Of a stretch of 64,000 nucleotides of DNA, positions 1 to 64,000 are shown piece after piece. Positions within the stretch are counted from its first letter, which is position 1. Each line of letters opens with the position of its first letter. The notes under the pieces are model-generated. The model was not told the origin of the DNA. It saw only the letters and a list, made by a program, of their open reading frames with translations, and did no database searches. Origin of the DNA: Nanobdellota archaeon (GTDB lineage Archaea; Nanobdellota; Nanobdellia; Woesearchaeales; UBA10107). The stretch covers positions 109,878 through 173,877 of the forward strand of contig JBHPFU010000002.1 of the NCBI GenBank assembly GCA_042571125.1, written 5' to 3'. The position numbers and the translations under genes are program-made.

Positions 1-3000
1 GCTATACAATCTATGCAAATGATACTTTAGGAAACCAAGTTAACCAATCAAGCAACTTTACAGTGCAAGATACTACTAAACCAGTAATATCGTTTGTTGC
101 GCCTACTACTTCAGCAGGAGCGCATAATCAAAATGAGATATTAGCGAATGCAACATCAGATAGTGTGGATCTAGATACAATAACAATTAACTTATTCAAT
201 TCCACATCAAACTTAATTAATTCAACAAGCTTAGCAGCATCCAATCTATTAGTCAACTTTAGTAATCTAGCTGAAGGAAGTTATTACCTGAATGCAACAG
301 CTAATGATACTGCAGGAAACCTTAACTACACTGAAACAAGAAATATTATTCTTGACAATACCTATCCAAGTATAACCTTTGAAAATCCAACCCCTTCATC
401 AGGAACGGTACAAAACATAAGTAGTCTTTTAATAAATGTTAGCGCCTCTGACACTAATTTCGCTAACATCACAACATATCTTTACAATGAAACTACGCAG
501 ATAAGTAAAGCCACTGTTAGTAATACTGTGCAATTCAGTAATTTCGTTGGCTTACCAAATGGAATATACTATTTCAATGCAACAGCATATGATGATGCGG
601 GAAACGTCAATTATACTGAAACAAGGAATGTAACAATAAATAGAAGCATTAATGCGCCTCCGTATTGGTCAAATCTAAATGAGATGCCTGGAGATCCGGC
701 AGATTATGTTCCAGATAAAACATATTATTTCAATATAACCTGGAATGACGATGAGGGAGTAGATTCTGTATGGATAGAATTTGATGGAGTAAACTACACA
801 AGCGAAGTTTACAACATATCTAATACTTATGTATTCAACAGAACTGGCCTAAGTGTTGGTGTACACAATTATACTTGGTATGCAAATGATACAAATAAGA
901 ACCTAACCAGCGCAAATGAAACATATACGCTTAATGCCCTGCCTAGTTACAGCTCAAATGGAAGTGTTGTTGATGAACAAGGAACAGTTCAAAATGCTTC
1001 ATATAAAATCTATAATTCAACAGGCCATCTTGTTTACTCAAGCGATATGTACTATACTTTCACATTTGAAGGTACGCAAAAGTATGATTTACTTGTGACA
1101 GCACACTATGATGATTACATTAGACAATATGAATTAAAAGGAATATTCAACAATACAAACAATACAAATCCAATTCAAGCCAGATTTAATAATATAACAA
1201 ACCATCACGTTGTAAATCCAACAACCTTGAATTTTGATGAATTAACAATAGAGCTTAGACCAGCTACAACAAACGGCATATTCTTTAAATGTAGCGGAAC
1301 ATATAATCTAACTACATCTATTTGTAGCGGAACTTGGGAGCCTTGGTTAAATGTTAAGAGTATTGATTATGAAAATTATACATTTACACCGGGAGATCCC
1401 GCATTAAGCGAAGCAAACGGAACATTCTTCGAAGATTGGGAAACAGGTAGCTTTGCAACAAATAACTGGACTAATGACGGCTGCTGGGCTATTGTAAATG
1501 ATGCTGCTAATGCTTATAGTGGAGATTATTATGCTGCATGTACTGTCAGCGGAACATATACTCTTTATGTAAATGTAAGTACAGCAGGATACGAGAATAT
1601 TAACATAAGCTTCTGGTATCAAAGTGATGGTTATTATGTAACAAGCTTTGCTGCGGATTACTGGAATGGAACAACCTGGCGTAACTTGTTCACAGATGCT
1701 CCTGTAGACAACATAGCTACATGGACAAATGTATTCAATACAACAGAATCTGATGCAGATGATAATGCTGATCTAAGATTAAGGTTTGTGCGTAATGGAG
1801 GAAATAACAGAGATATTTGGTTAGAAAATATCTTTGTGACTGGAACTGAGATAGACTACATCTCACCATCAGTCTCAACAATACAACCAACATCAGCAAA
1901 TGAAGATGTTGCTACAAATTACAATGCGACTGTTTCAGATAATGTTGGTGTAACTGCATGTAACTTGTTTATTGACGGAGCATTGAATGGTTCAATGGAT
2001 GTTAGCGGAACATTAGCAAATAGAAGTGTAACAATCACAACACCGGGAAGCTATCAGTTCCTAGCAAATTGTACTGACGCTGCTGGAAACTATAATGATA
2101 CATCGGTTACAAATGTAACAATTAATGATGTTACCGCTCCAACATGGAACGAGACTCCAACAAACAGACTATTAGAATTAGGGGCGCCTTTATATTATGA
2201 TGTGAATGCGAGTGATAATGTTGCTGTAGATGTATATTCAATAAATGATAATACTAACTTTACAATTAATCCAACAAACGGGATAATACAGAATAATACT
2301 GGATTATCGATAGGAACATATTCATTAAACATATCTGTGAATGATACTTCGAATAATGTTTTATCAGAAGTAATTAATGTGACTGTTCAGGATACTACAA
2401 AGCCATCAGTATCTACAATAGAACCGACAAATGTGAATGAGGATGTTTCAACAACATATAATGCTACTGTTTATGATTTGGATGGTGTTACATCATGTAA
2501 CTTGTATATCGATGGAACTCTGAATGGATCAATGAGTATAACTGGCGGTGTGTTGGCAGAAAGAACAGTAACAGTCACAACACCTGGAAGTTATCAGTTC
2601 CTTGCTAATTGTACAGATGCTACAGGCAATTATAATGATACTAGTACAACAACTGTTACAATTAATGATATTACTGCTCCGACTTGGGATGAAACTCCTC
2701 AGAATCAGATTGTTGGTCATGAAACAGACTTTAGCTATGATGTAAATGCATCAGATAATGTTGCGATTGATACTTACTCTGTTGATAATTCCAATTTCAG
2801 CATAAGTGGTGCAGGAGTAATTACAAATACAACACTATTAAGCGTAGGTGTACATTCATTGAATATTTCAGTTAATGATACATCTAACAACAAATTATCA
2901 GAAGTGATTACTGTAACTGTTCAGGATACTACAAAGCCATCAGTGTCTACAATAGAACCTACAAATGTGAATGAAGATGTATCTACAACATACAATGCTA

Positions 3001-6000
3001 CTGTTTATGATTTGGATGGTGTTACAACATGTAACTTGTTTATTGATGGAACTTTGAATGGATCAATGAGTATAACTGGCGGCGTGTTGGCCGAGAGAAC
3101 ATTAACAGTCACAACACCTGGAAGCTATCAGTTCCTAGCAAATTGTACAGATGCTACAGGCAATTATAATGATACTAGTACAACAACTGTGACAATTAAT
3201 GATATTACTGCTCCGACTTGGGATGAGACTCCTCAGAATCAGATTGCTGAGTATGGAACAGACTTTAGCTATGATGTGAATGCATCAGATAATGTTGCGA
3301 TTGATACTTACTCTGTTGATAATTCCAATTTCAGCATAAGTGGTGCAGGAGTAATTACAAATACAACACTATTAAGCGTAGGTGTACATTCATTGAATAT
3401 TTCAGTTAATGATACATCTAACAACAAATTATCAGAAGTGATTACTGTAACTGTTAATGATACAATCGCACCTGTAATAAGTAGTGTAACAACAGGCACA
3501 ATCACAAATGAAACAGGACAAATATTATGGAGCACTAATGAGAATGCAAATTCAACTGTTGATTATGGTTTAACAACTGCGCTAGGATCAAGTACCGGAA
3601 GCGGAACATTAGTAACTGCACATGATTTAACAATACTGAGCCTAACAAATAATACATTATATTATTATAATGTAACAAGCTGTGATGTGTACGGTTATTG
3701 TAGTATAGCTGGACCTTATAACTTTACAACAATTTCAAACATACCAGATACATCTGCTCCGATAATTGCAAATGTAAATCACAGCGGTGTAACAAACGAC
3801 TCTGCAATAATCAACTGGACAACTGATGATACATCCAACAGTACTGTCTACTACGGCGAAACAATTGCATTAGGATCAAGTACAAGCAGCGGAACATTAG
3901 TAACAACCCACAGCATAACATTAACTGGATTGACAAATGTAACATTATACTATTATAATGTAAGCTCATGCAATCAGTATGGAAATTGCAGTACAGATGG
4001 ATATTATAACTTTACAACAGAACAGAGTCCTGATGTACTTTCTCCGTCAGTATCAACAATACAACCAACATCTGCTGACGAAGATACAAGTACAACATAC
4101 AATGCTACTCTTTCGGATGTTGAAGGAGTTACATCATGTAATCTGTTCATAGATGGAACATTAAATGGTTCAATGACAATCTCAGGAGGAGTATTAGCAG
4201 AAAGAACTTTAACATTAACAACGCCTGGAAGTTATCAGTTCCTAGCTAATTGTTCGGATGCTGCTGGAAACTATAATGATACTAGCACAACAACTGTTAC
4301 AATTAATGATATCACAACACCTTCATTAGTTGTTAGTAGCCCAGTAGATGGCAACGGGTATACTGTAAATAATATCTCAATATATTACACTGTCTTAGAT
4401 AATGTTGGAGTAGATTCATGCTGGTACACAAACACAACGGGCCAGATTGTTAACTTAGTTGGATGTGCAAACACTTCCATCAATGTTACAGACGGAGATT
4501 GGAACATTACAGTATATGCTAATGATACAAGCAACAATATTAACAGTTCTCAGATATCCTTCTTAGTAGATACTGCAAATCCAGTAGTCAACTTTGTTTA
4601 TCCAACACCAGGAGATGGAACAGGGGTATCTGCAACAACAATAACAGTTAATGTTACTGCAGCTAATGGTCCTGCAAGCATAGATAGTTGTAAGTTAACA
4701 TTCAATAATACAGATTATTTAATGACAAAAATTGGAACAGGTTCTGCTGTTTCATGTAATTTCACATTAAGCGGATTAAGTGAAGGGTTCTATGTATATA
4801 ATGTGACTGCTAATGATACTCTTAACAACATTGGATACTCAGCTAACAGAAACGTAACAATTGATATTACTACACCAGAAGTAAGCACAATAGAACCAGT
4901 TAATGTTGACGAAGATGTTACAACTAATTACAACGCAACTGTTAGTGATAATTTAGGTATAACCTCCTGTAACTTATTCATAGATGGAACATTAAATGGT
5001 TCAATGACTGTTGCTGGCGGTTTAGCAGAAAGGACATTAAATGTTACAACGCCGGGAAGCTATCAGTTCCTTGCTAATTGTACTGATATTGCTGGCAATT
5101 ATAATGATACTAGCACAACAACTGTAACAATTAATGATATTACTGCTCCAGTAATGAGCAGCATATCTGAAAGTTCAATAACAACAAGTAGCGCGCATAT
5201 AACTTGGACAATAGATGAACTTGCAAATTCAACAGTAGAATACGGACTGACAAGCGGATTAGGAAGCATAGAATCAAGCCCAACATTAACAACAAGCCAC
5301 GATCTTACATTAACTAACCTAACCAATGGTACAGTATATTATTACAATGTAACAAGCTGTGATGCTGATGGTAATTGTGATACTCTTGGATTATATAACT
5401 TTACAACTGCAAATCCAACACCTCCAAGCACAGGCGGCGGAGGATCTCATGAAAGAATATGTAATGAAAACTGGAATTGTACAGAATGGAATGAATGTTC
5501 TGTGAATGGATTAAGAACAAGAGCATGTACTGAGTTAAGCGGATGCGGAACTTATCTATATAGACCAATTATGTTTGAATACTGTGAACCAGAAGAGATT
5601 CCTAGCGGGGAAATAGTTCCAACAGTACCTGAAGAAGAAATTTCTGAGGAAGTTCCAGTTGTGGAAGTTCCAGCACCTAGACCTATTAAGAAAATAATAA
5701 CTTGGTCTCTTTTATTCTTAGTTCTTGCTACACTAATAACTTATGGAGCAATACGCAGACAAGCAATCTATGCAGGAACTGAAGCAGTAATTGAAGAGTT
5801 AAAAGGATTGGGAAGATTGTATGGTGCTGGTCGTAAAAAACGTAAAGAAGAGGAAGTAGTAAAAGTAGTTCAAAGAAGAGATATATTTAAAGAAGGAATA
5901 AAATCACGAGCTCAAAAAACAAAAGAATTTGTAATACACACAGAACAATCTGCAGTAAAGATATTAAGAGATTATTTGAGAGGCATCGAACATGCAGCTT

Positions 6001-7880
6001 ACACAGTAGGATCATGGTGGGGAGCAGCTAAAGTCAAAGAACGTGAATTAGCTAAAATCTTAAAAGCAAAAGCAAGACGTACTGGACGCGTTATTGAGAA
6101 AGATGCAGAAAAAATAATTGAAAAAGAACACGAATTTGCTTCTGATATAAGGAACAAAGTTAAGGGAGAGATAAAAGTAATTATAGGCATCTACAATAAA
6201 GATAAGGCTAAAGCAGTTAAAGCAGCACATGATCTAAAAATTTCCACCAGAAGAAAAGCAAGACACGCAGGAAGAGAGGTTTCTGGATTTGTTGAATCTA
6301 TTAAAGATAAATTCATTACAGAGGAGCATGAACTTGCTACAAAAACAAGAAAAACAATCGGGCACATGGGCTTTGCTCTTGAAAGAGCAGAGGAAAAGAT
6401 CTATGAAAGAGTCGCAGAAAATGTATTGGGCGTAATGCACTCACTAGTTCTTGCTTCCAGGAGAGCAGGACACAAACTTGAAGTTGCAAAACTAAGAGAA
6501 GAAGAATTTGTAAAGAACACAAGACATGAGATAAGCGGTGAAATCAAGCATATCAAAAGCATCTTAAGAAAAGGCGTAACAGAAGCAGAAAATGAATGGG
6601 AGCTTACGAAAAAGAGGGAGCATGAATTTGTTCTAGCTTCAAGAAGATTCATCAAAGGACAGCTAAAGCATGCTGCGTCTGCAATAGAAAAAGGAAAAGA
6701 TTCTGCTAATCAAAGAAGAAAAAAGATCATAGGAGATCTTAAGAATCAATTTATGATAACAGGAGAAGCAATAAGAGATAGAGAACATGATGTTGTCAAA
6801 AGGATCAGAGCTGAAGTAAGGCACGATAAGCATGAATTGCAGAAGAGAAAAGATGCTATAGCAAATAGAGCTCATGAAGTTGCTAAAGGAATCAGATATT
6901 CAGAACATGAACTAGTTAATAATTTAAAAGCTAAAGGAAGAGGAATAAAGCATCAATTCCTAAAAACAGGAGAAGCAATAAGAGAAACAGAGCATGAAAT
7001 TGCTAAGAGAACAAGAGCTGAAATAAGACACGAGAAGCACGAGTTACATAAGAGTAAGGATGCGATATCTAGTAGGGCTCATGAAATCGTTCAAGGAATA
7101 AAAAATAGGAAGCATGAAATTGCTGAAGGAGTTAGAGCTGAAATAAGACATGAGCAACATAAGTTACAAGAAAGAAGGGACGCAGTAAAAGATAGAGCTC
7201 ATGAAGTTGCTGAAGGAATAAGAGATGAACGGCATGAAATTGCTAAGGGAATCAAAGCAGAGATAAGACATGAGAAGCATGAATTAGAGAAGAAAAAGAA
7301 TGCCGTAAAAGATAGAGTTAATGCGGTCATCAAAAGAATAAAAGATAGGAAGCATGAAATTGCTGAAGGAGTTGGAGCTGAAATAGGACATGAGCAACAT
7401 AAGTTACAAGAAAGAAGGGACGCAGTAAAAGATAGAGCTCATGAAATCGTTCAAGGAGTAAAAGATGAACGGCATGAAATTGCTAAAGGTATCAAAGAAG
7501 AGATAAGACATGAGAAGCATGAACTGCAGAAGAGAAAAGATGCTATAGCGGGCAGGGCTCATGAAATCGTTCAAGGAGTAAAATATGAACAACATGAACT
7601 TGCCAAGAGAACAAGAGCTGAAATAAGGCATGAGAAGCATGAATTAGAAAAGAGAAAGAATGCAATACAAGACAATATACAAAATGTCAAGAGCGTAGCT
7701 AAAAAAGACACAGAGCTTGTTAAAGCGTCAGGTGCTGCAGCTAAAGAAAGCGCAAAGTTATTCGGAAGTGTAATATCAACTATTGCTTCAGATATATCCG
7801 GAATATTCACTAAGAAAACAAGAACTAAAAATCAAAAAGAATATCTTTTGAAAAAGTTAAAAGGAGCGTATAAGATATGA
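1..7880 (+). CDS. Giant surface protein, 5'-partial at the window edge (more than 2630 aa). It has a sequon-rich extracellular region with repeated roughly 95-aa modules and FN3-like modules, a Cys-rich stalk, one transmembrane helix near nt 5695-5756, and a roughly 650-aa His/Glu/Lys/Arg-rich repetitive tail.
   Basis: The reading frame is open back to nt 3 and the upstream residues match the internal repeat motif FTVQDTTKP. There are very many NxS/T sequons. The module VSTIEPTNVNEDV..CNLFIDGTLNGSM..PGSYQFLANCTD occurs about 5 times. A hydrophobic segment IITWSLLFLVLATLITYGAI is present. The tail repeats RAHEIVQGVKDERHEIAKGIKEEIRHEKHEL about 16 times. Confidence 0.85.
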   Translation, partial: YTIYANDTLGNQVNQSSNFTVQDTTKPVISFVAPTTSAGAHNQNEILANATSDSVDLDTITINLFNSTSNLINSTSLAASNLLVNFSNLAEGSYYLNATANDTAGNLNYTETRNIILDNTYPSITFENPTPSSGTVQNISSLLINVSASDTNFANITTYLYNETTQISKATVSNTVQFSNFVGLPNGIYYFNATAYDDAGNVNYTETRNVTINRSINAPPYWSNLNEMPGDPADYVPDKTYYFNITWNDDEGVDSVWIEFDGVNYTSEVYNISNTYVFNRTGLSVGVHNYTWYANDTNKNLTSANETYTLNALPSYSSNGSVVDEQGTVQNASYKIYNSTGHLVYSSDMYYTFTFEGTQKYDLLVTAHYDDYIRQYELKGIFNNTNNTNPIQARFNNITNHHVVNPTTLNFDELTIELRPATTNGIFFKCSGTYNLTTSICSGTWEPWLNVKSIDYENYTFTPGDPALSEANGTFFEDWETGSFATNNWTNDGCWAIVNDAANAYSGDYYAACTVSGTYTLYVNVSTAGYENINISFWYQSDGYYVTSFAADYWNGTTWRNLFTDAPVDNIATWTNVFNTTESDADDNADLRLRFVRNGGNNRDIWLENIFVTGTEIDYISPSVSTIQPTSANEDVATNYNATVSDNVGVTACNLFIDGALNGSMDVSGTLANRSVTITTPGSYQFLANCTDAAGNYNDTSVTNVTINDVTAPTWNETPTNRLLELGAPLYYDVNASDNVAVDVYSINDNTNFTINPTNGIIQNNTGLSIGTYSLNISVNDTSNNVLSEVINVTVQDTTKPSVSTIEPTNVNEDVSTTYNATVYDLDGVTSCNLYIDGTLNGSMSITGGVLAERTVTVTTPGSYQFLANCTDATGNYNDTSTTTVTINDITAPTWDETPQNQIVGHETDFSYDVNASDNVAIDTYSVDNSNFSISGAGVITNTTLLSVGVHSLNISVNDTSNNKLSEVITVTVQDTTKPSVSTIEPTNVNEDVSTTYNATVYDLDGVTTCNLFIDGTLNGSMSITGGVLAERTLTVTTPGSYQFLANCTDATGNYNDTSTTTVTINDITAPTWDETPQNQIAEYGTDFSYDVNASDNVAIDTYSVDNSNFSISGAGVITNTTLLSVGVHSLNISVNDTSNNKLSEVITVTVNDTIAPVISSVTTGTITNETGQILWSTNENANSTVDYGLTTALGSSTGSGTLVTAHDLTILSLTNNTLYYYNVTSCDVYGYCSIAGPYNFTTISNIPDTSAPIIANVNHSGVTNDSAIINWTTDDTSNSTVYYGETIALGSSTSSGTLVTTHSITLTGLTNVTLYYYNVSSCNQYGNCSTDGYYNFTTEQSPDVLSPSVSTIQPTSADEDTSTTYNATLSDVEGVTSCNLFIDGTLNGSMTISGGVLAERTLTLTTPGSYQFLANCSDAAGNYNDTSTTTVTINDITTPSLVVSSPVDGNGYTVNNISIYYTVLDNVGVDSCWYTNTTGQIVNLVGCANTSINVTDGDWNITVYANDTSNNINSSQISFLVDTANPVVNFVYPTPGDGTGVSATTITVNVTAANGPASIDSCKLTFNNTDYLMTKIGTGSAVSCNFTLSGLSEGFYVYNVTANDTLNNIGYSANRNVTIDITTPEVSTIEPVNVDEDVTTNYNATVSDNLGITSCNLFIDGTLNGSMTVAGGLAERTLNVTTPGSYQFLANCTDIAGNYNDTSTTTVTINDITAPVMSSISESSITTSSAHITWTIDELANSTVEYGLTSGLGSIESSPTLTTSHDLTLTNLTNGTVYYYNVTSCDADGNCDTLGLYNFTTANPTPPSTGGGGSHERICNENWNCTEWNECSVNGLRTRACTELSGCGTYLYRPIMFEYCEPEEIPSGEIVPTVPEEEISEEVPVVEVPAPRPIKKIITWSLLFLVLATLITYGAIRRQAIYAGTEAVIEELKGLGRLYGAGRKKRKEEEVVKVVQRRDIFKEGIKSRAQKTKEFVIHTEQSAVKILRDYLRGIEHAAYTVGSWWGAAKVKERELAKILKAKARRTGRVIEKDAEKIIEKEHEFASDIRNKVKGEIKVIIGIYNKDKAKAVKAAHDLKISTRRKARHAGREVSGFVESIKDKFITEEHELATKTRKTIGHMGFALERAEEKIYERVAENVLGVMHSLVLASRRAGHKLEVAKLREEEFVKNTRHEISGEIKHIKSILRKGVTEAENEWELTKKREHEFVLASRRFIKGQLKHAASAIEKGKDSANQRRKKIIGDLKNQFMITGEAIRDREHDVVKRIRAEVRHDKHELQKRKDAIANRAHEVAKGIRYSEHELVNNLKAKGRGIKHQFLKTGEAIRETEHEIAKRTRAEIRHEKHELHKSKDAISSRAHEIVQGIKNRKHEIAEGVRAEIRHEQHKLQERRDAVKDRAHEVAEGIRDERHEIAKGIKAEIRHEKHELEKKKNAVKDRVNAVIKRIKDRKHEIAEGVGAEIGHEQHKLQERRDAVKDRAHEIVQGVKDERHEIAKGIKEEIRHEKHELQKRKDAIAGRAHEIVQGVKYEQHELAKRTRAEIRHEKHELEKRKNAIQDNIQNVKSVAKKDTELVKASGAAAKESAKLFGSVISTIASDISGIFTKKTRTKNQKEYLLKKLKGAYKI
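2386..3455. repeat. Two near-identical tandem DNA repeats of about 535 bp inside the giant gene, each encoding a roughly 180-aa repeat unit. More diverged copies start near 1861, 4040 and 4870.
   Basis: Direct comparison of 2386-2920 against 2918-3455 shows long identical runs, for example gttcaggatactacaaagccatcagt...ccgacttgggatga. Confidence 0.8.
6770..7680. repeat. Tandem repeats of about 111 bp (37 aa) encoding the His/Glu-rich tail of the giant protein.
   Basis: An almost identical roughly 95-nt block (aagcatgaaattgctgaaggagtt..gctgaaata..acatgagcaacataagttacaagaaagaagggacgcagtaaaagatagagctcatgaa) occurs at about 7115-7210 and again at about 7355-7450. Related copies occur throughout. 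Confidence 0.75.
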
Positions 7881-7941
7881 TAAAAACGAAAGAATTAAAA
7901 AAGAAAAAGATATTAAACAATCTTAGAGAGGTGTATGTGCT

Positions 7942-8739
7942 ATGGGCAAGACAATAGGCATTATTGCGATAAAAGGTGGTGTTGGAAAAACAACAACGGT
8001 TTCTAATCTGGGAGCGGTTCTAGCGAGTGAATTTAATAAAAAAGTTCTATTAGTTGATGCTAATTTCAGTGCACCGAACCTGGGGCTACACTTAGGCATA
8101 GTTGATCCTGCAAAAACACTTCACGATGTAATTGAAAACAAGGCAACAATACACGAAGCAGTACAGGAACACGATCATGGCTTCCACATCATCCCCTCCT
8201 CATTAGTTCATAAGAAAATTAATCCATTTAAACTAAAAAATAGACTGGCGTCAATCAAAAAAAACTATGATGTTATACTTGTTGACTCCTCTCCAACATT
8301 AAACGAGGAGATTTTAGCGACTATGCTTGCTTCTGATGAGCTTTATGTTGTAACAAGTGCAGACTATCCAACACTTAGCTGTACAATGAGTGCGGTTAAG
8401 CTGGCAAAAGAAAGAAAAACACCAATAAGCGGGCTTATTATCAATAAGACTAGAGGGGAAAAGTTCGAACTAAGCTTAACTGAAATAGAAGAATCAACAG
8501 GGATCCCGGTTTTAGCAGTTATTCCTGATGACATAAAGGTTTTGGAAGCACTATCTGAAACAAAATCTGCTGCTCTTCATGCTCCAAAAAAGGATTTTGC
8601 TATTGAATATAAAAAATTGGCAGGATTTTTAGTGGGGGAAGAGTATAAAGACAAAAGATTAAAGACAAAAGTAAAAGATTTCTTTTTAACAAACCACGAT
8701 GTTCCTAAGCAAAACATAAACAGGATATTAAAAGAATGA
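7942..8739 (+). CDS. MinD/ParA-family P-loop ATPase.
   Basis: Deviant Walker A motif IKGGVGKTTT and a ParA-like sequence layout. The protein is 265 aa. Confidence 0.85.
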   Translation: MGKTIGIIAIKGGVGKTTTVSNLGAVLASEFNKKVLLVDANFSAPNLGLHLGIVDPAKTLHDVIENKATIHEAVQEHDHGFHIIPSSLVHKKINPFKLKNRLASIKKNYDVILVDSSPTLNEEILATMLASDELYVVTSADYPTLSCTMSAVKLAKERKTPISGLIINKTRGEKFELSLTEIEESTGIPVLAVIPDDIKVLEALSETKSAALHAPKKDFAIEYKKLAGFLVGEEYKDKRLKTKVKDFFLTNHDVPKQNINRILKE

Positions 8740-9059
8740 GGGCTCAAGCATCTATTAAGATTGTTAGCGGAATTGTAGTAGTTTTGTTGGTATTTCTTAT
8801 AGTGTTTACACTAAAAGAAGGCCCCAATCTAACAGGCTACGTTAGTTCGGATGTTTCTGAAGAAGTAAAAGCATGTTACCTTTCAACAGAATCTGGGCTG
8901 ATTCCGATGTCTGATCTGGCTGATTGCTGCACCTCATTAAAGAACGCAGTAGGCTGTCAGAAGTACGTTTCTGATGAACTGGCTGATGACCTATATAAGT
9001 GCAAATCAAAGCGTATAATCGTCGCAAATAAGGCTCTAATCGACTTCTGCATGGGATAA
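8736..9059 (+). CDS. Small membrane-anchored Cys-rich protein, translationally coupled to the MinD-like gene.
   Basis: An ATGA start/stop overlap. The N-terminus has the hydrophobic helix IVSGIVVVLLVFLIVF, followed by a domain with 6 Cys. Confidence 0.5.
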   Translation: MRAQASIKIVSGIVVVLLVFLIVFTLKEGPNLTGYVSSDVSEEVKACYLSTESGLIPMSDLADCCTSLKNAVGCQKYVSDELADDLYKCKSKRIIVANKALIDFCMG

Positions 9060-9166
9060 ACCGCGGTTTTAGCTTATTTATTCTATATTTAATATCGTCC
9101 CTTATTAGTAGTATCTAATCGAAAGATTTATATATTAGTTCTTAGTTACTTATAAGTGATAACAAA

Positions 9167-9532
9167 ATGGATAAACCACTAATTAAACCGGAAACTGTAG
9201 GAGAAGAATTCTATCTAAACTTGAATAGTGGGCAGGCTACAAACGGCAGTCTTGCACGCGAAAAATATCATACTCACGTTATTAGAGAGGTTGCTCCAGA
9301 CATATATGGTTTATTCCAAAAAGAACAAGGTAAAGAAACACCAATAAAAGTTTGGCGTTTAAATGTTAATGATGAGGGTCACCTTCGTACTAATGACGAA
9401 TACCACAACTGGCACGATATTGAAGCAGTGGATAAGATGTACAAACCTGCACCTATGTTTACAGATTCATTAAGAGAAATTGTAAGAAGTTGGAGACCTA
9501 AGCCTTCATTAGACAGAGTTAAATCTAGGTGA
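9167..9532 (+). CDS. Hypothetical protein (121 aa).
   Basis: ORF with a TATA-like element about 30 bp upstream. No recognisable motif. Confidence 0.45.
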   Translation: MDKPLIKPETVGEEFYLNLNSGQATNGSLAREKYHTHVIREVAPDIYGLFQKEQGKETPIKVWRLNVNDEGHLRTNDEYHNWHDIEAVDKMYKPAPMFTDSLREIVRSWRPKPSLDRVKSR

Positions 9533-9536
9533 ATAA

Positions 9537-9746
9537 ATGATTGAGATGGAAACTGCAGAGGGAAGAGTATTAGTCTTTGAGACAGATCAATCTAAAGTCA
9601 AGAGAAAATTAAAAGAAATTGTTGGAGATAATAAAAGATACATGAGATTTTCAACTTGGCCAAAGAATCATTATTCTGAAATCGCAAGATCAACAAAAAG
9701 AGAAGAGGAAAAAGAATTCAAAGATTATTTCATGAACCAAAACTGA
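9537..9746 (+). CDS. Hypothetical small protein (69 aa).
   Basis: ORF starting 5 nt after the upstream stop, on the same strand as the cluster. Confidence 0.4.
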   Translation: MIEMETAEGRVLVFETDQSKVKRKLKEIVGDNKRYMRFSTWPKNHYSEIARSTKREEEKEFKDYFMNQN

Positions 9747-9754
9747 GGTAAAAA

Positions 9755-9895
9755 ATGGATTTATTCGATGATTATGAGGACGATAAAACAGTACTAAACG
9801 AAATAGACGATAAAAAAACAAAAACATTCAGAAGTATGCTTAACAGAAAGAACGTATCTGGAGAAGAGCTGGATGAAATGTTCATAGGTATGTAA
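9755..9895 (+). CDS. Small acidic ORF (46 aa) not in the ORF track, preceded by a Shine-Dalgarno sequence.
   Basis: TGAGGT lies 5 nt upstream of the ATG. Translation is MDLFDDYEDDKTVLNEIDDKKTKTFRSMLNRKNVSGEELDEMFIGM. Confidence 0.35.
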   Translation: MDLFDDYEDDKTVLNEIDDKKTKTFRSMLNRKNVSGEELDEMFIGM

Positions 9896-9905
9896 AATAA
9901 TTAAA

Positions 9906-10193
9906 ATGGATAAAGTAAATTTCTATACTTGGTTTGAAGATAAAGGGGAACTCTTTGCTAGATGTTACGATAAAATATGCGGAGATAAACCTGTAGAAGA
10001 AAAAACACAAGAAGATCTGATGAATGCTTTAGGTCTTTGGAAAAGAGCAACAAATAAAGACGCAGAAGTAATTCATGAGAACGACATTGTTCGTTCAATT
10101 GTTGAAAAAGGTCAAGAAACTCAATATCGTAAAGATAAAAAAGAATACAATCTCGAACTAATATTTAGTACAGAAGGAGCGAGTGTAAACTAA
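9906..10193 (+). CDS. Hypothetical protein (95 aa).
   Basis: ORF in the same-strand cluster. No motif recognised. Confidence 0.4.
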   Translation: MDKVNFYTWFEDKGELFARCYDKICGDKPVEEKTQEDLMNALGLWKRATNKDAEVIHENDIVRSIVEKGQETQYRKDKKEYNLELIFSTEGASVN

Positions 10194-10231
10194 TCACAAT
10201 ATTTAAAAACTAACTAATTCTTTCTTTATTT

Positions 10232-10480
10232 ATGGAATATGATTTAGAGCTGGAAAAAGCTGTAAATAAAATAAAAGAAGAAAAAGCTAAAACAGTTTGC
10301 ATTCAACTAGCAGAAGGTTTGAAACCAAAAGCAAAGGAAATAAAAGAATACATAGAAAAGAATACAGACTCAAAGGTTGTAATCTGGGCTGATTCTGCTT
10401 TCGGAGGATGCGACTTGCCAGATCCTGAAGAAGAAGTTGACTTGTTGATTCACTTTGGTCATTCGGAGTTCTCAAAATGA
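10232..10480 (+). pseudogene. dph2: N-terminal fragment (82 aa) of diphthamide synthesis protein Dph2, which makes 2-(3-amino-3-carboxypropyl)histidine. Either a truncated or a split gene.
   Basis: VCIQLAEGLKPKAKEI..VVIWADSAFGGCDLPD..VDLLIHFGHS matches the Dph2 N-terminal domain, including the first cluster-ligand Cys. The ORF stops right after GHSEF, and the downstream frame encodes an unrelated hydrophobic protein. Confidence 0.6.
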
Positions 10481-10800
10481 TAAATTACATATTAGCATTA
10501 ATTATCTCTTACATGGGATTAGTTGGAGGATTTATTCTACGCTACTTTGCAAAAGAAGAATTAGTTAAAATAAGAAAGAAAAACATCTGGTTAGTAAAAG
10601 AAAGCGAACCAATCTACATTCTTCTTGCGGTTATTTTCTACTTCGCAGCATTCCATACTATCTTTTATTACATTGCTTCAACAATATTTATTTACGGACT
10701 TGTTGTAGGATCTTTAAAAAATCAAAAGATTGGTAAAATATTATTTAAAAACTCTCTTTTCTTAATCGCAGGCTTAGCTCTTCTACTGCTCAAATCCTAA
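10477..10800 (+). CDS. Small integral membrane protein (107 aa, about 3 transmembrane helices).
   Basis: Hydrophobic composition. It overlaps the stop of the Dph2 fragment. Confidence 0.45.
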   Translation: MINYILALIISYMGLVGGFILRYFAKEELVKIRKKNIWLVKESEPIYILLAVIFYFAAFHTIFYYIASTIFIYGLVVGSLKNQKIGKILFKNSLFLIAGLALLLLKS

Positions 10801-10839
10801 CGAAATCTTTATAAATGATGTTCTTAATTAAAAAAACAT

Positions 10840-10912
10840 GCCTCCGTAGCTTAGTAGGTAGAGCGTGCGGCTGTTAACCGCAAGGTCACCAGTTCGAGTC
10901 TGGTCGGAGGCG
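10840..10912 (+). tRNA. tRNA-Asn (GUU).
   Basis: Manual cloverleaf. Acceptor GCCTCCG/CGGAGGC, anticodon stem TGCGG/CCGCA with loop CTGTTAA, T-loop TTCGAGT. 73 nt. Confidence 0.85.
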
Positions 10913-10918
10913 CTTTTT

Positions 10919-10992
10919 GGGCCCGTAGCTTAGTCTGGTGGAGCACACGACTGATAATCGTGCGGTCCCGTGTTCGAATCACGGCGGGCCCA
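10919..10992 (+). tRNA. tRNA-Ile (GAU).
   Basis: Acceptor GGGCCCG/CGGGCCC, anticodon stem CACGA/TCGTG with loop CTGATAA, T-loop TTCGAAT. 74 nt. Confidence 0.85.
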
Positions 10993-11000
10993 TTCTCACT

Positions 11001-12575
11001 ATGACTAAACTAAAAATAAAACAAGAATCGCAAGATCCTGTTCTCAATATAGCTCTGGATACTTTAAACAAGAATAAGCAAGCCCTAGTTTTTGTGAATA
11101 CAAAACGTTCTGCTGAAAAGGTTGCAGAAGATATCTCGAATCATTTTAAAAAATTAAAACAGAGGGAAGATACAGAACTTTCTGAACAAATTCTAAGCGC
11201 ATTAGCCAAACCAACAAAACAATGTGAAAGACTATCGAGATGTGTTAAGTATGGTGTTGGGTTTCATCACGCAGGATTGACGCACAAACAGAAAGATATA
11301 ATTGAAGATAGTTTCAAAGCCGGAAAAATAAAGATTATTTCATGTACCCCAACTTTGGCTGCAGGAATGGATATGCCTGCATTCAGAACAGTAATAAGAG
11401 ATCTAAAAAGGTACGGCCAGAGAGGAATGCAGAATATCGGAGTGTTAGAATATCTTCAAATGGCTGGCAGAGCAGGAAGACCAAAATACGATAAAGAAGG
11501 GCAGGCAATTGCGCTTGCAGGATCAGAAGGAGAAAAAGAAGAGATTTGGGAGAAGTATATTGACGGAGAGCCAGAAGATATACAATCTAAATTAGCAGTT
11601 GAACCTGTTTTAAGAACGTATGTTCTAAGTTTAATCGCCACTAAGTTTGTAAGAACAAAAAAAGAGCTTGTTAATTTCTTTAGTAAAACATTCTGGGCCT
11701 ATCAATTTGAAGATATGGATAAATTAGAGATAATAATTGATAAAATGTTAAGATTATTGGAAGAATGGGAATTCATAAAAGGGAAGGGGGATGATTTTAT
11801 TTCTGCATCAGAAGTAAGAGATGAAAAATTAAAAGCTACATTGTTAGGACAAAGAGTTGCAGAATTATATCTTGATCCGCTTGCTGCTCACGATATTGTA
11901 AAAGGACTAAGAAGGGCAGAAAAGACAACATTAGTTCCATTTTCATTCCTACAACTAGTATCCAACACGCTTGAGATGCGTCCTTTGCTAAGAGTTAGGC
12001 AAAAAGAGTATGATGATATTGTAGAAAGGCTTACACAATACGATTCTAATCTCTTAATGTCAGAACCGTCACTTTATGAAACTTTTTATGATGATTTTCT
12101 TGATTCTGTTAAAACAGCTCTGTTCTTTAATGAATGGATTGAAGAAAAAGATGAAGAATTCCTATTAGAACATTACAATGTACGTCCCGGAGAAACAAGA
12201 GGTAAGTTAGAGATAGCAGATTGGTTATTTTATTGCATGGAAGAAATTGCTAAACTGTTAAAATTACAAAAACTGCTTAAGGATGTAAGCAAAACAAGAT
12301 TAAGAATCAAGCACGGGATAAAAGAAGAGTTAGTTCCATTAGTAAAATTAAAAGAGATTGGTCGTGTGAGAGCAAGAAAGTTATTCAACAACGGAATAAA
12401 AGATGTAAAAGGTGTTAAAAATGCAGATACTTCTACTCTCGCTTATTTGTTGGGCAAGAAAATAACAATAAATATCAAAGAACAGGTTGGGCAAAAGATT
12501 AGACCTGAAGAGATTGAGATTAAAAAAGGCAAAAGAAAAGGCCAGATGAGTATTGATAAATACAATAAAGTTTAA
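11001..12575 (+). CDS. Hel308/Ski2-like DNA helicase, C-terminal portion only (RecA domain 2, winged helix, ratchet and helix-hairpin-helix domains). The N-terminal RecA domain 1, with Walker A and the DEAD box, is absent.
   Basis: Motifs IV to VI are present (ALVFVNTKRSAEK, GVGFHHAGL, TPTLAAGMDMPAFRTVI, QMAGRAGRPKYD). The ORF begins immediately after tRNA-Ile. The track start at 10938 lies inside the tRNA, so the first plausible ATG is 11001. Confidence 0.7.
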   Translation: MTKLKIKQESQDPVLNIALDTLNKNKQALVFVNTKRSAEKVAEDISNHFKKLKQREDTELSEQILSALAKPTKQCERLSRCVKYGVGFHHAGLTHKQKDIIEDSFKAGKIKIISCTPTLAAGMDMPAFRTVIRDLKRYGQRGMQNIGVLEYLQMAGRAGRPKYDKEGQAIALAGSEGEKEEIWEKYIDGEPEDIQSKLAVEPVLRTYVLSLIATKFVRTKKELVNFFSKTFWAYQFEDMDKLEIIIDKMLRLLEEWEFIKGKGDDFISASEVRDEKLKATLLGQRVAELYLDPLAAHDIVKGLRRAEKTTLVPFSFLQLVSNTLEMRPLLRVRQKEYDDIVERLTQYDSNLLMSEPSLYETFYDDFLDSVKTALFFNEWIEEKDEEFLLEHYNVRPGETRGKLEIADWLFYCMEEIAKLLKLQKLLKDVSKTRLRIKHGIKEELVPLVKLKEIGRVRARKLFNNGIKDVKGVKNADTSTLAYLLGKKITINIKEQVGQKIRPEEIEIKKGKRKGQMSIDKYNKV

Positions 12576-12610
12576 ATATAAGCAATCTTCTGAAAATCAA
12601 AGAGGAGTAT

Positions 12611-13240
12611 ATGAAAAAGGTGATGACAAAAGATGGTTCAGAAACATTCTACAGCAAAGAGTACACGGAAACTTATCATTCCACCTCTGGCGCTCTACAA
12701 GAGGGTTTTGAAAAGTTTGTTGGGCCGTCGGGTTTATTTGAAGGCTGTAAAATTCTGGACATATGTTTTGGGATCGGCTATAATTCTTTGGCTGCTATTC
12801 ATACTGCTATTGAAGATAATCTAAAGATTTCTATTACTGCCATAGAAAATGATCCAAAGATAGTCAGAAGAATAAAAGATGTAGTAATGGATGAAAAGTA
12901 TAGAAAAGCTCATGGGATTATTAAAAAAGTTGTTGAAGATAAAGAATACAAAGATGATTTAATCAGTATAAAACTAATCATTGATGATGCAAGAAAAACT
13001 GTTAAAAAACTTAATAATAAATTTGACTTTGTATTTTTTGATCCTTTCTCTCCAAAAAAACACCCAGAACTCTGGACAGAAGAATTCTTCAAAGATATTT
13101 ATAAGATAATGAACAAAGGAGTTCTAACAACTTATTCTTGCGCAAGAGTTGTACGGGATAATTTAAGAAGTGCAGGATTTAATGTGGAAGACGGGCCAAG
13201 CATAGGAAGAAGAGGACCAAGCACGATAGCTAAAAAATAA
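12611..13240 (+). CDS. SAM-dependent methyltransferase of the MnmC2/DUF752-like family (tRNA mnm5U-type).
   Basis: ICFGIGYNSL..FDFVFFDPFSPKKHPELWTEEFF..GVLTTYSCARVVRDNLRSAGFNV resembles the MnmC methyltransferase domain. RBS AGAGGAG upstream. Confidence 0.55.
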   Translation: MKKVMTKDGSETFYSKEYTETYHSTSGALQEGFEKFVGPSGLFEGCKILDICFGIGYNSLAAIHTAIEDNLKISITAIENDPKIVRRIKDVVMDEKYRKAHGIIKKVVEDKEYKDDLISIKLIIDDARKTVKKLNNKFDFVFFDPFSPKKHPELWTEEFFKDIYKIMNKGVLTTYSCARVVRDNLRSAGFNVEDGPSIGRRGPSTIAKK

Positions 13241-13241
13241 G

Positions 13242-13313
13242 CGTCCCTCCGAAGAATCGAACTCCGATTTTACGGACCGCAACCGTACGTACTATCCATT
13301 ATACTAGAGGGAC
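13242..13313 (-). tRNA. tRNA-Arg (GCG).
   Basis: Reverse complement folds as GTCCCTC-TA-GTAT..GTAC-G-TACGG-TTGCGGT-CCGTA-AAAT-CGGAG-TTCGATT-CTTCG-GAGGGAC-G. 72 nt. Confidence 0.8.
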
Positions 13314-13317
13314 AGGA

Positions 13318-15072
13318 TCAGCGATGACGTTGCATTCTATATAGGTTTTCTACAACATCAATAGTAGAAATCTCATCTGGCCTTCTATCTTCCCTTACTT
13401 CAACTAAGCGAGGAAATCTTAAAGCAAATCCAGATTGATATGTGGGCGATTTTTGTATCTCTTCATAATTTATCTCTATTACCAATTTTGGTTTAACTGT
13501 AACATGTTTTCCTTTTTCAGCAATTATCAAAGGTTTCAAGATATTCGTAAGCTCTTTAAAAGTCGCACCAAGACCTTCTAATTCTTTTATTCCTGTTCCA
13601 ACTTTGCCGATTCCAACATACTCTCCTGTATCGGGATCTAAACATGCAATATCAAAGCTGCTCAACCAGTTAGCTCTCTTACCTTCACCCCATTCAGCAC
13701 CTATTATAACCAAATCAAGAGTTTCCATAACGGGTTTTATCTTAACACCATACCCAACTCTTGAGCCTGGCTTGTAGATTCCCTCTAGATTTTTAGCCAT
13801 GACTCCTTCATTTCCTTTTTTCAGAGCTTCAGCATAGAATGCTTGGGCTTTTTTAGGATCATCTGTGATTATCTGTTTTGCTGCCTGTAGTTTATCTGGA
13901 ACTTCTTTTATTATCTTTTCAATTATCTTTCTTCTTTCCTTAAACGGCTTATTGATAACATCTTGATCTTCAAATTCGATAACATCAAAAACATTGACCA
14001 TAACCGGCAATTTCTTAATTATTTCTTCAATATCATATTTTCTTTTAATTCTCTGAGAAATATCCTGGAATGGCTTCCATTTTTTTGTTTTTGGGTCAAT
14101 ACCAATTATTTCTGTGTCTAAAATAAAATTATCTCCTTTAATATTCTCAACAACTTCAACAACATCTGGAAATTGTTTTGTTACATTGTCTAATCTTCTT
14201 GTAAATAACTTTGTTTTTCCGTCTTTTCTATGAATCTGCATCCTAAATCCATCGTATTTATATTCAAATGCTGCGGGTTTGCCAACAGTCTCAAAAGCAT
14301 CTTCCATATCTTTCGCTTTTGGGTAAAGCATTACCTTTATTGGCTTTCCAACCTCCATTTTTACTTTTTTCAGTGCTTCAATACCTTCTTTAGCAATTAA
14401 AATCACTTCTGAAAAATCATTTTTAGCATTATATGCAGATTGAAGAGCATCTATGTACTGATTATAATGTTCCCTATTCTCTACTTCAAAATTATTTTCT
14501 TTTTGATCATAGGTAAAGCCAAGATCTTTACCAAAGAATGCCCAGACAATCGCATCTCTTAATGTTCCGTCTGCAACACCCACTCTTAGTTCTTCTAAAA
14601 CTGTTCTTGTTATGAACTTTGCTTCTCCCGGTTTTGCAGATGTTAAAAGCTCTGAGATTAATTGTACTTTTTTGTCAACAGTTCCAGAGCCAACAAATTC
14701 AGGAAGTTTTCTTATGTTTTCAAATACTTTTGAAGATGTTAAAGATGTTGAAAATAAAGTTCTTTGTTTCTTTTTGCTTACTAGGTTCTCAGCAGTGATC
14801 CCCAAGTCTCCTGTTTTTTTCCATTCGGCCTCAATCTCTTGTTCAGTCATGCCTGTTGATTTTCCAATCACTTTTATCATCAAACGGGCAGCGACACCTA
14901 TTTTGCGCTCATCATATGAAGGGAAAACTCTTCCCTGTAGCAATAATACCACTTCAGGAAGATCTTTTTCAGAAGTTTTTTTAAGAAATTCAGAGATAAT
15001 ATGTGTTTTTTCCAGCCTTTTGGATGTTGATTCTAGCTCACTGTAGACTTCAACTAAATCAGCGTATTTCAT
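13318..15072 (-). CDS. lig: ATP-dependent DNA ligase.
   Basis: Adenylation motif I KYDGFRMQIH. 584 aa with a typical archaeal Lig layout. Confidence 0.9.
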   Translation of the reverse strand: MKYADLVEVYSELESTSKRLEKTHIISEFLKKTSEKDLPEVVLLLQGRVFPSYDERKIGVAARLMIKVIGKSTGMTEQEIEAEWKKTGDLGITAENLVSKKKQRTLFSTSLTSSKVFENIRKLPEFVGSGTVDKKVQLISELLTSAKPGEAKFITRTVLEELRVGVADGTLRDAIVWAFFGKDLGFTYDQKENNFEVENREHYNQYIDALQSAYNAKNDFSEVILIAKEGIEALKKVKMEVGKPIKVMLYPKAKDMEDAFETVGKPAAFEYKYDGFRMQIHRKDGKTKLFTRRLDNVTKQFPDVVEVVENIKGDNFILDTEIIGIDPKTKKWKPFQDISQRIKRKYDIEEIIKKLPVMVNVFDVIEFEDQDVINKPFKERRKIIEKIIKEVPDKLQAAKQIITDDPKKAQAFYAEALKKGNEGVMAKNLEGIYKPGSRVGYGVKIKPVMETLDLVIIGAEWGEGKRANWLSSFDIACLDPDTGEYVGIGKVGTGIKELEGLGATFKELTNILKPLIIAEKGKHVTVKPKLVIEINYEEIQKSPTYQSGFALRFPRLVEVREDRRPDEISTIDVVENLYRMQRHR

Positions 15073-15156
15073 ATATTAATAGAACCTATCTCCCTTTAAA
15101 AATATTTAGTTTAAACACCGATATCTTTATATATAAAATAACAATAAAAATAGGAT

Positions 15157-15867
15157 ATGGAAACTCTAGAGGCAATTGAAAAAAGAAGGTCCTGTAGAAA
15201 GTACCAAAATAAGGATCTTGAAAAAGAAATATTCTCTGTTGTTCTTAATGCAGGAAGATTGGCACCTTCAGCAGGAAACCTGCAGGACAGATGTTTTATC
15301 ATAGTTAAAAATAAGAATACAAGACAAAGGATTGCCGAATTATGCGGAGGACAGATGTGGATGCAATTCGCTCCTGTTCATATCGTTGTTGTTTCTGAAC
15401 TGAAAAAGAACAAACAATACTATGGCATAAGAGGCGAAAGAGTTTATTCTATACAAGACTGTGCAGTGGCTGTGCAGAATATGTTATTAGCCGCAACAGA
15501 CCTTGGTCTTGGATGCTGTGTTGTTTCTGCTTTTGATGAAGACAGATTAAAAGATTTATTAGTTATCGAAGATCCTGCGAGACCTCAGGCAGTTGTTACA
15601 CTTGGTTATTGTGCAGAAGAAAATACTAAACCTACACCAAAACATGACCTAGAAAAACTGGTCTGGACTGAAAAATATTTCGGAAGAATAGAAAACATGT
15701 CTATAACTCTTGGTGCGTGGAGTGAAATATGGGAAAAGAAGATTAAAGAAGTAAAAGAAAATCTTGATCTTCCTCAGAAAAAACAGGTTTTCCTTGAAAA
15801 AAGTAAAGAAGTTGGTAAAAAGATTAAAGAAAGGCTGAAAAATCTTCGTAAGCCAAAATCAGAGTAA
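15157..15867 (+). CDS. Nitroreductase-family protein with a Lys/Glu-rich C-terminal tail.
   Basis: RLAPSAGNLQDRCFIIV and the nitroreductase fold signature. TATA TTTATATA about 27 bp upstream. Confidence 0.7.
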   Translation: METLEAIEKRRSCRKYQNKDLEKEIFSVVLNAGRLAPSAGNLQDRCFIIVKNKNTRQRIAELCGGQMWMQFAPVHIVVVSELKKNKQYYGIRGERVYSIQDCAVAVQNMLLAATDLGLGCCVVSAFDEDRLKDLLVIEDPARPQAVVTLGYCAEENTKPTPKHDLEKLVWTEKYFGRIENMSITLGAWSEIWEKKIKEVKENLDLPQKKQVFLEKSKEVGKKIKERLKNLRKPKSE

Positions 15868-15884
15868 GTTCTGTTGAGAAAAGA

Positions 15885-17678
15885 ATGGTAGATTTATTGA
15901 AATTTAGTGGAAAAGTAATTTTATTGGGTAATCAGGCAATTGTACGTGGAGCTCTAGAGTCAGGAGTTGGTTTTTCTGCTTCATATCCCGGAACTCCCTC
16001 TTCTGAAATTGCTGATACTTTCGCTAAGATAGCAAAAAAAGCGGGGATTTATTTTGAGTATAGCACAAATGAAAAAGTTGCTTCAGAAGCAGTTGCTGGC
16101 GCATCATTTTCCGGTGTTCGTTCATTAGTTTCATTCAAACACTTTGGTTTTAATGTTGCAAGTGATTCTATTTACCCTTTAGCATATCACGGAGTAGATG
16201 CAGGATTAGTAATTGTCTGTTCAGATGATCCTGGATGTCATTCATCTGGCCAAAGCGAACAAGATTCAAGATATATGGCAAGAATTGCTCACATGCCTTT
16301 ATTAGAACCTTCAGATCCTACTGAATGTAAAGAATTTACAAAACTCGCCTTTGAAATGTCTGAGAAGTTAAAGATCCCTGTAATTGTAAGAACAACAACA
16401 AGAGTTGCTCATGCAAGCGAAGTTGTAAAACTTGGGAAGATTGTTAAAGGAAAAACAAAGGGGGTTTTCAAGAAAGGAAGAGCATTTAGAAACCTACCAC
16501 CAAATATGCTTGGTGTTCATGCTGAACTTGATAAAAAACTTGAAAATCTAAAGAGTTTTACAAAAACCGTTACTGGGAAAGGTTCTGTTGGGGTTATTAC
16601 AAGCGGAGTTTCGTATCATTATGTGATGGAAGCATTAAGGATGTTAAATCTTAAGATTCCAGTACTAAAACTTAACATGACTTGGCCGTTGGCAGAGCAA
16701 GAGATTAAGAATTTCGTTAAAGGATTAAAATCGGTTCTGGTTGTTGAAGAACTTGATGGTGTTATTGAAAGAGATGTAAGGGGGATTAAACCTAATCTAA
16801 GCGTGCATGGCAAGGATCACTTACCTAGCTGTGAGCTAAACCAAGACGTTGTTGCCAAAGCATTAGCTAAACTTACAAAAAAGAGCTTTAAGGCTGTTTC
16901 TAAAGAGGTTGATGTTCCTTCAAGGCCGCCTATACTCTGTCCTGGATGCCCTCACAGAGCAACATTCTGGGCTGTTAAAAAGGCAGTTCCTAAAAATACT
17001 GTATTCGGAGGAGATATTGGATGTTATTTATTAGGTATTTACGAACCAAACAATACTGCTGATTTCCTAATCTCGATGGGTGCGGGATGTGGAATTGTTC
17101 ATGGGATTAACAAAGTTGAAGGAAAGAAACCTGTTGCATTTATAGGAGATAGTACATTTTTCCATGCAGGACTTCCTCCAATCGTAAATCATGTTTACAA
17201 CAAATCAAATGTATTAACTGTTGTTCTTGATAACAGATGGACTGCAATGACTGGGCATCAGCCTAATCCTGCAATGGGATTAACAGGAATGGGTGATCAG
17301 ACAAAAGAAATAAAGATTGAAGAAGTTGTTAAAGGTCTTGGTGTTGAAAATGTTGATCTTTCTAACAGTTTTAATCTAAAAGATACAAAAGGAAAGGCAA
17401 AAGAATTGTTTAAGAAAAATGGGGCATCTGTTCTTGTATCAAAAGGAGAATGTAGATTACAGTTCATGCGAAGAGCAAGATCTAAAGGAGTAAAAGTTCC
17501 TGTTTTTGAGATTGACAAGAAGAAATGTACTAAATGCGGAATCTGTCTTTATGATTATGGCTGCCCTGCAATACAGAGAGATAAAAAAGGAGATTATTTC
17601 ATAGACCCAGACCTTTGTTGGGGATGCAGTGCGTGTATGCAGGTATGTCCTGTAAATGCAATATCAATAAAAAAATGA
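15885..17678 (+). CDS. iorA: Indolepyruvate:ferredoxin oxidoreductase alpha subunit.
   Basis: 597 aa. TPP-binding region GDSTFFHAG. Two C-terminal 4Fe-4S motifs CTKCGICLYDYGCP and CWGCSACMQVCP. Confidence 0.8.
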   Translation: MVDLLKFSGKVILLGNQAIVRGALESGVGFSASYPGTPSSEIADTFAKIAKKAGIYFEYSTNEKVASEAVAGASFSGVRSLVSFKHFGFNVASDSIYPLAYHGVDAGLVIVCSDDPGCHSSGQSEQDSRYMARIAHMPLLEPSDPTECKEFTKLAFEMSEKLKIPVIVRTTTRVAHASEVVKLGKIVKGKTKGVFKKGRAFRNLPPNMLGVHAELDKKLENLKSFTKTVTGKGSVGVITSGVSYHYVMEALRMLNLKIPVLKLNMTWPLAEQEIKNFVKGLKSVLVVEELDGVIERDVRGIKPNLSVHGKDHLPSCELNQDVVAKALAKLTKKSFKAVSKEVDVPSRPPILCPGCPHRATFWAVKKAVPKNTVFGGDIGCYLLGIYEPNNTADFLISMGAGCGIVHGINKVEGKKPVAFIGDSTFFHAGLPPIVNHVYNKSNVLTVVLDNRWTAMTGHQPNPAMGLTGMGDQTKEIKIEEVVKGLGVENVDLSNSFNLKDTKGKAKELFKKNGASVLVSKGECRLQFMRRARSKGVKVPVFEIDKKKCTKCGICLYDYGCPAIQRDKKGDYFIDPDLCWGCSACMQVCPVNAISIKK

Positions 17679-18253
17679 AAAATATAATTTTAGCAGGAGT
17701 CGGAGGACAGGGAATCCTTACTTTAGCTGGAGCTATTGCAAGAGCTGCTATTTCAGAAGGTTTTGATGTTAAAGGAAGCGAACTTCATGGATTAGCAATG
17801 AGATTTGGATCATTAAATGTCCATATAAGGATTGGAAAAGATATTTCATCCCCTCTTGTTTCATTATCTGATGCAGACTTAATAATTTCTCAAGAACCAA
17901 TTGAAACTTTAAGAAATATAAAGTATGCAAACAAAAAAACAGTGATTTTGTTTGACACAAAACCTCAAGTTCCTTTAACAGCTTACTTAGAGAAGAAAAA
18001 ATATCCTTCTTTAGATGAAACAAATAAAATACTTGGAAAAATATCTAAAAAAGTGATTCCTGTCCATGCTTCAGACATTGTTTATGAAAAAACAGGATCA
18101 GCGATAATGGCAAACACATATTTATTAGGAAGATTAGCTAAAGAAAAGATTCTTCCAATTAAAAAAGAATCGTATATTAAAGCATTAAAAGAAATTATCA
18201 AACCAAAAGCATTGAAAGGCAATTTAGAAATATTTGAATTGGCCTACAAATAA
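17675..18253 (+). CDS. iorB: Indolepyruvate:ferredoxin oxidoreductase beta subunit.
   Basis: MKNIILAGVGGQGILTLAG. ATGA overlap with iorA. The track start at 17615 is probably an upstream extension. Confidence 0.75.
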   Translation: MKNIILAGVGGQGILTLAGAIARAAISEGFDVKGSELHGLAMRFGSLNVHIRIGKDISSPLVSLSDADLIISQEPIETLRNIKYANKKTVILFDTKPQVPLTAYLEKKKYPSLDETNKILGKISKKVIPVHASDIVYEKTGSAIMANTYLLGRLAKEKILPIKKESYIKALKEIIKPKALKGNLEIFELAYK

Positions 18254-19584
18254 TAATCAACTAATTTTCTTATTGATTTCACAGCAATTTTTGGGAAAGT
18301 ATAGGTTGGTACTCCGCTTAATTCTAATGTTGTGTTAAGGATGTCTGTAAATCTTGCGCCTGTTGAAACAACAACAATAGGTTTCTTTTTGCTGTACTTG
18401 CTTATAACTTTAACAATATCTGTTGATATTGTTGGTGTCTGATATAACACAGTAAGCAAAACAATATCTATGTTCCTATCGGATATGCTTTCCTTAATTG
18501 CTCTTTCATAATCTTTTGTTGTTGCACTTCCTGTCAAATCGATTGGATTTTTTATAACTGCTATTTTTGGAAGCTGAGTTCTAAGCTTCTTCCTTTTGTT
18601 TTGGTCCATTTGGGCCAGGTCTAGCCCTTCGTGAATTATATTGTCTGTGCAAAGAATTCCGTATCCTCCTCCATTTGTTATAATCTGAATGGAATCTCCT
18701 CTTGGTTCTTTTGATAAAAATACCTTTGCAAATTCAAATAATTCCTCTAATCCATTTGCTTGGATTAATCCTGCCTGTTCAAAGACTCCTTTGTATATCT
18801 TCGCTTCTCCTGCTAATGCGCCGGTGTGAGATAATGCGGCTTCACTTCCTTGTTCTGTCGATCCTGCCTTAAGCACAATAACTGGTTTTTTTATTTTTCT
18901 TGCTATTCTTAAGAACTTTTTTCCGTCCTTAACCCCTTCAATGTATAAACAAATAACTTTTGTCTGCACATCTTTACTTAAGTATTCAAGAATGTCTGAT
19001 TCATCTACATTAATTGCATTTCCATAGCTGATGAATTTTGAGAATTTGTAATCTTTTTTTGCTCCGAGATCCAATAATGCTCCGCCAACTGCTCCAGACT
19101 GACAAACAAGAGATATTCCTCCTTGTTCTGGTCTTTTCATTCTTGACTGCGGGAAGAAAATTGAATCAATCCTTGAATATGAATCATAAATCCCTAAACA
19201 GTTCGGACCAATAACCTTAATCTTATATTTTTTTAATAAACTTAACAAATCATCGTGCAATTTGGTGTTCCCAATCTCTTCAAACCCTGCGGTTATTATA
19301 ACTAAGTTCTTTATTCCTTTTTTTCCGCATTCTTGTACAACTTTTAAGACTAGGTTTGAAGGAATTGCAACAATTCCAAGATCTACCTTCCCTTTTATCT
19401 CTAAAACAGAATCATAACACCTATGTTCAAGGACTTCTTCTTCATTAGGATTAACAGCATATAACTTTCCTTTATATTTTGAGTCTAAAAGATTCTTAAA
19501 TAGCACATGTCCTGCTTTGTTAATATATTTTGAGACTCCTATTACTGCTATTGACTTTGCCTTGAAGAATTTACTTAAGTCCAT
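18244..19584 (-). CDS. ADP-forming acetyl-CoA synthetase alpha subunit (CoA-binding and CoA-ligase domains).
   Basis: 446 aa. N-terminal CoA-binding Rossmann region SIAVIGVSK plus a succinyl-CoA-synthetase-like fold. Confidence 0.7.
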   Translation of the reverse strand: MDLSKFFKAKSIAVIGVSKYINKAGHVLFKNLLDSKYKGKLYAVNPNEEEVLEHRCYDSVLEIKGKVDLGIVAIPSNLVLKVVQECGKKGIKNLVIITAGFEEIGNTKLHDDLLSLLKKYKIKVIGPNCLGIYDSYSRIDSIFFPQSRMKRPEQGGISLVCQSGAVGGALLDLGAKKDYKFSKFISYGNAINVDESDILEYLSKDVQTKVICLYIEGVKDGKKFLRIARKIKKPVIVLKAGSTEQGSEAALSHTGALAGEAKIYKGVFEQAGLIQANGLEELFEFAKVFLSKEPRGDSIQIITNGGGYGILCTDNIIHEGLDLAQMDQNKRKKLRTQLPKIAVIKNPIDLTGSATTKDYERAIKESISDRNIDIVLLTVLYQTPTISTDIVKVISKYSKKKPIVVVSTGARFTDILNTTLELSGVPTYTFPKIAVKSIRKLVDYYL

Positions 19585-19659
19585 ATTAATGACTTATCTA
19601 TTTAGCTTTATATAATTTTCTTAAAAAAATTTATAAAGATAGGTTATAATAAAAGATAT

Positions 19660-20289
19660 ATGAAAGCTCTTACCCAGGTTGAATCTGATAAGCTAATTAG
19701 GAGTTATGCGCCCCTTGCAAGAAGCCTTTTAACAAATAACGTATCTGAAGCTTTAAGATTTTCTGATAATTTTCCTTTAGTTTTGAAGATTATATCCCCC
19801 GATGCTATTCATAAAACAGATATCTGCGGAGTTACGATTGTTAACAGCAAAGAAGGGCTGGAAAAATCTTATTCTGAACTTGTAGAAAACTCTAAAAAAA
19901 GAGGATTAAAGTTAAATGGGATTCTTGTACAGGAATTTGTCAAGGGCCAAGAACTAATAATTGGTCTAAAAAATGATCAGACTTTCGGTCATGTTATTCT
20001 GTTAGGTATTGGCGGTGTTTTAGTAGAGGTTTTAGATGATGTTTCATTCAGAGTGTGCCCAATAACAGAAGATGATGCTGAATCAATGATTAATGATTTG
20101 AAAGCAAAAGATGTTCTGCTTAAACCAAGAGATCACAAGAAGATTAATCTCGGATTGCTAAAGAAAACTCTTGTTTCAGTATCTAAGATTCCTTCAAAGC
20201 ACAAGAATATTGAAGAACTTGACATAAATCCTTTTGTTCTGAATGACAAAGAAGGAAAAGTAGCTGATGCTAGGATTGTGTTGGGATGA
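19660..20289 (+). CDS. ADP-forming acetyl-CoA synthetase beta subunit (ATP-grasp domain).
   Basis: 209 aa ATP-grasp_5-like protein. Divergently arranged with the alpha subunit. Confidence 0.6.
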   Translation: MKALTQVESDKLIRSYAPLARSLLTNNVSEALRFSDNFPLVLKIISPDAIHKTDICGVTIVNSKEGLEKSYSELVENSKKRGLKLNGILVQEFVKGQELIIGLKNDQTFGHVILLGIGGVLVEVLDDVSFRVCPITEDDAESMINDLKAKDVLLKPRDHKKINLGLLKKTLVSVSKIPSKHKNIEELDINPFVLNDKEGKVADARIVLG

Positions 20290-21044
20290 AAGAGAAAGTA
20301 TTTTTTGGGAACAAAAAAGGAAAAAAGCTTTGTGGAATAATATCTGACCCAACAGAGGATAAAGAAAAACCGATCATTATTTTAGTTCATGGACTTAGTT
20401 CAGGTAAAGACGGACGTACATTTACTACATTAGAACAAACTCTTAATGAAAAAGAAATCTCTATATTCAGATTTGATCTGCATGGCCATGGAGAAAGCGA
20501 AGGAAAATTTGAAGATGTAACTGTTTCTGAGGCTGTTGATGATATTTTGAATGCTATTGACTTCTTAAAGGGTCTTGGTTATTCAAAAATAGGGTTGGTT
20601 GGTTCAAGTTTTGGAGGGATCTCTGCGATGGGTGCTGCTTCAAAATCAAAAGACGTATTTGTTCTTGCTTTGAAAGCTCCCGCTATAAATATAAAAGAAA
20701 AAGGGGGCCCAAATGTAGAAGACAGATTGGAAGATTGGAAGAAAAAAGGATACAGCAATTATGTTAGTGGCAGTCAGGGTAAGTTAAAGTTAAACTATAC
20801 GTTTATGGAAGATGCAGAAAAGCATAACGGTTATGATGTTGCTAAGGATATCAAAATTCCGGTTTTGATTGTTCATGGAGACCAAGACGATGCTGTTCCT
20901 ATTGAACAAAGCATAAAAGCTGCAGATATTCTTGAAAACGGACAATTAGAGATTCTTAAAGGAACAGGCCATGATTTTAAACCTATTGAAAACTTTGAAA
21001 AGTTAATAGAATTGATTTCTGAATTTATAACCAAACATTCATAA
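20286..21044 (+). CDS. Alpha/beta-hydrolase (dienelactone hydrolase / S9-like).
   Basis: Nucleophile elbow GSSFGG, and HGxxD near the C-terminus. Confidence 0.7.
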   Translation: MKEKVFFGNKKGKKLCGIISDPTEDKEKPIIILVHGLSSGKDGRTFTTLEQTLNEKEISIFRFDLHGHGESEGKFEDVTVSEAVDDILNAIDFLKGLGYSKIGLVGSSFGGISAMGAASKSKDVFVLALKAPAINIKEKGGPNVEDRLEDWKKKGYSNYVSGSQGKLKLNYTFMEDAEKHNGYDVAKDIKIPVLIVHGDQDDAVPIEQSIKAADILENGQLEILKGTGHDFKPIENFEKLIELISEFITKHS

Positions 21045-21045
21045 T

Positions 21046-21081
21046 AAAAAAAGAAAAAACTTCACACCAAGCGGTGTGAAG
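21046..21081 (-). terminator. Stem-loop with an oligo-T tract downstream of ftsZ, read on the minus strand. A second hairpin lies at 21088-21123.
   Basis: Perfect 9-bp inverted repeat CTTCACACC-aagc-GGTGTGAAG, followed on the minus strand by TTTTTTCTTTTTTT. The second inverted repeat is GCCTTCATT..AATGAAGGC. Confidence 0.55.
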
Positions 21082-21139
21082 GTTCTGGCCTTCATTAATC
21101 GTTGGGGGTGGTTAAATGAAGGCTAAGAAAAAACGATCT

Positions 21140-22270
21140 TCATCTGACCATTTCTATTCCTAGTTCCGTACTAATCTGAGAAGATTGTGCGGTAGGAGTT
21201 CTGTGGTCTGTTTTCCCTAGAATCCAGGGGGATTTAACACCAGTAATGATGGTCATTATGGTGATCTTTCCTTTCATTTCTTCAGCAACACGTGCTCCCC
21301 AGATGATATTCGCATCTGGATCCATTGCTTCTGTTACCATTTCTCCAATTCTGTTGATATCGTCAAGAGTCATATCAGGACCGCCACATACGTGGATGAT
21401 CGCTCCTGTTGCTCCCTCGTAATTGATATCTAACAGTGGGTTGCTTAGTGCTCCTTTAACTGCTTCATCTACTTTATTGTTTGTGTCAGAAGCGCCTACA
21501 CCAATCGCAGCTACGCCACCATTTGTCATGATAGCTTTAACATCTGCATAGTCTAGGTTTACTAAGCTTGGAATTGCGATTGTTTCAACAATTCCTTTAA
21601 TCATTGTTGAGATTAGTTCGTTTGCAACAGCAAATGCCTGTTTAACTGGCAAATTACCTGCGATGTTTGCTAATCTATTATTGTCAATAACAATTACAGT
21701 ATCTGAAACCTCTCTTAATTGTTGAAGTCCAAATTCTGCTTTGTCGATTCTTGCTCTTTCGATATTGAAAGGCATTGTAACTGTTCCGATTACAATTGCT
21801 CCTGATTCTTTAGCAAGTTGAGCAACAACCGGTGCAGCACCTGTTCCTGTTCCGCCGCCCATTCCAGCGCAAACAAATACCATGTCTGCCTGCTTAAGAG
21901 ATTCTCTTATGCTCTGGATGCTTTCTTTAGCAGCTTCCTCTCCTTTTTGAGGATATCCTCCACATCCAAGCCCTCTTGTAAGGTCTCTTCCGATTAGGAA
22001 TTTCTTATCTGCCTCTGTGACAGCAAGATGTTGTTGGTCAGTGTTACAAGCGATAATTTCAGCGCCATCTACACTCTTTTTGGAGAGCCAGTCAATCATA
22101 TTATTTCCTGCTCCTCCTACTCCCATTACCTTTATATTTGCCTGGCTTAACTCTACGCCAGACTCTTCCATTTGTTTATCCTTTTTCTCAGCCGTTTCCA
22201 TTGCGTTTTGCATGATGAAGTCCATTTTTTCTGCCCCCTTTTTAGGTTTTTTTTTGAATGTGGATAGCAC
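21140..22270 (-). CDS. ftsZ: Cell-division GTPase FtsZ.
   Basis: Tubulin signature GMGGGTGTGAAP. 376 aa. Confidence 0.95.
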   Translation of the reverse strand: MLSTFKKKPKKGAEKMDFIMQNAMETAEKKDKQMEESGVELSQANIKVMGVGGAGNNMIDWLSKKSVDGAEIIACNTDQQHLAVTEADKKFLIGRDLTRGLGCGGYPQKGEEAAKESIQSIRESLKQADMVFVCAGMGGGTGTGAAPVVAQLAKESGAIVIGTVTMPFNIERARIDKAEFGLQQLREVSDTVIVIDNNRLANIAGNLPVKQAFAVANELISTMIKGIVETIAIPSLVNLDYADVKAIMTNGGVAAIGVGASDTNNKVDEAVKGALSNPLLDINYEGATGAIIHVCGGPDMTLDDINRIGEMVTEAMDPDANIIWGARVAEEMKGKITIMTIITGVKSPWILGKTDHRTPTAQSSQISTELGIEMVR

Positions 22271-22525
22271 AAACCGAAATCTTTAAATACTAGTTTATAC
22301 TATACTCTTATTTAGAATTCGCCAAAATTCGATCAAACACGGGTTCGCCAAAACTCAGTGTTTCAATTTCTTTTATTATCTTATCAACATATAAAAGCAT
22401 TTCTGGATTATGAAATATATATTGGAGTATACACATTGGTATACTGGGGGCTTAATTCACCAATCTTCAGCAATTACAGCCTTTCTAAAGGTTTTTAAAT
22501 AACCTATTATTCTGTAGTCACCAAC

Positions 22526-23239
22526 ATGACACTATATTTGATAGGAATTGGACTAAATGATGAAAAAGACATTACTTTGAAAGGTCTTGAGATAGTCAAA
22601 AAATGCTCAAAAGTTTTTCTAGAAAGCTATACTTCTATACTTCAGATTGATATATCCAAATTAGAAGAATTATACGGCAAAAAGGTGATTTTAGCAGACA
22701 GAGAGCTTGTCGAGAAAAACTCGGATGAAATACTTTCTGGAGAAGATGTTGCCTTTTTAGTTATTGGTGATGCTCTATCCGCAACAACTCATGTTGATCT
22801 TATGGAAAGAGCTAAGGAAAAAAACATTAATGTAGAAGTAATTCACAATGCTGCGGTCTTAACTGCAGTTGGTGTTACAGGTTTACAGCTCTATAAGTTT
22901 GGAAAAACAACTTCGATTCCATTCCATGATGCAGTAACTCCTTGCAGAATAATAAAAGAGAATCAAAGCATTGGTGCGCACACATTATGTTTATTGGATT
23001 TAGATCCAATCAATAATAAATTCCTAACAATAAAAGAAGGGATTGATAAATTAATAGAAGGGGGATTTAAAGAAGATACTCTCTGTGTTGGATGTGCGCG
23101 TCTTGGTTCAAAAGATTTTGTTGTTAAAACTGGAACTGCTAAAGAATTAAAAGAATTTGAATTTGGTTCTGCACCATACTGTTTAATTGTTCCAGGCGAT
23201 TTGCATTTTGTTGAAGAAGAAATAATAAAAAATTACTGA
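22526..23239 (+). CDS. dph5: Diphthine synthase (Dph5).
   Basis: MTLYLIGIGL..tetrapyrrole-methylase fold. 237 aa. TATA TTTTTAAAT at 22492-22500. Confidence 0.85.
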   Translation: MTLYLIGIGLNDEKDITLKGLEIVKKCSKVFLESYTSILQIDISKLEELYGKKVILADRELVEKNSDEILSGEDVAFLVIGDALSATTHVDLMERAKEKNINVEVIHNAAVLTAVGVTGLQLYKFGKTTSIPFHDAVTPCRIIKENQSIGAHTLCLLDLDPINNKFLTIKEGIDKLIEGGFKEDTLCVGCARLGSKDFVVKTGTAKELKEFEFGSAPYCLIVPGDLHFVEEEIIKNY

Positions 23240-23598
23240 CAAATCCCGTTCTTACATTCGTTCTCGCATCTAAAGTTCTGGCTTCTTGGTTGTCCGTCTT
23301 CGCAGTAGTACTCAATTAAGTAAACAAAACCAAGACAGTCGTCGGTATTATCAAAAGAAGTTCCATCTATCCAAGCTCCTGTTATTCCTCCTCTTGTTGT
23401 TTCATCAATTCCAGAATCTGAATCTGAGCATTCTGTTGCGATCATCTCTTTTGATGTTGAGGCAGGTGTTTCTTGTACTGCCGATGTTTCTTCAGAAGTG
23501 ATTGGTTCTGAAACAATCTCAGTTTTTGTACATCCTAATAGAAGAACAGTCAAAATGATTAATAGCCACGCTCTTTTCATAATGACTATTATATCCAA
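23233..23598 (-). CDS. Small secreted/lipoprotein-like Cys-rich protein.
   Basis: Signal peptide with lipobox LLLGCTK. 7 Cys in the mature part. Confidence 0.5.
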   Translation of the reverse strand: MDIIVIMKRAWLLIILTVLLLGCTKTEIVSEPITSEETSAVQETPASTSKEMIATECSDSDSGIDETTRGGITGAWIDGTSFDNTDDCLGFVYLIEYYCEDGQPRSQNFRCENECKNGICQ

Positions 23599-23667
23599 CT
23601 TATATATATAGTTTTCTGCCTATTTTTAAAAACTTTTATAAATCAACTTAATCTTAATTTTTCATAT

Positions 23668-23740
23668 AGCCCCGTGGTGTAGTGGCCAATCATCTAGGAT
23701 TTTGGGTCCTGGGACCGCGGTTCAAATCCGCGCGGGGCTA
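23668..23740 (+). tRNA. tRNA-Gln (UUG).
   Basis: Acceptor AGCCCCG/CGGGGCT, anticodon stem TAGGA/TCCTG with loop TTTTGGG, T-arm CGCGG-TTCAAAT-CCGCG. TATA TTTTATAAAT lies about 28 bp upstream. Confidence 0.8.
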
Positions 23741-23777
23741 CTATTTTAAATATCAGTTCTTTCTTAGAAGCCTACGC

Positions 23778-23894
23778 AGCCCCGTGGTGTAGTGGCCAAT
23801 CATAACCGGTTCTGGACCTGTTGACCGCGGTTCAAATATTTGCGCCTGGAGCGACAATGCTCTGAACGTCAGTGAGAAAGTCCGCGCGGGGCTA
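23778..23894 (+). tRNA. tRNA-Gln (CUG) with a roughly 44-nt intron at a non-canonical position in the T-arm (about 23838-23881).
   Basis: The 5' 60 nt are nearly identical to the upstream tRNA-Gln except for anticodon loop TTCTGGA. The T-loop TTCAAAT is followed by an insert, then the 3' T-stem and acceptor strand CCGCGCGGGGCTA. Confidence 0.7.
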
Positions 23895-23937
23895 TTTTTC
23901 AGTTAAATTTATAATTTCTGTATATTTAACAGGCAAT

Positions 23938-24555
23938 ATGAAAGAGGTGTTTAAGAAAGAGAATTATCCTAAGCTTTTGCTTTACATATTCTTAATCTAC
24001 TGGATAATAATGGGGATCTCTCCCCATTATCGTGGAGCGTGGATTAGTGAGAATCTTTTAACAGTATTCTTTGTCGGACTTTTAATCTTAACATATAAAA
24101 AGTTTAGATTCTCTAACTTAAGTTACACTTTATTTTTCATATTTTTGGTATTGCATGTTATAGGAAGTTATTATTCTTATACAGAAATGCCTTTGTTTAA
24201 TTTAATCAAAGACTGGATGAATCTTAGCAGGAATCATTATGATCGCGTAATACATTTCTTATTCGGGGTTATGTTTTTCGTTCCTGTCTATGAATTTTTA
24301 TCTAAGAAATTCAAGATAAAGGATTTCTGGGGATACTTGCTAACATTTTTAGTGATTACCGCTGCAAAAGGCAGTTATGAGATTATAGAGTATTTAACTA
24401 TCTTTGTTGTTAACCAGGAATTGCTTGTTACAAATTTTCTAGGAATGCAAGGCGACAAATGGGACTCGCAAAAAGATTTAATTTTGGGTATGCTCGGCTC
24501 AGGGTTTGTTTGGCTAACAATATGGATAAAAACTCGTTTTAAGAAGCGTAATTAA
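23938..24555 (+). CDS. Integral membrane protein (YjdF/DUF2238-like).
   Basis: Multiple transmembrane helices. The track ORF start at 23872 overlaps the tRNA, so ATG 23938 is preferred, with a TATA about 25 bp upstream. Confidence 0.55.
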   Translation: MKEVFKKENYPKLLLYIFLIYWIIMGISPHYRGAWISENLLTVFFVGLLILTYKKFRFSNLSYTLFFIFLVLHVIGSYYSYTEMPLFNLIKDWMNLSRNHYDRVIHFLFGVMFFVPVYEFLSKKFKIKDFWGYLLTFLVITAAKGSYEIIEYLTIFVVNQELLVTNFLGMQGDKWDSQKDLILGMLGSGFVWLTIWIKTRFKKRN

Positions 24556-24919
24556 GAGCTAATCTGCTTGGTTTTGTTGGTTCTCGCATAGGTATTACAA
24601 TAATATCAGATTTTGGATGATTAACTCCGTAGTTCATTCTGATAAATGAATAGAACTTACTAAGTTCTTTAAGACTAAATCCGGAATAGTGTTTTTGATA
24701 TCTCCCAAACGCAGCAGAGTATCTTGGATGTTTTTGATTTGATTCCATAACAATAGCTAGGTCAGAAAGAAGCCCTTCTAATCTTGGTTTCAGCCTGTGT
24801 TTAAGGCTATTTTTAAGGGTATCTGTGATTGTTTTGAACTCATCATTATCCTTTAAGCTATAGAAAAATTGATGGCTTTCATAAAGCTCAAACAAACTAT
24901 CTGGTGTTTTTTCTGCCAT
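24539..24919 (-). CDS. Hypothetical protein (126 aa), divergent from the primase operon.
   Basis: ORF only. Confidence 0.4.
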   Translation of the reverse strand: MAEKTPDSLFELYESHQFFYSLKDNDEFKTITDTLKNSLKHRLKPRLEGLLSDLAIVMESNQKHPRYSAAFGRYQKHYSGFSLKELSKFYSFIRMNYGVNHPKSDIIVIPMREPTKPSRLALNYAS

Positions 24920-24987
24920 TTATACTGCCCCAACTATAGTTTGGGTCATAACAATCTATATAAAGTTTTATCTACTCCAGAATAGGT

Positions 24988-26805
24988 ATGGGGTGGCAGG
25001 ATTCTTTATCTACAGAGACGATTGCAAATATTAGAAGTCTGAATATCTCGTGGATTATTGACAATTTTGTTCCGGGCCATAAGATGGTTCAAACAGAAGG
25101 AGCATATACTGGCCCATGTCCGATTCATAAAGGAAAAAAGACAGAGTTTGCAGCAAGAAATAATTACTTTACTTGTTTTAAATGTGGAGAAAAAGGGGAT
25201 GGCATTGATTTTGTGCAGGCACTAAAAAGCATAGACGGACTTAATGCTGCAAAACTGATAAGCAAAGCTGCAGATATTCCTTTTGAAACAGCAACAAGTG
25301 AACATGACGCATTAACAAGAGAATTAATGTATCAGATACATGAAGATTCTGCAGAGTACTATCGCAAAAATCTTTCTGTAAGTTCAAAAGATAAAAAAGA
25401 TGCATTGGACTATCTTCTTTCAAGAGTTAGTGAACAATCAATAAGAGAATGGGGTCTTGGATTTGCACCAAGAATGGGCTTATCTAGTTTTCTTATAGAA
25501 AAAGGGCACGATGCTGATTTAGTATCTCGATTAGGGCTTAGAGTAAAATCAGAAGATAGAGGAAACTGGTATGATTTCTTCAGAAACAGAATTATGTTTC
25601 CTATTAAAAATGAAAGAGGCAAAGTTGTTGGGTTTGCAGGGAGAGATATTGAAAAAGATCCAAGAATAAAATATATGAACAGCAGAGAGAGCGAAATCTA
25701 TAGAAAATCAGAGTGTCTTTTTGGAATTGACAAGGCAATAAGAGACATACGTATAAAAAAACAAGTAATCGTTATGGAAGGGTATATGGATGTTATAGCA
25801 GCGCATGAAAATGGAATTGAAAACTGCGTGGCTGTTGCCGGAACTGCTCTAAATTATGGATTAATAAGAACATTATCAAGATATGCAAGAGACATAACTC
25901 TTTGTTTTGATCCAGATGCTGCAGGATGGACTGCAACAGAAAGGATTGGTAAGACTGCATTATCAGAAAAGGTAGCAATCAACATTGTGGATCTTGGGCA
26001 TGGTGACCCCGACGAATTTCTAAAAGAATATGGCAAGAAGAAATTCTTATCTGCAATAAAAAACGGTGTGAATCCTATTGAATTTATTTTAGAACGTAAA
26101 GGATTAAAGAAAATAAAAGGGATTGATAACCGATGTTTGGCAGTACGGGATCTTTATCCAGTAATCGATTCTACAACTGATCCTGCACAGAAATCTGCCT
26201 GGCTGGAATACATTGCTAAAGAGCTAAAGATAAATTCTAGGGCGCTTAACAAAAGCTATAACTTGCATGTAAGAGAACTCGCAGGTTATCAGAACGGAAG
26301 ACCTATCGAACAATATTTTCTTGGATTTCTTACATCTAACACAACACATAGAATGCGTGCGAAAGAAAAATTCATACGAGAGAATTTTTCAAGACCGGAA
26401 TATGGCCTGTATTTTGAATTTCTCTGCTTTGATGAAGAAGCAAAAGATGTTGTTTATAATCCTGACCTGCAGATGGACGAGAATTCTTTGTTTACCAAAG
26501 TTCAATTGAGCGACTTGCTTGATAAATTTAAAAGTTATTGTAAAGAAAGAAAGATAATTCTTCGTCAAACTCAGCTGGGAAATCTTGAAGGTATGCTTTT
26601 GAGTTCTACAAACGAAATTTCTGACTTTGTAAGGCAAATGGAGATGCAGGTTCTGGCAGATAAACTGGAATATAAAAAAGGTCTTATAAAAAAACTTGAG
26701 AGAGAAAGTGCAGATCACTCTCTTATTCCTAACCTTGTGGTTGAGTACAATAAATTACATAGTAAATACGAATCACTAAAACATTATATTAATCAGGGTG
26801 TTTAA
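24988..26805 (+). CDS. Bacterial-type DnaG-like primase with an N-terminal CHC2 zinc finger, a TOPRIM domain and an unknown C-terminal domain.
   Basis: Zinc-finger motif CPIHKGKKTEFAARNNYFTCFKCGEKGDGIDFV. TOPRIM Glu in VIVMEGYMDVIAAH and DxD in LCFDPDAAG. TATA TCTATATAAAG about 28 bp upstream, consistent with a leaderless transcript. Confidence 0.8.
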   Translation: MGWQDSLSTETIANIRSLNISWIIDNFVPGHKMVQTEGAYTGPCPIHKGKKTEFAARNNYFTCFKCGEKGDGIDFVQALKSIDGLNAAKLISKAADIPFETATSEHDALTRELMYQIHEDSAEYYRKNLSVSSKDKKDALDYLLSRVSEQSIREWGLGFAPRMGLSSFLIEKGHDADLVSRLGLRVKSEDRGNWYDFFRNRIMFPIKNERGKVVGFAGRDIEKDPRIKYMNSRESEIYRKSECLFGIDKAIRDIRIKKQVIVMEGYMDVIAAHENGIENCVAVAGTALNYGLIRTLSRYARDITLCFDPDAAGWTATERIGKTALSEKVAINIVDLGHGDPDEFLKEYGKKKFLSAIKNGVNPIEFILERKGLKKIKGIDNRCLAVRDLYPVIDSTTDPAQKSAWLEYIAKELKINSRALNKSYNLHVRELAGYQNGRPIEQYFLGFLTSNTTHRMRAKEKFIRENFSRPEYGLYFEFLCFDEEAKDVVYNPDLQMDENSLFTKVQLSDLLDKFKSYCKERKIILRQTQLGNLEGMLLSSTNEISDFVRQMEMQVLADKLEYKKGLIKKLERESADHSLIPNLVVEYNKLHSKYESLKHYINQGV

Positions 26806-28852
26806 GATTATCAGAAAGTTAACAAAAGAGGAAAAACGAGAAATAGCGGGTAAGACGAGAAGGGCGGGTTATTCTTCTAAAAAAAATATTGCGATTGGTG
26901 AGCTATACCGACATAACAGAGGATTATACAATTATTTAAAAAGAAGGGGGAGGTCTATTGGAACTAATAATATTTCTCATTTATTGACTGAGTCTGGATT
27001 TGATGCGGGGCAAACAAGAGACATAAGAGCAGAATTAATTAAAGAACTTAAGAACGAGTTCCCTTTGTCAAGAGTACGAGAAATTGTTAAAAGAGGACCT
27101 CAGACTCCGAAAAAGAGCGGATTGATTTCACTTAAAAAAGTAATCTGCAGGTATAAGTCTAAAAGAGTGAAATGTAAAGATTTGCCACCTACACGAAAAA
27201 TAATTGATTCTTTATATGCACAACATCCTCACTTATCGTTTTATTTGACAGGCCAAGTAAAAGCAGGAGATTTTACGCCCACTGAGATGGGTTCAACATT
27301 AAGAGATGTGTACTTCACAGGTGGAGATATTTCCTGCACAGGATTGCAACAACGTGAATTTGGTCTTTATTGGAGATGGTTAACTGCTCATGCAAAAATG
27401 CAAAGCGAAAATCTATTCGGTCAAGATAAAAGAAATCTAACAAAGATTGTTGAAGAGTTATCCAACATACGTGCTGCTGACTTTTCAATAAAACATGCAA
27501 AAGAAACAAAAACTCTTGGAAACATAAGCGAGAATCTTACAAGAACTATTCTTTGGTCTACACTTGTTTTAGATCAGTTCGGAAAAAGGCAAACTAACGC
27601 ATTCAAAAGATGCTACCCCTTGCCTTTTTCCGATATTTTTCCAGTATACGGAAGAGAACAAGGATTAAAGTGCGAACACGCACCAGCACAGGAAGGAGAT
27701 AAAGAACTTTATGCAGATGCGGTTATTAGATCACTTGATGAGTTATGTTATGTAGAAGTTAAGAATTTTACAACTGCTCACGGTAATGTTTTATCAGAAT
27801 TAAAGGGGAAAATATGTTCAGAAAGAGTTTTGTTTTGGAATAAAGGAGACAGGGATGTAACAAGAAAGACTTTAGTTGTACATTCAACAGATAAAGTCTA
27901 CAGAGACGTTGTTGATTCTTTAAAAGGAGAAGATCTTTCTTTTGTTTCGCCTTCTGAATTCAGAAAAAGTCTTGAAATAACATTACGAGATTTGGAAAGC
28001 AGCGGGTATACAACACCGCAGGTTTATTCTGCTGAACAAATTCTAAAAGCGTATGATATCATTGCTGAACGTCCGCATATTTTAATCCGACCGAGTCATG
28101 AACAGGAATTTAAATTTATCAATGACGTTACAAAAGATCTGCTTACAAAACTTCAAAGAGGATACCGAGCAAATGGTTACAAACCAATAACTGTCTTCTC
28201 AAGAAAAGGAAGATTAATAGAAAATAGTGAAGGGACATTCCAATTATTTAAACTGCCCCTACAAAATTTGCCTGATTCAAATGTCAAGGCACAGGTTATG
28301 AAAAGAATGGATGATCTTCATCCTGGAAAATTATTCATGGACATTGAAACCATGGGTTTTCATGGAAAACAGATCTTCCTTATCGGAACAATGTACAATT
28401 CAGGAAGAGATATAACTGCAGAGCTTGCTTTTGCAAGGAATCCATTAGAAGAACGGGCAGTGCTAAAACACTTCTGTGCTCAGGCACAGAATTATGATGA
28501 AGTAATAACCTATAACGGGAAAAGCTTTGATTATCCTGCAATTAAAAAAAGGCTTGTTTCAAACAGGATGAGCGATACCCTCCCAGATAAACACACTGAC
28601 TATTATCGCGTATTAATGAAAACCGGAATATATAAAAAGACAAACTCTGCAAGGCTTTCGGAACTATATAAGTTATTTGGGGAAGAAAGGGAAGATATCA
28701 GCAGCGCAGAAGTCCCTCAGAGATATCTGGACTGGATGAAGCACGGGTCAGCAGAGGCAATAAATGATGAGATTGAACATAACGTGCTCGATCTGCTCAC
28801 AATGGCAGCAGTTTACTTATCACCAAATCTTTTGAAAGGCAGGAAGATATAA
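26798..28852 (+). CDS. 684-aa protein with a novel N-terminal roughly 480 aa and a C-terminal RNase H-fold 3'-5' exonuclease domain of the YprB/COG3359 (RNase_H_2) type.
   Basis: GTG start overlapping the primase stop by 8 nt. C-terminal motifs MDIETMGF, ITYNGKSFDYPAIKKRL and EIEHNVLDL. No Walker A motif. Confidence 0.65.
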   Translation: MFKIIRKLTKEEKREIAGKTRRAGYSSKKNIAIGELYRHNRGLYNYLKRRGRSIGTNNISHLLTESGFDAGQTRDIRAELIKELKNEFPLSRVREIVKRGPQTPKKSGLISLKKVICRYKSKRVKCKDLPPTRKIIDSLYAQHPHLSFYLTGQVKAGDFTPTEMGSTLRDVYFTGGDISCTGLQQREFGLYWRWLTAHAKMQSENLFGQDKRNLTKIVEELSNIRAADFSIKHAKETKTLGNISENLTRTILWSTLVLDQFGKRQTNAFKRCYPLPFSDIFPVYGREQGLKCEHAPAQEGDKELYADAVIRSLDELCYVEVKNFTTAHGNVLSELKGKICSERVLFWNKGDRDVTRKTLVVHSTDKVYRDVVDSLKGEDLSFVSPSEFRKSLEITLRDLESSGYTTPQVYSAEQILKAYDIIAERPHILIRPSHEQEFKFINDVTKDLLTKLQRGYRANGYKPITVFSRKGRLIENSEGTFQLFKLPLQNLPDSNVKAQVMKRMDDLHPGKLFMDIETMGFHGKQIFLIGTMYNSGRDITAELAFARNPLEERAVLKHFCAQAQNYDEVITYNGKSFDYPAIKKRLVSNRMSDTLPDKHTDYYRVLMKTGIYKKTNSARLSELYKLFGEEREDISSAEVPQRYLDWMKHGSAEAINDEIEHNVLDLLTMAAVYLSPNLLKGRKI

Positions 28853-29898
28853 TGGGCAAAAGACTAAGAAATCGTAGAAAGAAGAAGCATCATGCAAAAG
28901 CTAATGATAAATATTGGGGGATTTCAGAACCTGCTTTTGGACAAACTCTAGAAAGTATCCCCGGCATGAAATACTTTGTAGATTTATTTGAGAAAACACC
29001 ATTTGAAAAGCTTCCTAGTGCAGAGCAAATGGCAAACATAATCGCTCCAGCAGGTCCTCTCTCATATTCTGACCTGGAAGAGATGGCTAGATTTTTTGGA
29101 TACAGAATAGAATATTCTGAAAAGGACCATAACAGAAAAGTAATTAATCCTGGATACGCGTGCATATTCTCTTCATCAGATGAAAAGTACAGAGTTATTT
29201 ACTTGAATCCGCGTACAGATCCAGATAGGCAAAGACAAATATTAGGTCATGAGCTTGGACATCCTTTACTTTATACGTATTGTATGGCAAAAGATTTGAA
29301 AGCTTTTAGCTATGGTAAAGATTGCTATGATGATGAAGGTGATAAAACTTGTTGGCCAGCAGAACATTATCTGGATAAGTTAAGTCATAATCTTATTTTC
29401 CCGGATTCTATTCTGTCCGGATTAGATCTTACAGAAATTGATGCTAAAGGAGCGATGGAGATTGCTAAGGAATTTGGAGTTCCGATAGAAACTGTTGTTA
29501 CTCGTTTACACAGATTTACTAATAAAAACGGATTGGTAATCCTTGATTATTATGGGCATGTTGGTGGTTCTAGAGATAAGTATCATGTAAGTTATCAAGG
29601 ACTGCCTGTAAGCCACAGAGTTGATTTGAACCAACGTTCAACAAAACAGGGATTCAAAAGATGGAGAGAAGGATTGAATGGGGAAAGAACAAAGGTTGAA
29701 GCAGAAGAAATACTAGACATAACAAAAAGCAATGGACCATTTAGAATAAGAACTCCTTGTAATTATCTTTCATTTCATTCTACGCACAGACAGTATAAAT
29801 CCAAAACATGGTATAGGGGGGATATTAAAAATCCAAGAAGAATTCTTGTAAGCTTTCCTGTTAACGGAGGTAAAGCCGTTCCATTATCACTGGATTAA
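28852..29898 (+). CDS. ImmA/IrrE-family (COG2856, M78-like) zinc metallopeptidase with a roughly 120-aa unknown C-terminal extension.
   Basis: TAATG overlap with the upstream gene. HEXXH context RQRQILGHELGHPLLYTY, plus the downstream helical segment MEIAKEFGVPIETVVTRLHRF typical of ImmA. Confidence 0.7.
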   Translation: MGKRLRNRRKKKHHAKANDKYWGISEPAFGQTLESIPGMKYFVDLFEKTPFEKLPSAEQMANIIAPAGPLSYSDLEEMARFFGYRIEYSEKDHNRKVINPGYACIFSSSDEKYRVIYLNPRTDPDRQRQILGHELGHPLLYTYCMAKDLKAFSYGKDCYDDEGDKTCWPAEHYLDKLSHNLIFPDSILSGLDLTEIDAKGAMEIAKEFGVPIETVVTRLHRFTNKNGLVILDYYGHVGGSRDKYHVSYQGLPVSHRVDLNQRSTKQGFKRWREGLNGERTKVEAEEILDITKSNGPFRIRTPCNYLSFHSTHRQYKSKTWYRGDIKNPRRILVSFPVNGGKAVPLSLD

Positions 29899-30373
29899 TC
29901 GGTTTATCTGTTTCGTCTGTTTCTAGGTTTCCAATCTTTCTTAAAACATCTTCTCCTTTTATCACTTGACCAAAAACAGAATGTTTTCCATTCAGCCAAG
30001 ACGTTGGAACTAGGGTAATAAAGAATTGAGAACCGCCTGTATTCGGACCTCGGTTAGCCATAGAAAGAATTCCCATTTTATTATGTGTTAATTCTTCATG
30101 AAATTCGTCAGGAATTGTGTAACCAGGACCGCCAGTTCCATCTCCCACAGGATCTCCTCCCTGGATCATAAAGTTTCTTATAACTCTATGGAATGTTAAG
30201 TTATCGTAATATCCTTGTTTTGTTAGTGTTATGAAATTCTCTGTTGTTACCGGAGCTCTTTCCTGAAATAACTCTACTTCCATTGTTCCGTGATTTGTTT
30301 CAATAACCACAATAGTGTTTTTAGAACAACCTGCTAAAAGAAGTATCGCGAGTATTAAGATTAATCTTTTCAT
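29861..30373 (-). CDS. Cyclophilin-type peptidyl-prolyl cis-trans isomerase, secreted or lipoprotein.
   Basis: FHRVIRNFMIQGGDP. N-terminal LLAGCSKN lipobox. Confidence 0.85.
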   Translation of the reverse strand: MKRLILILAILLLAGCSKNTIVVIETNHGTMEVELFQERAPVTTENFITLTKQGYYDNLTFHRVIRNFMIQGGDPVGDGTGGPGYTIPDEFHEELTHNKMGILSMANRGPNTGGSQFFITLVPTSWLNGKHSVFGQVIKGEDVLRKIGNLETDETDKPINPVIMERLYLR

Positions 30374-30672
30374 TTTTTAATCTTGCCAAGAAGAAACATG
30401 AATATTATGAACAGACCGATTATTATTAGAAGTAGGCTTACATTTCTTAAGTAAGTGTATTGATAAATAACAAAGTTAACAAAACCTATCACAGCCAAGA
30501 ATAAACCTACAACCCAGTTGTTCTTTTCAAAATATTTCATGAATGCTGTATCCTTGAAAACAATCCCAACCCACATCCCAATGACTAAACTTAGTAGAAC
30601 TTGAATGAAAATAAGGTTTGGTTGATACATAAGATATCTTTTATATTGATAATATATAAATCTTTTCCTCAA
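30370..30672 (-). CDS. Small membrane protein (100 aa).
   Basis: Hydrophobic helices. Overlaps the cyclophilin start. Confidence 0.4.
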   Translation of the reverse strand: MRKRFIYYQYKRYLMYQPNLIFIQVLLSLVIGMWVGIVFKDTAFMKYFEKNNWVVGLFLAVIGFVNFVIYQYTYLRNVSLLLIIIGLFIIFMFLLGKIKK

Positions 30673-30685
30673 AAGCTTTATAAAT
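30671..30685 (+). promoter_or_regulatory. Archaeal BRE/TATA promoter (AAAAGC-TTTATAAA) for the nuclease gene at 30707.
   Basis: Consensus BRE plus an 8-bp TATA, 23-30 bp upstream of the ATG. Confidence 0.6.
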
Positions 30686-30706
30686 CGCTGATTTATTTTT
30701 TACTAT

Positions 30707-32068
30707 ATGATAAACGGTACTACTGTTTTAAATTATGTTAGATGTCCTAGACTCGTTTGGAACAAATTCTATGGCCCTTCTGAAGAAAAAACTGCGGTTC
30801 ATGAGTTTATGCAGAAAAAGATGGGGGAAGGTCTTGTTCTTGAAAAAGGTTACATCAAAAAATTGCCTCATGAATCTTTCAGTTTTACGAATTTGGAAGA
30901 CGGGTTTAAGAAAACTCTTGAGCTTATGAAAAAAGGAGCAAAAAGAATATATCATCCTGTTCTTATGTATGATGATTTTGTTGGAATTCCTGATCTAATT
31001 GAAAAAGTAAAGGGAAAATCAAGATTGGGGGAGTACTACTATGTTGCGGGAGATGTTAAAAGCACAATAAGACCAAAAGAAGAACAGGTTATGCAGGTAG
31101 TATTTTATAATCATCTGATAAGCAAAGTACAGAGATATCTTCCTCACCTTGGTTTTCTTGTTATGCGAGATGAAAACAGAGTTGATGTAAACATAACTGA
31201 TAATATTTCTAAGCTTAATAAAGACATTAAAATGATAAGAGAGATTTGCAACGGGATGGTTATTTCTCCAACAATTAATAGTCACTGTACATTCTGTCCA
31301 TGGAAAGACTATTGTTTTAATATTGCTCTTAATGATGGAGACATATCAATGATTAAGGGTCTTGGTTCTTCCGCTAAAAAGATATTAAACGAAATCGGCG
31401 CTCATAAAATAGAAGATGTTGCAAAACTTGACCCAGAAAAAACCCATTTTAAAGGATTTACTCCGGCAACAGTTCAGAAATGGAAACTTCAAGCAGAATC
31501 TTTAAGAGATGATAAGGTAATAAAGATAAAAAAGCATAGTTTCTCTTCTCGGTTGTATGAAGTTTACCTTGACTTAGAATCCCAGGATAATACTCAAGTA
31601 GTTTATCTTATTGGTTTATTAGTTAACGGCAAAGTAAAACAGTTCACTGCTCTAAAGCCAGAAGATGAGAAGAAAACTCTCCTGGAATTTGTTAAATATG
31701 TTATTTCACTAAAAGATTTTGTTATTTATCACTACGGAACATTTGAAAAGACTATGTTCAGAACTTTATTTAAGAAATATTCTGTAAATAAAGCAGAGGG
31801 CGATAAGATAATGTCAAATATGATTGATCTGCTTCCGATAATCAATTCTTCTGTTGTTCTTCCTTTGCACAGCTATTCCCTGAAAAGGATTGCTCGGTAC
31901 CTTGGCTTTAAATGGACAGATAAGAAAGCTGATGCTGCCGAATCTATGTACTGGTATGATCTATGGCTAAAAGATGGGGACCTTAAATGGTTAGAGTTAA
32001 GTACAAAGTATAATGAAGATGACTGTAAGGCTACTAAAATAATTAAAGAATGGCTTGAGAAACTTTAA
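30707..32068 (+). CDS. Cas4/RecB-family PD-(D/E)xK nuclease with 4 Cys, fused to a helix-hairpin-helix and a YprB-type RNase H-fold exonuclease domain (TM0106/COG2251-like).
   Basis: N-terminal Cys YVRCPRLVW, D..IPDLIE..GDVKS nuclease motifs, C-terminal Cys triad HCTFCPWKDYC. The C-terminal half has YLDLESQD, YHYGTFEK and HSYSLKRIARYLGF. Promoter AAAAGCTTTATAAAT 23 bp upstream. Confidence 0.65.
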   Translation: MINGTTVLNYVRCPRLVWNKFYGPSEEKTAVHEFMQKKMGEGLVLEKGYIKKLPHESFSFTNLEDGFKKTLELMKKGAKRIYHPVLMYDDFVGIPDLIEKVKGKSRLGEYYYVAGDVKSTIRPKEEQVMQVVFYNHLISKVQRYLPHLGFLVMRDENRVDVNITDNISKLNKDIKMIREICNGMVISPTINSHCTFCPWKDYCFNIALNDGDISMIKGLGSSAKKILNEIGAHKIEDVAKLDPEKTHFKGFTPATVQKWKLQAESLRDDKVIKIKKHSFSSRLYEVYLDLESQDNTQVVYLIGLLVNGKVKQFTALKPEDEKKTLLEFVKYVISLKDFVIYHYGTFEKTMFRTLFKKYSVNKAEGDKIMSNMIDLLPIINSSVVLPLHSYSLKRIARYLGFKWTDKKADAAESMYWYDLWLKDGDLKWLELSTKYNEDDCKATKIIKEWLEKL

Positions 32069-32253
32069 TGAATTATTTTATGAAGAAGCCAGAACAGACC
32101 CAGCATAAGCCCGCCTACAACTGATAGCAATCCCAGGTAGAATATAAACGGAGAACTTGCTGTTTGCCCGATTAATAAAAGAAAAGCTCCTCCTGCAAAT
32201 AACCAAACAAGAACAGGTATCTTCTTCCAATCGAATTTCTTTGGCATGAGCAT
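32065..32253 (-). CDS. Possible small membrane protein (62 aa).
   Basis: Two hydrophobic helices. Low confidence that it is a real gene. Confidence 0.25.
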   Translation of the reverse strand: MLMPKKFDWKKIPVLVWLFAGGAFLLLIGQTASSPFIFYLGLLSVVGGLMLGLFWLLHKIIH

Positions 32254-32390
32254 TATTAAGTATGAAACTTATATAAATTTTCCTACCAAAACCTTTATAA
32301 ACCACCTACATACTCAATATATCATCAAGAGATGATCTGGTTACGGCTTGGTCATGCTTAAGATGAGCTATTCTCTTGATTATAAATAAA

Positions 32391-32846
32391 ATGGCACGAA
32401 AATATTCCAGAGACAAAGGACAAGCAGGTTCAACAAAACCTAGCAAACCTTCAAAACCTACTTGGATTAGATATAAGGCGGAAGAAGTTGAAGCAATAAT
32501 TGCTAAGCTAGCTAAAGAAGGAAAATCTGCTTCAAAAATAGGAATTCACTTAAGAGATAATTTCGGAATCCCTGATGTAAAAACCATAACAGAAAAGAAA
32601 ATATCTAAAATTCTAAAAGAAAAGAATATCTCTCCGAAATTACCTGAAGACTTATCATCTTTACTTAAAAGAGTTATCCAAATACAAAAACATATTGAAA
32701 GAAATCACAAAGACCAAACTGCTAAAAGAGGTTTGAACTTAACAGAATCAAAAGTCAAAGCATTGCTTAAATACTACAAAGCTAAGAAAGTTCTTCCAGC
32801 AAGCTGGAAATATGATTCAAAGAACGTAGCATTGTTACTAAGATAG
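32391..32846 (+). CDS. rps15: Ribosomal protein S15 (uS15, S13e family).
   Basis: MARKYSRDKG..IHLRDNFGIPDVK matches the archaeal/eukaryotic S15 family. The track start at 32376 is probably an upstream extension. Confidence 0.85.
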   Translation: MARKYSRDKGQAGSTKPSKPSKPTWIRYKAEEVEAIIAKLAKEGKSASKIGIHLRDNFGIPDVKTITEKKISKILKEKNISPKLPEDLSSLLKRVIQIQKHIERNHKDQTAKRGLNLTESKVKALLKYYKAKKVLPASWKYDSKNVALLLR

Positions 32847-32853
32847 AATCCTG

Positions 32854-34227
32854 ATGACCAATTATGAGAAGTTTAGACAGCACATAGTGGGTGCTGTTAA
32901 AGAGTTTAATAAAATACCAAAGAATGAGAAGATTAGAGTTATTTCTCACTTAGATTCTGACGGAATAAATGCATGTGCAATAGCAATAAATGCATTAAGT
33001 TTAGAAAACAGACCTTACTCAATCTCAATTATCGAACAATTGGATGAAAAAATAATAGAGAAGTTATCAAAAGAAGATTACAATGTTTACTTGTTTTCGG
33101 ATATTGGTTCAGGACAACTTTCTATGATAAATAAGCACTTGGGCAACAAAAAAATAATCATCCTAGATCATCACACGCCAGACGGTTCAGAAATAAAGGA
33201 AAACACAATATATGTAAATCCTCACTTGCATGACATTGATGGCGGAATGGAAATAGCAGGTTCTGGTGTTGTATACTTATTCGCAAAAGAATTAAACCAA
33301 AAAAACAAGAAGCTGGCACATCTTGCAGTAATAGGTGCAATAGGTGATGTCCAAGATAAAAACGGTTTTGAAAAACTAAACTCTGAAATTCTAAACGAAG
33401 CTGTTGAACAGGGGTTAATAGAAGTCAAGAAAGGAATAAATCTTTACGGATCCCAGACAAGACCGATTCATAAAGCATTAGAATACTCTGAATTACTAGA
33501 TATGAATGAAAGCGAGGCAATCCAGTTTCTGAACAGCATTGGAATAAACTCAAGAACTGAAAAAGATTGGAAAAAAATGCCTGACCTAACAGGAGAAGAA
33601 ATAAAAACACTGGCAGCAGGAATAATAATGAAAAGAAAAGGTCAGGAAGACTCAGAAGATATATTTACAGACCAATATTTGATAACCGGAGAGGAGGACG
33701 GGACTCAGTTCAGAGATGCAAAAGAATTTTCAACATTATTAAACAGCTGTGGAAGATTAAACAAGGCCTCGATTGGAATTGGTGCGTGCCTTGGAGATAA
33801 AAAAGCAAGGAAAAAAGCATTAAGCAGTTCAAAAGATTACAAAAGACAGTTAGCAGGAGCATTGAATTGGTTTAGAGAAAATCCAGATATAATAAAAGGA
33901 GATAATTATATAATAATAAATGCAAAAGATAACATATTGCATACTATCGCAGGAACATTGGCTTCTATCATCTCAAAATCAGGAGACTATCCGGACAACA
34001 TGTTCATAATGTGTTTAGCAAGAAACAGAAATCAAGATAATTTTTCAAAAGTATCAATAAGAATGACAGGAAAACCAGAAATAGACATAAGCGAGGTTGC
34101 AAGAGAGATAGTAGCGATATCTGGAGGAGAGGCAGGAGGACATAAGTCTGCTGCAGGAGCAATAATCGAAGCAGAGAATGATGAAAAGTTCATAGAGGCT
34201 GCCAAAGAGGTTTTCAGCAAATACTAA
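32854..34227 (+). CDS. RecJ-like DHH/DHHA1 phosphoesterase (archaeal GAN/RecJ homologue).
   Basis: DHH motif ILDHHTPDGS. DHHA1 GGEAGGHKSAAGA. Confidence 0.8.
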   Translation: MTNYEKFRQHIVGAVKEFNKIPKNEKIRVISHLDSDGINACAIAINALSLENRPYSISIIEQLDEKIIEKLSKEDYNVYLFSDIGSGQLSMINKHLGNKKIIILDHHTPDGSEIKENTIYVNPHLHDIDGGMEIAGSGVVYLFAKELNQKNKKLAHLAVIGAIGDVQDKNGFEKLNSEILNEAVEQGLIEVKKGINLYGSQTRPIHKALEYSELLDMNESEAIQFLNSIGINSRTEKDWKKMPDLTGEEIKTLAAGIIMKRKGQEDSEDIFTDQYLITGEEDGTQFRDAKEFSTLLNSCGRLNKASIGIGACLGDKKARKKALSSSKDYKRQLAGALNWFRENPDIIKGDNYIIINAKDNILHTIAGTLASIISKSGDYPDNMFIMCLARNRNQDNFSKVSIRMTGKPEIDISEVAREIVAISGGEAGGHKSAAGAIIEAENDEKFIEAAKEVFSKY

Positions 34228-34259
34228 CCTTTTTAAAGTATTATTTAATAATATAGAAA

Positions 34260-36095
34260 ATGGCTAAAATCAAAACAAACGTCAAAAGCAATGCAGAAAA
34301 GATTGTTATAGATACTTCTGTAATAATTGAAGGTCTTGCTTCTATAAAAATTGAATCAGGAGATATTAAACCAAAAGAAATACTAATCCATGAAGCGGTT
34401 CTATCAGAATTAGAGAATCAGGCAAATTCTGGAAAAGAGATAGGATATATCGGCCTAGCAGAAGTAAAGAAGTTAAGAGCGATATCTAAAAAATATAAAT
34501 TCAAAATAACTTACACAGGAAAAAGACCTGAAGAATTTCAGATTAAAAGAGCAAAATCAGGAGAGATCGATGCTTTAATTCGTGCATTGGCATTCCAAGA
34601 AAAAGCTACACTATTAACCGCAGATAAAGTTCAGGCATTAGTTGCAGAAGCAAAAGGTGTTGATACAGTCTTAATTGAATTTGAATTCCCAGAGAGAAAA
34701 TTCGTTCTTGAATCTTTCTTTGACAAAACAACTATGTCTGTTCACATAAAAGAGAATACAAAAACAGTAGCTAAAAAAGGCATGCCTGGGGATTGGGAGT
34801 TCGCGGTTGTTGGAAAAAAAGAATCAACAAAAGATGAGATAGAAGACATGGTAAAAGATATTGTTGAAGAAGCTACAAGAAGACCTGACGGATTTATTGA
34901 AATAGAAAGAAGAGGTTCAACAATTATTCAATTGTCAAATTACAGAATCGTAATCACAAAACCTCCGTTTGCAGACGGCTGGGAAATCACGGCAGTAAGA
35001 CCCGTTAAAAGACTAAGCTTAGATGACTACAAGCTATCAGATAAATTAAAAGAAAGAATTGCTGAACAGGCAGACGGAATATTAATCGCAGGATCTCCAG
35101 GAATGGGTAAAACTACTTTTGCTCAAGGACTTGCAGAGTATTACTCAACAAAAGATAATATTGTAAAGACTATTGAAGCTCCAAGAGATTTGATATTGCC
35201 TGATGAAGTTACACAGTACTCAATAAGCCATGGTTCTCAGCAAGAAATTCACGATATTTTACTTTTAACAAGACCTGATTATACATTATTTGATGAGATG
35301 AGGAACACAGATGATTTTAGACTATTCTCAGACTTAAGATTGGCAGGAGTAGGTATGGTTGGGGTTATACACGCAACAAATCCTATTGATGCCATTCAAA
35401 GATTTATAGGAAGGATTGAACTTGGAGTTATTCCTCATGTTATTGATACTGTTGTTTTCATAAAAGATGGAGGAGTCAATAAAGTCCTAAATGTTCAGAT
35501 GCAGGTCAAGGTTCCTTCTGGAATGTCAGAAGCAGATCTTGCAAGACCTATCGTTATTGTGAGTGATTTTGAAACAGGCAAAGCAGAATTTGAGATATAC
35601 AGCTATGGAGAACAGACAGTTGTTATTCCTGTAGAGGCTGAAAAAGGAAGTCCTGCTAAAGAGCTTGCAAAGATAACAATTGCTAATGAACTTCAAAGAT
35701 ATTCTGACTTTGTTGAGGTGGACATGGTTTCTGAATACAAATGTATTGTTTATGTCCCAGATAAAGACATTGCAGGCATTATTGGTAGAGAAGGAAAAAG
35801 GATTCAAGAAATTGAAAGTAATTTGGGAATATCTATTGATGTAAGAGAACTAAAAGAACTTCCTAAAAACGGAACAAAGATTGATTTCTCACCAGAATTT
35901 TCAAATAAATTCTTGATCATAAGAGTAGATCCTAAATATTCAGAGCAAAATGTTGATGTATACATAAAAGATGACTACTTTGCTTCTATGAATGCAGGAA
36001 AAAACGGAGAGATAAGAGTCAAGAAAACAAATAAATTAGGAAAGGCATTGGCTAATTCCTTAAAGTATAATGAGAAGATAGAAATCTTTATTTAA
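34260..36095 (+). CDS. PINA-type ATPase (PIN domain, P-loop ATPase and C-terminal KH domain).
   Basis: PIN acidic N-terminus IVIDTSVII. Walker A GSPGMGKTTFA. KH motif IAGIIGREGKRIQEIE. Confidence 0.8.
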   Translation: MAKIKTNVKSNAEKIVIDTSVIIEGLASIKIESGDIKPKEILIHEAVLSELENQANSGKEIGYIGLAEVKKLRAISKKYKFKITYTGKRPEEFQIKRAKSGEIDALIRALAFQEKATLLTADKVQALVAEAKGVDTVLIEFEFPERKFVLESFFDKTTMSVHIKENTKTVAKKGMPGDWEFAVVGKKESTKDEIEDMVKDIVEEATRRPDGFIEIERRGSTIIQLSNYRIVITKPPFADGWEITAVRPVKRLSLDDYKLSDKLKERIAEQADGILIAGSPGMGKTTFAQGLAEYYSTKDNIVKTIEAPRDLILPDEVTQYSISHGSQQEIHDILLLTRPDYTLFDEMRNTDDFRLFSDLRLAGVGMVGVIHATNPIDAIQRFIGRIELGVIPHVIDTVVFIKDGGVNKVLNVQMQVKVPSGMSEADLARPIVIVSDFETGKAEFEIYSYGEQTVVIPVEAEKGSPAKELAKITIANELQRYSDFVEVDMVSEYKCIVYVPDKDIAGIIGREGKRIQEIESNLGISIDVRELKELPKNGTKIDFSPEFSNKFLIIRVDPKYSEQNVDVYIKDDYFASMNAGKNGEIRVKKTNKLGKALANSLKYNEKIEIFI

Positions 36096-36712
36096 TTCTG
36101 TTGGCCTAGACGATAACTATCGCATACTGGATGAACATGATCTATAACCGCAAACGTACTTAATTTTGGTCTTCCTTTTTCTACTGAACTTGCAAGTGTT
36201 GATGCTAACCTGCTCAACCCGCCATTACCATTAATAAACTTCGGGAGTTTATCAACAATTCCCCTCAACAAGATATATTGCTCAGGCATAACCGTTGCAG
36301 GACCGAATGAATCATGCAAAAGATCAAGTTTTTCATAATGAATTTGACTTTCTTTAGTTCTGTCTTTGTAAGAAGCAAGTCTATAACCTACTATTTCTTT
36401 AACACCTTTTTTTGATTCTATTGCATTTTGAGCTAAAAGAATTATGATTCCGTTTTTTCTATAAAAAACAACAGATTCGTTTGGTTTGTCAGAATATCTT
36501 ATTGCTTCCTCATCCTCATGATTATCAGTTAAGTGAGTGTAATCTCTTGTTGGGTTTAATTCTTCAAAAGTAAAAACCGCACTCTCAAAACTATTCTCAA
36601 AGTATTGTCTTAATTCGTCGCATCTTGGGTGGAATTTAGCTAGAACAATCTGCTCTCTCTTTGGAATCACTAAATCTTCTGCCTCTTTTTTTACGTCTGT
36701 ATCTAAACTCAA
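36092..36712 (-). CDS. Hypothetical protein (206 aa).
   Basis: ORF only. Confidence 0.4.
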   Translation of the reverse strand: MSLDTDVKKEAEDLVIPKREQIVLAKFHPRCDELRQYFENSFESAVFTFEELNPTRDYTHLTDNHEDEEAIRYSDKPNESVVFYRKNGIIILLAQNAIESKKGVKEIVGYRLASYKDRTKESQIHYEKLDLLHDSFGPATVMPEQYILLRGIVDKLPKFINGNGGLSRLASTLASSVEKGRPKLSTFAVIDHVHPVCDSYRLGQQN

Positions 36713-36785
36713 TGTAATCGCCAGTTGCCTTTTGGTAATTTTGTATTTTGCCTTATTTAAAGCTTTTCATTTTTAATATATAGAC

Positions 36786-36799
36786 AAAAGGTTTTTAAA
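36786..36799 (+). promoter_or_regulatory. BRE/TATA promoter for serS.
   Basis: AAAAGG-TTTTTAAA, 23 bp upstream of ATG 36822. Confidence 0.55.
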
Positions 36800-36821
36800 C
36801 TTAAACCTAAACATCTAACCC

Positions 36822-38099
36822 ATGTTAAGTATTGAGCTGTTCAGAGAAGACCCAAAGCTGATAAAGGACAACATAAAGAAAAAAGGATATACTGAACAAT
36901 TGAAGTGGGTAGACGAGATAATTAAACTTGATTCTGAGTGGAGAAAGGGTAAACAGAAGGCTGATAATCTAAGAGCTAAAAGAAATAACATAAGCAAAGA
37001 AATAAACGAAGCAAAAAAAGCCGGAAAGGATATTAAAAAAGTTCTTGCAGATGCTAAGAAAATCCCTGCAGAAATTGAAAAGATAGAAAAAACCCAGGTA
37101 AAAGCTCAAGAAAAGATAATCTCATATCTTCTAAGAATACCAAATATAATGCAAAAAGATGTTCCTAAGGGAAAAGATGATGCAGATAACCCTGAAGTAA
37201 AAAAATGGGGTAAGATAAAGAACTTTAAGTTTGATGTTAAAAATCATGTTGAGTTATTAGAGAAGTTAGATTTGGTTGACTTTGATGCTTCAGGAAGAGT
37301 ATCAGGAACTGGTTTCTACTATTTAAAGAAAGAATTAGGGTTATTGAACCAGGCATTAATAAGATTCGCACTTGATTTTATGGGAAAGCAAGGATATGAT
37401 TATGTCGAGCCGCCATTAATGTTAAACGGATCTGCAATCTATGCTTCAATGGACAAAGATGCAATAGAACAATCTGTTTATTCTGTAAAAGATGAAGATC
37501 TGAATCTAATCGGAACAAGTGAACAGTCATTATTAGCCATGCATGCTAATCAGCTTATTCCAGAACAAGAACTTCCTAAAAAATACTATTCATATTCAAT
37601 GTGTTTTAGAAAAGAGATTGGTTCTCACGGAATAAATGAGAAAGGTCTTTGGAGAACCCATCAGTTCAACAAGATTGAACAATTCACATTCTGTAAACCT
37701 GACCAATCTGAAAAAATATATGATGAACTCTTAAAAAATACTGAAAAATTAATGCAGTTACTGGATCTTCCTTATCGTGTTGTTGAGATGTGTACGGGAG
37801 ACCTTGCTGACTGGAAATATAAAAGCCATGACATTGAAGTTTACAGGCCTACAACAAATGCGTACGGAGAGGTTGCTTCATTATCAAACTGCACATCATA
37901 CCAGGCAAGAAAACTAAACATAAGATTTATTGATAAAAAAGGATGTAAAGATATCCTTCATACTCTAAACAATACAGCAATAGCGACTTCAAGGATATTA
38001 GTTGCAATAGTTGAGAATTATCAAAATATTGATGGATCTATAACAGTTCCAAAAGTTCTTGTACAATACATGAACGGATTAAAGAAAATACAAAGGTGA
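36822..38099 (+). CDS. serS: Seryl-tRNA synthetase.
   Basis: N-terminal coiled coil followed by a class II core (motif 2 YSMCFRKEIGSHG; motif 3 region near the C-terminus). 425 aa. TATA TTTTTAAA 23 bp upstream. Confidence 0.9.
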   Translation: MLSIELFREDPKLIKDNIKKKGYTEQLKWVDEIIKLDSEWRKGKQKADNLRAKRNNISKEINEAKKAGKDIKKVLADAKKIPAEIEKIEKTQVKAQEKIISYLLRIPNIMQKDVPKGKDDADNPEVKKWGKIKNFKFDVKNHVELLEKLDLVDFDASGRVSGTGFYYLKKELGLLNQALIRFALDFMGKQGYDYVEPPLMLNGSAIYASMDKDAIEQSVYSVKDEDLNLIGTSEQSLLAMHANQLIPEQELPKKYYSYSMCFRKEIGSHGINEKGLWRTHQFNKIEQFTFCKPDQSEKIYDELLKNTEKLMQLLDLPYRVVEMCTGDLADWKYKSHDIEVYRPTTNAYGEVASLSNCTSYQARKLNIRFIDKKGCKDILHTLNNTAIATSRILVAIVENYQNIDGSITVPKVLVQYMNGLKKIQR

Positions 38100-38103
38100 T
38101 AAA

Positions 38104-38436
38104 ATGGCAGACGAAGAATTTGCAAAAGAAAAAGAGAGTTTTTTAAGCGGAGAAGATGAAGAACCCAGCGATGAAAAATCTCAGCACATGAGGGAAGGAA
38201 AAGAGGAAGTCGATGTTTATTCTGAAGAAGGAAGAGAAGAACTAATTGAAGAAGGAGAGATATCTCCCACAGAAGAAGGTTTTATGAAGGGCGCAGAAGG
38301 GCTTGGTAAAGAAGGTCATTGTGCTAATTGCGATAAGATGCTTAAAGAAGATTCTACAATTGAAACAGAAATTGACGGAGAACGCTATTTATTCTGTTCT
38401 GATCACTGCGTAGAAGAATTTAAGAAAAAAAAGTAA
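38104..38436 (+). CDS. Acidic protein with a C-terminal TRASH-type zinc-binding domain.
   Basis: C-x2-C-x19-C-x3-C pattern (CANCDK...FCSDHC). Glu-rich N-terminus. Confidence 0.55.
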   Translation: MADEEFAKEKESFLSGEDEEPSDEKSQHMREGKEEVDVYSEEGREELIEEGEISPTEEGFMKGAEGLGKEGHCANCDKMLKEDSTIETEIDGERYLFCSDHCVEEFKKKK

Positions 38437-38904
38437 TTATTCGAAGTGGATACTGAATATGTAGTCATCTACTCCTTTATAGAAATGATCTTTAAGGGTA
38501 GCTTCGTGTATAAGTCCTAACTCCTTGTAAAATTTATGCAATGCCTTATTATCCGAATGCACATAAAGGTATATTTTTCTTAGGTGTAATTTCTTATTCT
38601 TATATTCTTTATCAAGGGCCTGTACTGCTCTTTGAAACATCTCTTCTCTTATCTCTTCAAATCCTGGAAGAACATGGAATCTCATAATCTTACCCAGCCT
38701 GTGTTTAGGAAGCCCGATCCTTCTCCAAACAATGATGCCTACAATCTTACCTTCTTCTTCTGCAACAAGGTAGTTGTGGGCGGTTTTACTCTCTTCTTTG
38801 AATACAAAAATACCTTCGGCTACATTGCTTATTCTAAATCCTGCTTTTAGAATCTCAGCTATTTGTTTTGCATCCGTAAGTTTGGATTTTCTGAATTTAA
38901 CCAT
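38437..38904 (-). CDS. GNAT-family N-acetyltransferase.
   Basis: Acetyl-CoA-binding motif HVLPGFEEIREEMFQRAV and a GNAT fold. 155 aa. Confidence 0.7.
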   Translation of the reverse strand: MVKFRKSKLTDAKQIAEILKAGFRISNVAEGIFVFKEESKTAHNYLVAEEEGKIVGIIVWRRIGLPKHRLGKIMRFHVLPGFEEIREEMFQRAVQALDKEYKNKKLHLRKIYLYVHSDNKALHKFYKELGLIHEATLKDHFYKGVDDYIFSIHFE

Positions 38905-38937
38905 GTTTCCACCCTATTCTAAAAAGAGAGCACAAAG

Positions 38938-38947
38938 TATTTAAATA
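38938..38947. promoter_or_regulatory. Palindromic TATA box TATTTAAATA between the divergent GNAT and orc1/cdc6 genes. It may serve both directions.
   Basis: 25 bp upstream of the cdc6 ATG and about 35 bp from the GNAT ATG. Confidence 0.45.
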
Positions 38948-38967
38948 TTACTCTTTTTGATATATTC

Positions 38968-40041
38968 ATGGGGTTATTTAAAGATATGCTAAAGAGTGAT
39001 GAGACTCTTTTTAGGAACTCTATTGCTCTTGATTATGATTATATCCCCAAATTAATACCTTATAGAGAGGTTCAGCAAAAACATATTGCTACATGCATAA
39101 AACCTTTATTTCAGGAGAGAAATGGTCGCAATTTGTTTATCTATGGGCAGCCAGGGATTGGTAAAACCGTTGCTTGTAAACACGTTCTAAAGGAAATTGA
39201 AGAAGAATATGAGGAGGTTACTCCAGTTTATATCAATTGCTGGCAAAAGAACACAACATACAAGGTTTTGATGGAGATTTGTGATATTCTTGGCTATGCG
39301 TTTACTCAAAACAAAAAATCTGATGAATTGTTTAAAGTTATTAAAGAGATTTTGAATAAATCCTCTGTTGTTCTAGTCTTTGATGAAATTGACAAGGCAG
39401 ACGATTATGATTTTATCTATTTCTTTTTAGAAGAGATATACAGAAAGGCTGTTTTTTTGATTACAAACTACAAAGAATGGATAATTAACTTAGATGAAAG
39501 ATTAAAATCAAGACTAACCGCAGAGATGATGGAGTTTAAACCATACAATCTTGCAGAAACAAAAGGAATCTTAAAAGAAAGAGTTGGTTCTGCATTTGTA
39601 CCAAATGTTTTAGCTGAAAAGGCATTTGATACAGTTGTTAACAAAACTGCGGAATTAGAAGACATAAGATCTGGATTGTACATTATGAAAGAAGCTGCCA
39701 ACTTAGCAGAAGATGAAAGTTCTAAGAAAATAACTGAAAAACATGTTGAAGGGGCAATCCAAAAGTTAAAAGAGTTCACAATCAAAAAAACATCAGACAT
39801 AGATGAAGAGATGCAGTCGATATTAGATATTGTCAAATTCAATTCTGGAAAAAAAGCAGGAGACTTATTCAAAGTTTATCAAGAACAAGGGGGCAAATCA
39901 GTTTACAAAACATTCAAAAGAAAATTAGATAAACTAGAGAAAGGAAAATTTATTGTTCAAGAGAAAACAGAAGGCGGTTCTGAAGGAAACATTACTATTG
40001 TTAAATTAGCAGCTGAAGAAAAGAAGCTTACTGAGTTTTAA
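38968..40041 (+). CDS. cdc6: Orc1/Cdc6 replication-initiator AAA+ protein.
   Basis: Walker A GQPGIGKT. Walker B VLVFDEID. C-terminal winged helix. TATA TATTTAAATA 25 bp upstream. Confidence 0.85.
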   Translation: MGLFKDMLKSDETLFRNSIALDYDYIPKLIPYREVQQKHIATCIKPLFQERNGRNLFIYGQPGIGKTVACKHVLKEIEEEYEEVTPVYINCWQKNTTYKVLMEICDILGYAFTQNKKSDELFKVIKEILNKSSVVLVFDEIDKADDYDFIYFFLEEIYRKAVFLITNYKEWIINLDERLKSRLTAEMMEFKPYNLAETKGILKERVGSAFVPNVLAEKAFDTVVNKTAELEDIRSGLYIMKEAANLAEDESSKKITEKHVEGAIQKLKEFTIKKTSDIDEEMQSILDIVKFNSGKKAGDLFKVYQEQGGKSVYKTFKRKLDKLEKGKFIVQEKTEGGSEGNITIVKLAAEEKKLTEF

Positions 40042-40304
40042 TATTTTATTTCAAAGCTAGAAAAATCCTGGTCTTCTACTTTTTTTGTTTCTATTTTATC
40101 AACTCTTGCAATCAAAGGTCCTTTCTTGCATTTCTTAAGCAGTTCGTCTAGGGCTTCTTTCTGTCCTTGAACAATAACTTCTACTGTCCCGTCTTCTAGG
40201 TTTCTAACAAGACCTCTTAATCCGAGTTCATTTGCTCTACTTCTAATAAATGTTCTAAAGAAAACTCCCTGAACATTGCCAGTTATTATTATGCGTAAGG
40301 CCAT
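40038..40304 (-). CDS. Acylphosphatase.
   Basis: Signature GNVQGVFFR. 88 aa. Confidence 0.85.
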   Translation of the reverse strand: MALRIIITGNVQGVFFRTFIRSRANELGLRGLVRNLEDGTVEVIVQGQKEALDELLKKCKKGPLIARVDKIETKKVEDQDFSSFEIKY

Positions 40305-40483
40305 TAGAACTAATAATCTTTTTTATTTTATATAACATTCGGTAAAATCCCTTGCCACTGGACACAGGACAGGTTCACGACGAGTCTATATAAGTAACTT
40401 CTGACATACTTTATTACATGATTATGGCAGGCGAATTCACCGCCGAAAGGCGGAGTTCTGCCAATCAAAAAGAGGTGATTAAA

Positions 40484-40612
40484 ATGAACGGAAACGATAC
40501 AAGCTTAGAAACAATAAAGTTCCTTTTTTTCAGGCAGATAAGAGATATGACAATGAAAACTAATGGGATTGAAACATTTGATGTTCAATTCAGCGATAGA
40601 TGGTTAAGATGA
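40484..40612 (+). CDS. Possible small ORF (42 aa) with a strong Shine-Dalgarno sequence inside an otherwise non-coding 490-bp region. An upstream TATA at 40385-40394 would give a leader containing a GNRA-capped hairpin at 40426-40462.
   Basis: GAGGTGAT lies 4 nt upstream of the ATG. Hairpin GGCAG-g-cgaattca-CCGCC-GAAA-GGCGG-agtt-CTGCC. Not verifiable from sequence alone. Confidence 0.25.
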   Translation: MNGNDTSLETIKFLFFRQIRDMTMKTNGIETFDVQFSDRWLR

Positions 40613-40761
40613 AGCCAATCCAAAATCTGCTTGCAGAATACGAAGAAATACTTAATTTTCATATTGGCACGGATACGATTTTGTTGGGGAATACCACTCT
40701 AGGCCATATCAGCTGCCCTCACTAATTCTTAAACGCACCGCTCCCCCTTATTGGCCGGGGG

Positions 40762-40775
40762 GAAACCTTTTTAAA
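40762..40775 (+). promoter_or_regulatory. BRE/TATA promoter for the sua5/yrdC gene.
   Basis: GAAACC-TTTTTAAA, 22 bp upstream of ATG 40797. Confidence 0.55.
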
Positions 40776-40796
40776 CCACCAAAATCTCTAATATAT

Positions 40797-41366
40797 ATGA
40801 GAACATTAACTATAGACGAATTCAAGCTTCACAAGGGAAATGTCGCTAAATATGTTGAAGATGGCGCTATTTTCATATATCCTACAGATACTATTTACGG
40901 AATCGGCTGCAATGCAGTAGACGAACATGCAGTTGGCGTTCTAAGAAGCATAAAGTACAGATATAAGAGACCATTCTCAGTAATTGCACCAAACAAAGAC
41001 TGGATTAGAAACAATTGCGACGTAACTGAAGAAGGAGAAGAATGGCTTGAAAAATTACCTGGGCCATACACATTAATTCTTAAACTAAAAGATAAGACTT
41101 GTGTTGCACCCGGTGTTTGCCAAGGTGTTGATACCTTGGGTGTGAGAATACCTGATCACTGGATAAGCGAGTTAGTCTCAAACATTGGAGTGCCGGTTGT
41201 AACAACGTCTGTTAACCTCACTGGAGAAGATTTTGCAAATTCTGTTGAATCAATAAGCCCGAAAATAAAAGGCAAGGTTGATTTTGCTATTGATGAAGGC
41301 GAAAAAACAGGCAGACCTTCAACTCTGGTTCATTTAGATAAAGGCGGCAGACTAGAGGAAAGATGA
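40797..41366 (+). CDS. Sua5/YrdC-family t6A threonylcarbamoyl-AMP synthase (YrdC domain only).
   Basis: YPTDTIYGIGCNA..VIAPNKDW.. is a YrdC-like fold. TATA TTTTTAAA 22 bp upstream. Confidence 0.75.
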   Translation: MRTLTIDEFKLHKGNVAKYVEDGAIFIYPTDTIYGIGCNAVDEHAVGVLRSIKYRYKRPFSVIAPNKDWIRNNCDVTEEGEEWLEKLPGPYTLILKLKDKTCVAPGVCQGVDTLGVRIPDHWISELVSNIGVPVVTTSVNLTGEDFANSVESISPKIKGKVDFAIDEGEKTGRPSTLVHLDKGGRLEER

Positions 41367-41965
41367 AAGTTCTAGCAGCAGGAGACATACACGGAGATAC
41401 TTCCTTAGCTCAATCTTTAGCAGACAAAGCTGAAAAAGAAAATGTTGATATTGTTATTCTTTGTGGCGATTTGACAATGGCTGAACAATCTACAGAAAAT
41501 ATTGTTGGTCCTTTTGTTAAAAAAAATAAAAAAGTTGTTCTAATCCCGGGAAATCATGAGACTATTGCAACTGCTGACTTCTTAGCAGAGCTATACGATG
41601 TTACAAACCTGCATGGTTATTCAATAAAATACAAAGATATTGGTTTTTTCGGTTGCGGAGGAGCAAATATCGGGATTCATCAGCTATCAGAAGATGAAAT
41701 ATTCAATACATTGAAAAAAGGGTTTGAAAATGTCAAAGATCTTAAAAAGAAAATAATGATAACTCATGTTCACCCTTCTGAGTCTGTTATGGAAAAATTC
41801 ACACAGATTTTCCCAGGATCAAAAGGATTAAAGAAAGCGGTTGATGAATTCAAACCTGATTTCTTACTTTGCAGCCATGTTCATGAGGCTGAAGGTATTG
41901 AAGAAATGCTTGGAGATACAAAAGTAATCAATGTTGGTAAAGAAGGGAAGATACTTAACCTATAA
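41363..41965 (+). CDS. Calcineurin-like metallophosphoesterase.
   Basis: GDIHGD, GDLT and GNHE motifs. Confidence 0.75.
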   Translation: MKVLAAGDIHGDTSLAQSLADKAEKENVDIVILCGDLTMAEQSTENIVGPFVKKNKKVVLIPGNHETIATADFLAELYDVTNLHGYSIKYKDIGFFGCGGANIGIHQLSEDEIFNTLKKGFENVKDLKKKIMITHVHPSESVMEKFTQIFPGSKGLKKAVDEFKPDFLLCSHVHEAEGIEEMLGDTKVINVGKEGKILNL

Positions 41966-42506
41966 CTTCTTCAACTAATTTCTTTATTTTAGAATTTTTA
42001 ATTTGTATTTCTTTAACCATTCCTTTTGCTTTATCAGACATTCTTTCATACATGAACTTAATTTTTTTTATTGTATTTTCTGGACCATTTAATTTATAAT
42101 AAAATTCTAGATTATTCTCAAAGAAAGATAAGCTATCTGCATCCATTATATAATCTGAATCTTCATCTCCTCCGAATTCATGAGCAAGAACGATACGTTC
42201 TACTTTTTTAATCGAATAATCATCAAAATCGTGTTTCTTCATCAAATCTACAATAATTTTGGCACTTTTTTCTGAATGTTCTTTCTTATATTCATCATAA
42301 TTATCGAATTTTTCTACTATTTTTTTTCCCTGGAATCCTCTTTCTATATCGTGTGCCAAAGCTGCAATTTGTAATGGGATGTCTGCCCAGGGTTTTAATT
42401 TAAAAAGCCATTTTTTAGTTGTTTCGGAATGGATTGGATCTACTTCTACGGGTGAATGCGAGATTATTTCTTCTATTTCCTTTACTAATTGTTTAAAATC
42501 TCCCAT
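41955..42506 (-). CDS. HD-domain phosphohydrolase.
   Basis: H..HD motif (LAHDIERG). 183 aa. Confidence 0.6.
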   Translation of the reverse strand: MGDFKQLVKEIEEIISHSPVEVDPIHSETTKKWLFKLKPWADIPLQIAALAHDIERGFQGKKIVEKFDNYDEYKKEHSEKSAKIIVDLMKKHDFDDYSIKKVERIVLAHEFGGDEDSDYIMDADSLSFFENNLEFYYKLNGPENTIKKIKFMYERMSDKAKGMVKEIQIKNSKIKKLVEEVIG

Positions 42507-42507
42507 T

Positions 42508-43929
42508 TTAACCTTTAATTACTCCCAAAGGCTTTAATCTAACAACTAGATTTCCAATTCCTGCTTTGTGAGAAACATTAACAACTTCATCTATATCTTT
42601 GTAAGCAAGAGGAGCTTCTTCTGCAACACCTTTCCATGATGTTTGTTTAAGATGTATTCCTTTCGATAATAAATCCTGCTTAACCTTCTCTCCTCTAAAC
42701 TGATCTATTGCTGCATGTCTTGACATTGTTCGTCCAGCACCGTGCGCTGTTGAACCAAATGTTTCCTGCATACCTTTCTCAGTTCCAACCAGAACATAAG
42801 AAGCAGTACCCATCGAACCAGGAATGATTATCGGCTGTCCTACTTCACGATAAGCTTCAGGAACTTCCTTACGACCAGGACCAAAAGCACGAGTAGCACC
42901 TTTTCTATGCATGTAAACTTTTATTTTCTTGCCTTCAAACTCATGTTCTTCTATCTTAGCGATATTGTGAGCAACATCATATACTGTTTTAATTTCATCC
43001 TTGCCAAACACTTCTTTGTACGCTAATCTGACTTGATGAGCAATAACGTGTCTGTTGCACCATGCAAAATTAGCTGCTGCAGCCATTGCACCATAATACC
43101 TCTTACAAATATTAGATCCGGCAGGAGCATAAATTAATTCACGATCTGGCAATCCAGCAACAAGATCTGGATACTCCTTTTCCATCTCTCTTAGATAATC
43201 CGAGCAAACCTGATGTCCTAATCCACGAGAACCGCAATGTATCATGATAACAATCTGTCCTTTCTTCTCTATTCCGAATACTTTTGCAGTTTCTTCATCA
43301 TAAATTTCATCAACATACTGCATTTCCAGGAAATGATTCCCAGAACCAAGTGTTGCAATTTGTTTTTTCCCTCTTTTCTTTGCTTGATCGGAGACAGCAG
43401 ATGAATCTGCACCAGGCATTGAGCCATATTCTTCACAATGATCCAAGTCTTCTTTTGTTCCATACCCATTTTCAACGGCCCACTTAGCGCCAGTATTCAG
43501 AATCTTGTCTAATTCTACAAGATCAACAGTAATATTACTAGACCCAAGGCCTGCTGGAACATTTTTGTACAGGGCATCAAGAAACAAGTCTATTTTTTCT
43601 TCTGCCTCATCTTTAATTAAGTTTGTGCTTAACAAACGAACTCCGCAGTTAATATCATAACCGATCCCGCCTGGTGAAATCCCACCAGTTTCAAAATCTA
43701 ATGCTGCAACACCGCCAATCGGAAAACCATACCCTTGGTGACCGTCAGGCATTACCATTGCTTTATAGATACCAGGAAGATGCGCAAAGTTCTGAGCTTG
43801 CAGCAAAGTCTTATCTTTTTTCATTATCTCCAGCAATTTCTCAGAAGCATAGACTATTGTAGGTACTTTCATCCCCCCGGTCTTAGGAATTTCCCATTTG
43901 AAATCATTTATTTTTTTTAATTCTGTCAT
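42508..43929 (-). CDS. rtcB: RtcB RNA-splicing ligase.
   Basis: 473 aa with conserved His/Cys metal ligands, including GSMGTASYVL..HGAGR. Confidence 0.9.
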   Translation of the reverse strand: MTELKKINDFKWEIPKTGGMKVPTIVYASEKLLEIMKKDKTLLQAQNFAHLPGIYKAMVMPDGHQGYGFPIGGVAALDFETGGISPGGIGYDINCGVRLLSTNLIKDEAEEKIDLFLDALYKNVPAGLGSSNITVDLVELDKILNTGAKWAVENGYGTKEDLDHCEEYGSMPGADSSAVSDQAKKRGKKQIATLGSGNHFLEMQYVDEIYDEETAKVFGIEKKGQIVIMIHCGSRGLGHQVCSDYLREMEKEYPDLVAGLPDRELIYAPAGSNICKRYYGAMAAAANFAWCNRHVIAHQVRLAYKEVFGKDEIKTVYDVAHNIAKIEEHEFEGKKIKVYMHRKGATRAFGPGRKEVPEAYREVGQPIIIPGSMGTASYVLVGTEKGMQETFGSTAHGAGRTMSRHAAIDQFRGEKVKQDLLSKGIHLKQTSWKGVAEEAPLAYKDIDEVVNVSHKAGIGNLVVRLKPLGVIKG

Positions 43930-44345
43930 ATATCCACCACGACTTGGATTGTAACTCCCGCATCTTCTTCTTTAATAAACATTTCGCTGTACGTAACTGC
44001 TTTAATATCGGTATTAATTGGGTAGCTAGTAATATTATCAGCGCCAACAACAACTGCAGTTAGTTTATATTTTTTATTTTTTTCAATTTTGATAGAATCC
44101 ACAGCATGCAATAAGAAAGGAACTGAATCCAACAATATTAATAATTCTGACAGAAAATCATAAAGCAGAGCCTCTTTATTTTCAGATTCAACAACTATTT
44201 TTTTTGTTATAGAAGTCATAACATCCTCTGTATCTGTAATCACATTAAACATAGCAAGAGCAGCATTAGAAAATGCTTCTTCGAGTGTTTTTCCAAATGC
44301 CTGAAATTTTGCATCCGCGGTGTGCTCTAAAAATTTGAATTTCAT
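43926..44345 (-). CDS. Archease (RtcB activator).
   Basis: MKFKFLEHTADAKF matches the archease N-terminus. Co-oriented and overlapping with rtcB. Confidence 0.85.
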   Translation of the reverse strand: MKFKFLEHTADAKFQAFGKTLEEAFSNAALAMFNVITDTEDVMTSITKKIVVESENKEALLYDFLSELLILLDSVPFLLHAVDSIKIEKNKKYKLTAVVVGADNITSYPINTDIKAVTYSEMFIKEEDAGVTIQVVVDI

Positions 44346-44350
44346 GAGAA

Positions 44351-44653
44351 TTAATAAGGTCGCAACGAATCTATGAGATCTCCTTTGTTCTCCTCTTCTT
44401 TACTCTCTTCTGTTGAGGTCGTTGGAGCATCAAACATATTAAACAATCCGCCGGATGATTCTGAGCTTGAAGGCTCTGAATAACTGGATGGTGCGGAGTA
44501 AGGCTCGGATGATCCTACTGTTGGTGAATTATCATCAAATATATTCCCTGAGTTGAAGTTAGCTCTTGGGCTTTCATTGGCTATAGCCCTCAACATCTCC
44601 AGAAGGTGCTTTATCTCGTGCTTATCATCTCTTGTGTCTATCGTTATTTTCAT
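44351..44653 (-). CDS. Hypothetical Ser/Glu-rich low-complexity protein (100 aa).
   Basis: ORF only. Adjacent to archease. Confidence 0.35.
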   Translation of the reverse strand: MKITIDTRDDKHEIKHLLEMLRAIANESPRANFNSGNIFDDNSPTVGSSEPYSAPSSYSEPSSSESSGGLFNMFDAPTTSTEESKEEENKGDLIDSLRPY

Positions 44654-44689
44654 ATATTAATCAAAAGAGAACTAATATTTAAATTTTCC

Positions 44690-45481
44690 CTATAAAAACA
44701 TCTTCTGATAGTTCATATATATATTTTTCTCAACTTCTGCTTCGTCCATTCCTTTTATCCTTGCTATCTGCTTTATTGTCTCTCTTACAAAAGCTGGCTC
44801 ATTTCTTTGCTCTGGGAAAGGAGATAAGTAAGGGGCATCTGTCTCTGTCAACAACTGATTAATATTCACTAATTCTGTCATGAGCTGGAAATGTTGAAGC
44901 CGATTAATAATCGGAGGGATAGAAAAGGACCATCCGTTATCAGCAGCTCTTTTTATAACGTGTTTTCTTCCGTTAAAGCAGTGTAAAACTACTTTTTTTA
45001 ATTTGGAAGACTCTAACATCTCAACAGCATCAACTTCTGCTTTTCTTGAATGAATAATAATCGGTTTTTTTATTTTTTCAACAAAATCAATAACTTTTTG
45101 GAATGTTTCTTTTTGTTCTTTCTCTCTTCCTTTCACCCATTTGTAATCAAGGCCACACTCACCTATTGCAACACATTTGTCTTTATTCTCTTTTATCCAT
45201 TTTAGCTCATCTTCAACATCAAGAACTTCAACATCTCTCACAAATCCGTCCGATTCTCTTGTTTCCATCTCTGCAGCAAGAGCATCAATAGGGTAAAGAC
45301 CAAAACTACAGCTCACAATATCATATTTTTTAGCAATATCAAGAACAATTCTGTTTGTGGAAGAATTAACGCCAGATGTAATTATAGATTTAACTCCTGC
45401 GTCTTTAGCTCGCTCAATAACTTCATTCAAGTCGTCTTTAAATTTTGCATGATCTAGGTGTGCGTGTATATCAACTAACAT
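44690..45481 (-). CDS. TatD-family metal-dependent hydrolase / DNase.
   Basis: N-terminal DIHAHLD and the TIM-barrel TatD pattern. Confidence 0.8.
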   Translation of the reverse strand: MLVDIHAHLDHAKFKDDLNEVIERAKDAGVKSIITSGVNSSTNRIVLDIAKKYDIVSCSFGLYPIDALAAEMETRESDGFVRDVEVLDVEDELKWIKENKDKCVAIGECGLDYKWVKGREKEQKETFQKVIDFVEKIKKPIIIHSRKAEVDAVEMLESSKLKKVVLHCFNGRKHVIKRAADNGWSFSIPPIINRLQHFQLMTELVNINQLLTETDAPYLSPFPEQRNEPAFVRETIKQIARIKGMDEAEVEKNIYMNYQKMFL

Positions 45482-46476
45482 TTTATCAAATTATAATCTG
45501 TAGAACCAAGTCCAAGACGTTCTCCTTCTTTTATCTGGTGCATTGGAGATTTATTATTGTGTTTTTCGAACACATCTTCTCCTTCTTTTTCAACAACTAA
45601 GTCGAATGATGCTTTGTCAGCAGCAATAATGTCATCACTAAAAACAACCCCCACATCTTTTGCTATTATTTCGCTAGGATGCCCAAAGCAATCACAAAGT
45701 TTTGCTACTTCATTTATTATGTTAACAAAATATGATTTTTTAACCGCTTTTAGAACAGCCTGTGCTGCCTCAGCAAGAAGAGTATCAAAAAACGCATTTC
45801 TTGGAGATAATGCATCGTAAGGACAAACATATTGACAGATACTGCATCCAAAACATTTTTTATAGTCAAAAACTGATTTCTCGTTCTCTAATTTAATGGC
45901 TTTTGCAGGACATTTCTCAACACAGGTTCCGCAACCAGTACATTTATCTATGTCTAGATTCGGCTTTGAACCTTCGTGCTGATCTTTTTTAGATTGTTTT
46001 GTAACTCCTCCCATTCCAAGATTCTTAATTGCAGCTCCAAATCCTCCGCAAGGATGCCCCTTTACATGGCTCATTACAAGCATTCCGTCTGCTTCTGCCA
46101 AAGGTTTGCAAACCTGAACTGTTAAGTGGTCTGTTTTGATGGGAGTGAATTCATTTGACACAACAATAGGGCAGCCCATAGCTTCCTCTGTGTACCCGTG
46201 TTCGCCAACTGCTTTGATATGCGTATCTACTTCTGCTCTTGGACTGTTATAATTAACTAACGAATCAAATAAGAATGGTTTTACTCCTAATCTTTTCAAT
46301 AGGTCAACAACTTTTTTTGTATATTCTGGAGAAATATAATGAGGATTTCCTGGCTCACCAAAATGAATCTTAATTGCTATCTTTTCTCCTTCAGAAAAGA
46401 CACCTTTGATTAAGGGCTCTAAGCATTTATCAAGCTCGTCCATCCTGCCAATGTCAAGGAAATTTACATCTGACAT
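45475..46476 (-). CDS. DUF362-domain protein with a 2x[4Fe-4S] ferredoxin domain.
   Basis: CTGCGTCVEKCP and CFGCSICQYVCP. Confidence 0.65.
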   Translation of the reverse strand: MSDVNFLDIGRMDELDKCLEPLIKGVFSEGEKIAIKIHFGEPGNPHYISPEYTKKVVDLLKRLGVKPFLFDSLVNYNSPRAEVDTHIKAVGEHGYTEEAMGCPIVVSNEFTPIKTDHLTVQVCKPLAEADGMLVMSHVKGHPCGGFGAAIKNLGMGGVTKQSKKDQHEGSKPNLDIDKCTGCGTCVEKCPAKAIKLENEKSVFDYKKCFGCSICQYVCPYDALSPRNAFFDTLLAEAAQAVLKAVKKSYFVNIINEVAKLCDCFGHPSEIIAKDVGVVFSDDIIAADKASFDLVVEKEGEDVFEKHNNKSPMHQIKEGERLGLGSTDYNLIKC

Positions 46477-46501
46477 AGAATCATTAAGAGAATAAGTATA
46501 T

Positions 46502-47416
46502 TTAAATTCTTTCTTTTATTGCTGCGACAATCAAAGGTAATGCTATGGTAATATCGCAGATAACATCAACAAACTTACCTTCAGACTCCATCTTGCCCCA
46601 AGAAATTCCTTCTTTTAGTTCTGCTCCTGAAGATCCTCCGGGTTCTGGTCTGTCCATTGTGATTTGAACACCGTATGATGCTCCTTTTGAGAATTGCATT
46701 GCCTGTTGAATATAATTTTTTGGAACTCCCCCTCCTAAATACACAACTCCTGTCTTTTTTGCATCCCATGCCAAAGAGATCATATCCTTCAGATCGTCAA
46801 ATGCTTTTGTCGCTACTTGTTTTCCTTTAGCAATCTGTCCCCACATCATCAAGCCAATGCCTGAATCTGCGATTCCTGGACAGAAAAGAGGAATTTTTTC
46901 CTGATAACAAATCCTCAAAATAGAATTTTCATCTTCAACTAAAGACCCAATCTTCCATAATAACTCATTTATCTTCTCAATATCTTTCAATTCATCAAAA
47001 TGTTTCTCAAAAAAGTCTTCTAGTTTTTCATAAACTTCGTTGGGCATAAAAGAATCATAGATTCTATCAATTCCTTTCTTATTAAGCTCTTCATCGGACA
47101 CATTATGCGATCCTTGGAAATGATTAAATCCTAATGCTTCAACTAAATCGTGAGTTAGGTTAGCACCAGTTGTAACAAACACATCAATATAATGATTTTT
47201 TAGCATATCTGTAACTATATTTTTCATTCCTCCAGGAACCATTGCTCCGGCTAATCCCAAGAATACTTTGCAATCTTTATCTTTGACCATATCTACTAGA
47301 ATTCCTGAAGCTTTTGCTATCCTCCCCGCACCCATCACTCCGGAAGAAGACATCTCATTGACTAGATCATTCGCCGACATTCCTTTTCTTAGGTCTATTT
47401 GTTTGACTTTTTTCAT
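46502..47416 (-). CDS. dys: Deoxyhypusine synthase.
   Basis: 304 aa. The NAD-binding and spermidine-site pattern is typical of archaeal DHS (GGGVPKN). Confidence 0.8.
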   Translation of the reverse strand: MKKVKQIDLRKGMSANDLVNEMSSSGVMGAGRIAKASGILVDMVKDKDCKVFLGLAGAMVPGGMKNIVTDMLKNHYIDVFVTTGANLTHDLVEALGFNHFQGSHNVSDEELNKKGIDRIYDSFMPNEVYEKLEDFFEKHFDELKDIEKINELLWKIGSLVEDENSILRICYQEKIPLFCPGIADSGIGLMMWGQIAKGKQVATKAFDDLKDMISLAWDAKKTGVVYLGGGVPKNYIQQAMQFSKGASYGVQITMDRPEPGGSSGAELKEGISWGKMESEGKFVDVICDITIALPLIVAAIKERI

Positions 47417-47547
47417 ATTGCTTCCTAGAATAAGTTCATGATCCGTGTCTTCTAACAGAATCCATGGAAAGAAGCAATATAGTGCCCTATTTAAATTTAA
47501 CCAAAAGCTTTATAAATCAAATATATCTTCTTTGATTGGGTGGTCAC

Positions 47548-47955
47548 ATGGCTATAGTTGGATTTAATTTCAATAAAATAACCGCAGAAAAAAAGTCTGC
47601 AGTAAAAGGAAAGATTAAGATAAATAATAATGTTTCAATTAAAGATGTTTCTTCAATGGATTTCAGTATTGGATCCACAAAACAAAAAGGATTGAAATAC
47701 GGCTATGAATTCACAGCTAAATTCGAACCTAATCTGGGGAGCATAGTAATACAAGGAGATGTTCTTTCCCTAGAAGAAGCGTCCAAAGTTGATGAAATTC
47801 TTAAGCAATGGAAAAAGAGTAAGAAAGTAGGCAATGAATTTATGGTGCCAATAATGAATACTATTCTTTCAAAATGTAACATAAAAGCGTTAATTTTGAG
47901 CCAGGATTTAAATCTGCCAGCACCGCTACAGATGCCAAGAGTAAAAGCTAAATAG
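47548..47955 (+). CDS. Hypothetical protein.
   Basis: ORF with BRE/TATA AAAGCTTTATAAA about 32 bp upstream. The ATG at 47548 is preferred over the TTG at 47536. Confidence 0.45.
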   Translation: MAIVGFNFNKITAEKKSAVKGKIKINNNVSIKDVSSMDFSIGSTKQKGLKYGYEFTAKFEPNLGSIVIQGDVLSLEEASKVDEILKQWKKSKKVGNEFMVPIMNTILSKCNIKALILSQDLNLPAPLQMPRVKAK

Positions 47956-48017
47956 GCTTTTTAGGCTCTAGGAAGGGGCTTTCCGAAAGATTTATATACT
48001 GGATGTGTATACATTGA

Positions 48018-48389
48018 GTGTATACTATGAAAGACATATTAGAAAATCAAATAGTTTGTAATAAATGTAGTGTAGATATGGATCGAGGCTTTGAGGTTCG
48101 GGAAGGCTTCAAACTAAGAATATTCAAATGTCCAAAATGCAGTGAAAAATGGTATCATCCAACTGACCTAAGAGATTTTGAAGAATTCAAAAAAATAAGA
48201 CAAAAGAAATTCCAAGTTAAACTGCGGATGGTCGGGAACAGTTATGCTGTAAGCATACCAAAAGAGATAATTGATTTTGAGCAGATAAACACAAGCAAAA
48301 TTGTTTCTATGTTTTTAGAAGAGCCAAATAAGATTGGCTTATTCCTTGAAAGAAGAATGAGAAAATTGGAGGAGGAATTTTTAAAATGA
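48018..48389 (+). CDS. Zn-ribbon plus AbrB/MazE-like swapped-hairpin DNA-binding protein.
   Basis: CNKCS...CPKCS is a zinc ribbon. [18 protein letters not shown] is an AbrB-type motif. Overlaps the cdc48 start by 4 nt. Confidence 0.55.
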
Positions 48390-50659
48390 AAGATGTTGAA
48401 TTAAAAGTGGCAGAAGCAGTACAGGATGATGTAAACAAAGGTATTGTTAGAATCGATAATAAAGAAATGAAAGATTTGGCTATGAGGCCAGGAGATATTC
48501 TCGAGATCCAAGGAGATAGAACAACAGTTGCGGTTGTAGATCGCGCATATCCTGGAGACGTAGGTTTAGGGATAATAAGAATGGACGGTCTTGCAAGAAG
48601 AAATGCAAAAACAGGGATTGGAGAAGTTGTAAAGATAAAAAAAGCAGATATTAAAGAAGCAAAACGTGTCATTATAGCTCCAGCAGGGAAAGGTGTTATG
48701 ATTAGAGCTCCGCCAGGTGTATTCAGACAAAGTTTACTTGGAAGAGCTACTGTTAAGGGAGATATAATCTCTGCGGGCGGTACAAGAAGAAGAAAAACTG
48801 CATTTAGCGGGAATCCATTTGAAGATATTTTCAGTATGCTTGATGAAGGTATGGCTGGATCTGGATTTGGATTCGGAGATATTAAATTTGTTGTTGTTGA
48901 AACAAGTCCAAAGGGAGCAGTCATAATCACTGATGTGACTGAAGTAGAATTAAACCCAGAAGCTGTTGAGCTAAAAGATGAAGAAGTAGTTCCAGAGGTA
49001 ACTTATGAAGATATAGGAGGTTTAAAAGAAGAAATAACAAAAATAAGAGAGATGGTTGAGTTACCATTGAAACATCCGGAAGTATTCGAACGGTTAGGAG
49101 TAGAACCACCAAAAGGAGTTCTATTACATGGGGCACCTGGAACAGGTAAAACTCTACTAGCAAAAGCGGTTGCAAATGAAACAAATTCAAATTTCATGCT
49201 AATCAATGGACCTGAGATAATGTCAAAATTCTATGGTCAGTCAGAAGAAAATCTAAGAAAAAAGTTTGAAGATGCAGAAAAGAGTGCACCATCTATTATT
49301 TTTATAGATGAAATTGATGCAATTGCATCAAAAAGAGAAGAAACCCATGGTGAAGTTGAGAAAAGAGTTGTTGCTCAGCTATTATCATTGATGGATGGAC
49401 TGCAATCAAGAGGAAAGGTAATCGTTATTGCAGCTTCAAACATACCAAACATGCTTGATCCTGCATTGAGAAGGCCTGGAAGATTCGACAGGGAAATCGA
49501 AATTGGTATTCCTGGCAAAGAAGGTAGATTAAATATTCTTAAGATCCATACAAGAAACATGCCCATGGCAAAAGATGTTGATCTAAAAGAACTATCCGAT
49601 ATAACTTATGGTTTTGTTGGTGCAGACATATCTGCTTTAGCAAAAGAAGCAGCGATGATTGTTTTGAGAAGAGTACTTCCAGATCTAAAACTTCAGGAAG
49701 ACGAAACAATACCTGAAAATATGCTTGAAAAATTATTAGTTACAAAAAAGGATTTCTATGATGCTTTAAAAATCGTGAGACCTAGCGCAATGAGAGAGGT
49801 CCTGATAGAAGTCCCAAATATAAACTGGGATGATATTGGAGGATTAACAAAAGTTAAACAAGAGCTTAAAGAAGCTGTTGAATGGCCTCTAAAACACCCA
49901 GATTCATTTACAAGATTAGGTGTACGGCCTCCAAGAGGCATCTTATTGTATGGAGCACCTGGAACTGGAAAAACATTGTTAGCAAAAGCAGTTGCAAATG
50001 AATCGGATGCTAATTTCATTTCCATAAAGGGGCCTGAAATGCTGAGCAAATGGGTCGGAGAATCTGAAAAAGCAATCAGAAAGATATTCCAGAAAGCAAG
50101 ACAAGTAAGTCCTGCAATCATTTTCTTTGATGAGCTTGACTCAATCGCGCCTATTCGTGGAATGAGCAACGATAATAATGTAACAGAACGTGTTGTCAAT
50201 CAGCTGTTAACAGAAATAGATGGCCTAGAAGATCTACATGATGTTGTTGTTATTGCAGCGACAAACAGACCTGACATAATAGACCCAGCATTACTAAGGC
50301 CTGGAAGATTCGACAGGATGATATTAACAGATATTCCTGATGTGAAAACAAGAGAAAAGATCTTTGAGGTTCACACTGCAAAAATGCCTTTGAAAGGTGT
50401 TAATCTAAATGATTTGGCTGAAAAAACACAAGGTTATGTTGGTGCAGACATAGAATCGGTCTGCAGAGAGGCGGCAATACTCGCTTTAAGAAAAGACATA
50501 AATGCAAAAGAAGTTACATCAAAACACTTTGAAGAAGCGATGGGAGAAGTAAGCCCTACAATATCAAAAGATGTTGAAAAAGCTTACTCCGAGTTAAAAA
50601 CTAAATTCAAAAGTGTGAAAGCAAAAGAAATACTTGAAAAACCGGCATATATGGGATAA
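48386..50659 (+). CDS. cdc48: Cdc48/VCP-like AAA+ ATPase (two AAA domains).
   Basis: Two Walker A GAPGTGKT and Walker [10 protein letters not shown] / IIFFDELDS motifs. 757 aa. Confidence 0.95.
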
Positions 50660-50660
50660 T

Positions 50661-51950
50661 ATGAATGCAAACCCTGGTGACAGGATAGAGGTTAGGACCG
50701 CGGAAGAATCTTATGAAGGAGTACTTATGCCTTCAGAATCAAAAGATTCTATCTTTCTTAAGCTTAACAACGGATATAATGTGGGAATTTCTAAAGAAAA
50801 GATAAGAAGCATTAAAACTTTAGAAAAAGCTAAAGCTGTAAAAGAAGAAAAACCAAAACCAGTCAAAGAAAATAAGAAATTACCTACAATTTCCATTCTA
50901 CATACTGGAGGAACAATTGCTTCTAAGGTTGATTATAAAACAGGCGCGGTTGTTGCTAAGTTTAAACCTGAAGAACTTCTAAGTTTATTCCCAGAATTGG
51001 AAAAAATTGCAAATATACGAAGTATTCTCATATCTAACTTACAATCCGAAAACATGCGGTTTGCTCACTATAATTTAATTGCTAATGCGATAGAAAAAGA
51101 GCTAAAAAACAAACCAAAGGGAATAATAATAACTCATGGAACAGATACAATGCACTATACTTCTGCTGCATTAAGTTTAATTTTAGAAGGAATTGATGTT
51201 CCAGTTATTTTAGTTGGGGCTCAGAGATCTTCTGATAGAGGTTCAAGTGATTCTGCAACAAATATGATATCTGCAGCCAAATTTATCGCAAATACAAAAT
51301 TTAAGGGTGTTGGGATTTGCATGCATTCTGATACTGGAGATGAAAGCGCATACATCTTGCCCGCAATGCAGACTAGAAAACTTCATACTTCAAGAAGAGA
51401 TGCATTTAATCCTATAAATTCTACTCCAATTGCAGAAGTTTTCTTCAACAAAGATGAAATACGCTTTATTGATAAGAAACATTACATGCCTTCAGGTGAT
51501 TTTAAGTTAAGATTATTTGGTGAAGATATAAAAATAGGTATTTTAAGAAGCCACACAAACATAATGCCCGAAGATATCTCTTATTTTAAAAATCATAAAG
51601 GGTTAATAATAGAAGGAACAGGATTGGGGCATTTTCAAACAACCTCATTTGACGATATATCTAAAATAAACGAAAAAAACAAATTAGAATTATCAAAAAT
51701 AATCAAAAACGGCTGTACTGTTGTTCTGACATCTCAGTGTGTATTCGGAAGAGTAGATATGAATGTTTATTCTCCCCAAAGGGAACTTTTAGATATTGGT
51801 GTTATACCCGGAGATGCAATTCCTACTGATACTGCATTCATAAAACTGGCCTGGGTTCTAAGCAATTATAAAGATGATATTGAAAAGGTTATGCTTCAGA
51901 ATTTAAGAGGTGAAAATCCAGGAAGAATCCAGGAAGACGAATACATGTGA
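50661..51950 (+). CDS. gatD: Glu-tRNA(Gln) amidotransferase subunit D (asparaginase-like).
   Basis: HTGGTIAS..THGTDTMHY is the asparaginase fold. The alternative upstream ATG at 50634 overlaps cdc48. Confidence 0.85.
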   Translation: MNANPGDRIEVRTAEESYEGVLMPSESKDSIFLKLNNGYNVGISKEKIRSIKTLEKAKAVKEEKPKPVKENKKLPTISILHTGGTIASKVDYKTGAVVAKFKPEELLSLFPELEKIANIRSILISNLQSENMRFAHYNLIANAIEKELKNKPKGIIITHGTDTMHYTSAALSLILEGIDVPVILVGAQRSSDRGSSDSATNMISAAKFIANTKFKGVGICMHSDTGDESAYILPAMQTRKLHTSRRDAFNPINSTPIAEVFFNKDEIRFIDKKHYMPSGDFKLRLFGEDIKIGILRSHTNIMPEDISYFKNHKGLIIEGTGLGHFQTTSFDDISKINEKNKLELSKIIKNGCTVVLTSQCVFGRVDMNVYSPQRELLDIGVIPGDAIPTDTAFIKLAWVLSNYKDDIEKVMLQNLRGENPGRIQEDEYM

Positions 51951-53368
51951 TTAACATGGCAAAAGACTATAAAGAAATTGGATTTAAGTGCGGGTTAGAG
52001 ATTCATCAGCAGCTAGAAGGTAAGAAATTATTCTGTAATTGTCCTACTGAGATCAGAAAGGAAGAACCTGACTTTGAGATAAAAAGAATATTAAGAGCTA
52101 GTGCCGGAGAAACTGGCGCTGTTGATATCGCTGCGCTTCATGAACTAGAAAAAGGAAAATATTTTGTCTATCAAGGCTATGAAAATATCAATTGTTTGGT
52201 TGAGCTTGATGAAGAGCCTCCGCATGAGATGAATAAAGGGGCTCTAAAAACAGCAATTCAAGTTGCTAAGCTATTAAACGCCGATATTGTAGACACAGTT
52301 CAGGTGATGAGGAAAGTTGTTATTGATGGTTCTAATGTTTCTGGATTCCAAAGGACTGCTCTGATTGCTACAAACGGTTATATCGAAGTTAATGGGAAGA
52401 AAATAGGAATACCTACAATCTGTTTAGAAGAGGATGCTTGTCAGGCAGTAGAAAGAAAAAAAGAATATGACACATACAACTTATCTCGATTAGGAATCCC
52501 ATTGTTAGAAATTGTAACAGATGCTACAATCTCCAATCCAGAAGAATGTAAAGAGGTTGCAGCTAAACTTGGGATGATATTACGTTCAGTACCTGGAATG
52601 AAAAGAGGAATTGGTTCTATAAGACAGGATGTTAATTTATCTGTAAAAGATACTGCAAGAGTTGAGATAAAAGGTTTTCAGGAATATAAATCAATACCAA
52701 AAGTGATGGATATTGAAATTGACAGAAGATTAAAGCTAATCAAACAAGGTAAAAAACTTGAATCAGAGGTTCGCGGTGCAAAACCAAATCTTAGTACAGA
52801 ATTTCAAAGACCAATGCCTGGTGCAGACAGAATGTATCCTGAAACCGATACTCCTCCAATCAAAACAGAAGGTATTGAAACAGAAAAGATAGAACTAATT
52901 GAAGAAAAAGCAGATAAGATTAAAAAATTAGGTTTGGGTTCAGACCTGGCAGCCGCATTATCAAAAATAGGTAAGGCAGATTTGCTAGTTAGGTTTGCTG
53001 AGAAGTTTTCTAATGTGAAACCTGCATTTATTGCAGAAACAATGTTATCTCTTCCAAAAACAATCAGAAGAAAGCACAATATTGAGATAAATCCAACAGA
53101 TGAAGATTTTGAAACTCTATTTTCTGAATTAAATAATGGAAAAATCGTAAAAGAATCTGTTGAGGACATTTTAAAGGAAAATCAACCAGTCAAAGAAGTT
53201 ATCGAAAAGTATCAGTTAATGTCTGATAAAGAGCTAGAAACTAAAATCAAAAGCATTATTAAGGGGCAAGACATTCCATTTAATGCACTAATAGGCAAAG
53301 TGATGGGGGCTCTGAAAGGCAAAGCAGATCCTAAAAAGATTATTGAAATATTAAATAAGTTAAAATAA
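51947..53368 (+). CDS. gatE: Glu-tRNA(Gln) amidotransferase subunit E (GatB/E family), unusually short at 473 aa.
   Basis: GLEIHQQL..KLFCNCPT is the GatB/E N-terminus. It is coupled to gatD by an ATGA overlap. Confidence 0.75.
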   Translation: MINMAKDYKEIGFKCGLEIHQQLEGKKLFCNCPTEIRKEEPDFEIKRILRASAGETGAVDIAALHELEKGKYFVYQGYENINCLVELDEEPPHEMNKGALKTAIQVAKLLNADIVDTVQVMRKVVIDGSNVSGFQRTALIATNGYIEVNGKKIGIPTICLEEDACQAVERKKEYDTYNLSRLGIPLLEIVTDATISNPEECKEVAAKLGMILRSVPGMKRGIGSIRQDVNLSVKDTARVEIKGFQEYKSIPKVMDIEIDRRLKLIKQGKKLESEVRGAKPNLSTEFQRPMPGADRMYPETDTPPIKTEGIETEKIELIEEKADKIKKLGLGSDLAAALSKIGKADLLVRFAEKFSNVKPAFIAETMLSLPKTIRRKHNIEINPTDEDFETLFSELNNGKIVKESVEDILKENQPVKEVIEKYQLMSDKELETKIKSIIKGQDIPFNALIGKVMGALKGKADPKKIIEILNKLK

Positions 53369-53382
53369 GTTGGGGGCAAAAG

Positions 53383-53967
53383 ATGAGAGGATCAGTTACA
53401 CTAACCGGACCTAGATGTTCCGGTAAATCCAAAGTAGGCAAAGAACTAGCCAGAATTCTAGGATTTTCTCATATTGATCTTGATAGAGTATTTGAAGAGC
53501 AGCATGGATCTATTACTGATTATGTTAAAAAACATGGATTGCCGGGGTTTAGAAGGCATGAAAACATAGGGTATAAGGTACTCTGCCACGAACATCAATT
53601 CATTCGAACTATTATTTCTAGCGGCGGAGGACTTTTTGCACATAATGACGGAGAACAGTATAGGTTAAGTAGTGTTGAATTAGGGAAAAATTTTGGAAAA
53701 ATAATTTATTTAACCCCCTCCGATGATTTAAGAGAAAGTGCAGAGATCTTGTCAAAGAGAATATCAAAAGATCCTACAACTGCAGGTTCACGCCCAGCAT
53801 TAACGAAAGATAAAAGCGCTTCTGAAGAAGTATTGGATGTTCTTACGATGAGAGATCCAATATATCGTGCTGTGGCTTATGAAGTTATTCGTACCGAACA
53901 AATAGGCGGCATTAAAAAAGTAGCAGAATACATGGCTGAGAAGATTAGATCTAAACTTTTATGTTGA
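53383..53967 (+). CDS. P-loop kinase, shikimate-kinase (AroK)-like.
   Basis: Walker A GPRCSGKS, and SSGGG like the shikimate kinase GGG motif. Confidence 0.45.
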   Translation: MRGSVTLTGPRCSGKSKVGKELARILGFSHIDLDRVFEEQHGSITDYVKKHGLPGFRRHENIGYKVLCHEHQFIRTIISSGGGLFAHNDGEQYRLSSVELGKNFGKIIYLTPSDDLRESAEILSKRISKDPTTAGSRPALTKDKSASEEVLDVLTMRDPIYRAVAYEVIRTEQIGGIKKVAEYMAEKIRSKLLC

Positions 53968-54580
53968 TTTTCTCCAATAGTTCATTCAAAACGGCCAAAG
54001 GTATTAAACTTCCCAATAATCCTGATAAAAATCCATTAACAAATGCAGGAACCTGATTAAAATAAAAGATTACCATCAAAGTTATAATAAAAAACTCAAA
54101 AAATCCTGCGATTAATGCAAAACTAAAAGGAATTCTGTTTATCTTCTGTTTTTTATTGTTTAAATCTAATCTAATTTTAAAATTAAGTTCATTATAAACA
54201 AAGATTGACAGGAATAGTGCGACTCCAACTGAGATTAAACCAAGTAAAGAAAAACCAATAAGGCCTAGACTTTCTAAATCCATTATTTTCAATTGAACAA
54301 CAAAAGTTAAAGCAAGAAATAAAGCATTAAAAACTGAAGGAACTAAAATCCCTACTTTATTTATTTTTTTATTATTTATTTTTATTTTGTAAGGAATTAA
54401 GTTATAGATTAAAACTGTTAACAGCATTGCAAAGAAACCAATTATTAATCCGGATGCAATCGCTCTTCCTGGTTCTGAAAACCTAACAAAGGGAGTTATA
54501 AGATCTTGTATCAATAATGCAATGCCTTCTACTAAAGCAATATACAGAATCAAAGTCCATCCTATTTTTTTAAGTTGCAT
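53951..54580 (-). CDS. Integral membrane protein (209 aa, about 6 transmembrane helices).
   Basis: Hydrophobic composition. Confidence 0.5.
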   Translation of the reverse strand: MQLKKIGWTLILYIALVEGIALLIQDLITPFVRFSEPGRAIASGLIIGFFAMLLTVLIYNLIPYKIKINNKKINKVGILVPSVFNALFLALTFVVQLKIMDLESLGLIGFSLLGLISVGVALFLSIFVYNELNFKIRLDLNNKKQKINRIPFSFALIAGFFEFFIITLMVIFYFNQVPAFVNGFLSGLLGSLIPLAVLNELLEKINIKV

Positions 54581-54584
54581 AAAA

Positions 54585-54659
54585 ACGAGTCTGGGAGGAT
54601 TCGAACCCCCGACCCCTTCCTTAGGAGGGAAGTGCTCTATCCAGACTGAGCTACAGACT
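54585..54659 (-). tRNA. tRNA-Arg (CCU).
   Basis: Reverse complement GAGTCTG-TA-GCTC..GAGC-A-CTTCC-CTCCTAA-GGAAG-GGGTC-GGGGG-TTCGAAT-CCTCC-CAGACTC-G. 75 nt. Confidence 0.85.
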
Positions 54660-54697
54660 CATAAGATTAAATCAATATACGATATTTATAAAGAATT

Positions 54698-55162
54698 CTA
54701 TTCTTCCTTAACATTCATGTCTACAATAGACTCATTATCAGAACCAAATGTAAATTCTGCCTTTATGTTCTTATCTTTTAAGACCGAAGGAAGCCAGTGA
54801 GGATCATCTGACCACATTGTATGGAAAGGTATATCTTCATATTTAAACCATTTCGGAGCCATCTCTTCACTTTCAATAGGCTCTCCGTCCCAGTCTTCTG
54901 TTACAAAAACATGGACTGTCTGGTCCCATTCCTTCTTTTCAGAGAAAAAGAAATCTAGAACTCCTTTTTTCTTTAAGTTTTTAACAGTAACACCGCACTC
55001 TTCCTGCAGTTCTCTAACAACAGATTCTTCAACAGTTTCATCGGGCGTGACCTTCCCCCCAAATCCGTTATATTTTCCGCTTCCGAACCCTCTTTTTTTC
55101 ATACCAAGGAGTACTTCTCCGGACTGCTTGTTTATAAGAAAACAAAGTGTTGCTTGTATCAA
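54698..55162 (-). CDS. NUDIX hydrolase (MutT-like).
   Basis: Nudix box GGKVTPDETVEESVVRELQEECGV. Confidence 0.85.
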   Translation of the reverse strand: MIQATLCFLINKQSGEVLLGMKKRGFGSGKYNGFGGKVTPDETVEESVVRELQEECGVTVKNLKKKGVLDFFFSEKKEWDQTVHVFVTEDWDGEPIESEEMAPKWFKYEDIPFHTMWSDDPHWLPSVLKDKNIKAEFTFGSDNESIVDMNVKEE

Positions 55163-55224
55163 TCTTTCACCCCATTAATACGAGTTATCGGCAGGTTTAA
55201 AAATATTTCTAAAATACAGCATAT

Positions 55225-55914
55225 ATGATGAAAGAGATACAAAAAGAACTGAGAAAGTATGCGAATAAAGAGAAGGTAAAGGTTTACCAGGGATTTTTCA
55301 AGACTGGCAAAGGAGAATACGGAGAAGGTGATGTTTTTATAGGTGTTACTGTCCCGAATACAAGAATTGTTGCTAGAAAATTCAAAAATATTAATCTTTC
55401 TCAAGCAAAAGCACTGCTTAAATCAAAAATTCACGAAGAAAGGCTTTGTGCTTTACTTATTCTTGTAGAAAAATTCAAGGAAAATGAAAAAGAAGTTGTT
55501 GATTTTTATCTGAAGCATACAAAATATGTGAATAATTGGGATTTGGTAGATTTAAGCGCAGATAAAATTCTTGGAACTTATTTATTGAATAAAAATAAAA
55601 AGATAATATACAAATTAGTTAAATCTAAATATCTGTGGGAAAGAAGAATATCTATTTTGACAACATTCACATTTATTAAGAATAATCAATACAAAGATTC
55701 ACTAAAGATCGCAGAAATTTTACTAAATGACAAACATGATTTGATACACAAGGCAATAGGGTGGATGTTAAGAGAAATAGGAAAAAGAAATTTAGCTGAA
55801 GAAGAGAGGTTCTTGAAAAAGCATTATAAAAAAATGCCAAGAACAATGTTACGATATGCCATAGAACGTTTCCCAGAGCGGAAAAGAAAAGCATATCTGT
55901 TAGGAAATGTATAA
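55225..55914 (+). CDS. DNA alkylation repair protein (AlkD/AlkC-like HEAT-repeat glycosylase family).
   Basis: 229 aa of helical repeats with conserved W/D positions typical of the DNA_alkylation family. Confidence 0.55.
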   Translation: MMKEIQKELRKYANKEKVKVYQGFFKTGKGEYGEGDVFIGVTVPNTRIVARKFKNINLSQAKALLKSKIHEERLCALLILVEKFKENEKEVVDFYLKHTKYVNNWDLVDLSADKILGTYLLNKNKKIIYKLVKSKYLWERRISILTTFTFIKNNQYKDSLKIAEILLNDKHDLIHKAIGWMLREIGKRNLAEEERFLKKHYKKMPRTMLRYAIERFPERKRKAYLLGNV

Positions 55915-56833
55915 AATAAAGCAAACTCCGGAAGACTTTCTAGTACGTGAAATAAGCAGAATTAAGCCTTCTGAGGAAGGTCGCTATGTTTATTTTATTC
56001 TAAAGAAAAGGAATTACACAACTCAACGAGCAATCAAACATATTGCCAATGCATTACATGTTCCTGAAAAAAGATTTGGTTTTGCAGGTAACAAAGACAA
56101 GAATGCGATTACAGAGCAGCTTTGTTCTGTTAATGTTAATCCAAGCAGGATAGAATTAAATGATATATGGATTGAAGTTGTTGGAAAGGGTAACGGGCCA
56201 ATCCTTTTAGGTGATTTAGAAGGAAATGAATTTGAAATTATTGTAAGAAATATTGAAGAAAAACCAAAAAAGATTAATAAGATAATAAACTGCTTTGATG
56301 AACAAAGATTTTCTAAAAATAATGTTGAAGTTGGAAGAGCGATAATTAAAAAAGACTTCAAAAAAGCTGTTGAATTGATTTTAGAAGGAAAAGACGATTT
56401 TGATTTAAGGGAACATGACGAAAGAGATCCTGCCGGAGCTTTGCAAAAGGTACCAAAAACTATTCTAAAATTATTTGTACATTCTTATCAGTCAGATATC
56501 TGGAATAAGACTGCTGAAAAGTTTCAAGATAAAGAAAAACTTCCTTTGGTTGGGTTTGGAACTGAATTTGAAGATAAAAAAGTAGAAAAATTCGTGTTAG
56601 ATTTGTTGAAGAAAGATGGAATAACTCAAAGAGACTTCATAATCAAGCAATTGCCTTCTGTAAGCTCAGAAGGTTCTGAAAGATTCGTATTTGCAGATGT
56701 AAAAGATCTTGAAATTGGTAAGTTAGAAGACGATGAATTAAATAAAGGAAAAAAGAAGTGTTTAGTTAAGTTTAAACTTCAAAAAGGAGCATATGCGACT
56801 ATTGTTGTAAGAACTATTTTTCAATCTTCTTAG
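55907..56833 (+). CDS. truD: tRNA pseudouridine synthase TruD/Pus7-like, short at 308 aa.
   Basis: N-terminal KQTPEDFLVREI and catalytic-Asp motif FGFAGNKDKNA. Confidence 0.65.
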   Translation: MYKIKQTPEDFLVREISRIKPSEEGRYVYFILKKRNYTTQRAIKHIANALHVPEKRFGFAGNKDKNAITEQLCSVNVNPSRIELNDIWIEVVGKGNGPILLGDLEGNEFEIIVRNIEEKPKKINKIINCFDEQRFSKNNVEVGRAIIKKDFKKAVELILEGKDDFDLREHDERDPAGALQKVPKTILKLFVHSYQSDIWNKTAEKFQDKEKLPLVGFGTEFEDKKVEKFVLDLLKKDGITQRDFIIKQLPSVSSEGSERFVFADVKDLEIGKLEDDELNKGKKKCLVKFKLQKGAYATIVVRTIFQSS

Positions 56834-58064
56834 GTTCAGAATAATCAAAAACAATAAGACATTTCTTCAAGGCTTTCTTAACTTCTTTTTTGCTTAAAAG
56901 ATTTGAAAATGATTCCCATTTTCTCTGTAGTCTTAGCATATGTTTAAAAACATCATATTTTGGCATAGCCTTTGTCTTTGCAAGTTCTATATTCCTTAGA
57001 CATTCAGAGGCTGAGAAGCCATCCCCCAGAGAGGAATATTGTTCATAAAGTATTTCGCTGCTCTTTTTTATTTTATTATCAAGATTATTGCCAAGAAAAG
57101 CGGAAATATAAGGCGATAAGTCCTTTAATTTTACTTTTTTCATTCCTTTATGTCTTTTCTGTTGTCTTAATTTTTCTCTTTCGTAAATAAATCTATAAAT
57201 ATCAGATCTGTGGGTCTTCCACAAAGGATAGGTTCCAGATGGAGGATCATGCATAATCCAAAATTCATTATCAAAAAAGATATTAAATCCGAACATCTTT
57301 GCATTAATCAAATAATCGCTATCTTCACCCCGATTAATTTTATAATCAAAAGGAACTTTTTTAAACAGATTCTTATGGAGGACAGCGCAGCCTGTAAGCA
57401 TAAAGTGAGCATCTTTTAATCTTGGACCTTTGCCTATAAATTTATCAAATGCCTGATTCATTTTCTTTGCTTGATTCCATGCGCTGCTCCATTTACATCT
57501 CTTTATCTTCAGCTTATATCTTCCATCTCCATAATGGCAATATCCTGAAATACCATCAATTCTTTTTTCATTAAATTCTTTCCCAATAAACTCTTTTGCT
57601 TTTGCTAAAAATTTAGGATCGGTTACATATTCATCATCATCAATTGAAATAAGAATATCTTCATCAAGAACTTGAGCAATTAATAATGATAAGTTTCTAA
57701 CTCGGGAGTACCCTTTAAAACCCAAGAACAGATCATATTTTGAAGAGAATTTATGGAGTTCTTTTTTTAAGCAATCTAACTGAAAGCTGGATAAATAATA
57801 AAGCTTTAATTTGTATTTTTTAGAATAGCTGTCTAATTTTTTAATTAGCTTATCGTTCATTTCTTTCTCAATCTTTTTTGAAAATGCCGATGCGAGAACA
57901 AGTATATCTGTGCCATTCCCAATTTTTCTTAAACTTTCGATAGCTCTCATTAATGTCCCATCTTCATCAATGGGTGTCGGATGGTCAAAGATAGGTTTTA
58001 GCCTTTTTACAGGGCCAAATCCCTTTTTTGCCCAATAGGTAGGTATTACAATGAGCGTTTTCAT
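56814..58064 (-). CDS. Putative glycosyltransferase.
   Basis: DxD-like SIDDDEY and a GT-A-like layout. 416 aa. Confidence 0.45.
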   Translation of the reverse strand: MKTLIVIPTYWAKKGFGPVKRLKPIFDHPTPIDEDGTLMRAIESLRKIGNGTDILVLASAFSKKIEKEMNDKLIKKLDSYSKKYKLKLYYLSSFQLDCLKKELHKFSSKYDLFLGFKGYSRVRNLSLLIAQVLDEDILISIDDDEYVTDPKFLAKAKEFIGKEFNEKRIDGISGYCHYGDGRYKLKIKRCKWSSAWNQAKKMNQAFDKFIGKGPRLKDAHFMLTGCAVLHKNLFKKVPFDYKINRGEDSDYLINAKMFGFNIFFDNEFWIMHDPPSGTYPLWKTHRSDIYRFIYEREKLRQQKRHKGMKKVKLKDLSPYISAFLGNNLDNKIKKSSEILYEQYSSLGDGFSASECLRNIELAKTKAMPKYDVFKHMLRLQRKWESFSNLLSKKEVKKALKKCLIVFDYSEPKKIEK

Positions 58065-58100
58065 CTATATATTGTAGAAAAGGCTGTTTAAAAACCTATG

Positions 58101-58730
58101 TTATGTTTCAATAGCTTCAATTGAATCTTTAAACATTCCTTCTGGAACCTGTTCTCCGTTAATCTCAACCAGAATATTTTCATTCATATAATAATCGACT
58201 AATGGCGAGGTCTGTTCTGTATATGTATCGTATCTTTTCTTTATTAAATTCGGGGTATCATCTTCTCTTTGAACTAATTTAGAACCGCATTTATCGCATA
58301 CTCCTTCTTTTTTTGGAGGGAGAGTGATTGTATTGTAAATTGTTTTACAGTTTTCACATCCCCATCTTGCAGAAAGTCTTTTGATAATCAGTTTTAATGA
58401 TGCATGAATATACAGAACAAGATCGGGTTTTGCTATCTTTTCTAATGTAATCGCTTGGTCTGTATTTCTAGGATAGCCGTCAAGAATGAATCCATCTTTA
58501 CAATCACTAATGCTCAAACGATTTTCAAGCATTTTCAGAGTCAAGTCATCAGGAACATACTTTCCCTGCAAAAGATAAGCATTTGCTTGCTTACCAAGTT
58601 CTGTTCCTTTCTCTACATTCTCTCTAAATAAATCTCCTGTAGAAATATGTGGGATCTTATATTTATCAGCAAGCATATCTGCTACTGTCCCCTTCCCCGC
58701 ACCAGGCGGTCCAAACAAAATTATTCTCAT
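58101..58730 (-). CDS. adk: Adenylate kinase with a zinc-binding lid.
   Basis: MRIILFGPPGAGKGT. Lid cysteines CENC...CDKC. Confidence 0.9.
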   Translation of the reverse strand: MRIILFGPPGAGKGTVADMLADKYKIPHISTGDLFRENVEKGTELGKQANAYLLQGKYVPDDLTLKMLENRLSISDCKDGFILDGYPRNTDQAITLEKIAKPDLVLYIHASLKLIIKRLSARWGCENCKTIYNTITLPPKKEGVCDKCGSKLVQREDDTPNLIKKRYDTYTEQTSPLVDYYMNENILVEINGEQVPEGMFKDSIEAIET

Positions 58731-58740
58731 GATTATGAAA

Positions 58741-58813
58741 AGCCCCCGGAGGGAGTTGCACCCTCGACCTGCTGGTTACAAGCCAGCCGCTATAGCTACT
58801 AAGCCACGGAGGC
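58741..58813 (-). tRNA. tRNA-Thr (UGU).
   Basis: Reverse complement GCCTCCG-TG-GCTT..AGCG-GCTGG-CTTGTAA-CCAGC-AGGTC-GAGGG-TGCAACT-CCCTC-CGGGGGC-T. 73 nt. Confidence 0.8.
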
Positions 58814-58853
58814 ATGGAAATTATAGAAAAATATTCATTTAAATAACTTTTGA

Positions 58854-59450
58854 TTATATGAGGCCTCTCTTTGTATATGTTTTTGCCTCTTCTGGTGTAA
58901 ATAGACCTTTTGCTTCCAAGAATCGTTTTATAAGCGCCTGTAATTTGTATGCTTCTTTATAAAGATAAAGTCTGTGATCCTCTATCTCTTTTCTGTATAT
59001 TCTCTTCTGGAAAATTTTTATGAAACTTTTCATTAATCCGCTTTTTTTCCACTCGCCGCGATAATCAAGTTCGAGGTTTGCTACTATTGTTGCTTCAACT
59101 TCTCCTTTATCTAGCTTAAGTTTTTTTCCCTTATGCATAACTTCAGCCTTAGTCATATTAAGAATATGATAATCGATATCCAGAAGATATCTTAGATAAC
59201 CTGTTTTTTTATTTACTCCGTCAGGATACTTTATTGTTCTCCACCACATCCATAATTCTTTTCCCATCTGGTTGGTCTTATCCAGATAGAGTTTTTCTCT
59301 AAACTTTTCTCCACCTTCATCATCAAAGTATTTTTCTTCGTCAAGCCATTCTTTCACAACTTTATAAAGAAATTTCAGTGCGAATACATCTTCAACCTTT
59401 ACACTAAATGTTGCTGCATTAATAATCTCTCCTTTCATCTTTACTTCCAT
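58854..59450 (-). CDS. Hypothetical protein (198 aa).
   Basis: ORF with BRE/TATA GAAAACTTTATAAAAA about 25 bp upstream on the minus strand. Confidence 0.45.
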   Translation of the reverse strand: MEVKMKGEIINAATFSVKVEDVFALKFLYKVVKEWLDEEKYFDDEGGEKFREKLYLDKTNQMGKELWMWWRTIKYPDGVNKKTGYLRYLLDIDYHILNMTKAEVMHKGKKLKLDKGEVEATIVANLELDYRGEWKKSGLMKSFIKIFQKRIYRKEIEDHRLYLYKEAYKLQALIKRFLEAKGLFTPEEAKTYTKRGLI

Positions 59451-59470
59451 AACTAGAAATTGTCGATAGG

Positions 59471-59486
59471 TTTTTATAAAGTTTTC
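59471..59486 (-). promoter_or_regulatory. BRE/TATA promoter (minus strand) for the gene starting at 59450.
   Basis: Reverse complement GAAAAC-TTTATAAAAA, about 22 bp upstream of the start. Confidence 0.5.
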
Positions 59487-59487
59487 G

Positions 59488-60135
59488 TTAGTATCTGTTA
59501 AGGCTTCTAGAGAAGAGCACTTCTAAAAATTTTCTTAATTTCAGAGGTTTTGTCTTTATTTTAACTTTATTCTTACGTATTGCTTCAAAAATAGAAGAGA
59601 TATTTTTTTTAGCATCAATATAAGAAAAAGTTGAATTGAATTGCCAAAGGCGATGGGCATCTGAAGTTCCAACCATTGGTAATTTTAATTTTTTTGCTAT
59701 TCTTTCTGCTTTTTTGTTTAGATTAAAAAATCTAAGGTAATAATGACAGTATTCAACAGCATCAAACACGTCCTTATGCTTAATTAAGTTTTTTCCAACT
59801 GAACTAAATAGGTAAAACGGATGCGGTGCGATAACTAACGAAGTTTTTCCTAATTTTTTGAGATCTTCAAACTTTTTTAAGTTATATTTTTTAGGGGGAT
59901 TTAAAATTAAAACGTCCTGTCCTTCAATTTTTTCTTCGACTCCCGGTATTAAAAGAATTCTTTTCTTTTTTGCATATCTTTTCAAACTTTCATTAAAATA
60001 AACATCGCAATGATTTGTTATAGATAGAACATCAAAACCAAGTTTGGATGCTTCATCTATTAATTCTTTTGCACTATAAGCTATATTTTCTTCTGGATCT
60101 TCCTTTGTGTGTATATGAAAGTCTGCTTTAAGCAT
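59488..60135 (-). CDS. PHP-domain phosphoesterase.
   Basis: N-terminal KADFHIHT and PHP His clusters. Confidence 0.7.
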   Translation of the reverse strand: MLKADFHIHTKEDPEENIAYSAKELIDEASKLGFDVLSITNHCDVYFNESLKRYAKKKRILLIPGVEEKIEGQDVLILNPPKKYNLKKFEDLKKLGKTSLVIAPHPFYLFSSVGKNLIKHKDVFDAVEYCHYYLRFFNLNKKAERIAKKLKLPMVGTSDAHRLWQFNSTFSYIDAKKNISSIFEAIRKNKVKIKTKPLKLRKFLEVLFSRSLNRY

Positions 60136-60178
60136 TTAAATGAAAAGGTTTTTATATCTTTAAAAATCTTGCTAAATC

Positions 60179-61372
60179 ATGTTAATTGGGGTGGTTGGGA
60201 AACCTTCAGTAGGAAAATCAACATTTTTTAAGGCTGCAACTCTGGCAGAGGCAGAGATAGCAAACTATCCTTTTACAACAATAAAGCCTAATCATGGTAC
60301 AGGGTATGTTAAGGTTGAATGTGCTGAAACTCATTTTAAGGTTAAGTGCAATCCTAGATTCGGTTTCTGCATTGACGGAAAACGATTTGTTCCTGTTGAT
60401 ATGCTTGATGTTGCAGGTTTAGTCCCTGGAGCGCATGAAGGCAAAGGAATGGGCAACCAGTTCTTAGATGACTTAAGACAGGCAGATGTTCTAGTTCATG
60501 TTGTTGATGTTGCAGGCACAACTAATGAAAAGGGAGAACCCGTCAATCCTGGCAGTTATGATCCTGCAAATGACATTAAATTTCTAGAAGAGGAACTTGA
60601 TTTCTGGTATTTGGGAATATTAAAAAAAGGCTGGGAAAAATTCGCAAGAGAGATTCAGCAAACACACGGAGAAATACATAAAGCACTAGGAAAACAATTA
60701 TCCGCATTAGGAATTAATGAAAAGATGGCTGAAGATGTTATCAAAAAGATTGGTTTAGACCCGACTAGTGTTACAGTATGGTCAGAAGATGACCTATTAA
60801 AATTGGCTCAAGAATTCAGAAAGCTAACAAAACCAATGATTGTTGCGTGCAATAAGATTGATCTTCCTAGTGCAGCGGAAAACTTTACAAGATTAGAGAA
60901 TGAGTTCCCAGATCACTTATTAATTGCCTGTTCTGCAGATTCCGAAGTTGCATTAAGAGAAGCGGCTAAACATGAATTGATTGATTATGTGCCTGGAGAG
61001 TCTGAGTTTAAGATAAAAGGTTCTTTAAATGAAAAGCAAGAGCAGGCATTAAACTTCATAAAGGGAAATATGCTCTCTAAATTCGGATCGACAGGAGTTC
61101 AACAGGTTCTTGACGCTGCAATCTTCAAAATATTGAAGTACATCGCTATCTTTCCTGGGGGGGTTAACAAATTAGCAGATCAGGACGGAAATATTCTGCC
61201 TGATTGTTTCTTACTGCCTCCAAAATCAACAGCATTAGACTTTGCATACAAAGTTCACAGTGACATAGGAGATAATTTTATCAGAGCGGTTGATGCTAAG
61301 ACAAAAATGGTTGTTGGCAAGGAACATCTTCTTAAGCACGGAGATGTTTTAGAAATCGTTGCAGATAGATAA
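60179..61372 (+). CDS. Obg/YchF/DRG-family GTPase with a C-terminal TGS-like domain.
   Basis: G1 GKPSVGKST, G3 DVAGL, G4 NKID. 397 aa. Confidence 0.75.
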   Translation: MLIGVVGKPSVGKSTFFKAATLAEAEIANYPFTTIKPNHGTGYVKVECAETHFKVKCNPRFGFCIDGKRFVPVDMLDVAGLVPGAHEGKGMGNQFLDDLRQADVLVHVVDVAGTTNEKGEPVNPGSYDPANDIKFLEEELDFWYLGILKKGWEKFAREIQQTHGEIHKALGKQLSALGINEKMAEDVIKKIGLDPTSVTVWSEDDLLKLAQEFRKLTKPMIVACNKIDLPSAAENFTRLENEFPDHLLIACSADSEVALREAAKHELIDYVPGESEFKIKGSLNEKQEQALNFIKGNMLSKFGSTGVQQVLDAAIFKILKYIAIFPGGVNKLADQDGNILPDCFLLPPKSTALDFAYKVHSDIGDNFIRAVDAKTKMVVGKEHLLKHGDVLEIVADR

Positions 61373-61747
61373 TTAATTCTTAAAGGCGCTTGCAAGATCA
61401 ATTACGTATTTCCCTTCTCCAACCTTAAATATTAGAGGATCTTTCTTGAACAGATGAACTAAGTCGAGTTCGAATTTTCCTGGTTCTACTGTTCTCACAG
61501 ATTCAATATCAAGAATAACTGGCTTGTCTTTAACAACACCAATATCAACTAAATCAAGAACATCTTTTTCCATCTCTACTTTTTCTTTAGGAGTCAGGTT
61601 TTCAATTGCTTCGATAGTTTCTTTTGCTTTCTGTAGTGCTTCTTTTTTGATAAAGAAAAATAATTTAGCTCCACAAGCGCATCCTTTCAGAATCTCTTCT
61701 GCAGGATCGGCATATATTTTTCCACATCGAACGCATTGGTGAGGCAT
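61373..61747 (-). CDS. Zn-ribbon protein. The track ORF extends to 61840, but the internal Met avoids a 92-bp overlap.
   Basis: CVRCG...CACG is a zinc ribbon at the N-terminus. Confidence 0.45.
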   Translation of the reverse strand: MPHQCVRCGKIYADPAEEILKGCACGAKLFFFIKKEALQKAKETIEAIENLTPKEKVEMEKDVLDLVDIGVVKDKPVILDIESVRTVEPGKFELDLVHLFKKDPLIFKVGEGKYVIDLASAFKN

Positions 61748-61748
61748 C

Positions 61749-62135
61749 TTATCTCTTTCTCTTTTTCTTGGCTTCTTTTGTAAAAAGTTGTATCTTGCTT
61801 GGGTCTTTCTTAATGCTTTTAATGACTGCAGCTGCCCCAATCAATGTCAAGCCTTGTCTGTCTCCGAGAATAGAATTTATAACTGTACTTTTCATTTTCT
61901 GGAATCCTTCTAATTTTCCTTGGTGAGGGTTAATCACTGCTAATTCGATTCCTTTGAAATCTTTATTTATCTCTTCCATTGTTGCTTTGATAAGCTCTAC
62001 TTCTTCTTCTTTCTTTAATCTTCCTTGCAGTAGAATTATCTTATTCTCTTTGGCCTCTGTCAAAAGTTTTCTGATTCTTCCAATTGAGCTCAATCCTTCG
62101 ATTTCCGAATATGGCATTAATTGTAGTGTTACCAT
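61749..62135 (-). CDS. Small protein, possibly Roadblock/LC7 (MglB-like).
   Basis: 128 aa, directly between a small GTPase gene and a Zn-ribbon gene. The fold assignment is an inference from size and context. Confidence 0.3.
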   Translation of the reverse strand: MVTLQLMPYSEIEGLSSIGRIRKLLTEAKENKIILLQGRLKKEEEVELIKATMEEINKDFKGIELAVINPHQGKLEGFQKMKSTVINSILGDRQGLTLIGAAAVIKSIKKDPSKIQLFTKEAKKKRKR

Positions 62136-62136
62136 T

Positions 62137-62772
62137 TTAACCCGCTAATGCTAATACCCCTTCATAAAATTCATCCATATTTTTTCCTTTTTTTGCAGAC
62201 ATGCCCATAACATCATATTGAGGAAATGCGGCCATTATTTTCTTTAGATTTGCTTTTCTCAAATCTGTTTTATTTCCGATAATCAACACGGGAATTTTCC
62301 TTGCTGCAAGATTTCCAATAATTGTTAAATTAACTTGAGAATACGGGTCTTTTGTTGCATCAAGAACAACAATAACCACGTCCATATCATCAAGCCATTT
62401 GATCGAATCGATAACTCCTTTTGTTGCTTCTTTTGCTCTTTTTTTTGCTACTGCTGTTTTTAATCCTGCTTTAACAAAATCTTCATAATCTATTTTTGTA
62501 GCGATTCCAGGAGTATCTACAAGGTTAAAGGATAATTCTTTTCCTTTTGATTTTATGTTAATCTGCTCTTTTACAGTAATCTCTCTTGTTTCGTGAGCAA
62601 TCTTAGAAGCCTTTCCCATTTCCTCGCCAAGCCAGTCCTTGCAAATTCTATTCGCCAAGGTTGTTTTTCCAGCATTAGGCGGGCCATATAACCCTAGCTT
62701 AACGTGTTTTTTCTTTTTAAATAAATCTCTAAAAACCTTGTTTATAAATTGCTTAACAAACTTTAACATCAA
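62137..62772 (-). CDS. Small Ras/MglA-like GTPase.
   Basis: G1 GPPNAGKTT, G3 DTPG, G4 NKTD. 211 aa. Confidence 0.7.
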   Translation of the reverse strand: MMLKFVKQFINKVFRDLFKKKKHVKLGLYGPPNAGKTTLANRICKDWLGEEMGKASKIAHETREITVKEQINIKSKGKELSFNLVDTPGIATKIDYEDFVKAGLKTAVAKKRAKEATKGVIDSIKWLDDMDVVIVVLDATKDPYSQVNLTIIGNLAARKIPVLIIGNKTDLRKANLKKIMAAFPQYDVMGMSAKKGKNMDEFYEGVLALAG

Positions 62773-62841
62773 ACCACCATCTTTTGGGTATATAATGGGC
62801 CTGGAATATATATAAATGTTTCGCTTGCCTTTTTTAAGCAG

Positions 62842-62855
62842 AAAGCTTTATATAA
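62842..62855 (+). promoter_or_regulatory. BRE/TATA promoter for the HTH/PIN gene pair.
   Basis: AAAGC-TTTATATAA, 22 bp upstream of ATG 62878. Confidence 0.55.
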
Positions 62856-62877
62856 TGAATTTTACAATTTTAGTGAT

Positions 62878-63441
62878 ATGATTGAGGAGATAAGACAAAC
62901 AATCCTTGATATATTAAACGAAGTTGTTAGGATTCTCGAGGTCAAGGAAGAGAAAGATGTTTTTGAGATTAGAGGATTAAGTGATCGTACAATTCGTTAT
63001 GCTTCTATTTACCAAGATAAAGATGCAATTTCAATTGCTGTTGTTGTCTATGCTTTGTTCAAGATAATTGAAAGACAAACAGACATGGGTTCAAAAGTGT
63101 ATACTCTTGTCCTATCCCATCTAAAGAAAGCAAAAAAATATCTTTGGAAGAGTGATTTTGAAAAATATGGGTCAATGATGCGCGGACTGTTAAAAGAAAT
63201 TGCAGAAATTGACAGAAAATTAAAAGTATACATAATCGATGTTATTGAAAAGGCGAAATTAAAAAAAGGTTCTAAAATTTATGAGCAGGGTGTTTCAATA
63301 GGAAGGGCTGCCGAACTTATGGGGATTTCTCAATGGGAACTTCTGAGTTATGTAGGTAAAACAGAGATTGCTGAAGAGGTTCCAAAAGTAACTTCGATAA
63401 AAGGAAGATTAAATCTGGTTAGGAGGATGTTTAATTTATGA
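62878..63441 (+). CDS. Protein with a C-terminal UPF0175-like HTH, a putative antitoxin.
   Basis: GVSIGRAAELMGISQWELLSYV. BRE/TATA AAAGCTTTATATAA 22 bp upstream. Confidence 0.45.
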   Translation: MIEEIRQTILDILNEVVRILEVKEEKDVFEIRGLSDRTIRYASIYQDKDAISIAVVVYALFKIIERQTDMGSKVYTLVLSHLKKAKKYLWKSDFEKYGSMMRGLLKEIAEIDRKLKVYIIDVIEKAKLKKGSKIYEQGVSIGRAAELMGISQWELLSYVGKTEIAEEVPKVTSIKGRLNLVRRMFNL

Positions 63442-64000
63442 AATCAATAATATTTGACACAGGTCCAATCATAAGTTTAGCAACAAACAATCTTCTTTGG
63501 GTTCTGGGAAAACTTCATGAACGTTATAATGGTGAATTTTATATCTCGCGTCATGTTGAGAATGAATTAATTACAAAATCCTTAAGAACAAAACGATTTA
63601 AATTTGAGGCACTGCAAGTTCTAAGGCATGTTAGGAAAGGTACGATTAGGATAATTCATCAAAAGAATATTGAAACTTTAACTAATGAACTATTAGGGCT
63701 TGCAAATAATATTTTCAAAGCAAAGGGGCAATGGGTTCGTATTGTTCAGGCGGGAGAGATGGAAGCTTTAGCTGCAAGCATTATTCTTGATGCTGACGCA
63801 GTTGTTGTTGATGAAAGAACAACAAGACATCTTGTAGAAGAACCATTTTCTGTTAAGAAGATTATGGAAAAAAAGATGCATACAAAAGTTTATGTTCATA
63901 AAGCAAATCTGAAAAAATTTAGCAGCATAACTAAAAAAGTGAAAATAATAAGATCTATTGAGCTTGTTATGGCTGCATATGAGCTTGGATGGCTGAAAGC
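63438..64000 (+). CDS. PIN-like (DUF3368-type) protein, a putative toxin. 3'-partial at the window end.
   Basis: ATGA overlap with the upstream gene. N-terminal IIFDTGPIISL and later DADAVVVDER acidic residues. The ORF runs to the window end. Confidence 0.4.
   Translation, partial: MKSIIFDTGPIISLATNNLLWVLGKLHERYNGEFYISRHVENELITKSLRTKRFKFEALQVLRHVRKGTIRIIHQKNIETLTNELLGLANNIFKAKGQWVRIVQAGEMEALAASIILDADAVVVDERTTRHLVEEPFSVKKIMEKKMHTKVYVHKANLKKFSSITKKVKIIRSIELVMAAYELGWLK

What the first reader, a model, noticed from the sequence alone, without database searches (positions are those of the whole stretch)
1..8739. Giant glycoprotein-like surface protein with a long His/Glu-rich repetitive tail, followed by a MinD/ParA ATPase
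The protein exceeds 2600 aa and is partial at the 5' end. Its extracellular part is saturated with NxS/T sequons and contains at least 5 copies of a roughly 95-aa module plus FN3-like modules. A Cys-rich stalk and a single transmembrane helix follow. Next comes a roughly 650-aa tail built from about 16 copies of a 37-aa unit rich in His, Glu, Arg and Lys (RAHEIVQGVKDERHEIAKGIKEEIRHEKHEL) with a predicted coiled-coil character. A ParA/MinD ATPase gene follows directly, with a Cys-rich membrane protein translationally coupled to it. The layout suggests an attachment structure anchored to, or positioned by, a cytoplasmic ParA-type system. The His-rich tail could bind metal or serve as a docking scaffold. 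In a DPANN-like organism this is a candidate host-attachment apparatus.
Basis: partly seen in the sequence, partly recalled or inferred. Interest (0 to 1): 0.6.

Follow-up and report, generated by a model that had tools for sequence, protein, structure and literature searches.

The report
Giant surface protein coupled to MinD
A giant sugar-coated surface protein of a tiny DPANN archaeon has an internal tail ending in a short peptide conserved just before a MinD positioning ATPase gene, which suggests a first partner for archaeal MinD and a way of placing attachment proteins on the cell.

Summary
Window 3-7880 encodes the last 2625 aa of a giant surface protein: an ectodomain of Ig/cadherin/FN3-like modules with twice the expected N-glycosylation sequons, a Cys-rich stalk, one TM helix and a 707-aa helical, charged, His-rich tail. 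An archaeal-type MinD (7942-8739) and a small Cys-rich membrane protein (8736-9059) follow. The repeat is a 40-aa unit with 6 exact-register plus 2 diverged copies, not 16 x 37 aa.

The organism is a Woesearchaeota/Nanoarchaeota (DPANN) archaeon. Ten further loci place a TM surface protein with a charged tail of 87 to about 780 aa upstream of a MinD orthologue, often with a 4-nt stop/start overlap. These tails, and four unrelated soluble proteins at the same position, carry a short basic amphipathic motif ([KR][KDE]x-phi-L-x-x-L-K-x-phi-[YF]K). It was confirmed out of sample in 5 of 6 fresh loci.

The window has two copies 65 nt apart; the second lies in a 26-codon mini-ORF. The His-rich repeats and the Cys-rich protein are lineage-specific.

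Best reading: the motif docks the tail to membrane-bound MinD. This is inferred, not shown.

The parts
3..7880 (+). Giant surface protein gene, 5'-truncated by the window edge (2625 aa visible, plus stop codon)
   Evidence: The frame is open from nt 3.
3..5432 (+). Predicted extracellular, N-glycosylated ectodomain (aa 1-1810). It holds Big_13-like Ig domains, 5 copies of a 93-aa module, 3 copies of an 86-aa cadherin-like module and 3 FN3-like modules.
   Evidence: 112 sequons against 55.8 +/- 5.9 expected. Module coordinates are and Pfam matches. The AF2 didomain has pLDDT 77 and forms two beta-sandwiches. Foldseek gives SraP, cadherins and SiiE as best matches.
2403..2939 (+). Example A+B didomain (aa 801-979), one of three near-identical tandem copies (71-94% identity)
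5448..5609 (+). Cys-rich stalk module resembling a thrombospondin type-1 repeat (ICNENWNCTEWNECSVNGLRTRACTELSGCGTY...), aa ~1816-1869
   Evidence: In all 150 listed hits (of 1055 at E <= 0.001) in the exhaustive HMMER scan, the best-scoring stretch starts at query positions 2-20, i.e. at this module. In the fetched hits it is often multi-copy, and in several it sits just before a C-terminal TM anchor.
5688..5756 (+). Single transmembrane helix (aa ~1896-1918)
   Evidence: It is the only stretch with 19-residue Kyte-Doolittle mean hydropathy above 1.6. Flank charges are -1 (N side) and +5 (C side).
5757..7877 (+). Predicted cytoplasmic tail of 707 aa: 41% K/R/E/D, 5.9% His, no Cys, no Pro, no sequons, predicted all-helical
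6759..7682 (+). His-rich tandem repeat with a 40-aa (120-nt) unit: 6 exact-register copies (aa 2321-2560) plus 2 diverged copies (aa 2253-2318). His occupies fixed columns 11, 23, 26 and 40.
   Evidence: TRF period 120 x 5.7 copies. Profile scan, register, His columns and the 3.65-residue periodicity.
7836..7877 (+). Motif copy 1: the giant protein's own C-terminus, KEYLLKKLKGAYKI*
   Evidence: Its leave-one-out rank is 47 of 29,917 ORFs.
7877..7957 (+). 26-codon mini-ORF (MIKTKELKKKKILNNLREVYVLWARQ*). Its ATG overlaps the giant gene's stop (ATGA) and it runs 16 nt into MinD. It carries motif copy 2 at 7901-7936.
   Evidence: Leave-one-out rank 1 of 29,917. The 65-nt offset identity is 42/77 against a background of 21 +/- 4. 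Copy 2 is closest to the C-terminus of the L001 orthologue.
7942..8739 (+). Archaeal-type MinD ATPase (265 aa), with a deviant Walker A (KGGVGKT, K11) and a C-terminal amphipathic basic helix (RLKTKVKDFF)
   Evidence: Pfam. The best PDB matches are Pyrococcus and Archaeoglobus MinD, E 1e-25 to 3e-29. NCBIfam minD_arch scores 159 bits. Invariant residues are and amphipathicity.
8736..9059 (+). Small Cys-rich membrane protein (107 aa, N-terminal TM helix, 6 Cys). Its start overlaps the MinD stop (ATGA). It is conserved only in the closest relative.

Best explanation
The locus is an operon-like unit in a Woesearchaeota-type DPANN archaeon. It links a very long, N-glycosylated, adhesin-like surface protein to a membrane-associated archaeal MinD ATPase.

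The surface protein has N-out/C-in topology. Outside the cell it carries about 18 or more tandem Ig/cadherin/FN3-like beta-sandwiches and a Cys-rich stalk. One TM helix follows, and inside the cell there is a long, charged, helical tail.

The tail ends in a short basic amphipathic peptide, consensus [KR][KDE]x(I/L/M/V)(L/I)xx(L/M)(K/R)x(V/A)(Y/F)K. I propose that this peptide is the contact site for the MinD dimer. The analogy is to the short peptides by which MinE, ParB and McdB engage ParA/MinD-family ATPases.

MinD would sit on the membrane through its own C-terminal amphipathic helix. It would then distribute, cluster or partition the surface protein, for example towards a host-contact site or between daughter cells. 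Alternatively, the tail may recruit and regulate MinD.

The long helical tail acts as a spacer or scaffold of freely variable length. In this genome it was expanded by a lineage-specific 40-aa His-rich repeat.

What is shown: the anatomy, the predicted topology, the MinD family assignment, the conserved gene coupling and the conserved motif. What is inferred: a physical interaction, ATPase stimulation and a positioning outcome.
For: 1.

2. MinD identity:
- Its best solved relatives are archaeal MinDs (1G3Q, 1ION, 1HYQ).
- NCBIfam minD_arch scores above minD_bact.
- The deviant Walker A lysine, D39 and D115 are invariant.
- The two most amphipathic 11-mers of the protein lie in its conserved C-terminal extension.

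3. Coupling. Ten further loci (L001, L003, L008, L009, L014, L018, L088, L089, L091, L094) place a TM-anchored surface protein upstream of a MinD orthologue (58-77% identity). The proteins are up to 5086 aa long, with charged tails of 87 to about 780 aa. The stop overlaps the MinD start in L001, L003, L008, L088, L089 and L091, and abuts it in L018.

4. Motif specificity. The motif ends 2-5 nt before the MinD ATG in most carriers. In leave-one-out tests the core instances rank 1-17 of 29,917 six-frame ORFs.

5. Out-of-sample test. Six fresh loci played no part in defining the motif. In four of them (L088 17.0, L089 18.2, L093 14.5, L094 11.2 bits) the best profile hit in the locus is the C-terminal region of the co-directional upstream gene. 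Other ORFs score 5.1 or less in the first set and 7.2 or less in the second. A fifth locus (L091) has two weaker tandem copies.

6. The motif is portable. It also ends unrelated soluble or small proteins at the same position (L004, L022, L050, L093). It also appears, by eye only, as five internal copies in L011 and as a second, N-terminal copy in L050; these were not scored with the profile. L091 and the window each have two copies.

7. The motif is not merely MinD's ribosome-binding site:
- In L088 it lies 38 aa before the stop, while the terminal NEVFK carries the GAGGTG.
- In L009, L014, L094 and window copy 1 it lies 65-1631 nt from the MinD start.
- Leu and Ile codons differ synonymously between loci.
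- GC-rich L004 has no TATA-like sequence there.

8. Archaeal MinDs have no known MinC or MinE. In Haloferax they position motility and chemotaxis machinery rather than the divisome (PMC13228585). A cargo-positioning role is therefore plausible.
Against: - There is no direct evidence of binding. The co-folding test could not be run.
- The motif is short and K/L-rich in an AT-rich genome. Its last residues (K-E/G/K-V) are encoded by the Shine-Dalgarno-like GAGGTG/GGAG for MinD, so part of its conservation and its fixed position have a DNA-level cause.
- About a third of the hand-picked instances fail leave-one-out (L014, L048, L052, L059, L060, L074; ranks 250-4400).
- Six of 18 close MinD loci show no motif-bearing upstream gene (L002, L010, L012, L044, L071, L083).
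- L019, L021 and L092 have surface proteins just upstream of MinD with short tails and no motif. Simple inherited synteny therefore explains part of the pattern.
- In the window itself the better motif copy is out of frame with the giant gene, in a mini-ORF. The giant's own copy is weaker, at rank 47.
- 'Adhesin' and 'host attachment' rest on fold resemblance only.
Confidence: 0.55

Rival explanations
1. The gene order is inherited synteny with no protein-protein link. The giant surface protein and MinD are neighbours by descent within one Woesearchaeal clade. The shared C-terminal 'motif' is conserved mainly because the 3' end of the upstream gene contains MinD's ribosome-binding site, and perhaps its promoter, and is needed for translational coupling.
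For: - The K-[EGK]-V codons spell GAGGTG, AAGGTG or GGAGTG at SD distance from the MinD ATG, and the motif position is fixed relative to the ATG.
- In L001 the ILNK codons (ATTTTAAATAAA) look like a TATA box.
- L019, L021 and L092 keep a surface protein upstream of MinD without the motif.
- In L014 a junction duplication after a gene insertion kept the segment next to MinD, as expected if the DNA is needed for MinD expression.
- A third of the seed instances are weak in leave-one-out.
Against: - The motif is kept far from the MinD start in L088 (38 aa before the stop), L009 (687 nt), L094 (a 205-aa gene intervenes), L014 (1631 nt) and window copy 1 (65 nt).
- The hydrophobic positions use synonymous and non-identical codons (TTA, CTT, CTG, CTA, CTC; ATA, ATT, ATG). 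GC-rich L004 has no TATA-like sequence.
- The motif occurs in non-homologous proteins. Internal copies are also visible by eye in L011 and at the N-terminus of L050, though these were not scored with the profile.
- Stop/start overlaps persist while the rest of the upstream proteins diverged beyond alignment.
Confidence: 0.22
2. The giant protein is the main cell-envelope (S-layer-type) glycoprotein rather than a host adhesin. MinD would then organise envelope insertion or growth zones rather than an attachment organelle.
For: - A large, heavily N-glycosylated protein with a stalk and a C-terminal membrane anchor is the classic archaeal S-layer layout (general knowledge).
- Sequon enrichment.
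- The stalk-plus-TM layout is widespread in surface proteins of uncultured archaea.
Against: - The ectodomains of the MinD-coupled proteins are not conserved between relatives. Best matches to the N-terminal 620 aa are 28-53% identical over part of its length, and lengths range from 1387 to 5086 aa. That is more typical of fast-evolving adhesins than of a lattice-forming core protein.
- The fold matches are extender-type adhesins and cadherins.
- There is no PGF-CTERM-type sorting signal, because a 707-aa tail follows the TM helix.
Confidence: 0.15
3. The His-rich tail is a dedicated metal-binding, metal-storage or pH-sensing domain, and that is the main function of the cytoplasmic part.
For: The tail is 5.9% His. 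His lies in four fixed columns of the 40-aa repeat, including an i/i+3 pair (HEKH), on an amphipathic helix.
Against: - The repeat is absent from all nine related tails examined (His 0-2.3%). It has no relatives in the exhaustive scan.
- There are no Cys residues and no His clusters (HHH or HxH runs).
- L089 evolved a different, His-poor repeat of about 48 aa in the same position. That points to length or helicity, not His chemistry, as the selected property.
Confidence: 0.08

Closest known systems
Archaeal MinD (TIGR01969 minD_arch; Pyrococcus furiosus 1G3Q/1G3R, P. horikoshii 1ION, Archaeoglobus fulgidus 1HYQ; Haloferax volcanii MinD2/MinD4)
   Same: It is a deviant Walker A P-loop ATPase of the MinD/ParA family, and archaeal MinDs are its best sequence matches. 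No MinC or MinE is encoded nearby. Haloferax MinD2/MinD4 position membrane-associated machinery (archaella, chemosensory arrays) rather than the divisome (PMC13228585).
   Different: It scores below the curated minD_arch cut-off (159 against 201.75 bits), so it is a divergent DPANN clade. It is translationally coupled to a partner gene carrying a conserved terminal peptide. I found no description of such a partner for archaeal MinDs.
ParA/MinD cargo-positioning systems that use a short partner peptide (MinD-MinE, ParA-ParB N-terminus, McdA-McdB, PomZ-PomXY)
   Same: The partner is encoded next to the ATPase. The partner carries a short basic amphipathic peptide at a protein terminus. The partners' other domains are diverse. 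The ATPase has a surface-binding element, here a putative membrane-targeting helix.
   Different: The peptide is C-terminal and unrelated in sequence. The main carrier is the cytoplasmic tail of a giant transmembrane surface protein, so the proposed cargo is an integral membrane adhesin rather than a plasmid, a carboxysome or FtsZ. ATPase stimulation is untested.
Giant tandem-Ig/cadherin-like adhesins (S. aureus SraP, Salmonella SiiE, RTX adhesins) and giant DPANN surface proteins (e.g. nanohaloarchaeal SPEARE; recalled from memory and not checked in any paper read here; PMC10266531, listed but not opened, uses 'giant' 20 times)
   Same: Both are very long arrays of tandem beta-sandwich extender modules. 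The Foldseek top hits are the SraP cadherin-like modules, SiiE and cadherins. Both are predicted extracellular, and the lineage here is a putative symbiont.
   Different: The anchoring differs: a C-terminal TM helix plus a 707-aa cytoplasmic tail, instead of LPXTG or T1SS anchoring. No protease or nuclease domains of the SPEARE type were detected in the visible 2625 aa. The link to a MinD ATPase is not described for these proteins.
Thrombospondin type-1-like Cys-rich module of surface proteins from uncultured archaea and bacteria
   Same: The stalk motif CxExWxCxxWxxCxxxGxxxRxCxxxxxCG matches more than 1000 proteins, in which it is often repeated.
   Different: It occurs here as a single copy between the ectodomain and the TM helix. 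No Pfam model matched it. The TSP1 resemblance is by pattern only and was not tested structurally.
11/3 (hendecad) amphipathic helical repeats (apolipoprotein, alpha-synuclein and LEA types; right-handed coiled coils such as tetrabrachion)
   Same: The hydrophobic periodicity is a sharp 3.65 residues, and the repeat length of 40 aa equals 11 helical turns. The region is predicted all-helical.
   Different: There is no sequence similarity. His sits in fixed columns. The location is cytoplasmic. The oligomeric state and any membrane binding are unknown.

Membership tests
MinD/ParA deviant Walker A ATPases | Deviant Walker A motif KGGxGK[ST] with the signature lysine | tested here: met
   IAIKGGVGKTT. 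K11, G12, G13, G15, K16 and T17 are invariant in 35 homologues.
MinD/ParA deviant Walker A ATPases | Significant match to family profiles | tested here: met
   Pfam AAA_31 3e-24, CbiA 2e-19, ParA 5e-11.
Archaeal MinD subfamily (TIGR01969) | Score at or above the curated NCBIfam cut-off (201.75 bits) | tested here: not met
   159.4 bits. It is the best family, ahead of minD_bact at 90.5 bits. The best solved relatives are archaeal MinDs. I therefore treat it as a divergent relative, not a curated member.
MinD (functional definition) | C-terminal amphipathic membrane-targeting helix | tested here: inconclusive
   The two most amphipathic 11-mers (muH 0.63 and 0.67) lie in the C-terminal extension. 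The pattern R-phi-x-x-+-phi-+-x-phi-F is conserved across homologues. Membrane binding was not tested.
MinD (functional definition) | MinC and MinE partners, and a role in division-site placement | tested here: not met
   Pfam finds no MinC- or MinE-family match in the two genes flanking MinD (giant protein, Cys-rich protein) or the next three ORFs downstream. Archaea in general lack them (PMC13228585). The role in division was not tested.
ParA/MinD partner-peptide systems (MinE, ParB, McdB type) | Partner gene adjacent to and co-oriented with the ATPase gene | tested here: met
   Stop/start overlap or a short gap in the window, L001, L003, L004, L008, L018, L050, L088, L089 and L091.
ParA/MinD partner-peptide systems (MinE, ParB, McdB type) | Short conserved basic peptide at a partner terminus | tested here: met
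   Net charge is +2 to +4 and muH 0.40-0.56. Leave-one-out ranks are 1-47 for the core instances. It is the top hit out of sample in L088, L089, L093 and L094.
ParA/MinD partner-peptide systems (MinE, ParB, McdB type) | The peptide binds the ATPase dimer and stimulates ATP hydrolysis | not testable with these tools
No multimer predictor and no biochemistry were available.
Archaeal surface / S-layer-type glycoprotein | Enrichment of N-glycosylation sequons in the extracellular part | tested here: met
   112 against 55.8 +/- 5.9, z = 9.5.
Archaeal surface / S-layer-type glycoprotein | N-terminal signal peptide | not testable with these tools
   The 5' end lies outside the window and the parent protein could not be retrieved. 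The analogous proteins in L009, L018, L088 and L094 have an N-terminal hydrophobic segment.
Archaeal surface / S-layer-type glycoprotein | C-terminal anchor of PGF-CTERM/archaeosortase type, or a TM helix with a short tail | tested here: not met
   A TM helix is present, but a 707-aa tail follows it and no PGF motif is visible in the translation.
Canonical heptad coiled coil | Hydrophobic periodicity of 3.5 residues | tested here: not met
   The dominant period is 3.65, and the power at about 7 is weak.
His-rich metal-binding proteins | His clusters or conserved metal-ligand motifs, conserved in orthologues | tested here: not met
   Isolated His in columns 11, 23, 26 and 40. No Cys. The repeat is absent from the related tails.
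SPEARE-type giant DPANN proteins | Protease and restriction-endonuclease domains alongside adhesion domains | tested here: not met
   Pfam finds only Ig, cadherin and FN3-like modules in the visible 2625 aa. The N-terminus was not seen.

The most novel reading that the evidence does not exclude
The C-terminal peptide is a portable 'MinD box', the so-far missing partner motif for an archaeal MinD.

It would hook different cargos to a membrane-bound MinD. Those cargos include the cytoplasmic tails of giant adhesin-like surface proteins, DUF5752-type small proteins and other soluble proteins. In Woesearchaeota this would form a membrane-surface positioning system for host-attachment proteins.

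The motif-only mini-ORFs would act as free, MinE-like regulators or competitors. Examples are window 7877-7957 and the duplicated junction in L014.
Probability: 0.3. Interest if true: 0.8.

Novelty: new variant of a known kind. Interest (0 to 1): 0.62.

Why it matters
Archaeal MinD homologues are widespread, yet they lack MinC and MinE. Their partners and cargos are largely unknown outside Haloferax (PMC13228585).

This locus and its relatives provide a concrete, testable candidate partner. It is a 12-14-residue peptide encoded immediately before the MinD gene. It sits mostly on the cytoplasmic tails of giant surface proteins in DPANN archaea.

If the interaction is real, it would be a first candidate case of a ParA/MinD-type ATPase coupled to a transmembrane adhesin. 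I found no description of one. It would also give a molecular handle on how ultra-small symbiotic archaea organise their attachment surface.

The peptide and MinD are small enough for immediate in-vitro testing.

Tried and rejected
1. Exact look-ups of the window's MinD and of its identical copy P0001 found no contig. The 5' end of the giant gene and the source record were therefore not recovered.

2. A word-index homology search with the stalk, TM helix and tail returned nothing, because low-complexity candidates swamped it. The exhaustive HMMER scan then showed that every listed hit's best match is the stalk and none is in the tail.

3. The genome-contig scan with the single MinD protein gave only two relevant loci. 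The metagenome scan with an alignment was far more productive.

No co-folding test was possible.

5. Apparent motif hits in L058, L078 and L080 are C-termini of aminoacyl-tRNA synthetases and were discarded. The GatB C-terminus 'KIIEILNKLK*' in the window is likewise coincidental.

6. The TATA-box explanation of the ILNK codons fits L001 but not L003, L004 or L018.

7. A frameshift joining the giant ORF to motif copy 2 was considered. It would have to occur within 7874-7877. That stretch has no slippery site or homopolymer, and the giant frame has two stops in a row. I judge it unlikely but not excluded.

8. A heptad coiled coil was rejected in favour of a 3.65-residue periodicity.

9. The small Cys-rich protein is not part of a conserved system. 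It is present only in L001.

10. The N-terminal 620 aa did not retrieve the parent protein, and no listed hit exceeds about 1,085 aa.

11. The sigma-70 promoter scanner was not used, because it does not apply to archaea.

Full report

Yes, in most respects. The + strand is open from window nt 3 to the stop codon at 7878-7880. It encodes 2625 aa and has no start codon within the window.

The protein has 113 NxS/T sequons, none of them C-terminal to the single hydrophobic helix. In aa 1-1810, 112 were observed against 55.8 +/- 5.9 in 2000 composition-preserving shuffles (maximum 78, z = 9.5). The tail has none.

Profile scans of the protein against itself found these modules:
- Five copies of a 93-aa module (aa 622-713, 801-893, 979-1071, 1348-1440, 1625-1716).
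- Three copies of an 86-aa cadherin-like module.
- Three FN3-like modules (Pfam Pur_ac_phosph_N).
- Several Big_13-like Ig domains.

An A+B didomain was modelled with the window's own repeat copies as its alignment. It folds as two beta-sandwiches (pLDDT 77). Its best structural matches are the cadherin-like modules of the staphylococcal adhesin SraP, cadherin EC repeats, the giant adhesin SiiE and Ig pairs of cell-adhesion molecules.

A Gly linker and a Cys-rich module follow (aa ~1816-1869), then an acidic, Pro-rich linker. One TM helix lies at aa ~1896-1918, and a 707-aa tail follows it.

MinD (7942-8739) and a 107-aa Cys-rich membrane protein (8736-9059, ATGA overlap) come next.

**2.

The tail repeat has a 40-aa (120-nt) unit, not 37 aa. 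It has six exact-register copies (aa 2321-2560) and two diverged copies (aa 2253-2318). Only weak remnants lie further upstream. The repeat therefore covers about 310 of the 707 tail residues.

The tail is predicted almost entirely helical, but at low confidence (mean pLDDT 57). Its hydrophobic periodicity is a sharp 3.65 residues, which is 40/11 and so hendecad-like. It is not the 3.5 of a heptad coiled coil.

His occupies four fixed columns of the unit: 11, 23, 26 and 40.

**3. Organism and context**

The neighbouring genes are archaeal housekeeping genes. They include ATP-dependent DNA ligase, an archaeal helicase with domain 4, ADP-forming acetyl-CoA synthetase, POR, GatD/GatE, CDC48, RtcB and six tRNAs.

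An identical MinD is annotated 'Nanoarchaeota archaeon' on a 198-kb contig. Named relatives at about 60-77% identity are mostly annotated Woesearchaeota.

Gene order downstream (helicase, methyltransferase, ligase) is shared with the closest relative, L001. This is core chromosome, not an island.

**4. The ATPase**

It has the deviant Walker A motif with the signature lysine (KGGVGKT). D39 and D115 are invariant.

Its best solved relatives are the archaeal MinDs of Pyrococcus and Archaeoglobus (E 3e-29 to 2e-25). Bacterial MinD, FleN and Soj are far weaker (about 1e-13).

NCBIfam ranks minD_arch first (159 bits) but below the curated cut-off of 201.75. minD_bact scores 90 bits. I therefore treat it as a divergent DPANN branch of archaeal MinD.

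Its C-terminal extension contains the two most amphipathic 11-mers of the protein. One of them (RLKTKVKDFF) is conserved across the family as R-phi-x-x-+-phi-+-x-phi-F. From memory, this resembles bacterial MinD membrane-targeting helices. Membrane binding is inferred.

**5. Is the adjacency conserved?**

I sampled 80 metagenomic loci with a MinD alignment. I added two genome loci and ten look-ups of individual homologues.

Ten further loci place a TM-anchored surface protein upstream of the MinD gene, with a charged cytoplasmic tail. In these loci MinD is 58-77% identical to the window's:

| Locus | Surface protein | Tail and junction |
|---|---|---|
| L001 | partial; same FN3 modules and stalk | 177-aa tail; stop overlaps MinD start |
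| L003 | >=1518 aa | 721-aa tail; stop overlaps MinD start |
| L008 | partial | 114-aa tail; stop overlaps MinD start |
| L009 | 1558 aa; two stalk modules | 87-aa tail; a 206-aa gene intervenes |
| L014 | >=688 aa | 395-aa tail; a 469-aa gene is inserted before MinD |
| L018 | 1472 aa | 123-aa tail; stop codon ends on the first base of the MinD ATG |
| L088 | 2216 aa | 207-aa tail; 4-nt overlap |
| L089 | 5086 aa | about 780-aa tail; 4-nt overlap |
| L091 | 4474 aa | 605-aa tail; 4-nt overlap |
| L094 | 1387 aa | short tail; a 205-aa gene intervenes |

Apart from L001, their ectodomains are not alignable with the window's beyond generic Ig-like modules.

**6. The conserved C-terminal peptide**

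All of these tails carry a short basic amphipathic motif at or near the C-terminus:

| Source | Sequence |
|---|---|
| Window copy 1 | KEYLLKKLKGAYKI* |
| L001 | KRKILNKLKEVYNI* |
| L003 | KKHMLNKLKEVYK* |
| L008 | KKDILNDLKKVYKIE* |
| L018 | KQDMLAQLKGVYE* |
| L009 | GILNDLKDAYKIER* |
| L089 | KDDMLKQLKEVYKK* |
| L094 | NKIINKLKKAYKL* |
| L088 | KEDVLNQLKDAYKL, 38 aa before the stop |
| L091 | two copies |

The same motif ends unrelated soluble proteins at the same position. These are L004 (320 aa, carrying an NDFxxWI motif like that of the DUF5752-matching small protein of L052, though Pfam itself found nothing in L004), L093 (194 aa), L050 (82 aa, with what looks by eye like a second, N-terminal copy) and L022. 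L011 appears by eye to carry five internal copies. These L011 and L050 N-terminal copies were not scored with the profile.

Statistics:
- A regex hit occurs within 210 nt upstream of MinD in 13 of 82 loci. The six-frame background is 0.006 per locus, but the regex was derived from these same data.
- In leave-one-out profile tests, window copy 2, L008 and L022 rank 1st of 29,917 six-frame ORFs. L003 ranks 3rd, L001 4th, L004 17th, window copy 1 47th and L050 88th.
- L018 ranks 385th. L014, L048, L052, L059, L060 and L074 rank 250-4400. I do not count these as individually supported.
- The fair test is out of sample. Six fresh loci played no part in defining the motif. In four of them the best profile hit in the whole locus is the C-terminal region of the co-directional upstream gene. 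The scores are L089 18.2 and L088 17.0 (scored on their C-terminal 80 aa; 12.4 and 11.4 in the whole-locus scan), L093 14.5 and L094 11.2. Other ORFs score 5.1 or less in the first set and 7.2 or less in the second.
- L091 has two weaker tandem copies (7.3 and 4.5).
- L092 is ambiguous. Its immediate neighbour is a stalk-plus-TM protein with no motif. A 4578-aa giant two genes upstream ends in a motif-like DKKQAMQKLKDIY.

**7. Protein-level or DNA-level conservation?**

Part of the signal is at the DNA level. The K-[E/G/K]-V codons spell GAGGTG, AAGGTG or GGAGTG at Shine-Dalgarno distance from the MinD ATG. That also explains the fixed position.

The rest is not explained by DNA-level constraints:
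- The hydrophobic positions use different Leu, Ile and Met codons in different loci.
- GC-rich L004 has no TATA-like sequence.
- The motif is retained far from MinD's start in L088, L009, L094, L014 and window copy 1.
- It occurs in multiple copies within single proteins.

I conclude that a peptide is under selection and that its C-terminal end doubles as MinD's ribosome-binding site.

**8. A peculiarity of this window**

The two motif copies lie exactly 65 nt apart. Copy 1 (7836-7877) is the giant protein's C-terminus.

Copy 2 (7901-7936, KKKILNNLREVY) lies in the supposed intergenic gap, in another frame. It sits inside a 26-codon ORF (7877-7957, MIKTKELKKKKILNNLREVYVLWARQ*). That ORF's ATG overlaps the giant gene's stop (ATGA), and it runs 16 nt into MinD.

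Ungapped identity at offset 65 is 42/77. The window-wide background is 21 +/- 4 (maximum 34), and neighbouring offsets give 19-36. The mini-ORF starts MIKT, like MinD's MGKT.

This fits an old 65-nt tandem duplication of the whole junction: motif, SD, ATG and the first MinD codons. The evidence is only moderate in this A-rich DNA.

Copy 2 is the better match to the family and to L001. Whether the mini-ORF is translated, or whether an assembly indel hides a longer two-motif C-terminus, cannot be decided here. L014 shows a similar junction duplication after a gene insertion.

**9. The tail and the small downstream protein**

The His-rich repeat is lineage-specific. His is 5.9% here against 0-2.3% in nine related tails. 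In the exhaustive scan of 1.8 billion representatives, every listed hit matched best through the Cys-rich stalk.

L089 has a different repeat of about 48 aa in the same place. Tail length ranges from 87 to about 780 aa. The conserved properties are charge, helicity and the terminal motif. This argues for a spacer or scaffold role and against a conserved metal function.

The Cys-rich 107-aa protein is found only in L001.

**10. Proposed mechanism**

Shown:
- A type-I-like giant glycoprotein with an adhesin-type ectodomain and a cytoplasmic tail.
- An archaeal-type MinD with a putative membrane-targeting helix.
- Conserved translational coupling.
- A conserved terminal peptide.

Inferred by analogy with MinE, ParB and McdB peptides (general knowledge of the ParA/MinD family):
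- The peptide binds the ATP-bound, membrane-associated MinD dimer.
- MinD thereby distributes, clusters or partitions the surface protein, or the tail recruits and regulates MinD.

Archaeal MinDs lack MinC and MinE. In Haloferax they position archaella and chemosensory arrays rather than the divisome (PMC13228585). A cargo-positioning role is therefore in character.

Host attachment is plausible for a DPANN organism but is untested.

**11. Novelty**

I found no description of a partner motif for archaeal MinD, of DUF5752, or of Woesearchaeal MinD operons. The library searched is incomplete.

The parts are of known kinds: a ParA/MinD ATPase, a partner peptide and a giant adhesin-like protein. 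Their combination appears new, in particular a transmembrane adhesin tail as the main carrier of the peptide. I classify it as a new variant of a known kind.

**12. Caveats**

- There is no interaction evidence.
- The motif is short and K/L-rich in an AT-rich genome.
- Six of 18 close MinD loci lack a motif-bearing upstream gene.
- L019, L021 and L092 have surface proteins upstream of MinD without the motif.
- The 5' end of the gene and the source record could not be retrieved.

Noticed in passing
window 7877-7957: A 26-codon mini-ORF lies in the 'intergenic' gap. Its ATG overlaps the giant gene's stop and its end overlaps the MinD start. It encodes little more than the conserved motif. It probably arose by a 65-nt tandem duplication of the gene junction.
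   Followed up: yes
window 24988-29898: This cluster looks foreign for an archaeon. It holds a bacterial-type DnaG primase (CHC2 zinc ribbon, DNAG_N and Toprim; 605 aa), a 684-aa protein with an RNase_H_2 domain and an M78 (IrrE-like) peptidase. It may be an integrated mobile element or provirus.
   Followed up: no
window 34260-36095: A 611-aa protein combines an N-terminal PIN domain with a T2SSE-type secretion/pilus ATPase domain. This is an unusual fusion.
   Followed up: no
window 51947-53368: The GatB/GatE homologue ends in 'KIIEILNKLK*', which resembles the first half of the MinD-coupled motif. I judge it coincidental: 0.7 bits, and it is a housekeeping enzyme.
   Followed up: partly
window 10918-10993 and 10938-12575: The mechanical ORF call for the Hel308-like helicase (GTG at 10938) overlaps tRNA-Ile. 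The true start must lie further downstream.
   Followed up: no
L052 605-925 and L060 9703-10005 (upstream of MinD), with paralogues immediately downstream: In these more distant loci MinD is flanked on both sides by small (~100-aa) proteins with an NDFxxWI motif. The downstream copy overlaps MinD's stop by 4 nt in both loci; the upstream genes overlap MinD's start by 8 nt (L052) and 14 nt (L060). Pfam matched DUF5752 (PF19027) for the L052 upstream protein, the only one of these tested. The upstream copy ends in a weak version of the motif.
   Followed up: partly
L014 2113-3519: A 469-aa gene is inserted between the motif-bearing surface protein and MinD. The last ~30 codons of the surface-protein gene are duplicated on its far side, which leaves a motif-only mini-ORF before MinD.
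   Followed up: partly
L009 9343-9960 and L094 7369-7986: An apparently related ~205-aa protein with an N-terminal TM helix lies between the motif-bearing surface protein and MinD in two independent loci. Both share a '...GITGY.S...' stretch, a resemblance judged by eye. It may be a further component of the system in that sub-lineage.
   Followed up: no
L089, last ~780 aa of the 5086-aa protein (ends at locus nt 8004): The cytoplasmic tail is built from its own tandem repeat of about 48 aa (...KKEAYGLLASIKEYV...KKKLL.RE...). It is unrelated to the window's His-rich 40-aa unit. This looks like an independent expansion of a repetitive helical tail.
   Followed up: partly
L011 243-1715: A 490-aa soluble K/E-rich protein lies 136 nt upstream of MinD. 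By eye it carries five internal copies of the motif (e.g. KKDTVLTSLQREF, PKDSVLSSLQNDI, QKGDILNGLKGAF; not scored with the profile). It could be a multivalent MinD-binding scaffold.
   Followed up: partly
proteins P0121-P0160 (hits): The Cys-rich stalk module (CxExWxCxxWSxCxxGxQxRxCxDxNxCGT) is a very widespread repeat in surface proteins of uncultured archaea and bacteria, with up to about 10 copies per protein. No Pfam model matched it in the window protein.
   Followed up: partly

Follow-up and report, generated by a model that had tools for sequence, protein, structure and literature searches.

The window analysed here, a stretch of 64,000 nucleotides from a MAG assigned to the Woesearchaeota (DPANN; "Nanoarchaeota archaeon"), harbours two tRNA-Gln genes in tandem, tRNA-Gln(UUG) at 23668–23740 followed after a spacer of 37 nt by tRNA-Gln(CUG) at 23778–23894. 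The latter locus is probably (estimated probability about 0.75) a functional tRNA-Gln(CUG) gene whose T-loop is interrupted, at the non-canonical position 59/60, by an archaeal intron of the protein-spliced type with a length of 44 nt. The strongest support for reading the insert as an intron comes from comparison with the sequences of related genes, which suggests a common, splice-competent architecture.

The tandem tRNA-Gln genes

The following features were assigned to the locus:

23635–23642, + strand: TATA box of tRNA-Gln(UUG), TTTATAAA, read directly, ending 26 nt upstream of the tRNA
23668–23740, + strand: tRNA-Gln(UUG), uninterrupted, 73 nt (ARAGORN; Rfam RF00005, 50.3 bits, E=8e-8)
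23744–23752, + strand: TATA box of tRNA-Gln(CUG), TTTTAAATA, within the 37-nt spacer, ending 26 nt upstream of 23778
23778–23894, + strand: tRNA-Gln(CUG), 117 nt unspliced, from direct reading and repeat search against tRNA-Gln(UUG)
23778–23836, + strand: predicted 5' exon of tRNA-Gln(CUG), tRNA positions 1–59, with anticodon CTG at 23812–23814
23805–23809 / 23817–23821, + strand: anticodon stem of tRNA-Gln(CUG), with mismatch C23807 x U23819
23837–23880, + strand: predicted intron, UAUUUGCGCCUGGAGCGACAAUGCUCUGAACGUCAGUGAGAAAG, 44 nt, at tRNA position 59/60
23881–23894, + strand: predicted 3' exon of tRNA-Gln(CUG), consisting of U60, T-stem 3' strand (23882–23886), acceptor 3' strand (23887–23893) and discriminator A (23894)
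23895–23899, + strand: run of five T directly after tRNA-Gln(CUG), read directly

Both genes start with AGCCCCG, end with CGGGGCU-A and contain the anticodons TTG and CTG, respectively. Archaeal tRNA-Gln is the substrate of GluRS and GatDE, with A1-U72, A73 and the anticodon YUG serving as identity elements; all three are present in both genes. In tRNA-Gln(UUG), pair A1-U72 and discriminator A73 are not followed by an encoded CCA, and its MFE fold retains three arms (acceptor, anticodon and T) but lacks the canonical D stem. The assignment to two Gln isoacceptors made in the initial annotation is borne out by direct reading and by ARAGORN, which called tRNA-Gln(UUG) from the genomic sequence and tRNA-Gln(CUG) from the spliced sequence. 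As it stands, tRNA-Gln(CUG) was called by neither ARAGORN nor Rfam.

The acceptor, D and T arms, annotated as shared, proved identical between the two genes on direct reading and repeat search. Identity extends over nt 1–26, the T-stem 5' strand with the T-loop (GACCGCGGTTCAAAT) and the 3' end (TCCGCGCGGGGCTA); the differences fall within linear nt 27–46, covering the anticodon arm and the beginning of the variable loop. Exactly two copies of the 13-mer CCGCGCGGGGCTA are present in the window, compared to 0.02 expected by chance. The annotated gap of 37 bp was found at exactly this length.

A separate TATA box had been claimed 25–30 bp upstream of each gene; both boxes were located, end 26 nt upstream and are conserved in related loci. 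The box TTTATAAA is preceded by a purine-rich, BRE-like AAAAAC and is invariant across an alignment of seven syntenic loci, and TTTTAAATA is identical in the spacers of the window and two relatives (L001, L002), all of which conserve the length of 37 nt. The T-run at 23895–23899 is likely an archaeal transcription stop, a role we presume by reference to archaeal oligo-T terminators.

Predicted splice sites, fold and splicing machinery

The insert of about 44 nt that had been annotated near position 59/60 measures exactly 44 nt and lies within the T-loop. Because a U stands at both junctions, removal of 23838–23881 or of 23837–23880 yields the same spliced product, and 23837–23880 was chosen on account of the bulge-helix-bulge (BHB) rule. 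In-silico splicing at these positions results in a 73-nt product with a cloverleaf called tRNA-Gln(ctg) by ARAGORN, in agreement with the annotated intron. The BHB geometry was taken from the canonical 37/38 intron, where nt 32–35 pair with the intron and the bulges comprise 36-37-i1 and i(n-1)-i(n)-38: on either strand the bulge follows the central helix on its 3' side, and the cut falls after the second bulge nucleotide. This rule pinpoints the textbook hBHBh' intron at 37/38 of the relative L001 exactly. The opposite geometry, with both bulges on the 5' side of the central helix, fitted no motif. The resulting elements are:

23826–23830, + strand: outer helix h, T-stem 5' strand CGCGG, pairing with 23882–23886 (folds; 5 consensus pairs, 2 with compensatory changes)
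23831–23834, + strand: central helix 5' strand UUCA (T-loop nt 54–57); UUC pairs with GAA at 23876–23878, and A57 opposite A23875 forms a mismatch
23835–23837, + strand: 5' splice-site bulge A58-A59/U, predicted cut 23836/23837 after the second bulge nucleotide
23837–23844, + strand: inner helix h' 5' strand UAUUUGCG, pairing with CGUCAGUG at 23867–23874 (folds, consensus fold)
23847–23864, + strand: distal intron hairpin UGGAGC GACAAU GCUCUG (folds)
23875–23878, + strand: central helix 3' strand AGAA (candidate scan and comparison with related genes)
23879–23881, + strand: 3' splice-site bulge A-G/U, predicted cut 23880/23881, a strict 3-nt bulge between central helix and T-stem

The predicted motif of T-arm and insert comprises three Watson-Crick central pairs plus the A·A opposition and a strict 3' AGU bulge beside the 5-bp T-stem. 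The 5' bulge is imperfect, as it needs the terminal U·G pair to be opened and otherwise leaves G23874/A23875 unpaired; the MFE fold draws this bulge as 23834–23836, with U23837 in the terminal U·G pair. The inner helix of the window contains the mismatch U23841 x C23870, which is replaced by G-C in homologs. As modelled by folding, the motif is therefore a relaxed BHB and not a strict hBHBh'. Of the BHB fold which the initial annotation had proposed to look for at the junctions, the relaxed form was thus recovered and the strict form was not.

A strict BHB scan of the whole precursor returned spurious top candidates, with mature lengths of 19–94 nt. The combination of Ha at 23831 and Hb at 23875 was the sole BHB-register candidate to have an outer helix of 5 bp or more together with an ARAGORN-valid 73-nt tRNA-Gln(ctg). 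Among shuffled introns, 18 % had the core register (at least three of four pairs plus the T-stem) and 1.3 % additionally a flush inner helix of 4 bp or more; in view of these rates the evidence from the single sequence is modest, and the case rests on the comparison with relatives. In terms of folding energy, the precursor does not stand out (z = -0.7 and +0.7), and this measure is uninformative.

Other types of insert were considered and rejected. The catalytic cores of group I (P3–P9) and group II (domains I–VI) introns span hundreds of nucleotides, compared to 44 nt here, and no Rfam intron family matched in 23600–23960 at E up to 10. A box C/D guide RNA within the intron was dismissed by inspection only: a CUGA is present, but 44 nt are too short and box C is absent. 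Further hidden disrupted tRNAs were not detected in the window with ARAGORN -i and a T-loop motif scan.

Genes for RtcB and archease had been annotated at 42.5–44.3 kb, and matches to PF01139 and PF01951 at 42508–44345 (- strand) substantiate both:

42508–43929, - strand: RtcB, 3'-phosphate/5'-OH RNA ligase joining tRNA exon halves (PF01139, E=3e-167, full-length match)
43926–44345, - strand: archease, RtcB cofactor (PF01951, E=1.2e-38)

The archease gene overlaps the start of rtcB by 4 nt, so that the two look like an operon. EndA (tRNA_int_endo domain) was not found among the 40 window ORFs scanned.

According to the proposed mechanism, a TATA/BRE promoter of its own would drive transcription of each tRNA-Gln gene. 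In the precursor of tRNA-Gln(CUG), the normal T-stem would form, T-loop nt 54–56 (UUC) would pair with GAA near the 3' end of the intron, and the intron ends would pair with one another in a 7–8-bp inner helix. The sequences A58-A59/U and A-G/U would then land in bulges on opposite strands around the short central helix, giving the relaxed BHB. EndA, encoded outside the window, would cleave each bulge behind its second nucleotide; RtcB and archease would ligate the exon halves and probably circularise the intron, restoring the 7-nt T-loop UUCAAAU, and CCA would be added post-transcriptionally. We infer cleavage by EndA, ligation and the use of tRNA-Gln(CUG) in translation.

Related T-loop introns and the integrity of tRNA-Gln(CUG)

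T-loop introns of the same layout were detected in the diphthine-synthase-adjacent tRNA-Gln genes of four (L052, L055, L057, L071) of 80 syntenic Woesearchaeota loci from GTDB genomes, and a metagenome scan revealed 37 more tRNA-Gln genes with such introns. The layout common to 32 distinct tRNA-Gln genes consists of the T-stem, a UUCR:YGAA helix, AA/N and AG/U bulges and an inner hairpin, the 3' bulge being AGU in 31 of the 32 and ACU in one. The motif GAAAGT was fixed in the metagenome search pattern, which leaves only the fourth central-helix pair and the inner helix as free tests. At this fourth pair, where nt 57 faces the intron, 24 of the 32 distinct genes have G-C, three G·U and two A-U, the remaining three showing non-pairs; judged from these sequences, the counts represent covariation with the G57/A57 polymorphism of the T-loop.

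Homologs of the window's intron itself were found at 86 % identity (L100) and 73 % identity (L091 and L104), making up three distinct tRNA-Gln genes including that of the window. L091 and L100 carry their introns at precisely the tRNA position found in the window, in genomic contexts that are unrelated. When T-arm and intron of the window, L100 and L091 were folded independently, the same architecture resulted, and the RNAalifold consensus of the three homologs contains 22 pairs, four of which show compensatory changes. The distal hairpin carries a compensatory change from G-C to A-U in L100 and is replaced by another hairpin in L091. All three distinct members of this subfamily have a purine·A opposition in the central helix and not a Watson-Crick pair.

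A rival reading is that the intron is spliced with a different central-helix register, in which UUCA at 23831–23834 pairs with UGAG at 23873–23876 and a 5-nt 3' loop, AAAGU, would make the precursor a bulge-helix-loop substrate. The register provides four standard pairs, and covariation within the subfamily is seen at the fourth of them, which is A57-U in L100 and the window and G57·U in L091. It is nevertheless highly improbable: there is no outer helix in register, a cut by the standard rule would lead to a 75-nt product with a 9-nt T-loop, the register would break the 8-bp inner helix, which both MFE and centroid structures contain for each of the three homologs, and the YGAA register, preferred here also for the window, is the one used by the remaining 29 T-loop introns.

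A second question is whether the 44-nt insert might be an integration/excision scar, i.e. an att-site remnant, at the T-arm, or reflect a split or permuted tRNA arrangement. The tRNA exons are contiguous and collinear, so that nothing is split or permuted. At tRNA att sites, a direct repeat of the 3' part of the tRNA flanks an inserted element, which carries an integrase. In favour of a scar, the region just downstream (23.9–30.7 kb) is not syntenic with relatives (in L004, rpS15 follows the tRNA directly), and its products include an M78 peptidase, nuclease/exonuclease-like proteins and a DnaG primase of bacterial/phage type (phrog_6444, E=1e-85). Apart from the two genes themselves, however, no tRNA part recurs as a direct repeat at the far end of the region or elsewhere in the window, and no integrase was found among the scanned downstream ORFs. 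Matches to PHROG in the region are limited to the primase and the nuclease-like proteins. Even though T-arms of tRNAs are known integration targets in archaea (PMC4090602), the homologous inserts at exactly the same tRNA position in the unrelated contexts of L091 and L100 and the conserved, predicted splice-competent fold render a scar, or a split or permuted arrangement, exceedingly improbable relative to an intron.

Among syntenic loci, L001 (75 % diphthine synthase identity) possesses an orthologous tandem CUG gene with an intron at 37/38. In L004, the closest relative with sequence here (85 % diphthine synthase identity), the UUG gene is directly followed by rpS15 and a CUG gene is missing; the contigs of L005 and L007, whose diphthine synthase homologs belong to the group of 81–85 % identity, end before the second gene. 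For the DUF2238 protein encoded downstream, likewise used to look for closer relatives, no homolog exceeds 65 % identity. Orthologous tRNA-Gln genes bear up to three introns each, located at 37/38, at 59/60 or at several sites of the D arm, and the intron-bearing Gln gene of one relative was miscalled tRNA-Leu by ARAGORN. The varied intron sites indicate fast intron turnover in this lineage, whose endonuclease would have to accept relaxed substrates.

The absence of a CUG gene from this site in L004 is one of several observations consistent with the second locus of the window being a decaying pseudo-tRNA with a formerly functional intron, in which case CAG codons would be read by wobble of tRNA-Gln(UUG). 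The mismatch C23807 x U23819 is the sole non-pair among 20 distinct anticodon stems of related, uninterrupted tRNA-Gln genes, the MFE structure of the spliced RNA is not a cloverleaf (that of tRNA-Gln(UUG) nearly is), and the intron shows the A·A mismatch in the central helix as well as, in the inner helix, a U x C mismatch in place of the G-C pair of the homologs. Many real tRNAs, on the other hand, tolerate single mismatches in the anticodon stem, and the remaining arms are intact and identical to those of the functional neighbour. Promoter, 37-nt spacer and T-run terminator are likewise intact, and the spliced product is accepted by ARAGORN. The central purine·A is common to all three distinct members of the intron subfamily and is hence not a lesion private to the window copy. 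Moreover, CAG accounts for 45 % of the Gln codons in window ORFs, compared to G-ending shares of 23–27 % for GAR and AAR, and at this high share a CAG-specific tRNA would be useful. On balance, decay of the locus appears rather unlikely, and the functional, intron-containing tRNA-Gln(CUG) gene is retained as the preferred reading.

Relation to known archaeal tRNA introns

Non-canonical BHB introns of archaeal tRNAs were reportedly described by Marck & Grosjean in 2003 and by Sugahara et al. in 2008. They are known from Crenarchaeota/Thermoproteales and Nanoarchaeota, and 59/60 is among their established positions (reviewed in PMC4090602). The intron of the window resembles them in being short, putatively protein-spliced and located outside the anticodon loop at T-loop position 59/60, with the tRNA's own stem as outer helix, as well as in its predicted dependence on EndA and RtcB and in the presence of homologous introns in different tRNA genes. 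In contrast to the crenarchaeal representatives, its host is a MAG of Woesearchaeota (DPANN), and it differs from the known non-canonical BHB introns by its three Watson-Crick central pairs with a subfamily-conserved purine·A and by the relaxed 5' bulge. With the canonical hBHBh' intron at 37/38, as in L001, it would share cut rule and enzymes; unlike the latter, it lies in the T-loop, uses the T-stem as outer helix and has a relaxed motif.

Numerous disrupted tRNA genes, along with EndA variants that have an additional loop, are reported for DPANN lineages including Woesearchaeota (PMC5829648). The EndA variants known from DPANN archaea comprise epsilon2 in ARMAN-2 (PMC3239211, PMC3488258) and alpha4 with an L3 loop in several DPANN lineages (PMC5829648). 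The host of the present gene is a member of this superphylum, in which non-canonical and multiple introns have reportedly become markedly more frequent. Introns at 59/60 and heavy disruption of tRNA genes in DPANN are thus already published, and the known mechanism is unchanged. The tRNA gene predictions of Kaneta et al. took in one Woesearchaeota genome, and a recurrent 59/60 intron of tRNA-Gln was not found described in the cited literature. The window gene adds a well-documented case of tRNA gene disruption in Woesearchaeota, with comparative support from 32 distinct sequences. Incomplete tRNA sets of DPANN genomes have been attributed to undetected disrupted genes, and likewise the window gene was missed by ARAGORN and Rfam; automated MAG annotation would therefore list no CAG-specific tRNA-Gln, which is the very "incomplete tRNA set" problem noted for these genomes.

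Large-scale transposition of tRNA introns has been described for Thermoproteales (Fujishima et al. 2010, summarised in PMC4090602). A similar pattern is seen here in that near-identical intron ends occur in tRNA genes of the window and its relatives with diverged exons and for both Gln isoacceptors, whereas the subfamily copies found so far, different from those of Thermoproteales, all reside at one position and in one isotype. The subfamily ends UAUUKGCGC ... GAACGUCAGUGAGAAAG (9 + 17 nt) are near-identical in three divergent Woesearchaeota tRNA-Gln genes, and between the window and L100 the introns share 86 % identity, compared to 69 % for the exons. As possible causes of this better conservation of the intron, one might tentatively, and with considerable reserve, consider intron spread by mobility or gene conversion, a function of its own of the excised, probably circular RNA, or a local EndA recognising the atypical BHB geometry. 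Transposition accounts for the known copies no better than do vertical descent combined with losses, or gene conversion acting between the tandem paralogs.

Two tandem tRNA-Gln genes and the T-loop intron

Two tRNA-Gln genes are separated by an intergenic spacer of 37 nt:

23668–23740, forward strand: gene 1, ordinary 73-nt tRNA-Gln with anticodon TTG, identified by ARAGORN and the Rfam tRNA model (50.3 bits)
23778–23894, forward strand: gene 2, 117-nt tRNA-Gln with anticodon CTG, identified by direct comparison with gene 1

Gene 2 was not detected by ARAGORN or Rfam, including relaxed thresholds and the ARAGORN intron option. Its first 26 nt, the 5' strand of the T-stem with the T-loop (CGCGG TTCAAAT) and the final 14 nt (T CCGCG CGGGGCT A) are the same as in gene 1; the two genes differ across the anticodon arm and at nucleotide 1 of the variable loop (repeat families D1 and D12, matching gene 1 to gene 2). 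The 13-mer CCGCGCGGGGCTA is present in two copies in the window (0.02 expected). Between TTCAAA and TCCGCG, gene 2 harbours 44 additional nt. Since gene 2 thus represents the tRNA body of gene 1 plus a 44-nt insert, the initial annotation of closely spaced UUG and CUG isoacceptors with shared arms proved correct upon direct reading and repeat comparison. Its assignment of the T-loop insert as an intron at about position 59/60 is likewise supported, in-silico removal yielding a 73-nt product accepted by ARAGORN as tRNA-Gln(ctg). Position 59/60 is listed among the established non-canonical intron sites (PMC4090602), and relaxed hBH and HBh' motifs (h and h', outer and inner helix) are well known from the D-, T- and acceptor arms (PMC6379350). 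The intron of gene 2 is genuine and well supported, and of an already described kind.

Disrupted tRNA genes are markedly increased in DPANN lineages, several of which possess variants of the splicing endonuclease (EndA) with an extra L3 loop, and the incomplete tRNA sets of DPANN probably conceal undetected disrupted genes; the genomes analysed included one of Woesearchaeota (Kaneta et al., PMC5829648). Modest further interest in the present case arises from the recurrence of a tRNA-Gln-specific 59/60 intron in Woesearchaeota, from a small intron subfamily whose central helix contains purine·A, and from the failure of standard tools to detect gene 2. The latter is an annotation pitfall for DPANN metagenome-assembled genomes, as ARAGORN also labels the intron-bearing tRNA-Gln(CUG) of the syntenic locus L001 (4360–4449) as tRNA-Leu(gag). 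The host is a DPANN archaeon: the diphthine synthase encoded near the tRNA pair (22526–23239) matches a protein of a "Nanoarchaeota archaeon" metagenome-assembled genome at 100 % identity, its homologs are overwhelmingly from Woesearchaeota, and G+C content is ~35 %.

Splice sites and the homologous intron subfamily

The archaeal splicing endonuclease recognizes a 4-bp helix flanked by two 3-nt bulges, one on either strand, and cuts after the second nucleotide of both bulges (Marck & Grosjean 2003). Strict and relaxed forms of this bulge-helix-bulge (BHB) motif are distinguished (PMC6379350). The geometry applied here, with the bulge 3' of the central helix on each strand, was set from the canonical 37/38 case and is perfectly matched by the orthologous CUG gene of L001 (UUCU:GGAA, bulges GG|A and AA|C, inner hairpin GAA-GAAA-UUC). 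The minimum free energy (MFE) fold of T-arm and insert, with this rule applied for the 5' bulge, comprises:

23826–23830 / 23882–23886, forward strand: outer helix, i.e. the T-stem, 5 bp
23831–23833 / 23876–23878, forward strand: central helix UUC:GAA, followed by A57 (23834) opposite A23875
A58, A59 and U23837, forward strand: 5' bulge
23879–23881, forward strand: 3' bulge AGU, clean 3 nt
23837–23844 / 23867–23874, forward strand: inner helix UAUU-GCG : CGU-CAGUG
23847–23864, forward strand: distal hairpin

Cuts are predicted at 23836|23837 and 23880|23881, which would delimit an intron of 23837–23880 at position 59/60. When all BHB registers were scanned and those with an ARAGORN-accepted product retained, one candidate alone reached 5 bp or more in its outer helix, namely the fold above, which gives a 73-nt tRNA-Gln(ctg) with the T-arm of gene 1. 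The BHB motif at the insert junctions is of the relaxed rather than the strict form, the central helix consisting of three Watson-Crick pairs plus A·A and the inner helix showing a one-nucleotide slip. The core register occurred in 18 % of shuffled inserts, and in 1.3 % when an inner helix sitting flush and 4 bp or longer was also required; folding z-scores of the precursor were unremarkable. The BHB fold of the window sequence alone is weak evidence.

Homologous introns with invariant ends UAUU(U/G)GCGC ... GAACGUCAGUGAGAAAG were found in three distinct genes, namely the tRNA-Gln(CUG) of the window and two metagenome genes, tRNA-Gln(UUG) L100 and tRNA-Gln(CUG) L091 (L104 is identical to L091). 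Independent folds of all three produced the same structure, with a consensus of 22 pairs, 4 of which display compensatory changes. L100 and L091 pair all 8 bp of the inner helix without interruption, and the window has one U x C mismatch there. The fourth central-helix position is A throughout, opposed by A in the window and in L100 and by G in L091, and this purine·A mismatch is therefore a trait of the subfamily rather than private damage of the window copy. Between window and L100, the intron is 86 % identical versus 69 % for the flanking exon parts. Such sharing among divergent tRNA-Gln genes resembles that in Thermoproteales, where similar introns are common to divergent tRNAs (summarised in PMC4090602).

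An origin of the insert as an att scar is unlikely, given the lack of repeats in the window and the presence of homologous inserts at this tRNA position in genes whose surroundings are unrelated.

Introns in related tRNA-Gln genes

Relatives retain the order FtsZ, diphthine synthase, small ORF, tRNA-Gln. In Woesearchaeota genomes of GTDB, 80 syntenic loci were examined; their tRNA-Gln introns occupy several D-arm sites, position 37/38 and the T-loop, with at most two per gene; genes from metagenomes carry up to three. The tandem CUG gene is interrupted by an intron of 17 nt at 37/38 in L001 and by one in the D-loop in L002; in L003 the UUG gene itself contains a T-loop intron after TTCGAA, within which the contig stops. 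Intron position varies even among relatives of 70–75 % protein identity, indicating rapid gain and loss.

The T-loop introns of L052, L055, L057 and L071 have one common layout (T-stem / UUCG:CGAA / AA|N / hairpin / A(G/C)|U), and a metagenome scan with a pattern derived from it retrieved 37 further tRNA-Gln genes. Across 32 distinct T-arm plus intron sequences, the one free central-helix position forms G-C (24/32), G·U (3/32) or A-U (2/32) with T-loop nucleotide 57, both A-U cases carrying the A57 variant.

D-arm introns in these orthologs (L001–L003, L009–L087, L088–L124) are located after nt 9 or 10, after nt 15 or within the D-loop, and genes with two or three introns reach 195 nt (L105), 181 nt (L122) and 172 nt (L028). 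A hairpin motif GAAAUCGGAGAUUUC(C), often followed by CUGA, is present in D-loop introns (L028, L092, L105, L122) and in anticodon-loop introns (L018, L027, L028, L078, L086, L120); this is one intron sequence family at differing tRNA positions, suggestive of intron transposition. In L035, a tRNA-Gln-like start (AGCCCCATAGTGTAGC...) running into unrelated sequence (4632–4714) lies ~35 nt upstream of a complete intron-bearing tRNA-Gln, possibly as the leftover of a gene or as a gene disrupted in an unusual way.

Function of gene 2 and its genomic surroundings

Gene 2 is considered a spliced, functional tRNA-Gln(CUG), with a probability of about three in four. There is a real chance, though a small one, that it is a decaying copy, since C23807 and U23819 fail to pair in its anticodon stem (A-U in L001), the sole such case in a sample of 20 distinct, uninterrupted anticodon stems of tRNA-Gln, since the MFE structure of the spliced RNA is not a cloverleaf (gene 1 retains three of four arms), and since L004 (85 % protein identity) has the UUG gene alone at the same site. 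No orthologs closer than those examined were found for testing decay.

Regarding the functional reading, 194 of the 432 Gln codons in window ORFs are CAG (45 %), versus G-ending shares of 23–27 % in the GAR and AAR boxes, so that a CAG-reading tRNA is in demand. The promoter element annotated for each tRNA gene is corroborated by invariance in related loci, TTTATAAA (23635–23642) across seven syntenic loci and TTTTAAATA (23744–23752) in 3/3 tandem-gene loci, in which spacer length is also constant at 37 nt. A T5 run directly follows gene 2. Domain matches confirmed the ligase for tRNA exon halves and its cofactor at 42.5–44.3 kb:

42508–43929, reverse strand: RtcB (PF01139, E=3e-167)
43926–44345, reverse strand: archease (PF01951, E=1e-38), adjacent to RtcB

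No EndA domain was detected in the 40 window ORFs scanned, and EndA would have to be encoded elsewhere. The window also encodes a Sua5/YrdC-family gene (40797–41366) and TruD (55907–56833), RNA-maturation genes which, together with the RtcB–archease pair (42508–44345), lie within 16 kb of one another.

Between the tRNA-Gln pair and rpS15 (32376–32846), the region 23938–32068 encodes:

24988–26805: bacterial/phage-type DnaG primase with CHC2 zinc finger (phrog_6444, E=1e-85)
within 23938–32068: DUF2238 membrane protein
within 23938–32068: two proteins of the RNase_H_2 superfamily, of which one carries a fused Cas4-like nuclease
within 23938–32068: M78/IrrE-like peptidase
within 23938–32068: cyclophilin

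The stretch adjoins a tRNA gene and is possibly variable or mobile; neither att repeat nor integrase was found. A Cas4-like gene lies ~1.4 kb past the tRNA pair in L001, and rpS15 directly follows the tRNA in L004. A giant ORF with internal repeats (63–7880, 2605 aa), including near-identical 40-mers with ...GGAACATTAAATGGTTCAATG... at ~1989, 4167 and 4998, probably codes for a large repetitive surface protein. Unrelated to the tRNA-Gln intron are a small ORF with a weak MazE/AbrB-type antitoxin domain (48018–48389) and a 611-aa PIN, ATPase and KH protein (34260–36095).

Follow-up and report, generated by a model that had tools for sequence, protein, structure and literature searches.

A bacterial-type DnaG primase is encoded in the chromosome of a DPANN archaeon, where its gene is translationally coupled to that of a dual nuclease of ~680 amino acids, and a small divergently transcribed gene appears to complete the set. 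We lean towards reading these genes as a module of three, conserved and inherited chromosomally among Woesearchaeota-like DPANN archaea, which was acquired from bacteria and would provide priming for replication restart or gap repair. The module has a defined anatomy with intact active sites, its primase and nuclease genes are strictly adjacent in related genomes, and the two proteins diverge together. Archaeal replication is usually described as purely archaeo-eukaryotic, with priming by PriS/PriL, and archaeal DnaG homologues are usually assigned to the exosome.

Organization of the dnaG locus

Coordinates are positions within the window, the whole 64,000-nt stretch of DNA that was analysed (1 is its first letter). 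The locus comprises the following features:

24539-24919, minus strand: conserved small protein of 126 aa, divergent from dnaG
24920-24987, no strand: divergent intergenic region of 68 nt between the 126-aa gene and dnaG
24988-26805, plus strand: DnaG primase, 605 aa
26798-28852, plus strand: middle protein, 684 aa, GTG start
28852-29898, plus strand: M78 (ImmA-like) peptidase, 348 aa

As stated in the preliminary description of this region, the three plus-strand ORFs are coupled. Reading the sequence directly, we found that dnaG and the middle gene overlap by 8 nt, GTGTTTAA (...CAG GGT GTT TAA, with the GTG start lying within), and that the middle gene and the M78 gene overlap by 1 nt in a TAATG (...ATA TAATG GGC). 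Inspection of the upstream region likewise revealed an A/T-rich TATA-like element, ctatataaag (24956-24965), ~25 nt 5' of the dnaG ATG. The divergent intergenic region that contains it is presumed to be a promoter region shared by dnaG and the 126-aa gene.

DnaG is a bacterial-type primase

The earlier assignment of the first ORF as a bacterial-type DnaG with a CHC2 zinc finger and a TOPRIM domain was confirmed by profile searches. Pfam recognized an N-terminal CHC2 zinc ribbon (Zn_ribbon_DnaG, PF01807, E 6.6e-12), DNAG_N (1.7e-33) and Toprim_2 (7.3e-18), with Toprim_4 also matching, and residues 9-412 passed the TIGR01391 dnaG equivalog model (307 bits versus a cutoff of 283.6). In contrast, the protein scored only 22 bits against NF003108, the model of the archaeal exosome-associated DnaG, whose cutoff is 300; possession of the zinc ribbon likewise sets it apart from that protein, which is defined by having no zinc finger. 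The zinc-binding residues C44, H47 and C63 and the Toprim residues E264, D308 and D310 (E...DxD) were invariant across seven DnaG orthologues, and C66 is also present in the window's DnaG. On these grounds the protein is predicted to be a complete bacterial-type primase with intact catalytic residues.

Bacterial primase cores were its top PDB sequence matches. It shares the architecture of zinc ribbon, RNA-polymerase core and Toprim domain with the primases of E. coli, S. aureus and Aquifex, and like them it keeps the catalytic residues and zinc ligands. The differences lie in its setting: the host is an archaeon, the rpsU-dnaG-rpoD context is missing, and a nuclease gene is coupled to dnaG instead of a DnaB gene lying nearby. 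No gene for DnaB was found in any of the loci compared. Residues 412-605 had no Pfam match, so that no DnaB-binding domain was recognized by Pfam, and conservation of these C-terminal ~190 aa is limited to the DPANN orthologues.

The middle protein is a predicted dual nuclease

The only Pfam match of the middle protein was PF13482 (RNase_H_2) at residues 512-673 (E 4.6e-26, 92.2 bits versus a gathering threshold of 22). An AlphaFold2 model of the protein (pLDDT 88.7), structure comparison and a family alignment delimited three regions:

26798-27496, plus strand: N-terminal helical region, aa 1-233, helices with short strands in the AF2 model
27497-28000, plus strand: PD-(D/E)xK nuclease domain, aa ~234-401, restriction-endonuclease fold with E245, D307, E320 and K322
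28310-28852, plus strand: DEDDh 3'-5' exonuclease domain, aa 505-684, of RNase_H_2 / YprB-MrfB type

The last ~200 aa had been described as an RNase H-fold exonuclease of YprB type, in agreement with our results. Foldseek matched the C-terminal domain first to the catalytic core of MrfB (8un9_A, E 1.4e-5) and next to PolB exonuclease domains, and the DEDDh residues D515, E517, D578, H661 and D665 are kept in nearly all family members.

The first ~480 aa had been said to match nothing recognizable. This holds for family databases, as residues 1-505 had no Pfam, NCBIfam, PADLOC or PHROG match and a profile of the N-terminal module gave only noise against PDB sequences and Pfam. It does not hold at the level of structure. 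A structure match recognized the PD-(D/E)xK core fold (alpha-beta-beta-beta-alpha-beta) in this part of the protein, and the catalytic motif E ... D ... (D/E)xK, formed by E245, D307, E320 and K322, is invariant in the family alignment. Both nuclease active sites are kept in essentially all family members. The middle protein would thus be a previously undescribed nuclease combining PD-(D/E)xK and DEDDh active sites. Its helical region gave a long but weak Foldseek alignment with the nickase Nt.BspD6I, and extra N-terminal copies of a helical-type module occur in four family members (P0013, P0018, P0022 and P0023 in family alignment A1); this region may bind DNA.

MrfB (YprB) of the Bacillus subtilis MrfAB mitomycin-repair pathway, a Mg-dependent 3'-5' DNA repair exonuclease (PMC11194089; PDB 8un9), shares the PF13482 family and the DEDDh residues with the middle protein. 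In MrfB, however, the exonuclease is N-terminal and followed by TPR repeats, and the partner is the helicase MrfA. The middle protein carries its exonuclease at the C-terminus, fused to a PD-(D/E)xK domain, gave no Pfam match to TPR repeats and has a primase as partner; no helicase gene adjoins it in any locus, and an MrfA-like helicase is missing from all of the loci. The order of PD-(D/E)xK and RNase_H_2 exonuclease domains follows the same logic as in the RecB/Cas4-like nucleases of the TM0106 family (TIGR03491), a true member of which is encoded 1.9 kb downstream (30707-32068, 328 bits, NCBIfam). In contrast to these nucleases, the middle protein matched neither TIGR03491 nor Cas4 models (Pfam, PADLOC, NCBIfam), lacks the region of the Cas4 Fe-S cysteine motif and has an additional helical N-terminus of ~230 aa. 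A recent origin as a paralogue of the neighbouring TM0106 protein was rejected, as the two show no BLASTP similarity. Likeness to type IIS restriction enzymes and nickases (FokI, N.BspD6I/R.BspD6I) is confined to the fold, with no sequence similarity; the module has no methyltransferase nearby, and the middle protein has the added exonuclease domain.

Relatives of the middle protein were sparse. A single-sequence search of 1.84 billion representatives yielded 29 clusters at 50% identity with one or two members each, a family size that is underestimated because the protein evolves fast and a single sequence was used as query. If the family were a core replication factor in a large clade, greater abundance might be expected of it. 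Word-indexed protein searches were useless for the fast-evolving middle-protein and M78 families, and with the middle protein or a 21-sequence profile they returned the query itself only. The first metagenome scan for relatives was empty, and searching by exact sequence returned no record for the window proteins. Scanning genome contigs with patterns from inside the RNase_H_2 domain retrieved almost exclusively bacterial YprB-like genes, L027 being the only true family member.

The primase and nuclease genes form a conserved pair

We surveyed adjacency in loci chosen because they carry a middle-protein homologue. A bacterial-type DnaG adjoined this homologue in all 13 other archaeal loci in which this could be judged (L027, L081, L082, L083/84, L085, L086, L087, L088, L089, L090, the P0016 contigs, L091 and L093), and the adjacency persisted down to 22-25% identity. 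The two genes overlap in most of these loci, overlaps of 8, 4 or 1 nt recurring. A gene fission in L088 has left the N-terminal module and the exonuclease encoded separately, side by side, and DnaG still adjoins them; retention of the primase next to the split nuclease supports a functional link. The divergences of DnaG and its partner were correlated (Spearman 0.71, Pearson 0.87; 15 pairs, which are not independent), which fits vertical inheritance.

A combination of primase, exonuclease and ImmA-like protease had been put forward as an undescribed system. The link between primase and exonuclease is real and apparently undescribed, but the trio is not conserved, and a different gene takes the third place in the module.

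The 126-aa gene on the minus strand, which the preliminary description had left out, keeps the same position in nine loci. BLASTP matched its product to ORFs of the same position and orientation in L081 (3e-23), L089 (1e-18), L082 (4e-18), L090 (2e-16), L086 (7e-13) and L087 (3e-4). An HMM built from the alignment of this family (A6) detected the counterpart in L091, which had been left out of model building, with an E value of 9.5e-25; within the window it matched the 126-aa ORF alone. The protein had no match in Pfam, NCBIfam, PADLOC or PHROG, and its profile gave only noise against PDB sequences and Pfam. From its conserved sequence and position we take the 126-aa protein to be the third conserved member of the DnaG module.

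The M78 peptidase gene lies outside the conserved module

The identification of the third plus-strand ORF as an ImmA/IrrE-type metallopeptidase is sound. Residues 110-220 matched Peptidase_M78 (PF06114, E 3.8e-9, 36.8 bits versus 22), and the intact HELGH motif aligns with IrrE and CapP; the protein further matched PADLOC capP weakly (27 bits) and the metallo-protease family phrog_87 (8.9e-13). It shares the M78 domain and HExxH with ImmA, IrrE and CapP. It differs from them in its N- and C-terminal extensions outside the M78 domain and in having no HTH repressor or CapH adjoining it. As noted previously, there is no neighbouring XRE-HTH substrate: Pfam found no HTH family in the ORFs neighbouring the M78 gene. 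These neighbours encode a cyclophilin, a membrane protein and the TM0106 nuclease, and no CapH/CD-NTase operon is present.

According to the preliminary description, DnaG, the exonuclease and the ImmA-like protease would form one system, with the protease regulating the other two or being regulated by them. The TAATG overlap, which suggests that the M78 gene is co-expressed with the middle gene, couples the two in this genome, and the intact peptidase domain without a separate HTH substrate nearby would also suit such a scheme. Co-location of all three genes elsewhere had been set as a test beforehand, and the M78 gene was absent downstream of the pair in 12 of the 12 other loci with a visible downstream gene, which refutes the trio as a general system. 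The genes found there instead encode eIF2-gamma, a radical SAM protein, dCMP deaminase, PolB, an SFM1-like protein, a membrane protein, Fic (in the P0016 contigs and L091), threonine synthase and proteins of no assigned function. Moreover, a word-indexed search of 5.8 billion proteins found no match to the M78 protein but itself, and IMG/VR held no close homologue. We therefore regard a three-part system with the protease as extremely unlikely. Comparison of the loci suggests that the M78 gene is a lineage-specific addition, a one-off passenger outside the conserved module.

Antiviral defence would give the same genes a different meaning, with the dual nuclease as effector, the DnaG-like protein as sensor or nucleic-acid synthesizer and the CapP/ImmA-like M78 protein as a DNA-damage-responsive regulator in this genome. 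PADLOC models of DRT DnaG-like proteins do match DnaG (RT_UG29 7.9e-32, RTasDnaG-like 5.4e-21), but these matches are accounted for by the shared DnaG domain, and DnaG is a complete primase scoring above the dnaG equivalog cutoff. The fast evolution and sparse distribution of the nuclease family, the weak capP match and the accessory-type genes downstream (M78 here, Fic in some other loci) are in keeping with defence. Against it, no PADLOC model matches the middle protein, M78 occurs in only 1 of 13 loci, and the neighbours are housekeeping genes rather than defence islands. No CD-NTase, CapH, reverse transcriptase or further defence partner was found, and the co-divergence of DnaG and its partner fits vertical inheritance. 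We consider a defence function unlikely.

The module resides in a chromosomal setting

Two tRNA genes lie upstream of the module:

23668-23741, plus strand: tRNA-Gln(UUG), called by ARAGORN and Rfam
23778-23894, plus strand: tRNA-Gln(CUG), with a T-loop insert of 44 nt at 23838-23881

ARAGORN called the second gene only with the 44 nt removed, and the unspliced form was missed by both ARAGORN and Rfam; the insert is a putative non-canonical archaeal intron. The block had been placed immediately 3' of a duplicated tRNA-Gln and considered a possible degraded integrated element. Neither part of this placement survived closer inspection: the pair consists of UUG and CUG isoacceptors, and 1.1 kb with two genes, a DUF2238 membrane gene and the 126-aa minus-strand gene, separates it from dnaG.

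An origin of these genes as the replication part of a degraded plasmid or virus, inserted near tRNA-Gln, would agree with the proximity of the tRNA genes and with the presence in an archaeon of a bacterial-type primase, which implies horizontal acquisition at some time. It would also agree with the M78 gene, since prophage and ICE switches typically employ such peptidases and phage metalloproteases were the top phage matches. An IS fragment also adjoins DnaG in L093. However, no integrase was found in the window, as the preliminary description had already remarked, and integrase, capsid, terminase and partition genes were missing both here and in the 13 related loci. The tRNA 3' end is not repeated in a second copy that could serve as an att-like direct repeat, and with the isoacceptors being distinct we rejected the idea that an integration event left the tRNA-Gln pair behind. 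GC content is flat (0.35-0.37). The N-terminal module of the middle protein had no relatives in IMG/VR, GenBank phages or PLSDB plasmids. The flanks are core genes that differ in each genome, namely those for DNA ligase, FtsZ, Dph5, a RecJ-like protein, Cdc48, GatDE and RtcB in the window, and for eIF2-gamma, ribosomal proteins, RNase HII, SMC, proteasome and PolB in related loci. An integrated element is thus very unlikely.

A proposed model for priming in restart or gap repair

An unusual host priming system, the remaining suggestion of the preliminary description, comes closest to the evidence, with a correction as to the place of DnaG. In view of the fused PriS-PriL reported in all cluster-2 DPANN, including Woesearchaeota, Pacearchaeota and Nanoarchaeota (Dombrowski et al., PMC7414124), DnaG probably acts beside PriS-PriL as an extra primase and is not the sole one.

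This report also bears on a stronger proposal, in which DnaG is the main lagging-strand primase, PriS-PriL having been replaced or sidelined, and its partner is a replisome adaptor or trans-acting proofreader tethering DnaG to MCM/PolB. Strict coupling, intact catalytic residues and the resemblance of the exonuclease domain to PolB proofreading domains would suit this arrangement, as would the genes for DNA ligase, the TM0106-family nuclease and a RecJ/GAN-like protein within ~12 kb of the module. In addition, 'DNA primase DnaG', its type unstated, is among the single-copy core genes given in a 2026 preprint on Nanobdellota. Besides the reported PriS-PriL, the apparent rarity of the partner family argues against the proposal, and a mere adaptor would not be expected to hold an intact PD-(D/E)xK endonuclease. 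We judge a main-primase role improbable. A plain role of the middle protein in primer removal was rejected, because a DEDDh exonuclease acts in the 3'-5' direction and 5' RNA primers are out of its reach.

For the restart or gap-repair reading that we favour, the module would consist of a small, putatively helical protein, the bacterial-type DnaG and the ~680-aa dual nuclease translationally coupled to it. DnaG and the nuclease may form a complex in which the nuclease recognizes a structure in the DNA, for example a nick, a blocked 3' end or a fork that has stalled or been damaged, and cuts or trims it. Subsequent 3'-5' resection would expose single-stranded template, on which DnaG could then lay an RNA primer, allowing synthesis to restart. 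Such priming would run alongside the archaeal PriS-PriL reported for this clade. As to the setting, the PolB that neighbours the module in L087 resembles E. coli Pol II (413 bits versus 146 for archaeal PolB), which matches the bacterial-derived B7 PolB described in Woese- and Pacearchaeota (PMC7544198).

Bacterial NHEJ LigD, which unites a primase-polymerase, a 3'-phosphoesterase/nuclease and a ligase, offers a functional analogy only, as a priming enzyme joined to a 3'-end-processing nuclease for repair; its primase-polymerase is of AEP type, its nuclease has another fold and there is no homology to the DnaG module.

Going further, the replisome or restart machine of a major DPANN lineage may be chimeric, with a horizontally acquired bacterial DnaG harnessed by the dedicated, lineage-specific dual nuclease and a small adaptor, perhaps together with the bacterial-derived Pol II-like PolB. 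It would be a primase-nuclease complex of a new type, for which neither bacteria nor other archaea have a counterpart. We regard this as a tentative and rather doubtful extension.

The comparison removes a false lead by placing the ImmA-like protease outside the conserved system, and it leaves a bacterial primase, complete down to its zinc finger, that has become a fixed part of the chromosome in a DPANN clade. If the proposed role in restart or repair is correct, the module would be a natural case of a bacterial priming enzyme operating inside an archaeal DNA-metabolism network. It would then also provide the first functional context for the new PD-(D/E)xK + DEDDh nuclease family and a testable handle on DNA maintenance in genome-reduced symbionts.

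Domain architecture of the DnaG and middle proteins

All three ORFs of the region lie where the preliminary description had placed them:

24988-26805, DnaG, 605 aa
26798-28852, middle protein, 684 aa, GTG start
28852-29898, M78 protein (ImmA/IrrE-like zinc metallopeptidase), 348 aa

Both gene overlaps it reported were seen at the junctions, with the DnaG and middle genes sharing 8 nt (CAG GGT GTT TAA, GTG within) and the middle and M78 genes 1 nt (ATA TAATG GGC). Pfam assigned Zn_ribbon_DnaG, DNAG_N and Toprim to the first product, which scored 307 bits with the TIGR01391 dnaG equivalog model (cutoff 283.6) and only 22 bits with the archaeal DnaG model (cutoff 300). Its closest sequence relatives in the PDB are bacterial primase cores. 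On these matches the first ORF is predicted to encode a complete bacterial-type DnaG, as originally proposed. The ImmA-like assignment of the third ORF was likewise upheld by a Peptidase_M78 match and the presence of HELGH. The sole Pfam match of the middle protein, PF13482 (RNase_H_2; aa 512-673), coincides with the YprB-type exonuclease domain that had been recognized at its C-terminus.

To the remaining N-terminal ~480 aa the preliminary description had assigned no recognizable match. When aa 1-505 were used as an exhaustive HMMER query on 1.84 billion cluster representatives, just 29 proteins, mostly of 670-730 aa, were recovered, a rarity that may reflect the detection limit of a single-sequence search. 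Members with a named source come from Woesearchaeota, Nanoarchaeota or 'archaeon' MAGs and fall in clusters of 1-2 members. E245, D307 and E320-V-K322 are invariant in the family alignment and constitute a PD-(D/E)xK nuclease signature, so the N-terminal region does contain a recognizable domain. The AlphaFold2 model built from this alignment was confident (pLDDT 88.7, pTM 0.81). When its C-terminal domain was compared with the PDB using Foldseek, the MrfB (YprB) exonuclease core (8un9) was retrieved first, followed by family-B polymerase proofreading domains. MrfB is a Mg-dependent 3'-5' DNA exonuclease serving DNA repair (PMC11194089). In essentially every family member the PD-(D/E)xK residues are kept, as are those of the DEDDh set (D515, E517, D578, H661 and D665). 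Because both active-site sets are retained and the folds match, we read the middle protein as a putative dual nuclease, with four parts predicted from sequence and model:

aa ~1-233, helical N-terminal modules
aa ~234-401, PD-(D/E)xK endonuclease domain
between the two nuclease domains, helical linker
aa 505-684, DEDDh 3'-5' exonuclease domain

A second nuclease of this kind is encoded nearby, combining a Cas4/RecB-like PD-(D/E)xK domain with HhH and RNase_H_2:

30707-32068, +, TM0106-family nuclease (TIGR03491, 328 bits), 1.9 kb downstream of the module

Although the middle protein shares its domain logic with the TM0106 family, it lies outside that family and is not similar to the true member beside it.

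The DnaG-nuclease pair in other archaeal loci

Thirteen other loci with family members were recovered: L027, from a Woesearchaeota MAG; L081-L090 and two contigs carrying P0016, by exact-protein look-up; and L091 and L093, from JGI metagenomes (a third match, L092, was too short to judge). In 13/13 a DnaG of 590-645 aa with Zn_ribbon_DnaG, DNAG_N and Toprim adjoins the family member, and in 12 DnaG is the co-oriented gene immediately upstream. The genes overlap by 8 nt in L027, L082, L085, the P0016 contigs and the window, by 4 nt in L083/84 and L093, and by 1 nt in L087; elsewhere they are separated by a few to ~40 nt.

The most distant family member, in L088 (E 3e-4), is split: at 8001-11203 the RNase_H_2 domain (256 aa) has a gene of its own next to that of the N-terminal PD-(D/E)xK module (806 aa, including ~390 aa of additional N-terminus), and a convergent DnaG gene lies beside them. 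This gene fission with DnaG still adjacent provides an independent tie among all three domains. The exonuclease domain is absent from P0022, P0027 and P0028, as it is from the 806-aa protein. Normalized BLAST scores for pairs of DnaG proteins correlated with those for pairs of their partners (Spearman coefficient 0.71), as expected under co-inheritance.

The flanking genes vary by genome and are core archaeal (eIF2-gamma; ribosomal proteins S7, S6e, S8e and L16; RNase HII, SMC, proteasome, LSM and CDP-archaeol synthase). In L087 the pair adjoins a family-B polymerase (10928-13297, -) that resembles E. coli Pol II (413 bits versus 146 for archaeal PolB). According to Kazlauskas et al. (PMC7544198), Woesearchaeota and Pacearchaeota possess a PolB group, B7, whose source was bacterial Pol II; the L087 enzyme matches this group and is in keeping with a small toolkit of bacterial origin.

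A small divergent gene, and the position of the M78 gene

A further ORF, left out of the preliminary description, lies directly upstream of DnaG and appears from its conservation to be the third member of the module:

24539-24919, -, small ORF of 126 aa, divergent from DnaG

Its product matched nothing in any family library searched. At this position, and in matching orientation, L081, L082, L086, L087, L089, L090 and L027 each have either a 94-143-aa ORF or the N-terminal part of a 357-aa protein. These resemble one another, and all except that of L027 are similar to the window protein (BLASTP E 3e-23 to 3e-4); the L027 ORF has no direct link to it and is connected only by weak pairs with L089 (E 0.006) and L086 (E 0.033). 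An HMM of the small ORFs found the corresponding ORF of L091, which was outside the model, at E 9.5e-25, and its sole match in the window was 24539-24919. Across 9 loci the small gene is conserved in divergent orientation upstream of DnaG; the conserved module thus consists of three genes encoding the small protein, DnaG and the dual nuclease. In L093 this place, directly upstream of DnaG, holds a DDE transposase fragment (5-343).

The gene 3' of the pair changes from locus to locus (eIF2-gamma, radical SAM, dCMP deaminase, PolB, SFM1-like methyltransferase, membrane protein, Fic, threonine synthase or an unknown protein) and in the 12 other loci where it is visible is never an M78 peptidase. 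Searched against an index of 5.8 billion proteins, the window M78 protein matched only itself; it had no homologue in IMG/VR and resembled Gordonia phage metalloproteases only weakly. The preliminary description had staked its DnaG-exonuclease-ImmA system on co-location in other genomes, and since this is never seen for M78 the trio fails as regards that gene. A protease-regulated trio peculiar to this genome is very improbable. Two related loci (P0016 contigs, 8096-9019; L091, 6699-7628) have a Fic/DOC-family gene just 3' of the pair, which may be likened to the window M78 gene as an accessory-type gene on the 3' side of the module.

Genomic surroundings

The block had been placed immediately 3' of a duplicated tRNA-Gln. 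Two tRNA-Gln genes are present:

23668-23741, tRNA-Gln(UUG), found by ARAGORN and Rfam
23778-23894, tRNA-Gln(CUG), 80% identical to the former over the first 60 nt

The second has a 44-nt insert in its T-loop (23838-23881), probably a non-canonical archaeal tRNA intron, and was missed by both programs until the insert was removed, whereupon ARAGORN reported a normal tRNA-Gln(CUG). The genes are therefore two glutamine isoacceptors and not a duplication. The same window encodes a tRNA-splicing ligase:

42508-43929, RtcB

A DUF2238 membrane gene and the 126-aa minus-strand ORF separate the tRNAs from the block. As listed, the DUF2238 gene (23872-24555) begins with a GTG that overlaps the 3' exon of tRNA-Gln(CUG); translation probably begins instead at an ATG, position 23939.

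Had an element integrated here, its remnant might be flanked by att-like repeats of the tRNA-Gln 3' end; none was found, nor any other copy of that end, in the window. GC content is flat at 0.35-0.37, and around the module lie genes of archaeal housekeeping type (ATP-dependent DNA ligase, FtsZ, diphthine synthase, cyclophilin, a RecJ/GAN-like DHH protein, Cdc48, GatD/E, RtcB and SerRS). We consider a degraded integrated element highly unlikely. The RecJ/GAN-like DHH-DHHA1 gene (32854-34227, +) directly follows ribosomal protein S15, and with the ligase (13318-15072) and the module forms a loose DNA-metabolism grouping. The very large ORF at 63-7880 (+) encodes 2605 aa.

Proposed function

A defence role could be read from PADLOC, which gave matches to DnaG-like components of DRT systems as well as a weak match to capP, but these reflect shared domains. 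None of the defence models is matched by the middle protein, and the setting is not that of a defence island, making such a role unlikely. No hallmarks of mobile elements or defence were found at the loci, and the N-terminal module of the middle protein has no relatives in phage, plasmid or viral collections. As judged from sequence, the primase and the endo- and exonuclease are all intact, translational coupling is conserved, co-divergence is vertical and the surroundings are of housekeeping type. Taken together, these features are most economically read as a module for DNA replication or repair that resides in the chromosome. The preliminary description was largely right in its description and only in part in its interpretation.

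DnaG could alternatively be the main primase, with its partner an adaptor or proofreader. Since fused PriS-PriL has been reported in all cluster-2 DPANN (Dombrowski et al., PMC7414124), DnaG is probably an additional primase, and we doubt that it is the main one. Our literature search found no paper on DPANN in which a nuclease partner of bacterial-type DnaG is described.

For the replication or repair module we propose that the nuclease would recognize a DNA structure, nick or cleave it, and then resect or trim 3'-5'; DnaG would subsequently prime the exposed single strand, allowing synthesis to restart. LigD is a repair enzyme that unites 3'-end processing with priming, and the proposed order of cutting then priming would be analogous to it in logic. 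The object of interest is not the DnaG-exonuclease-ImmA trio but the conserved module of small protein, DnaG and dual nuclease, which is found specifically in Woesearchaeota-like DPANN archaea and is a variant assembled from known parts.
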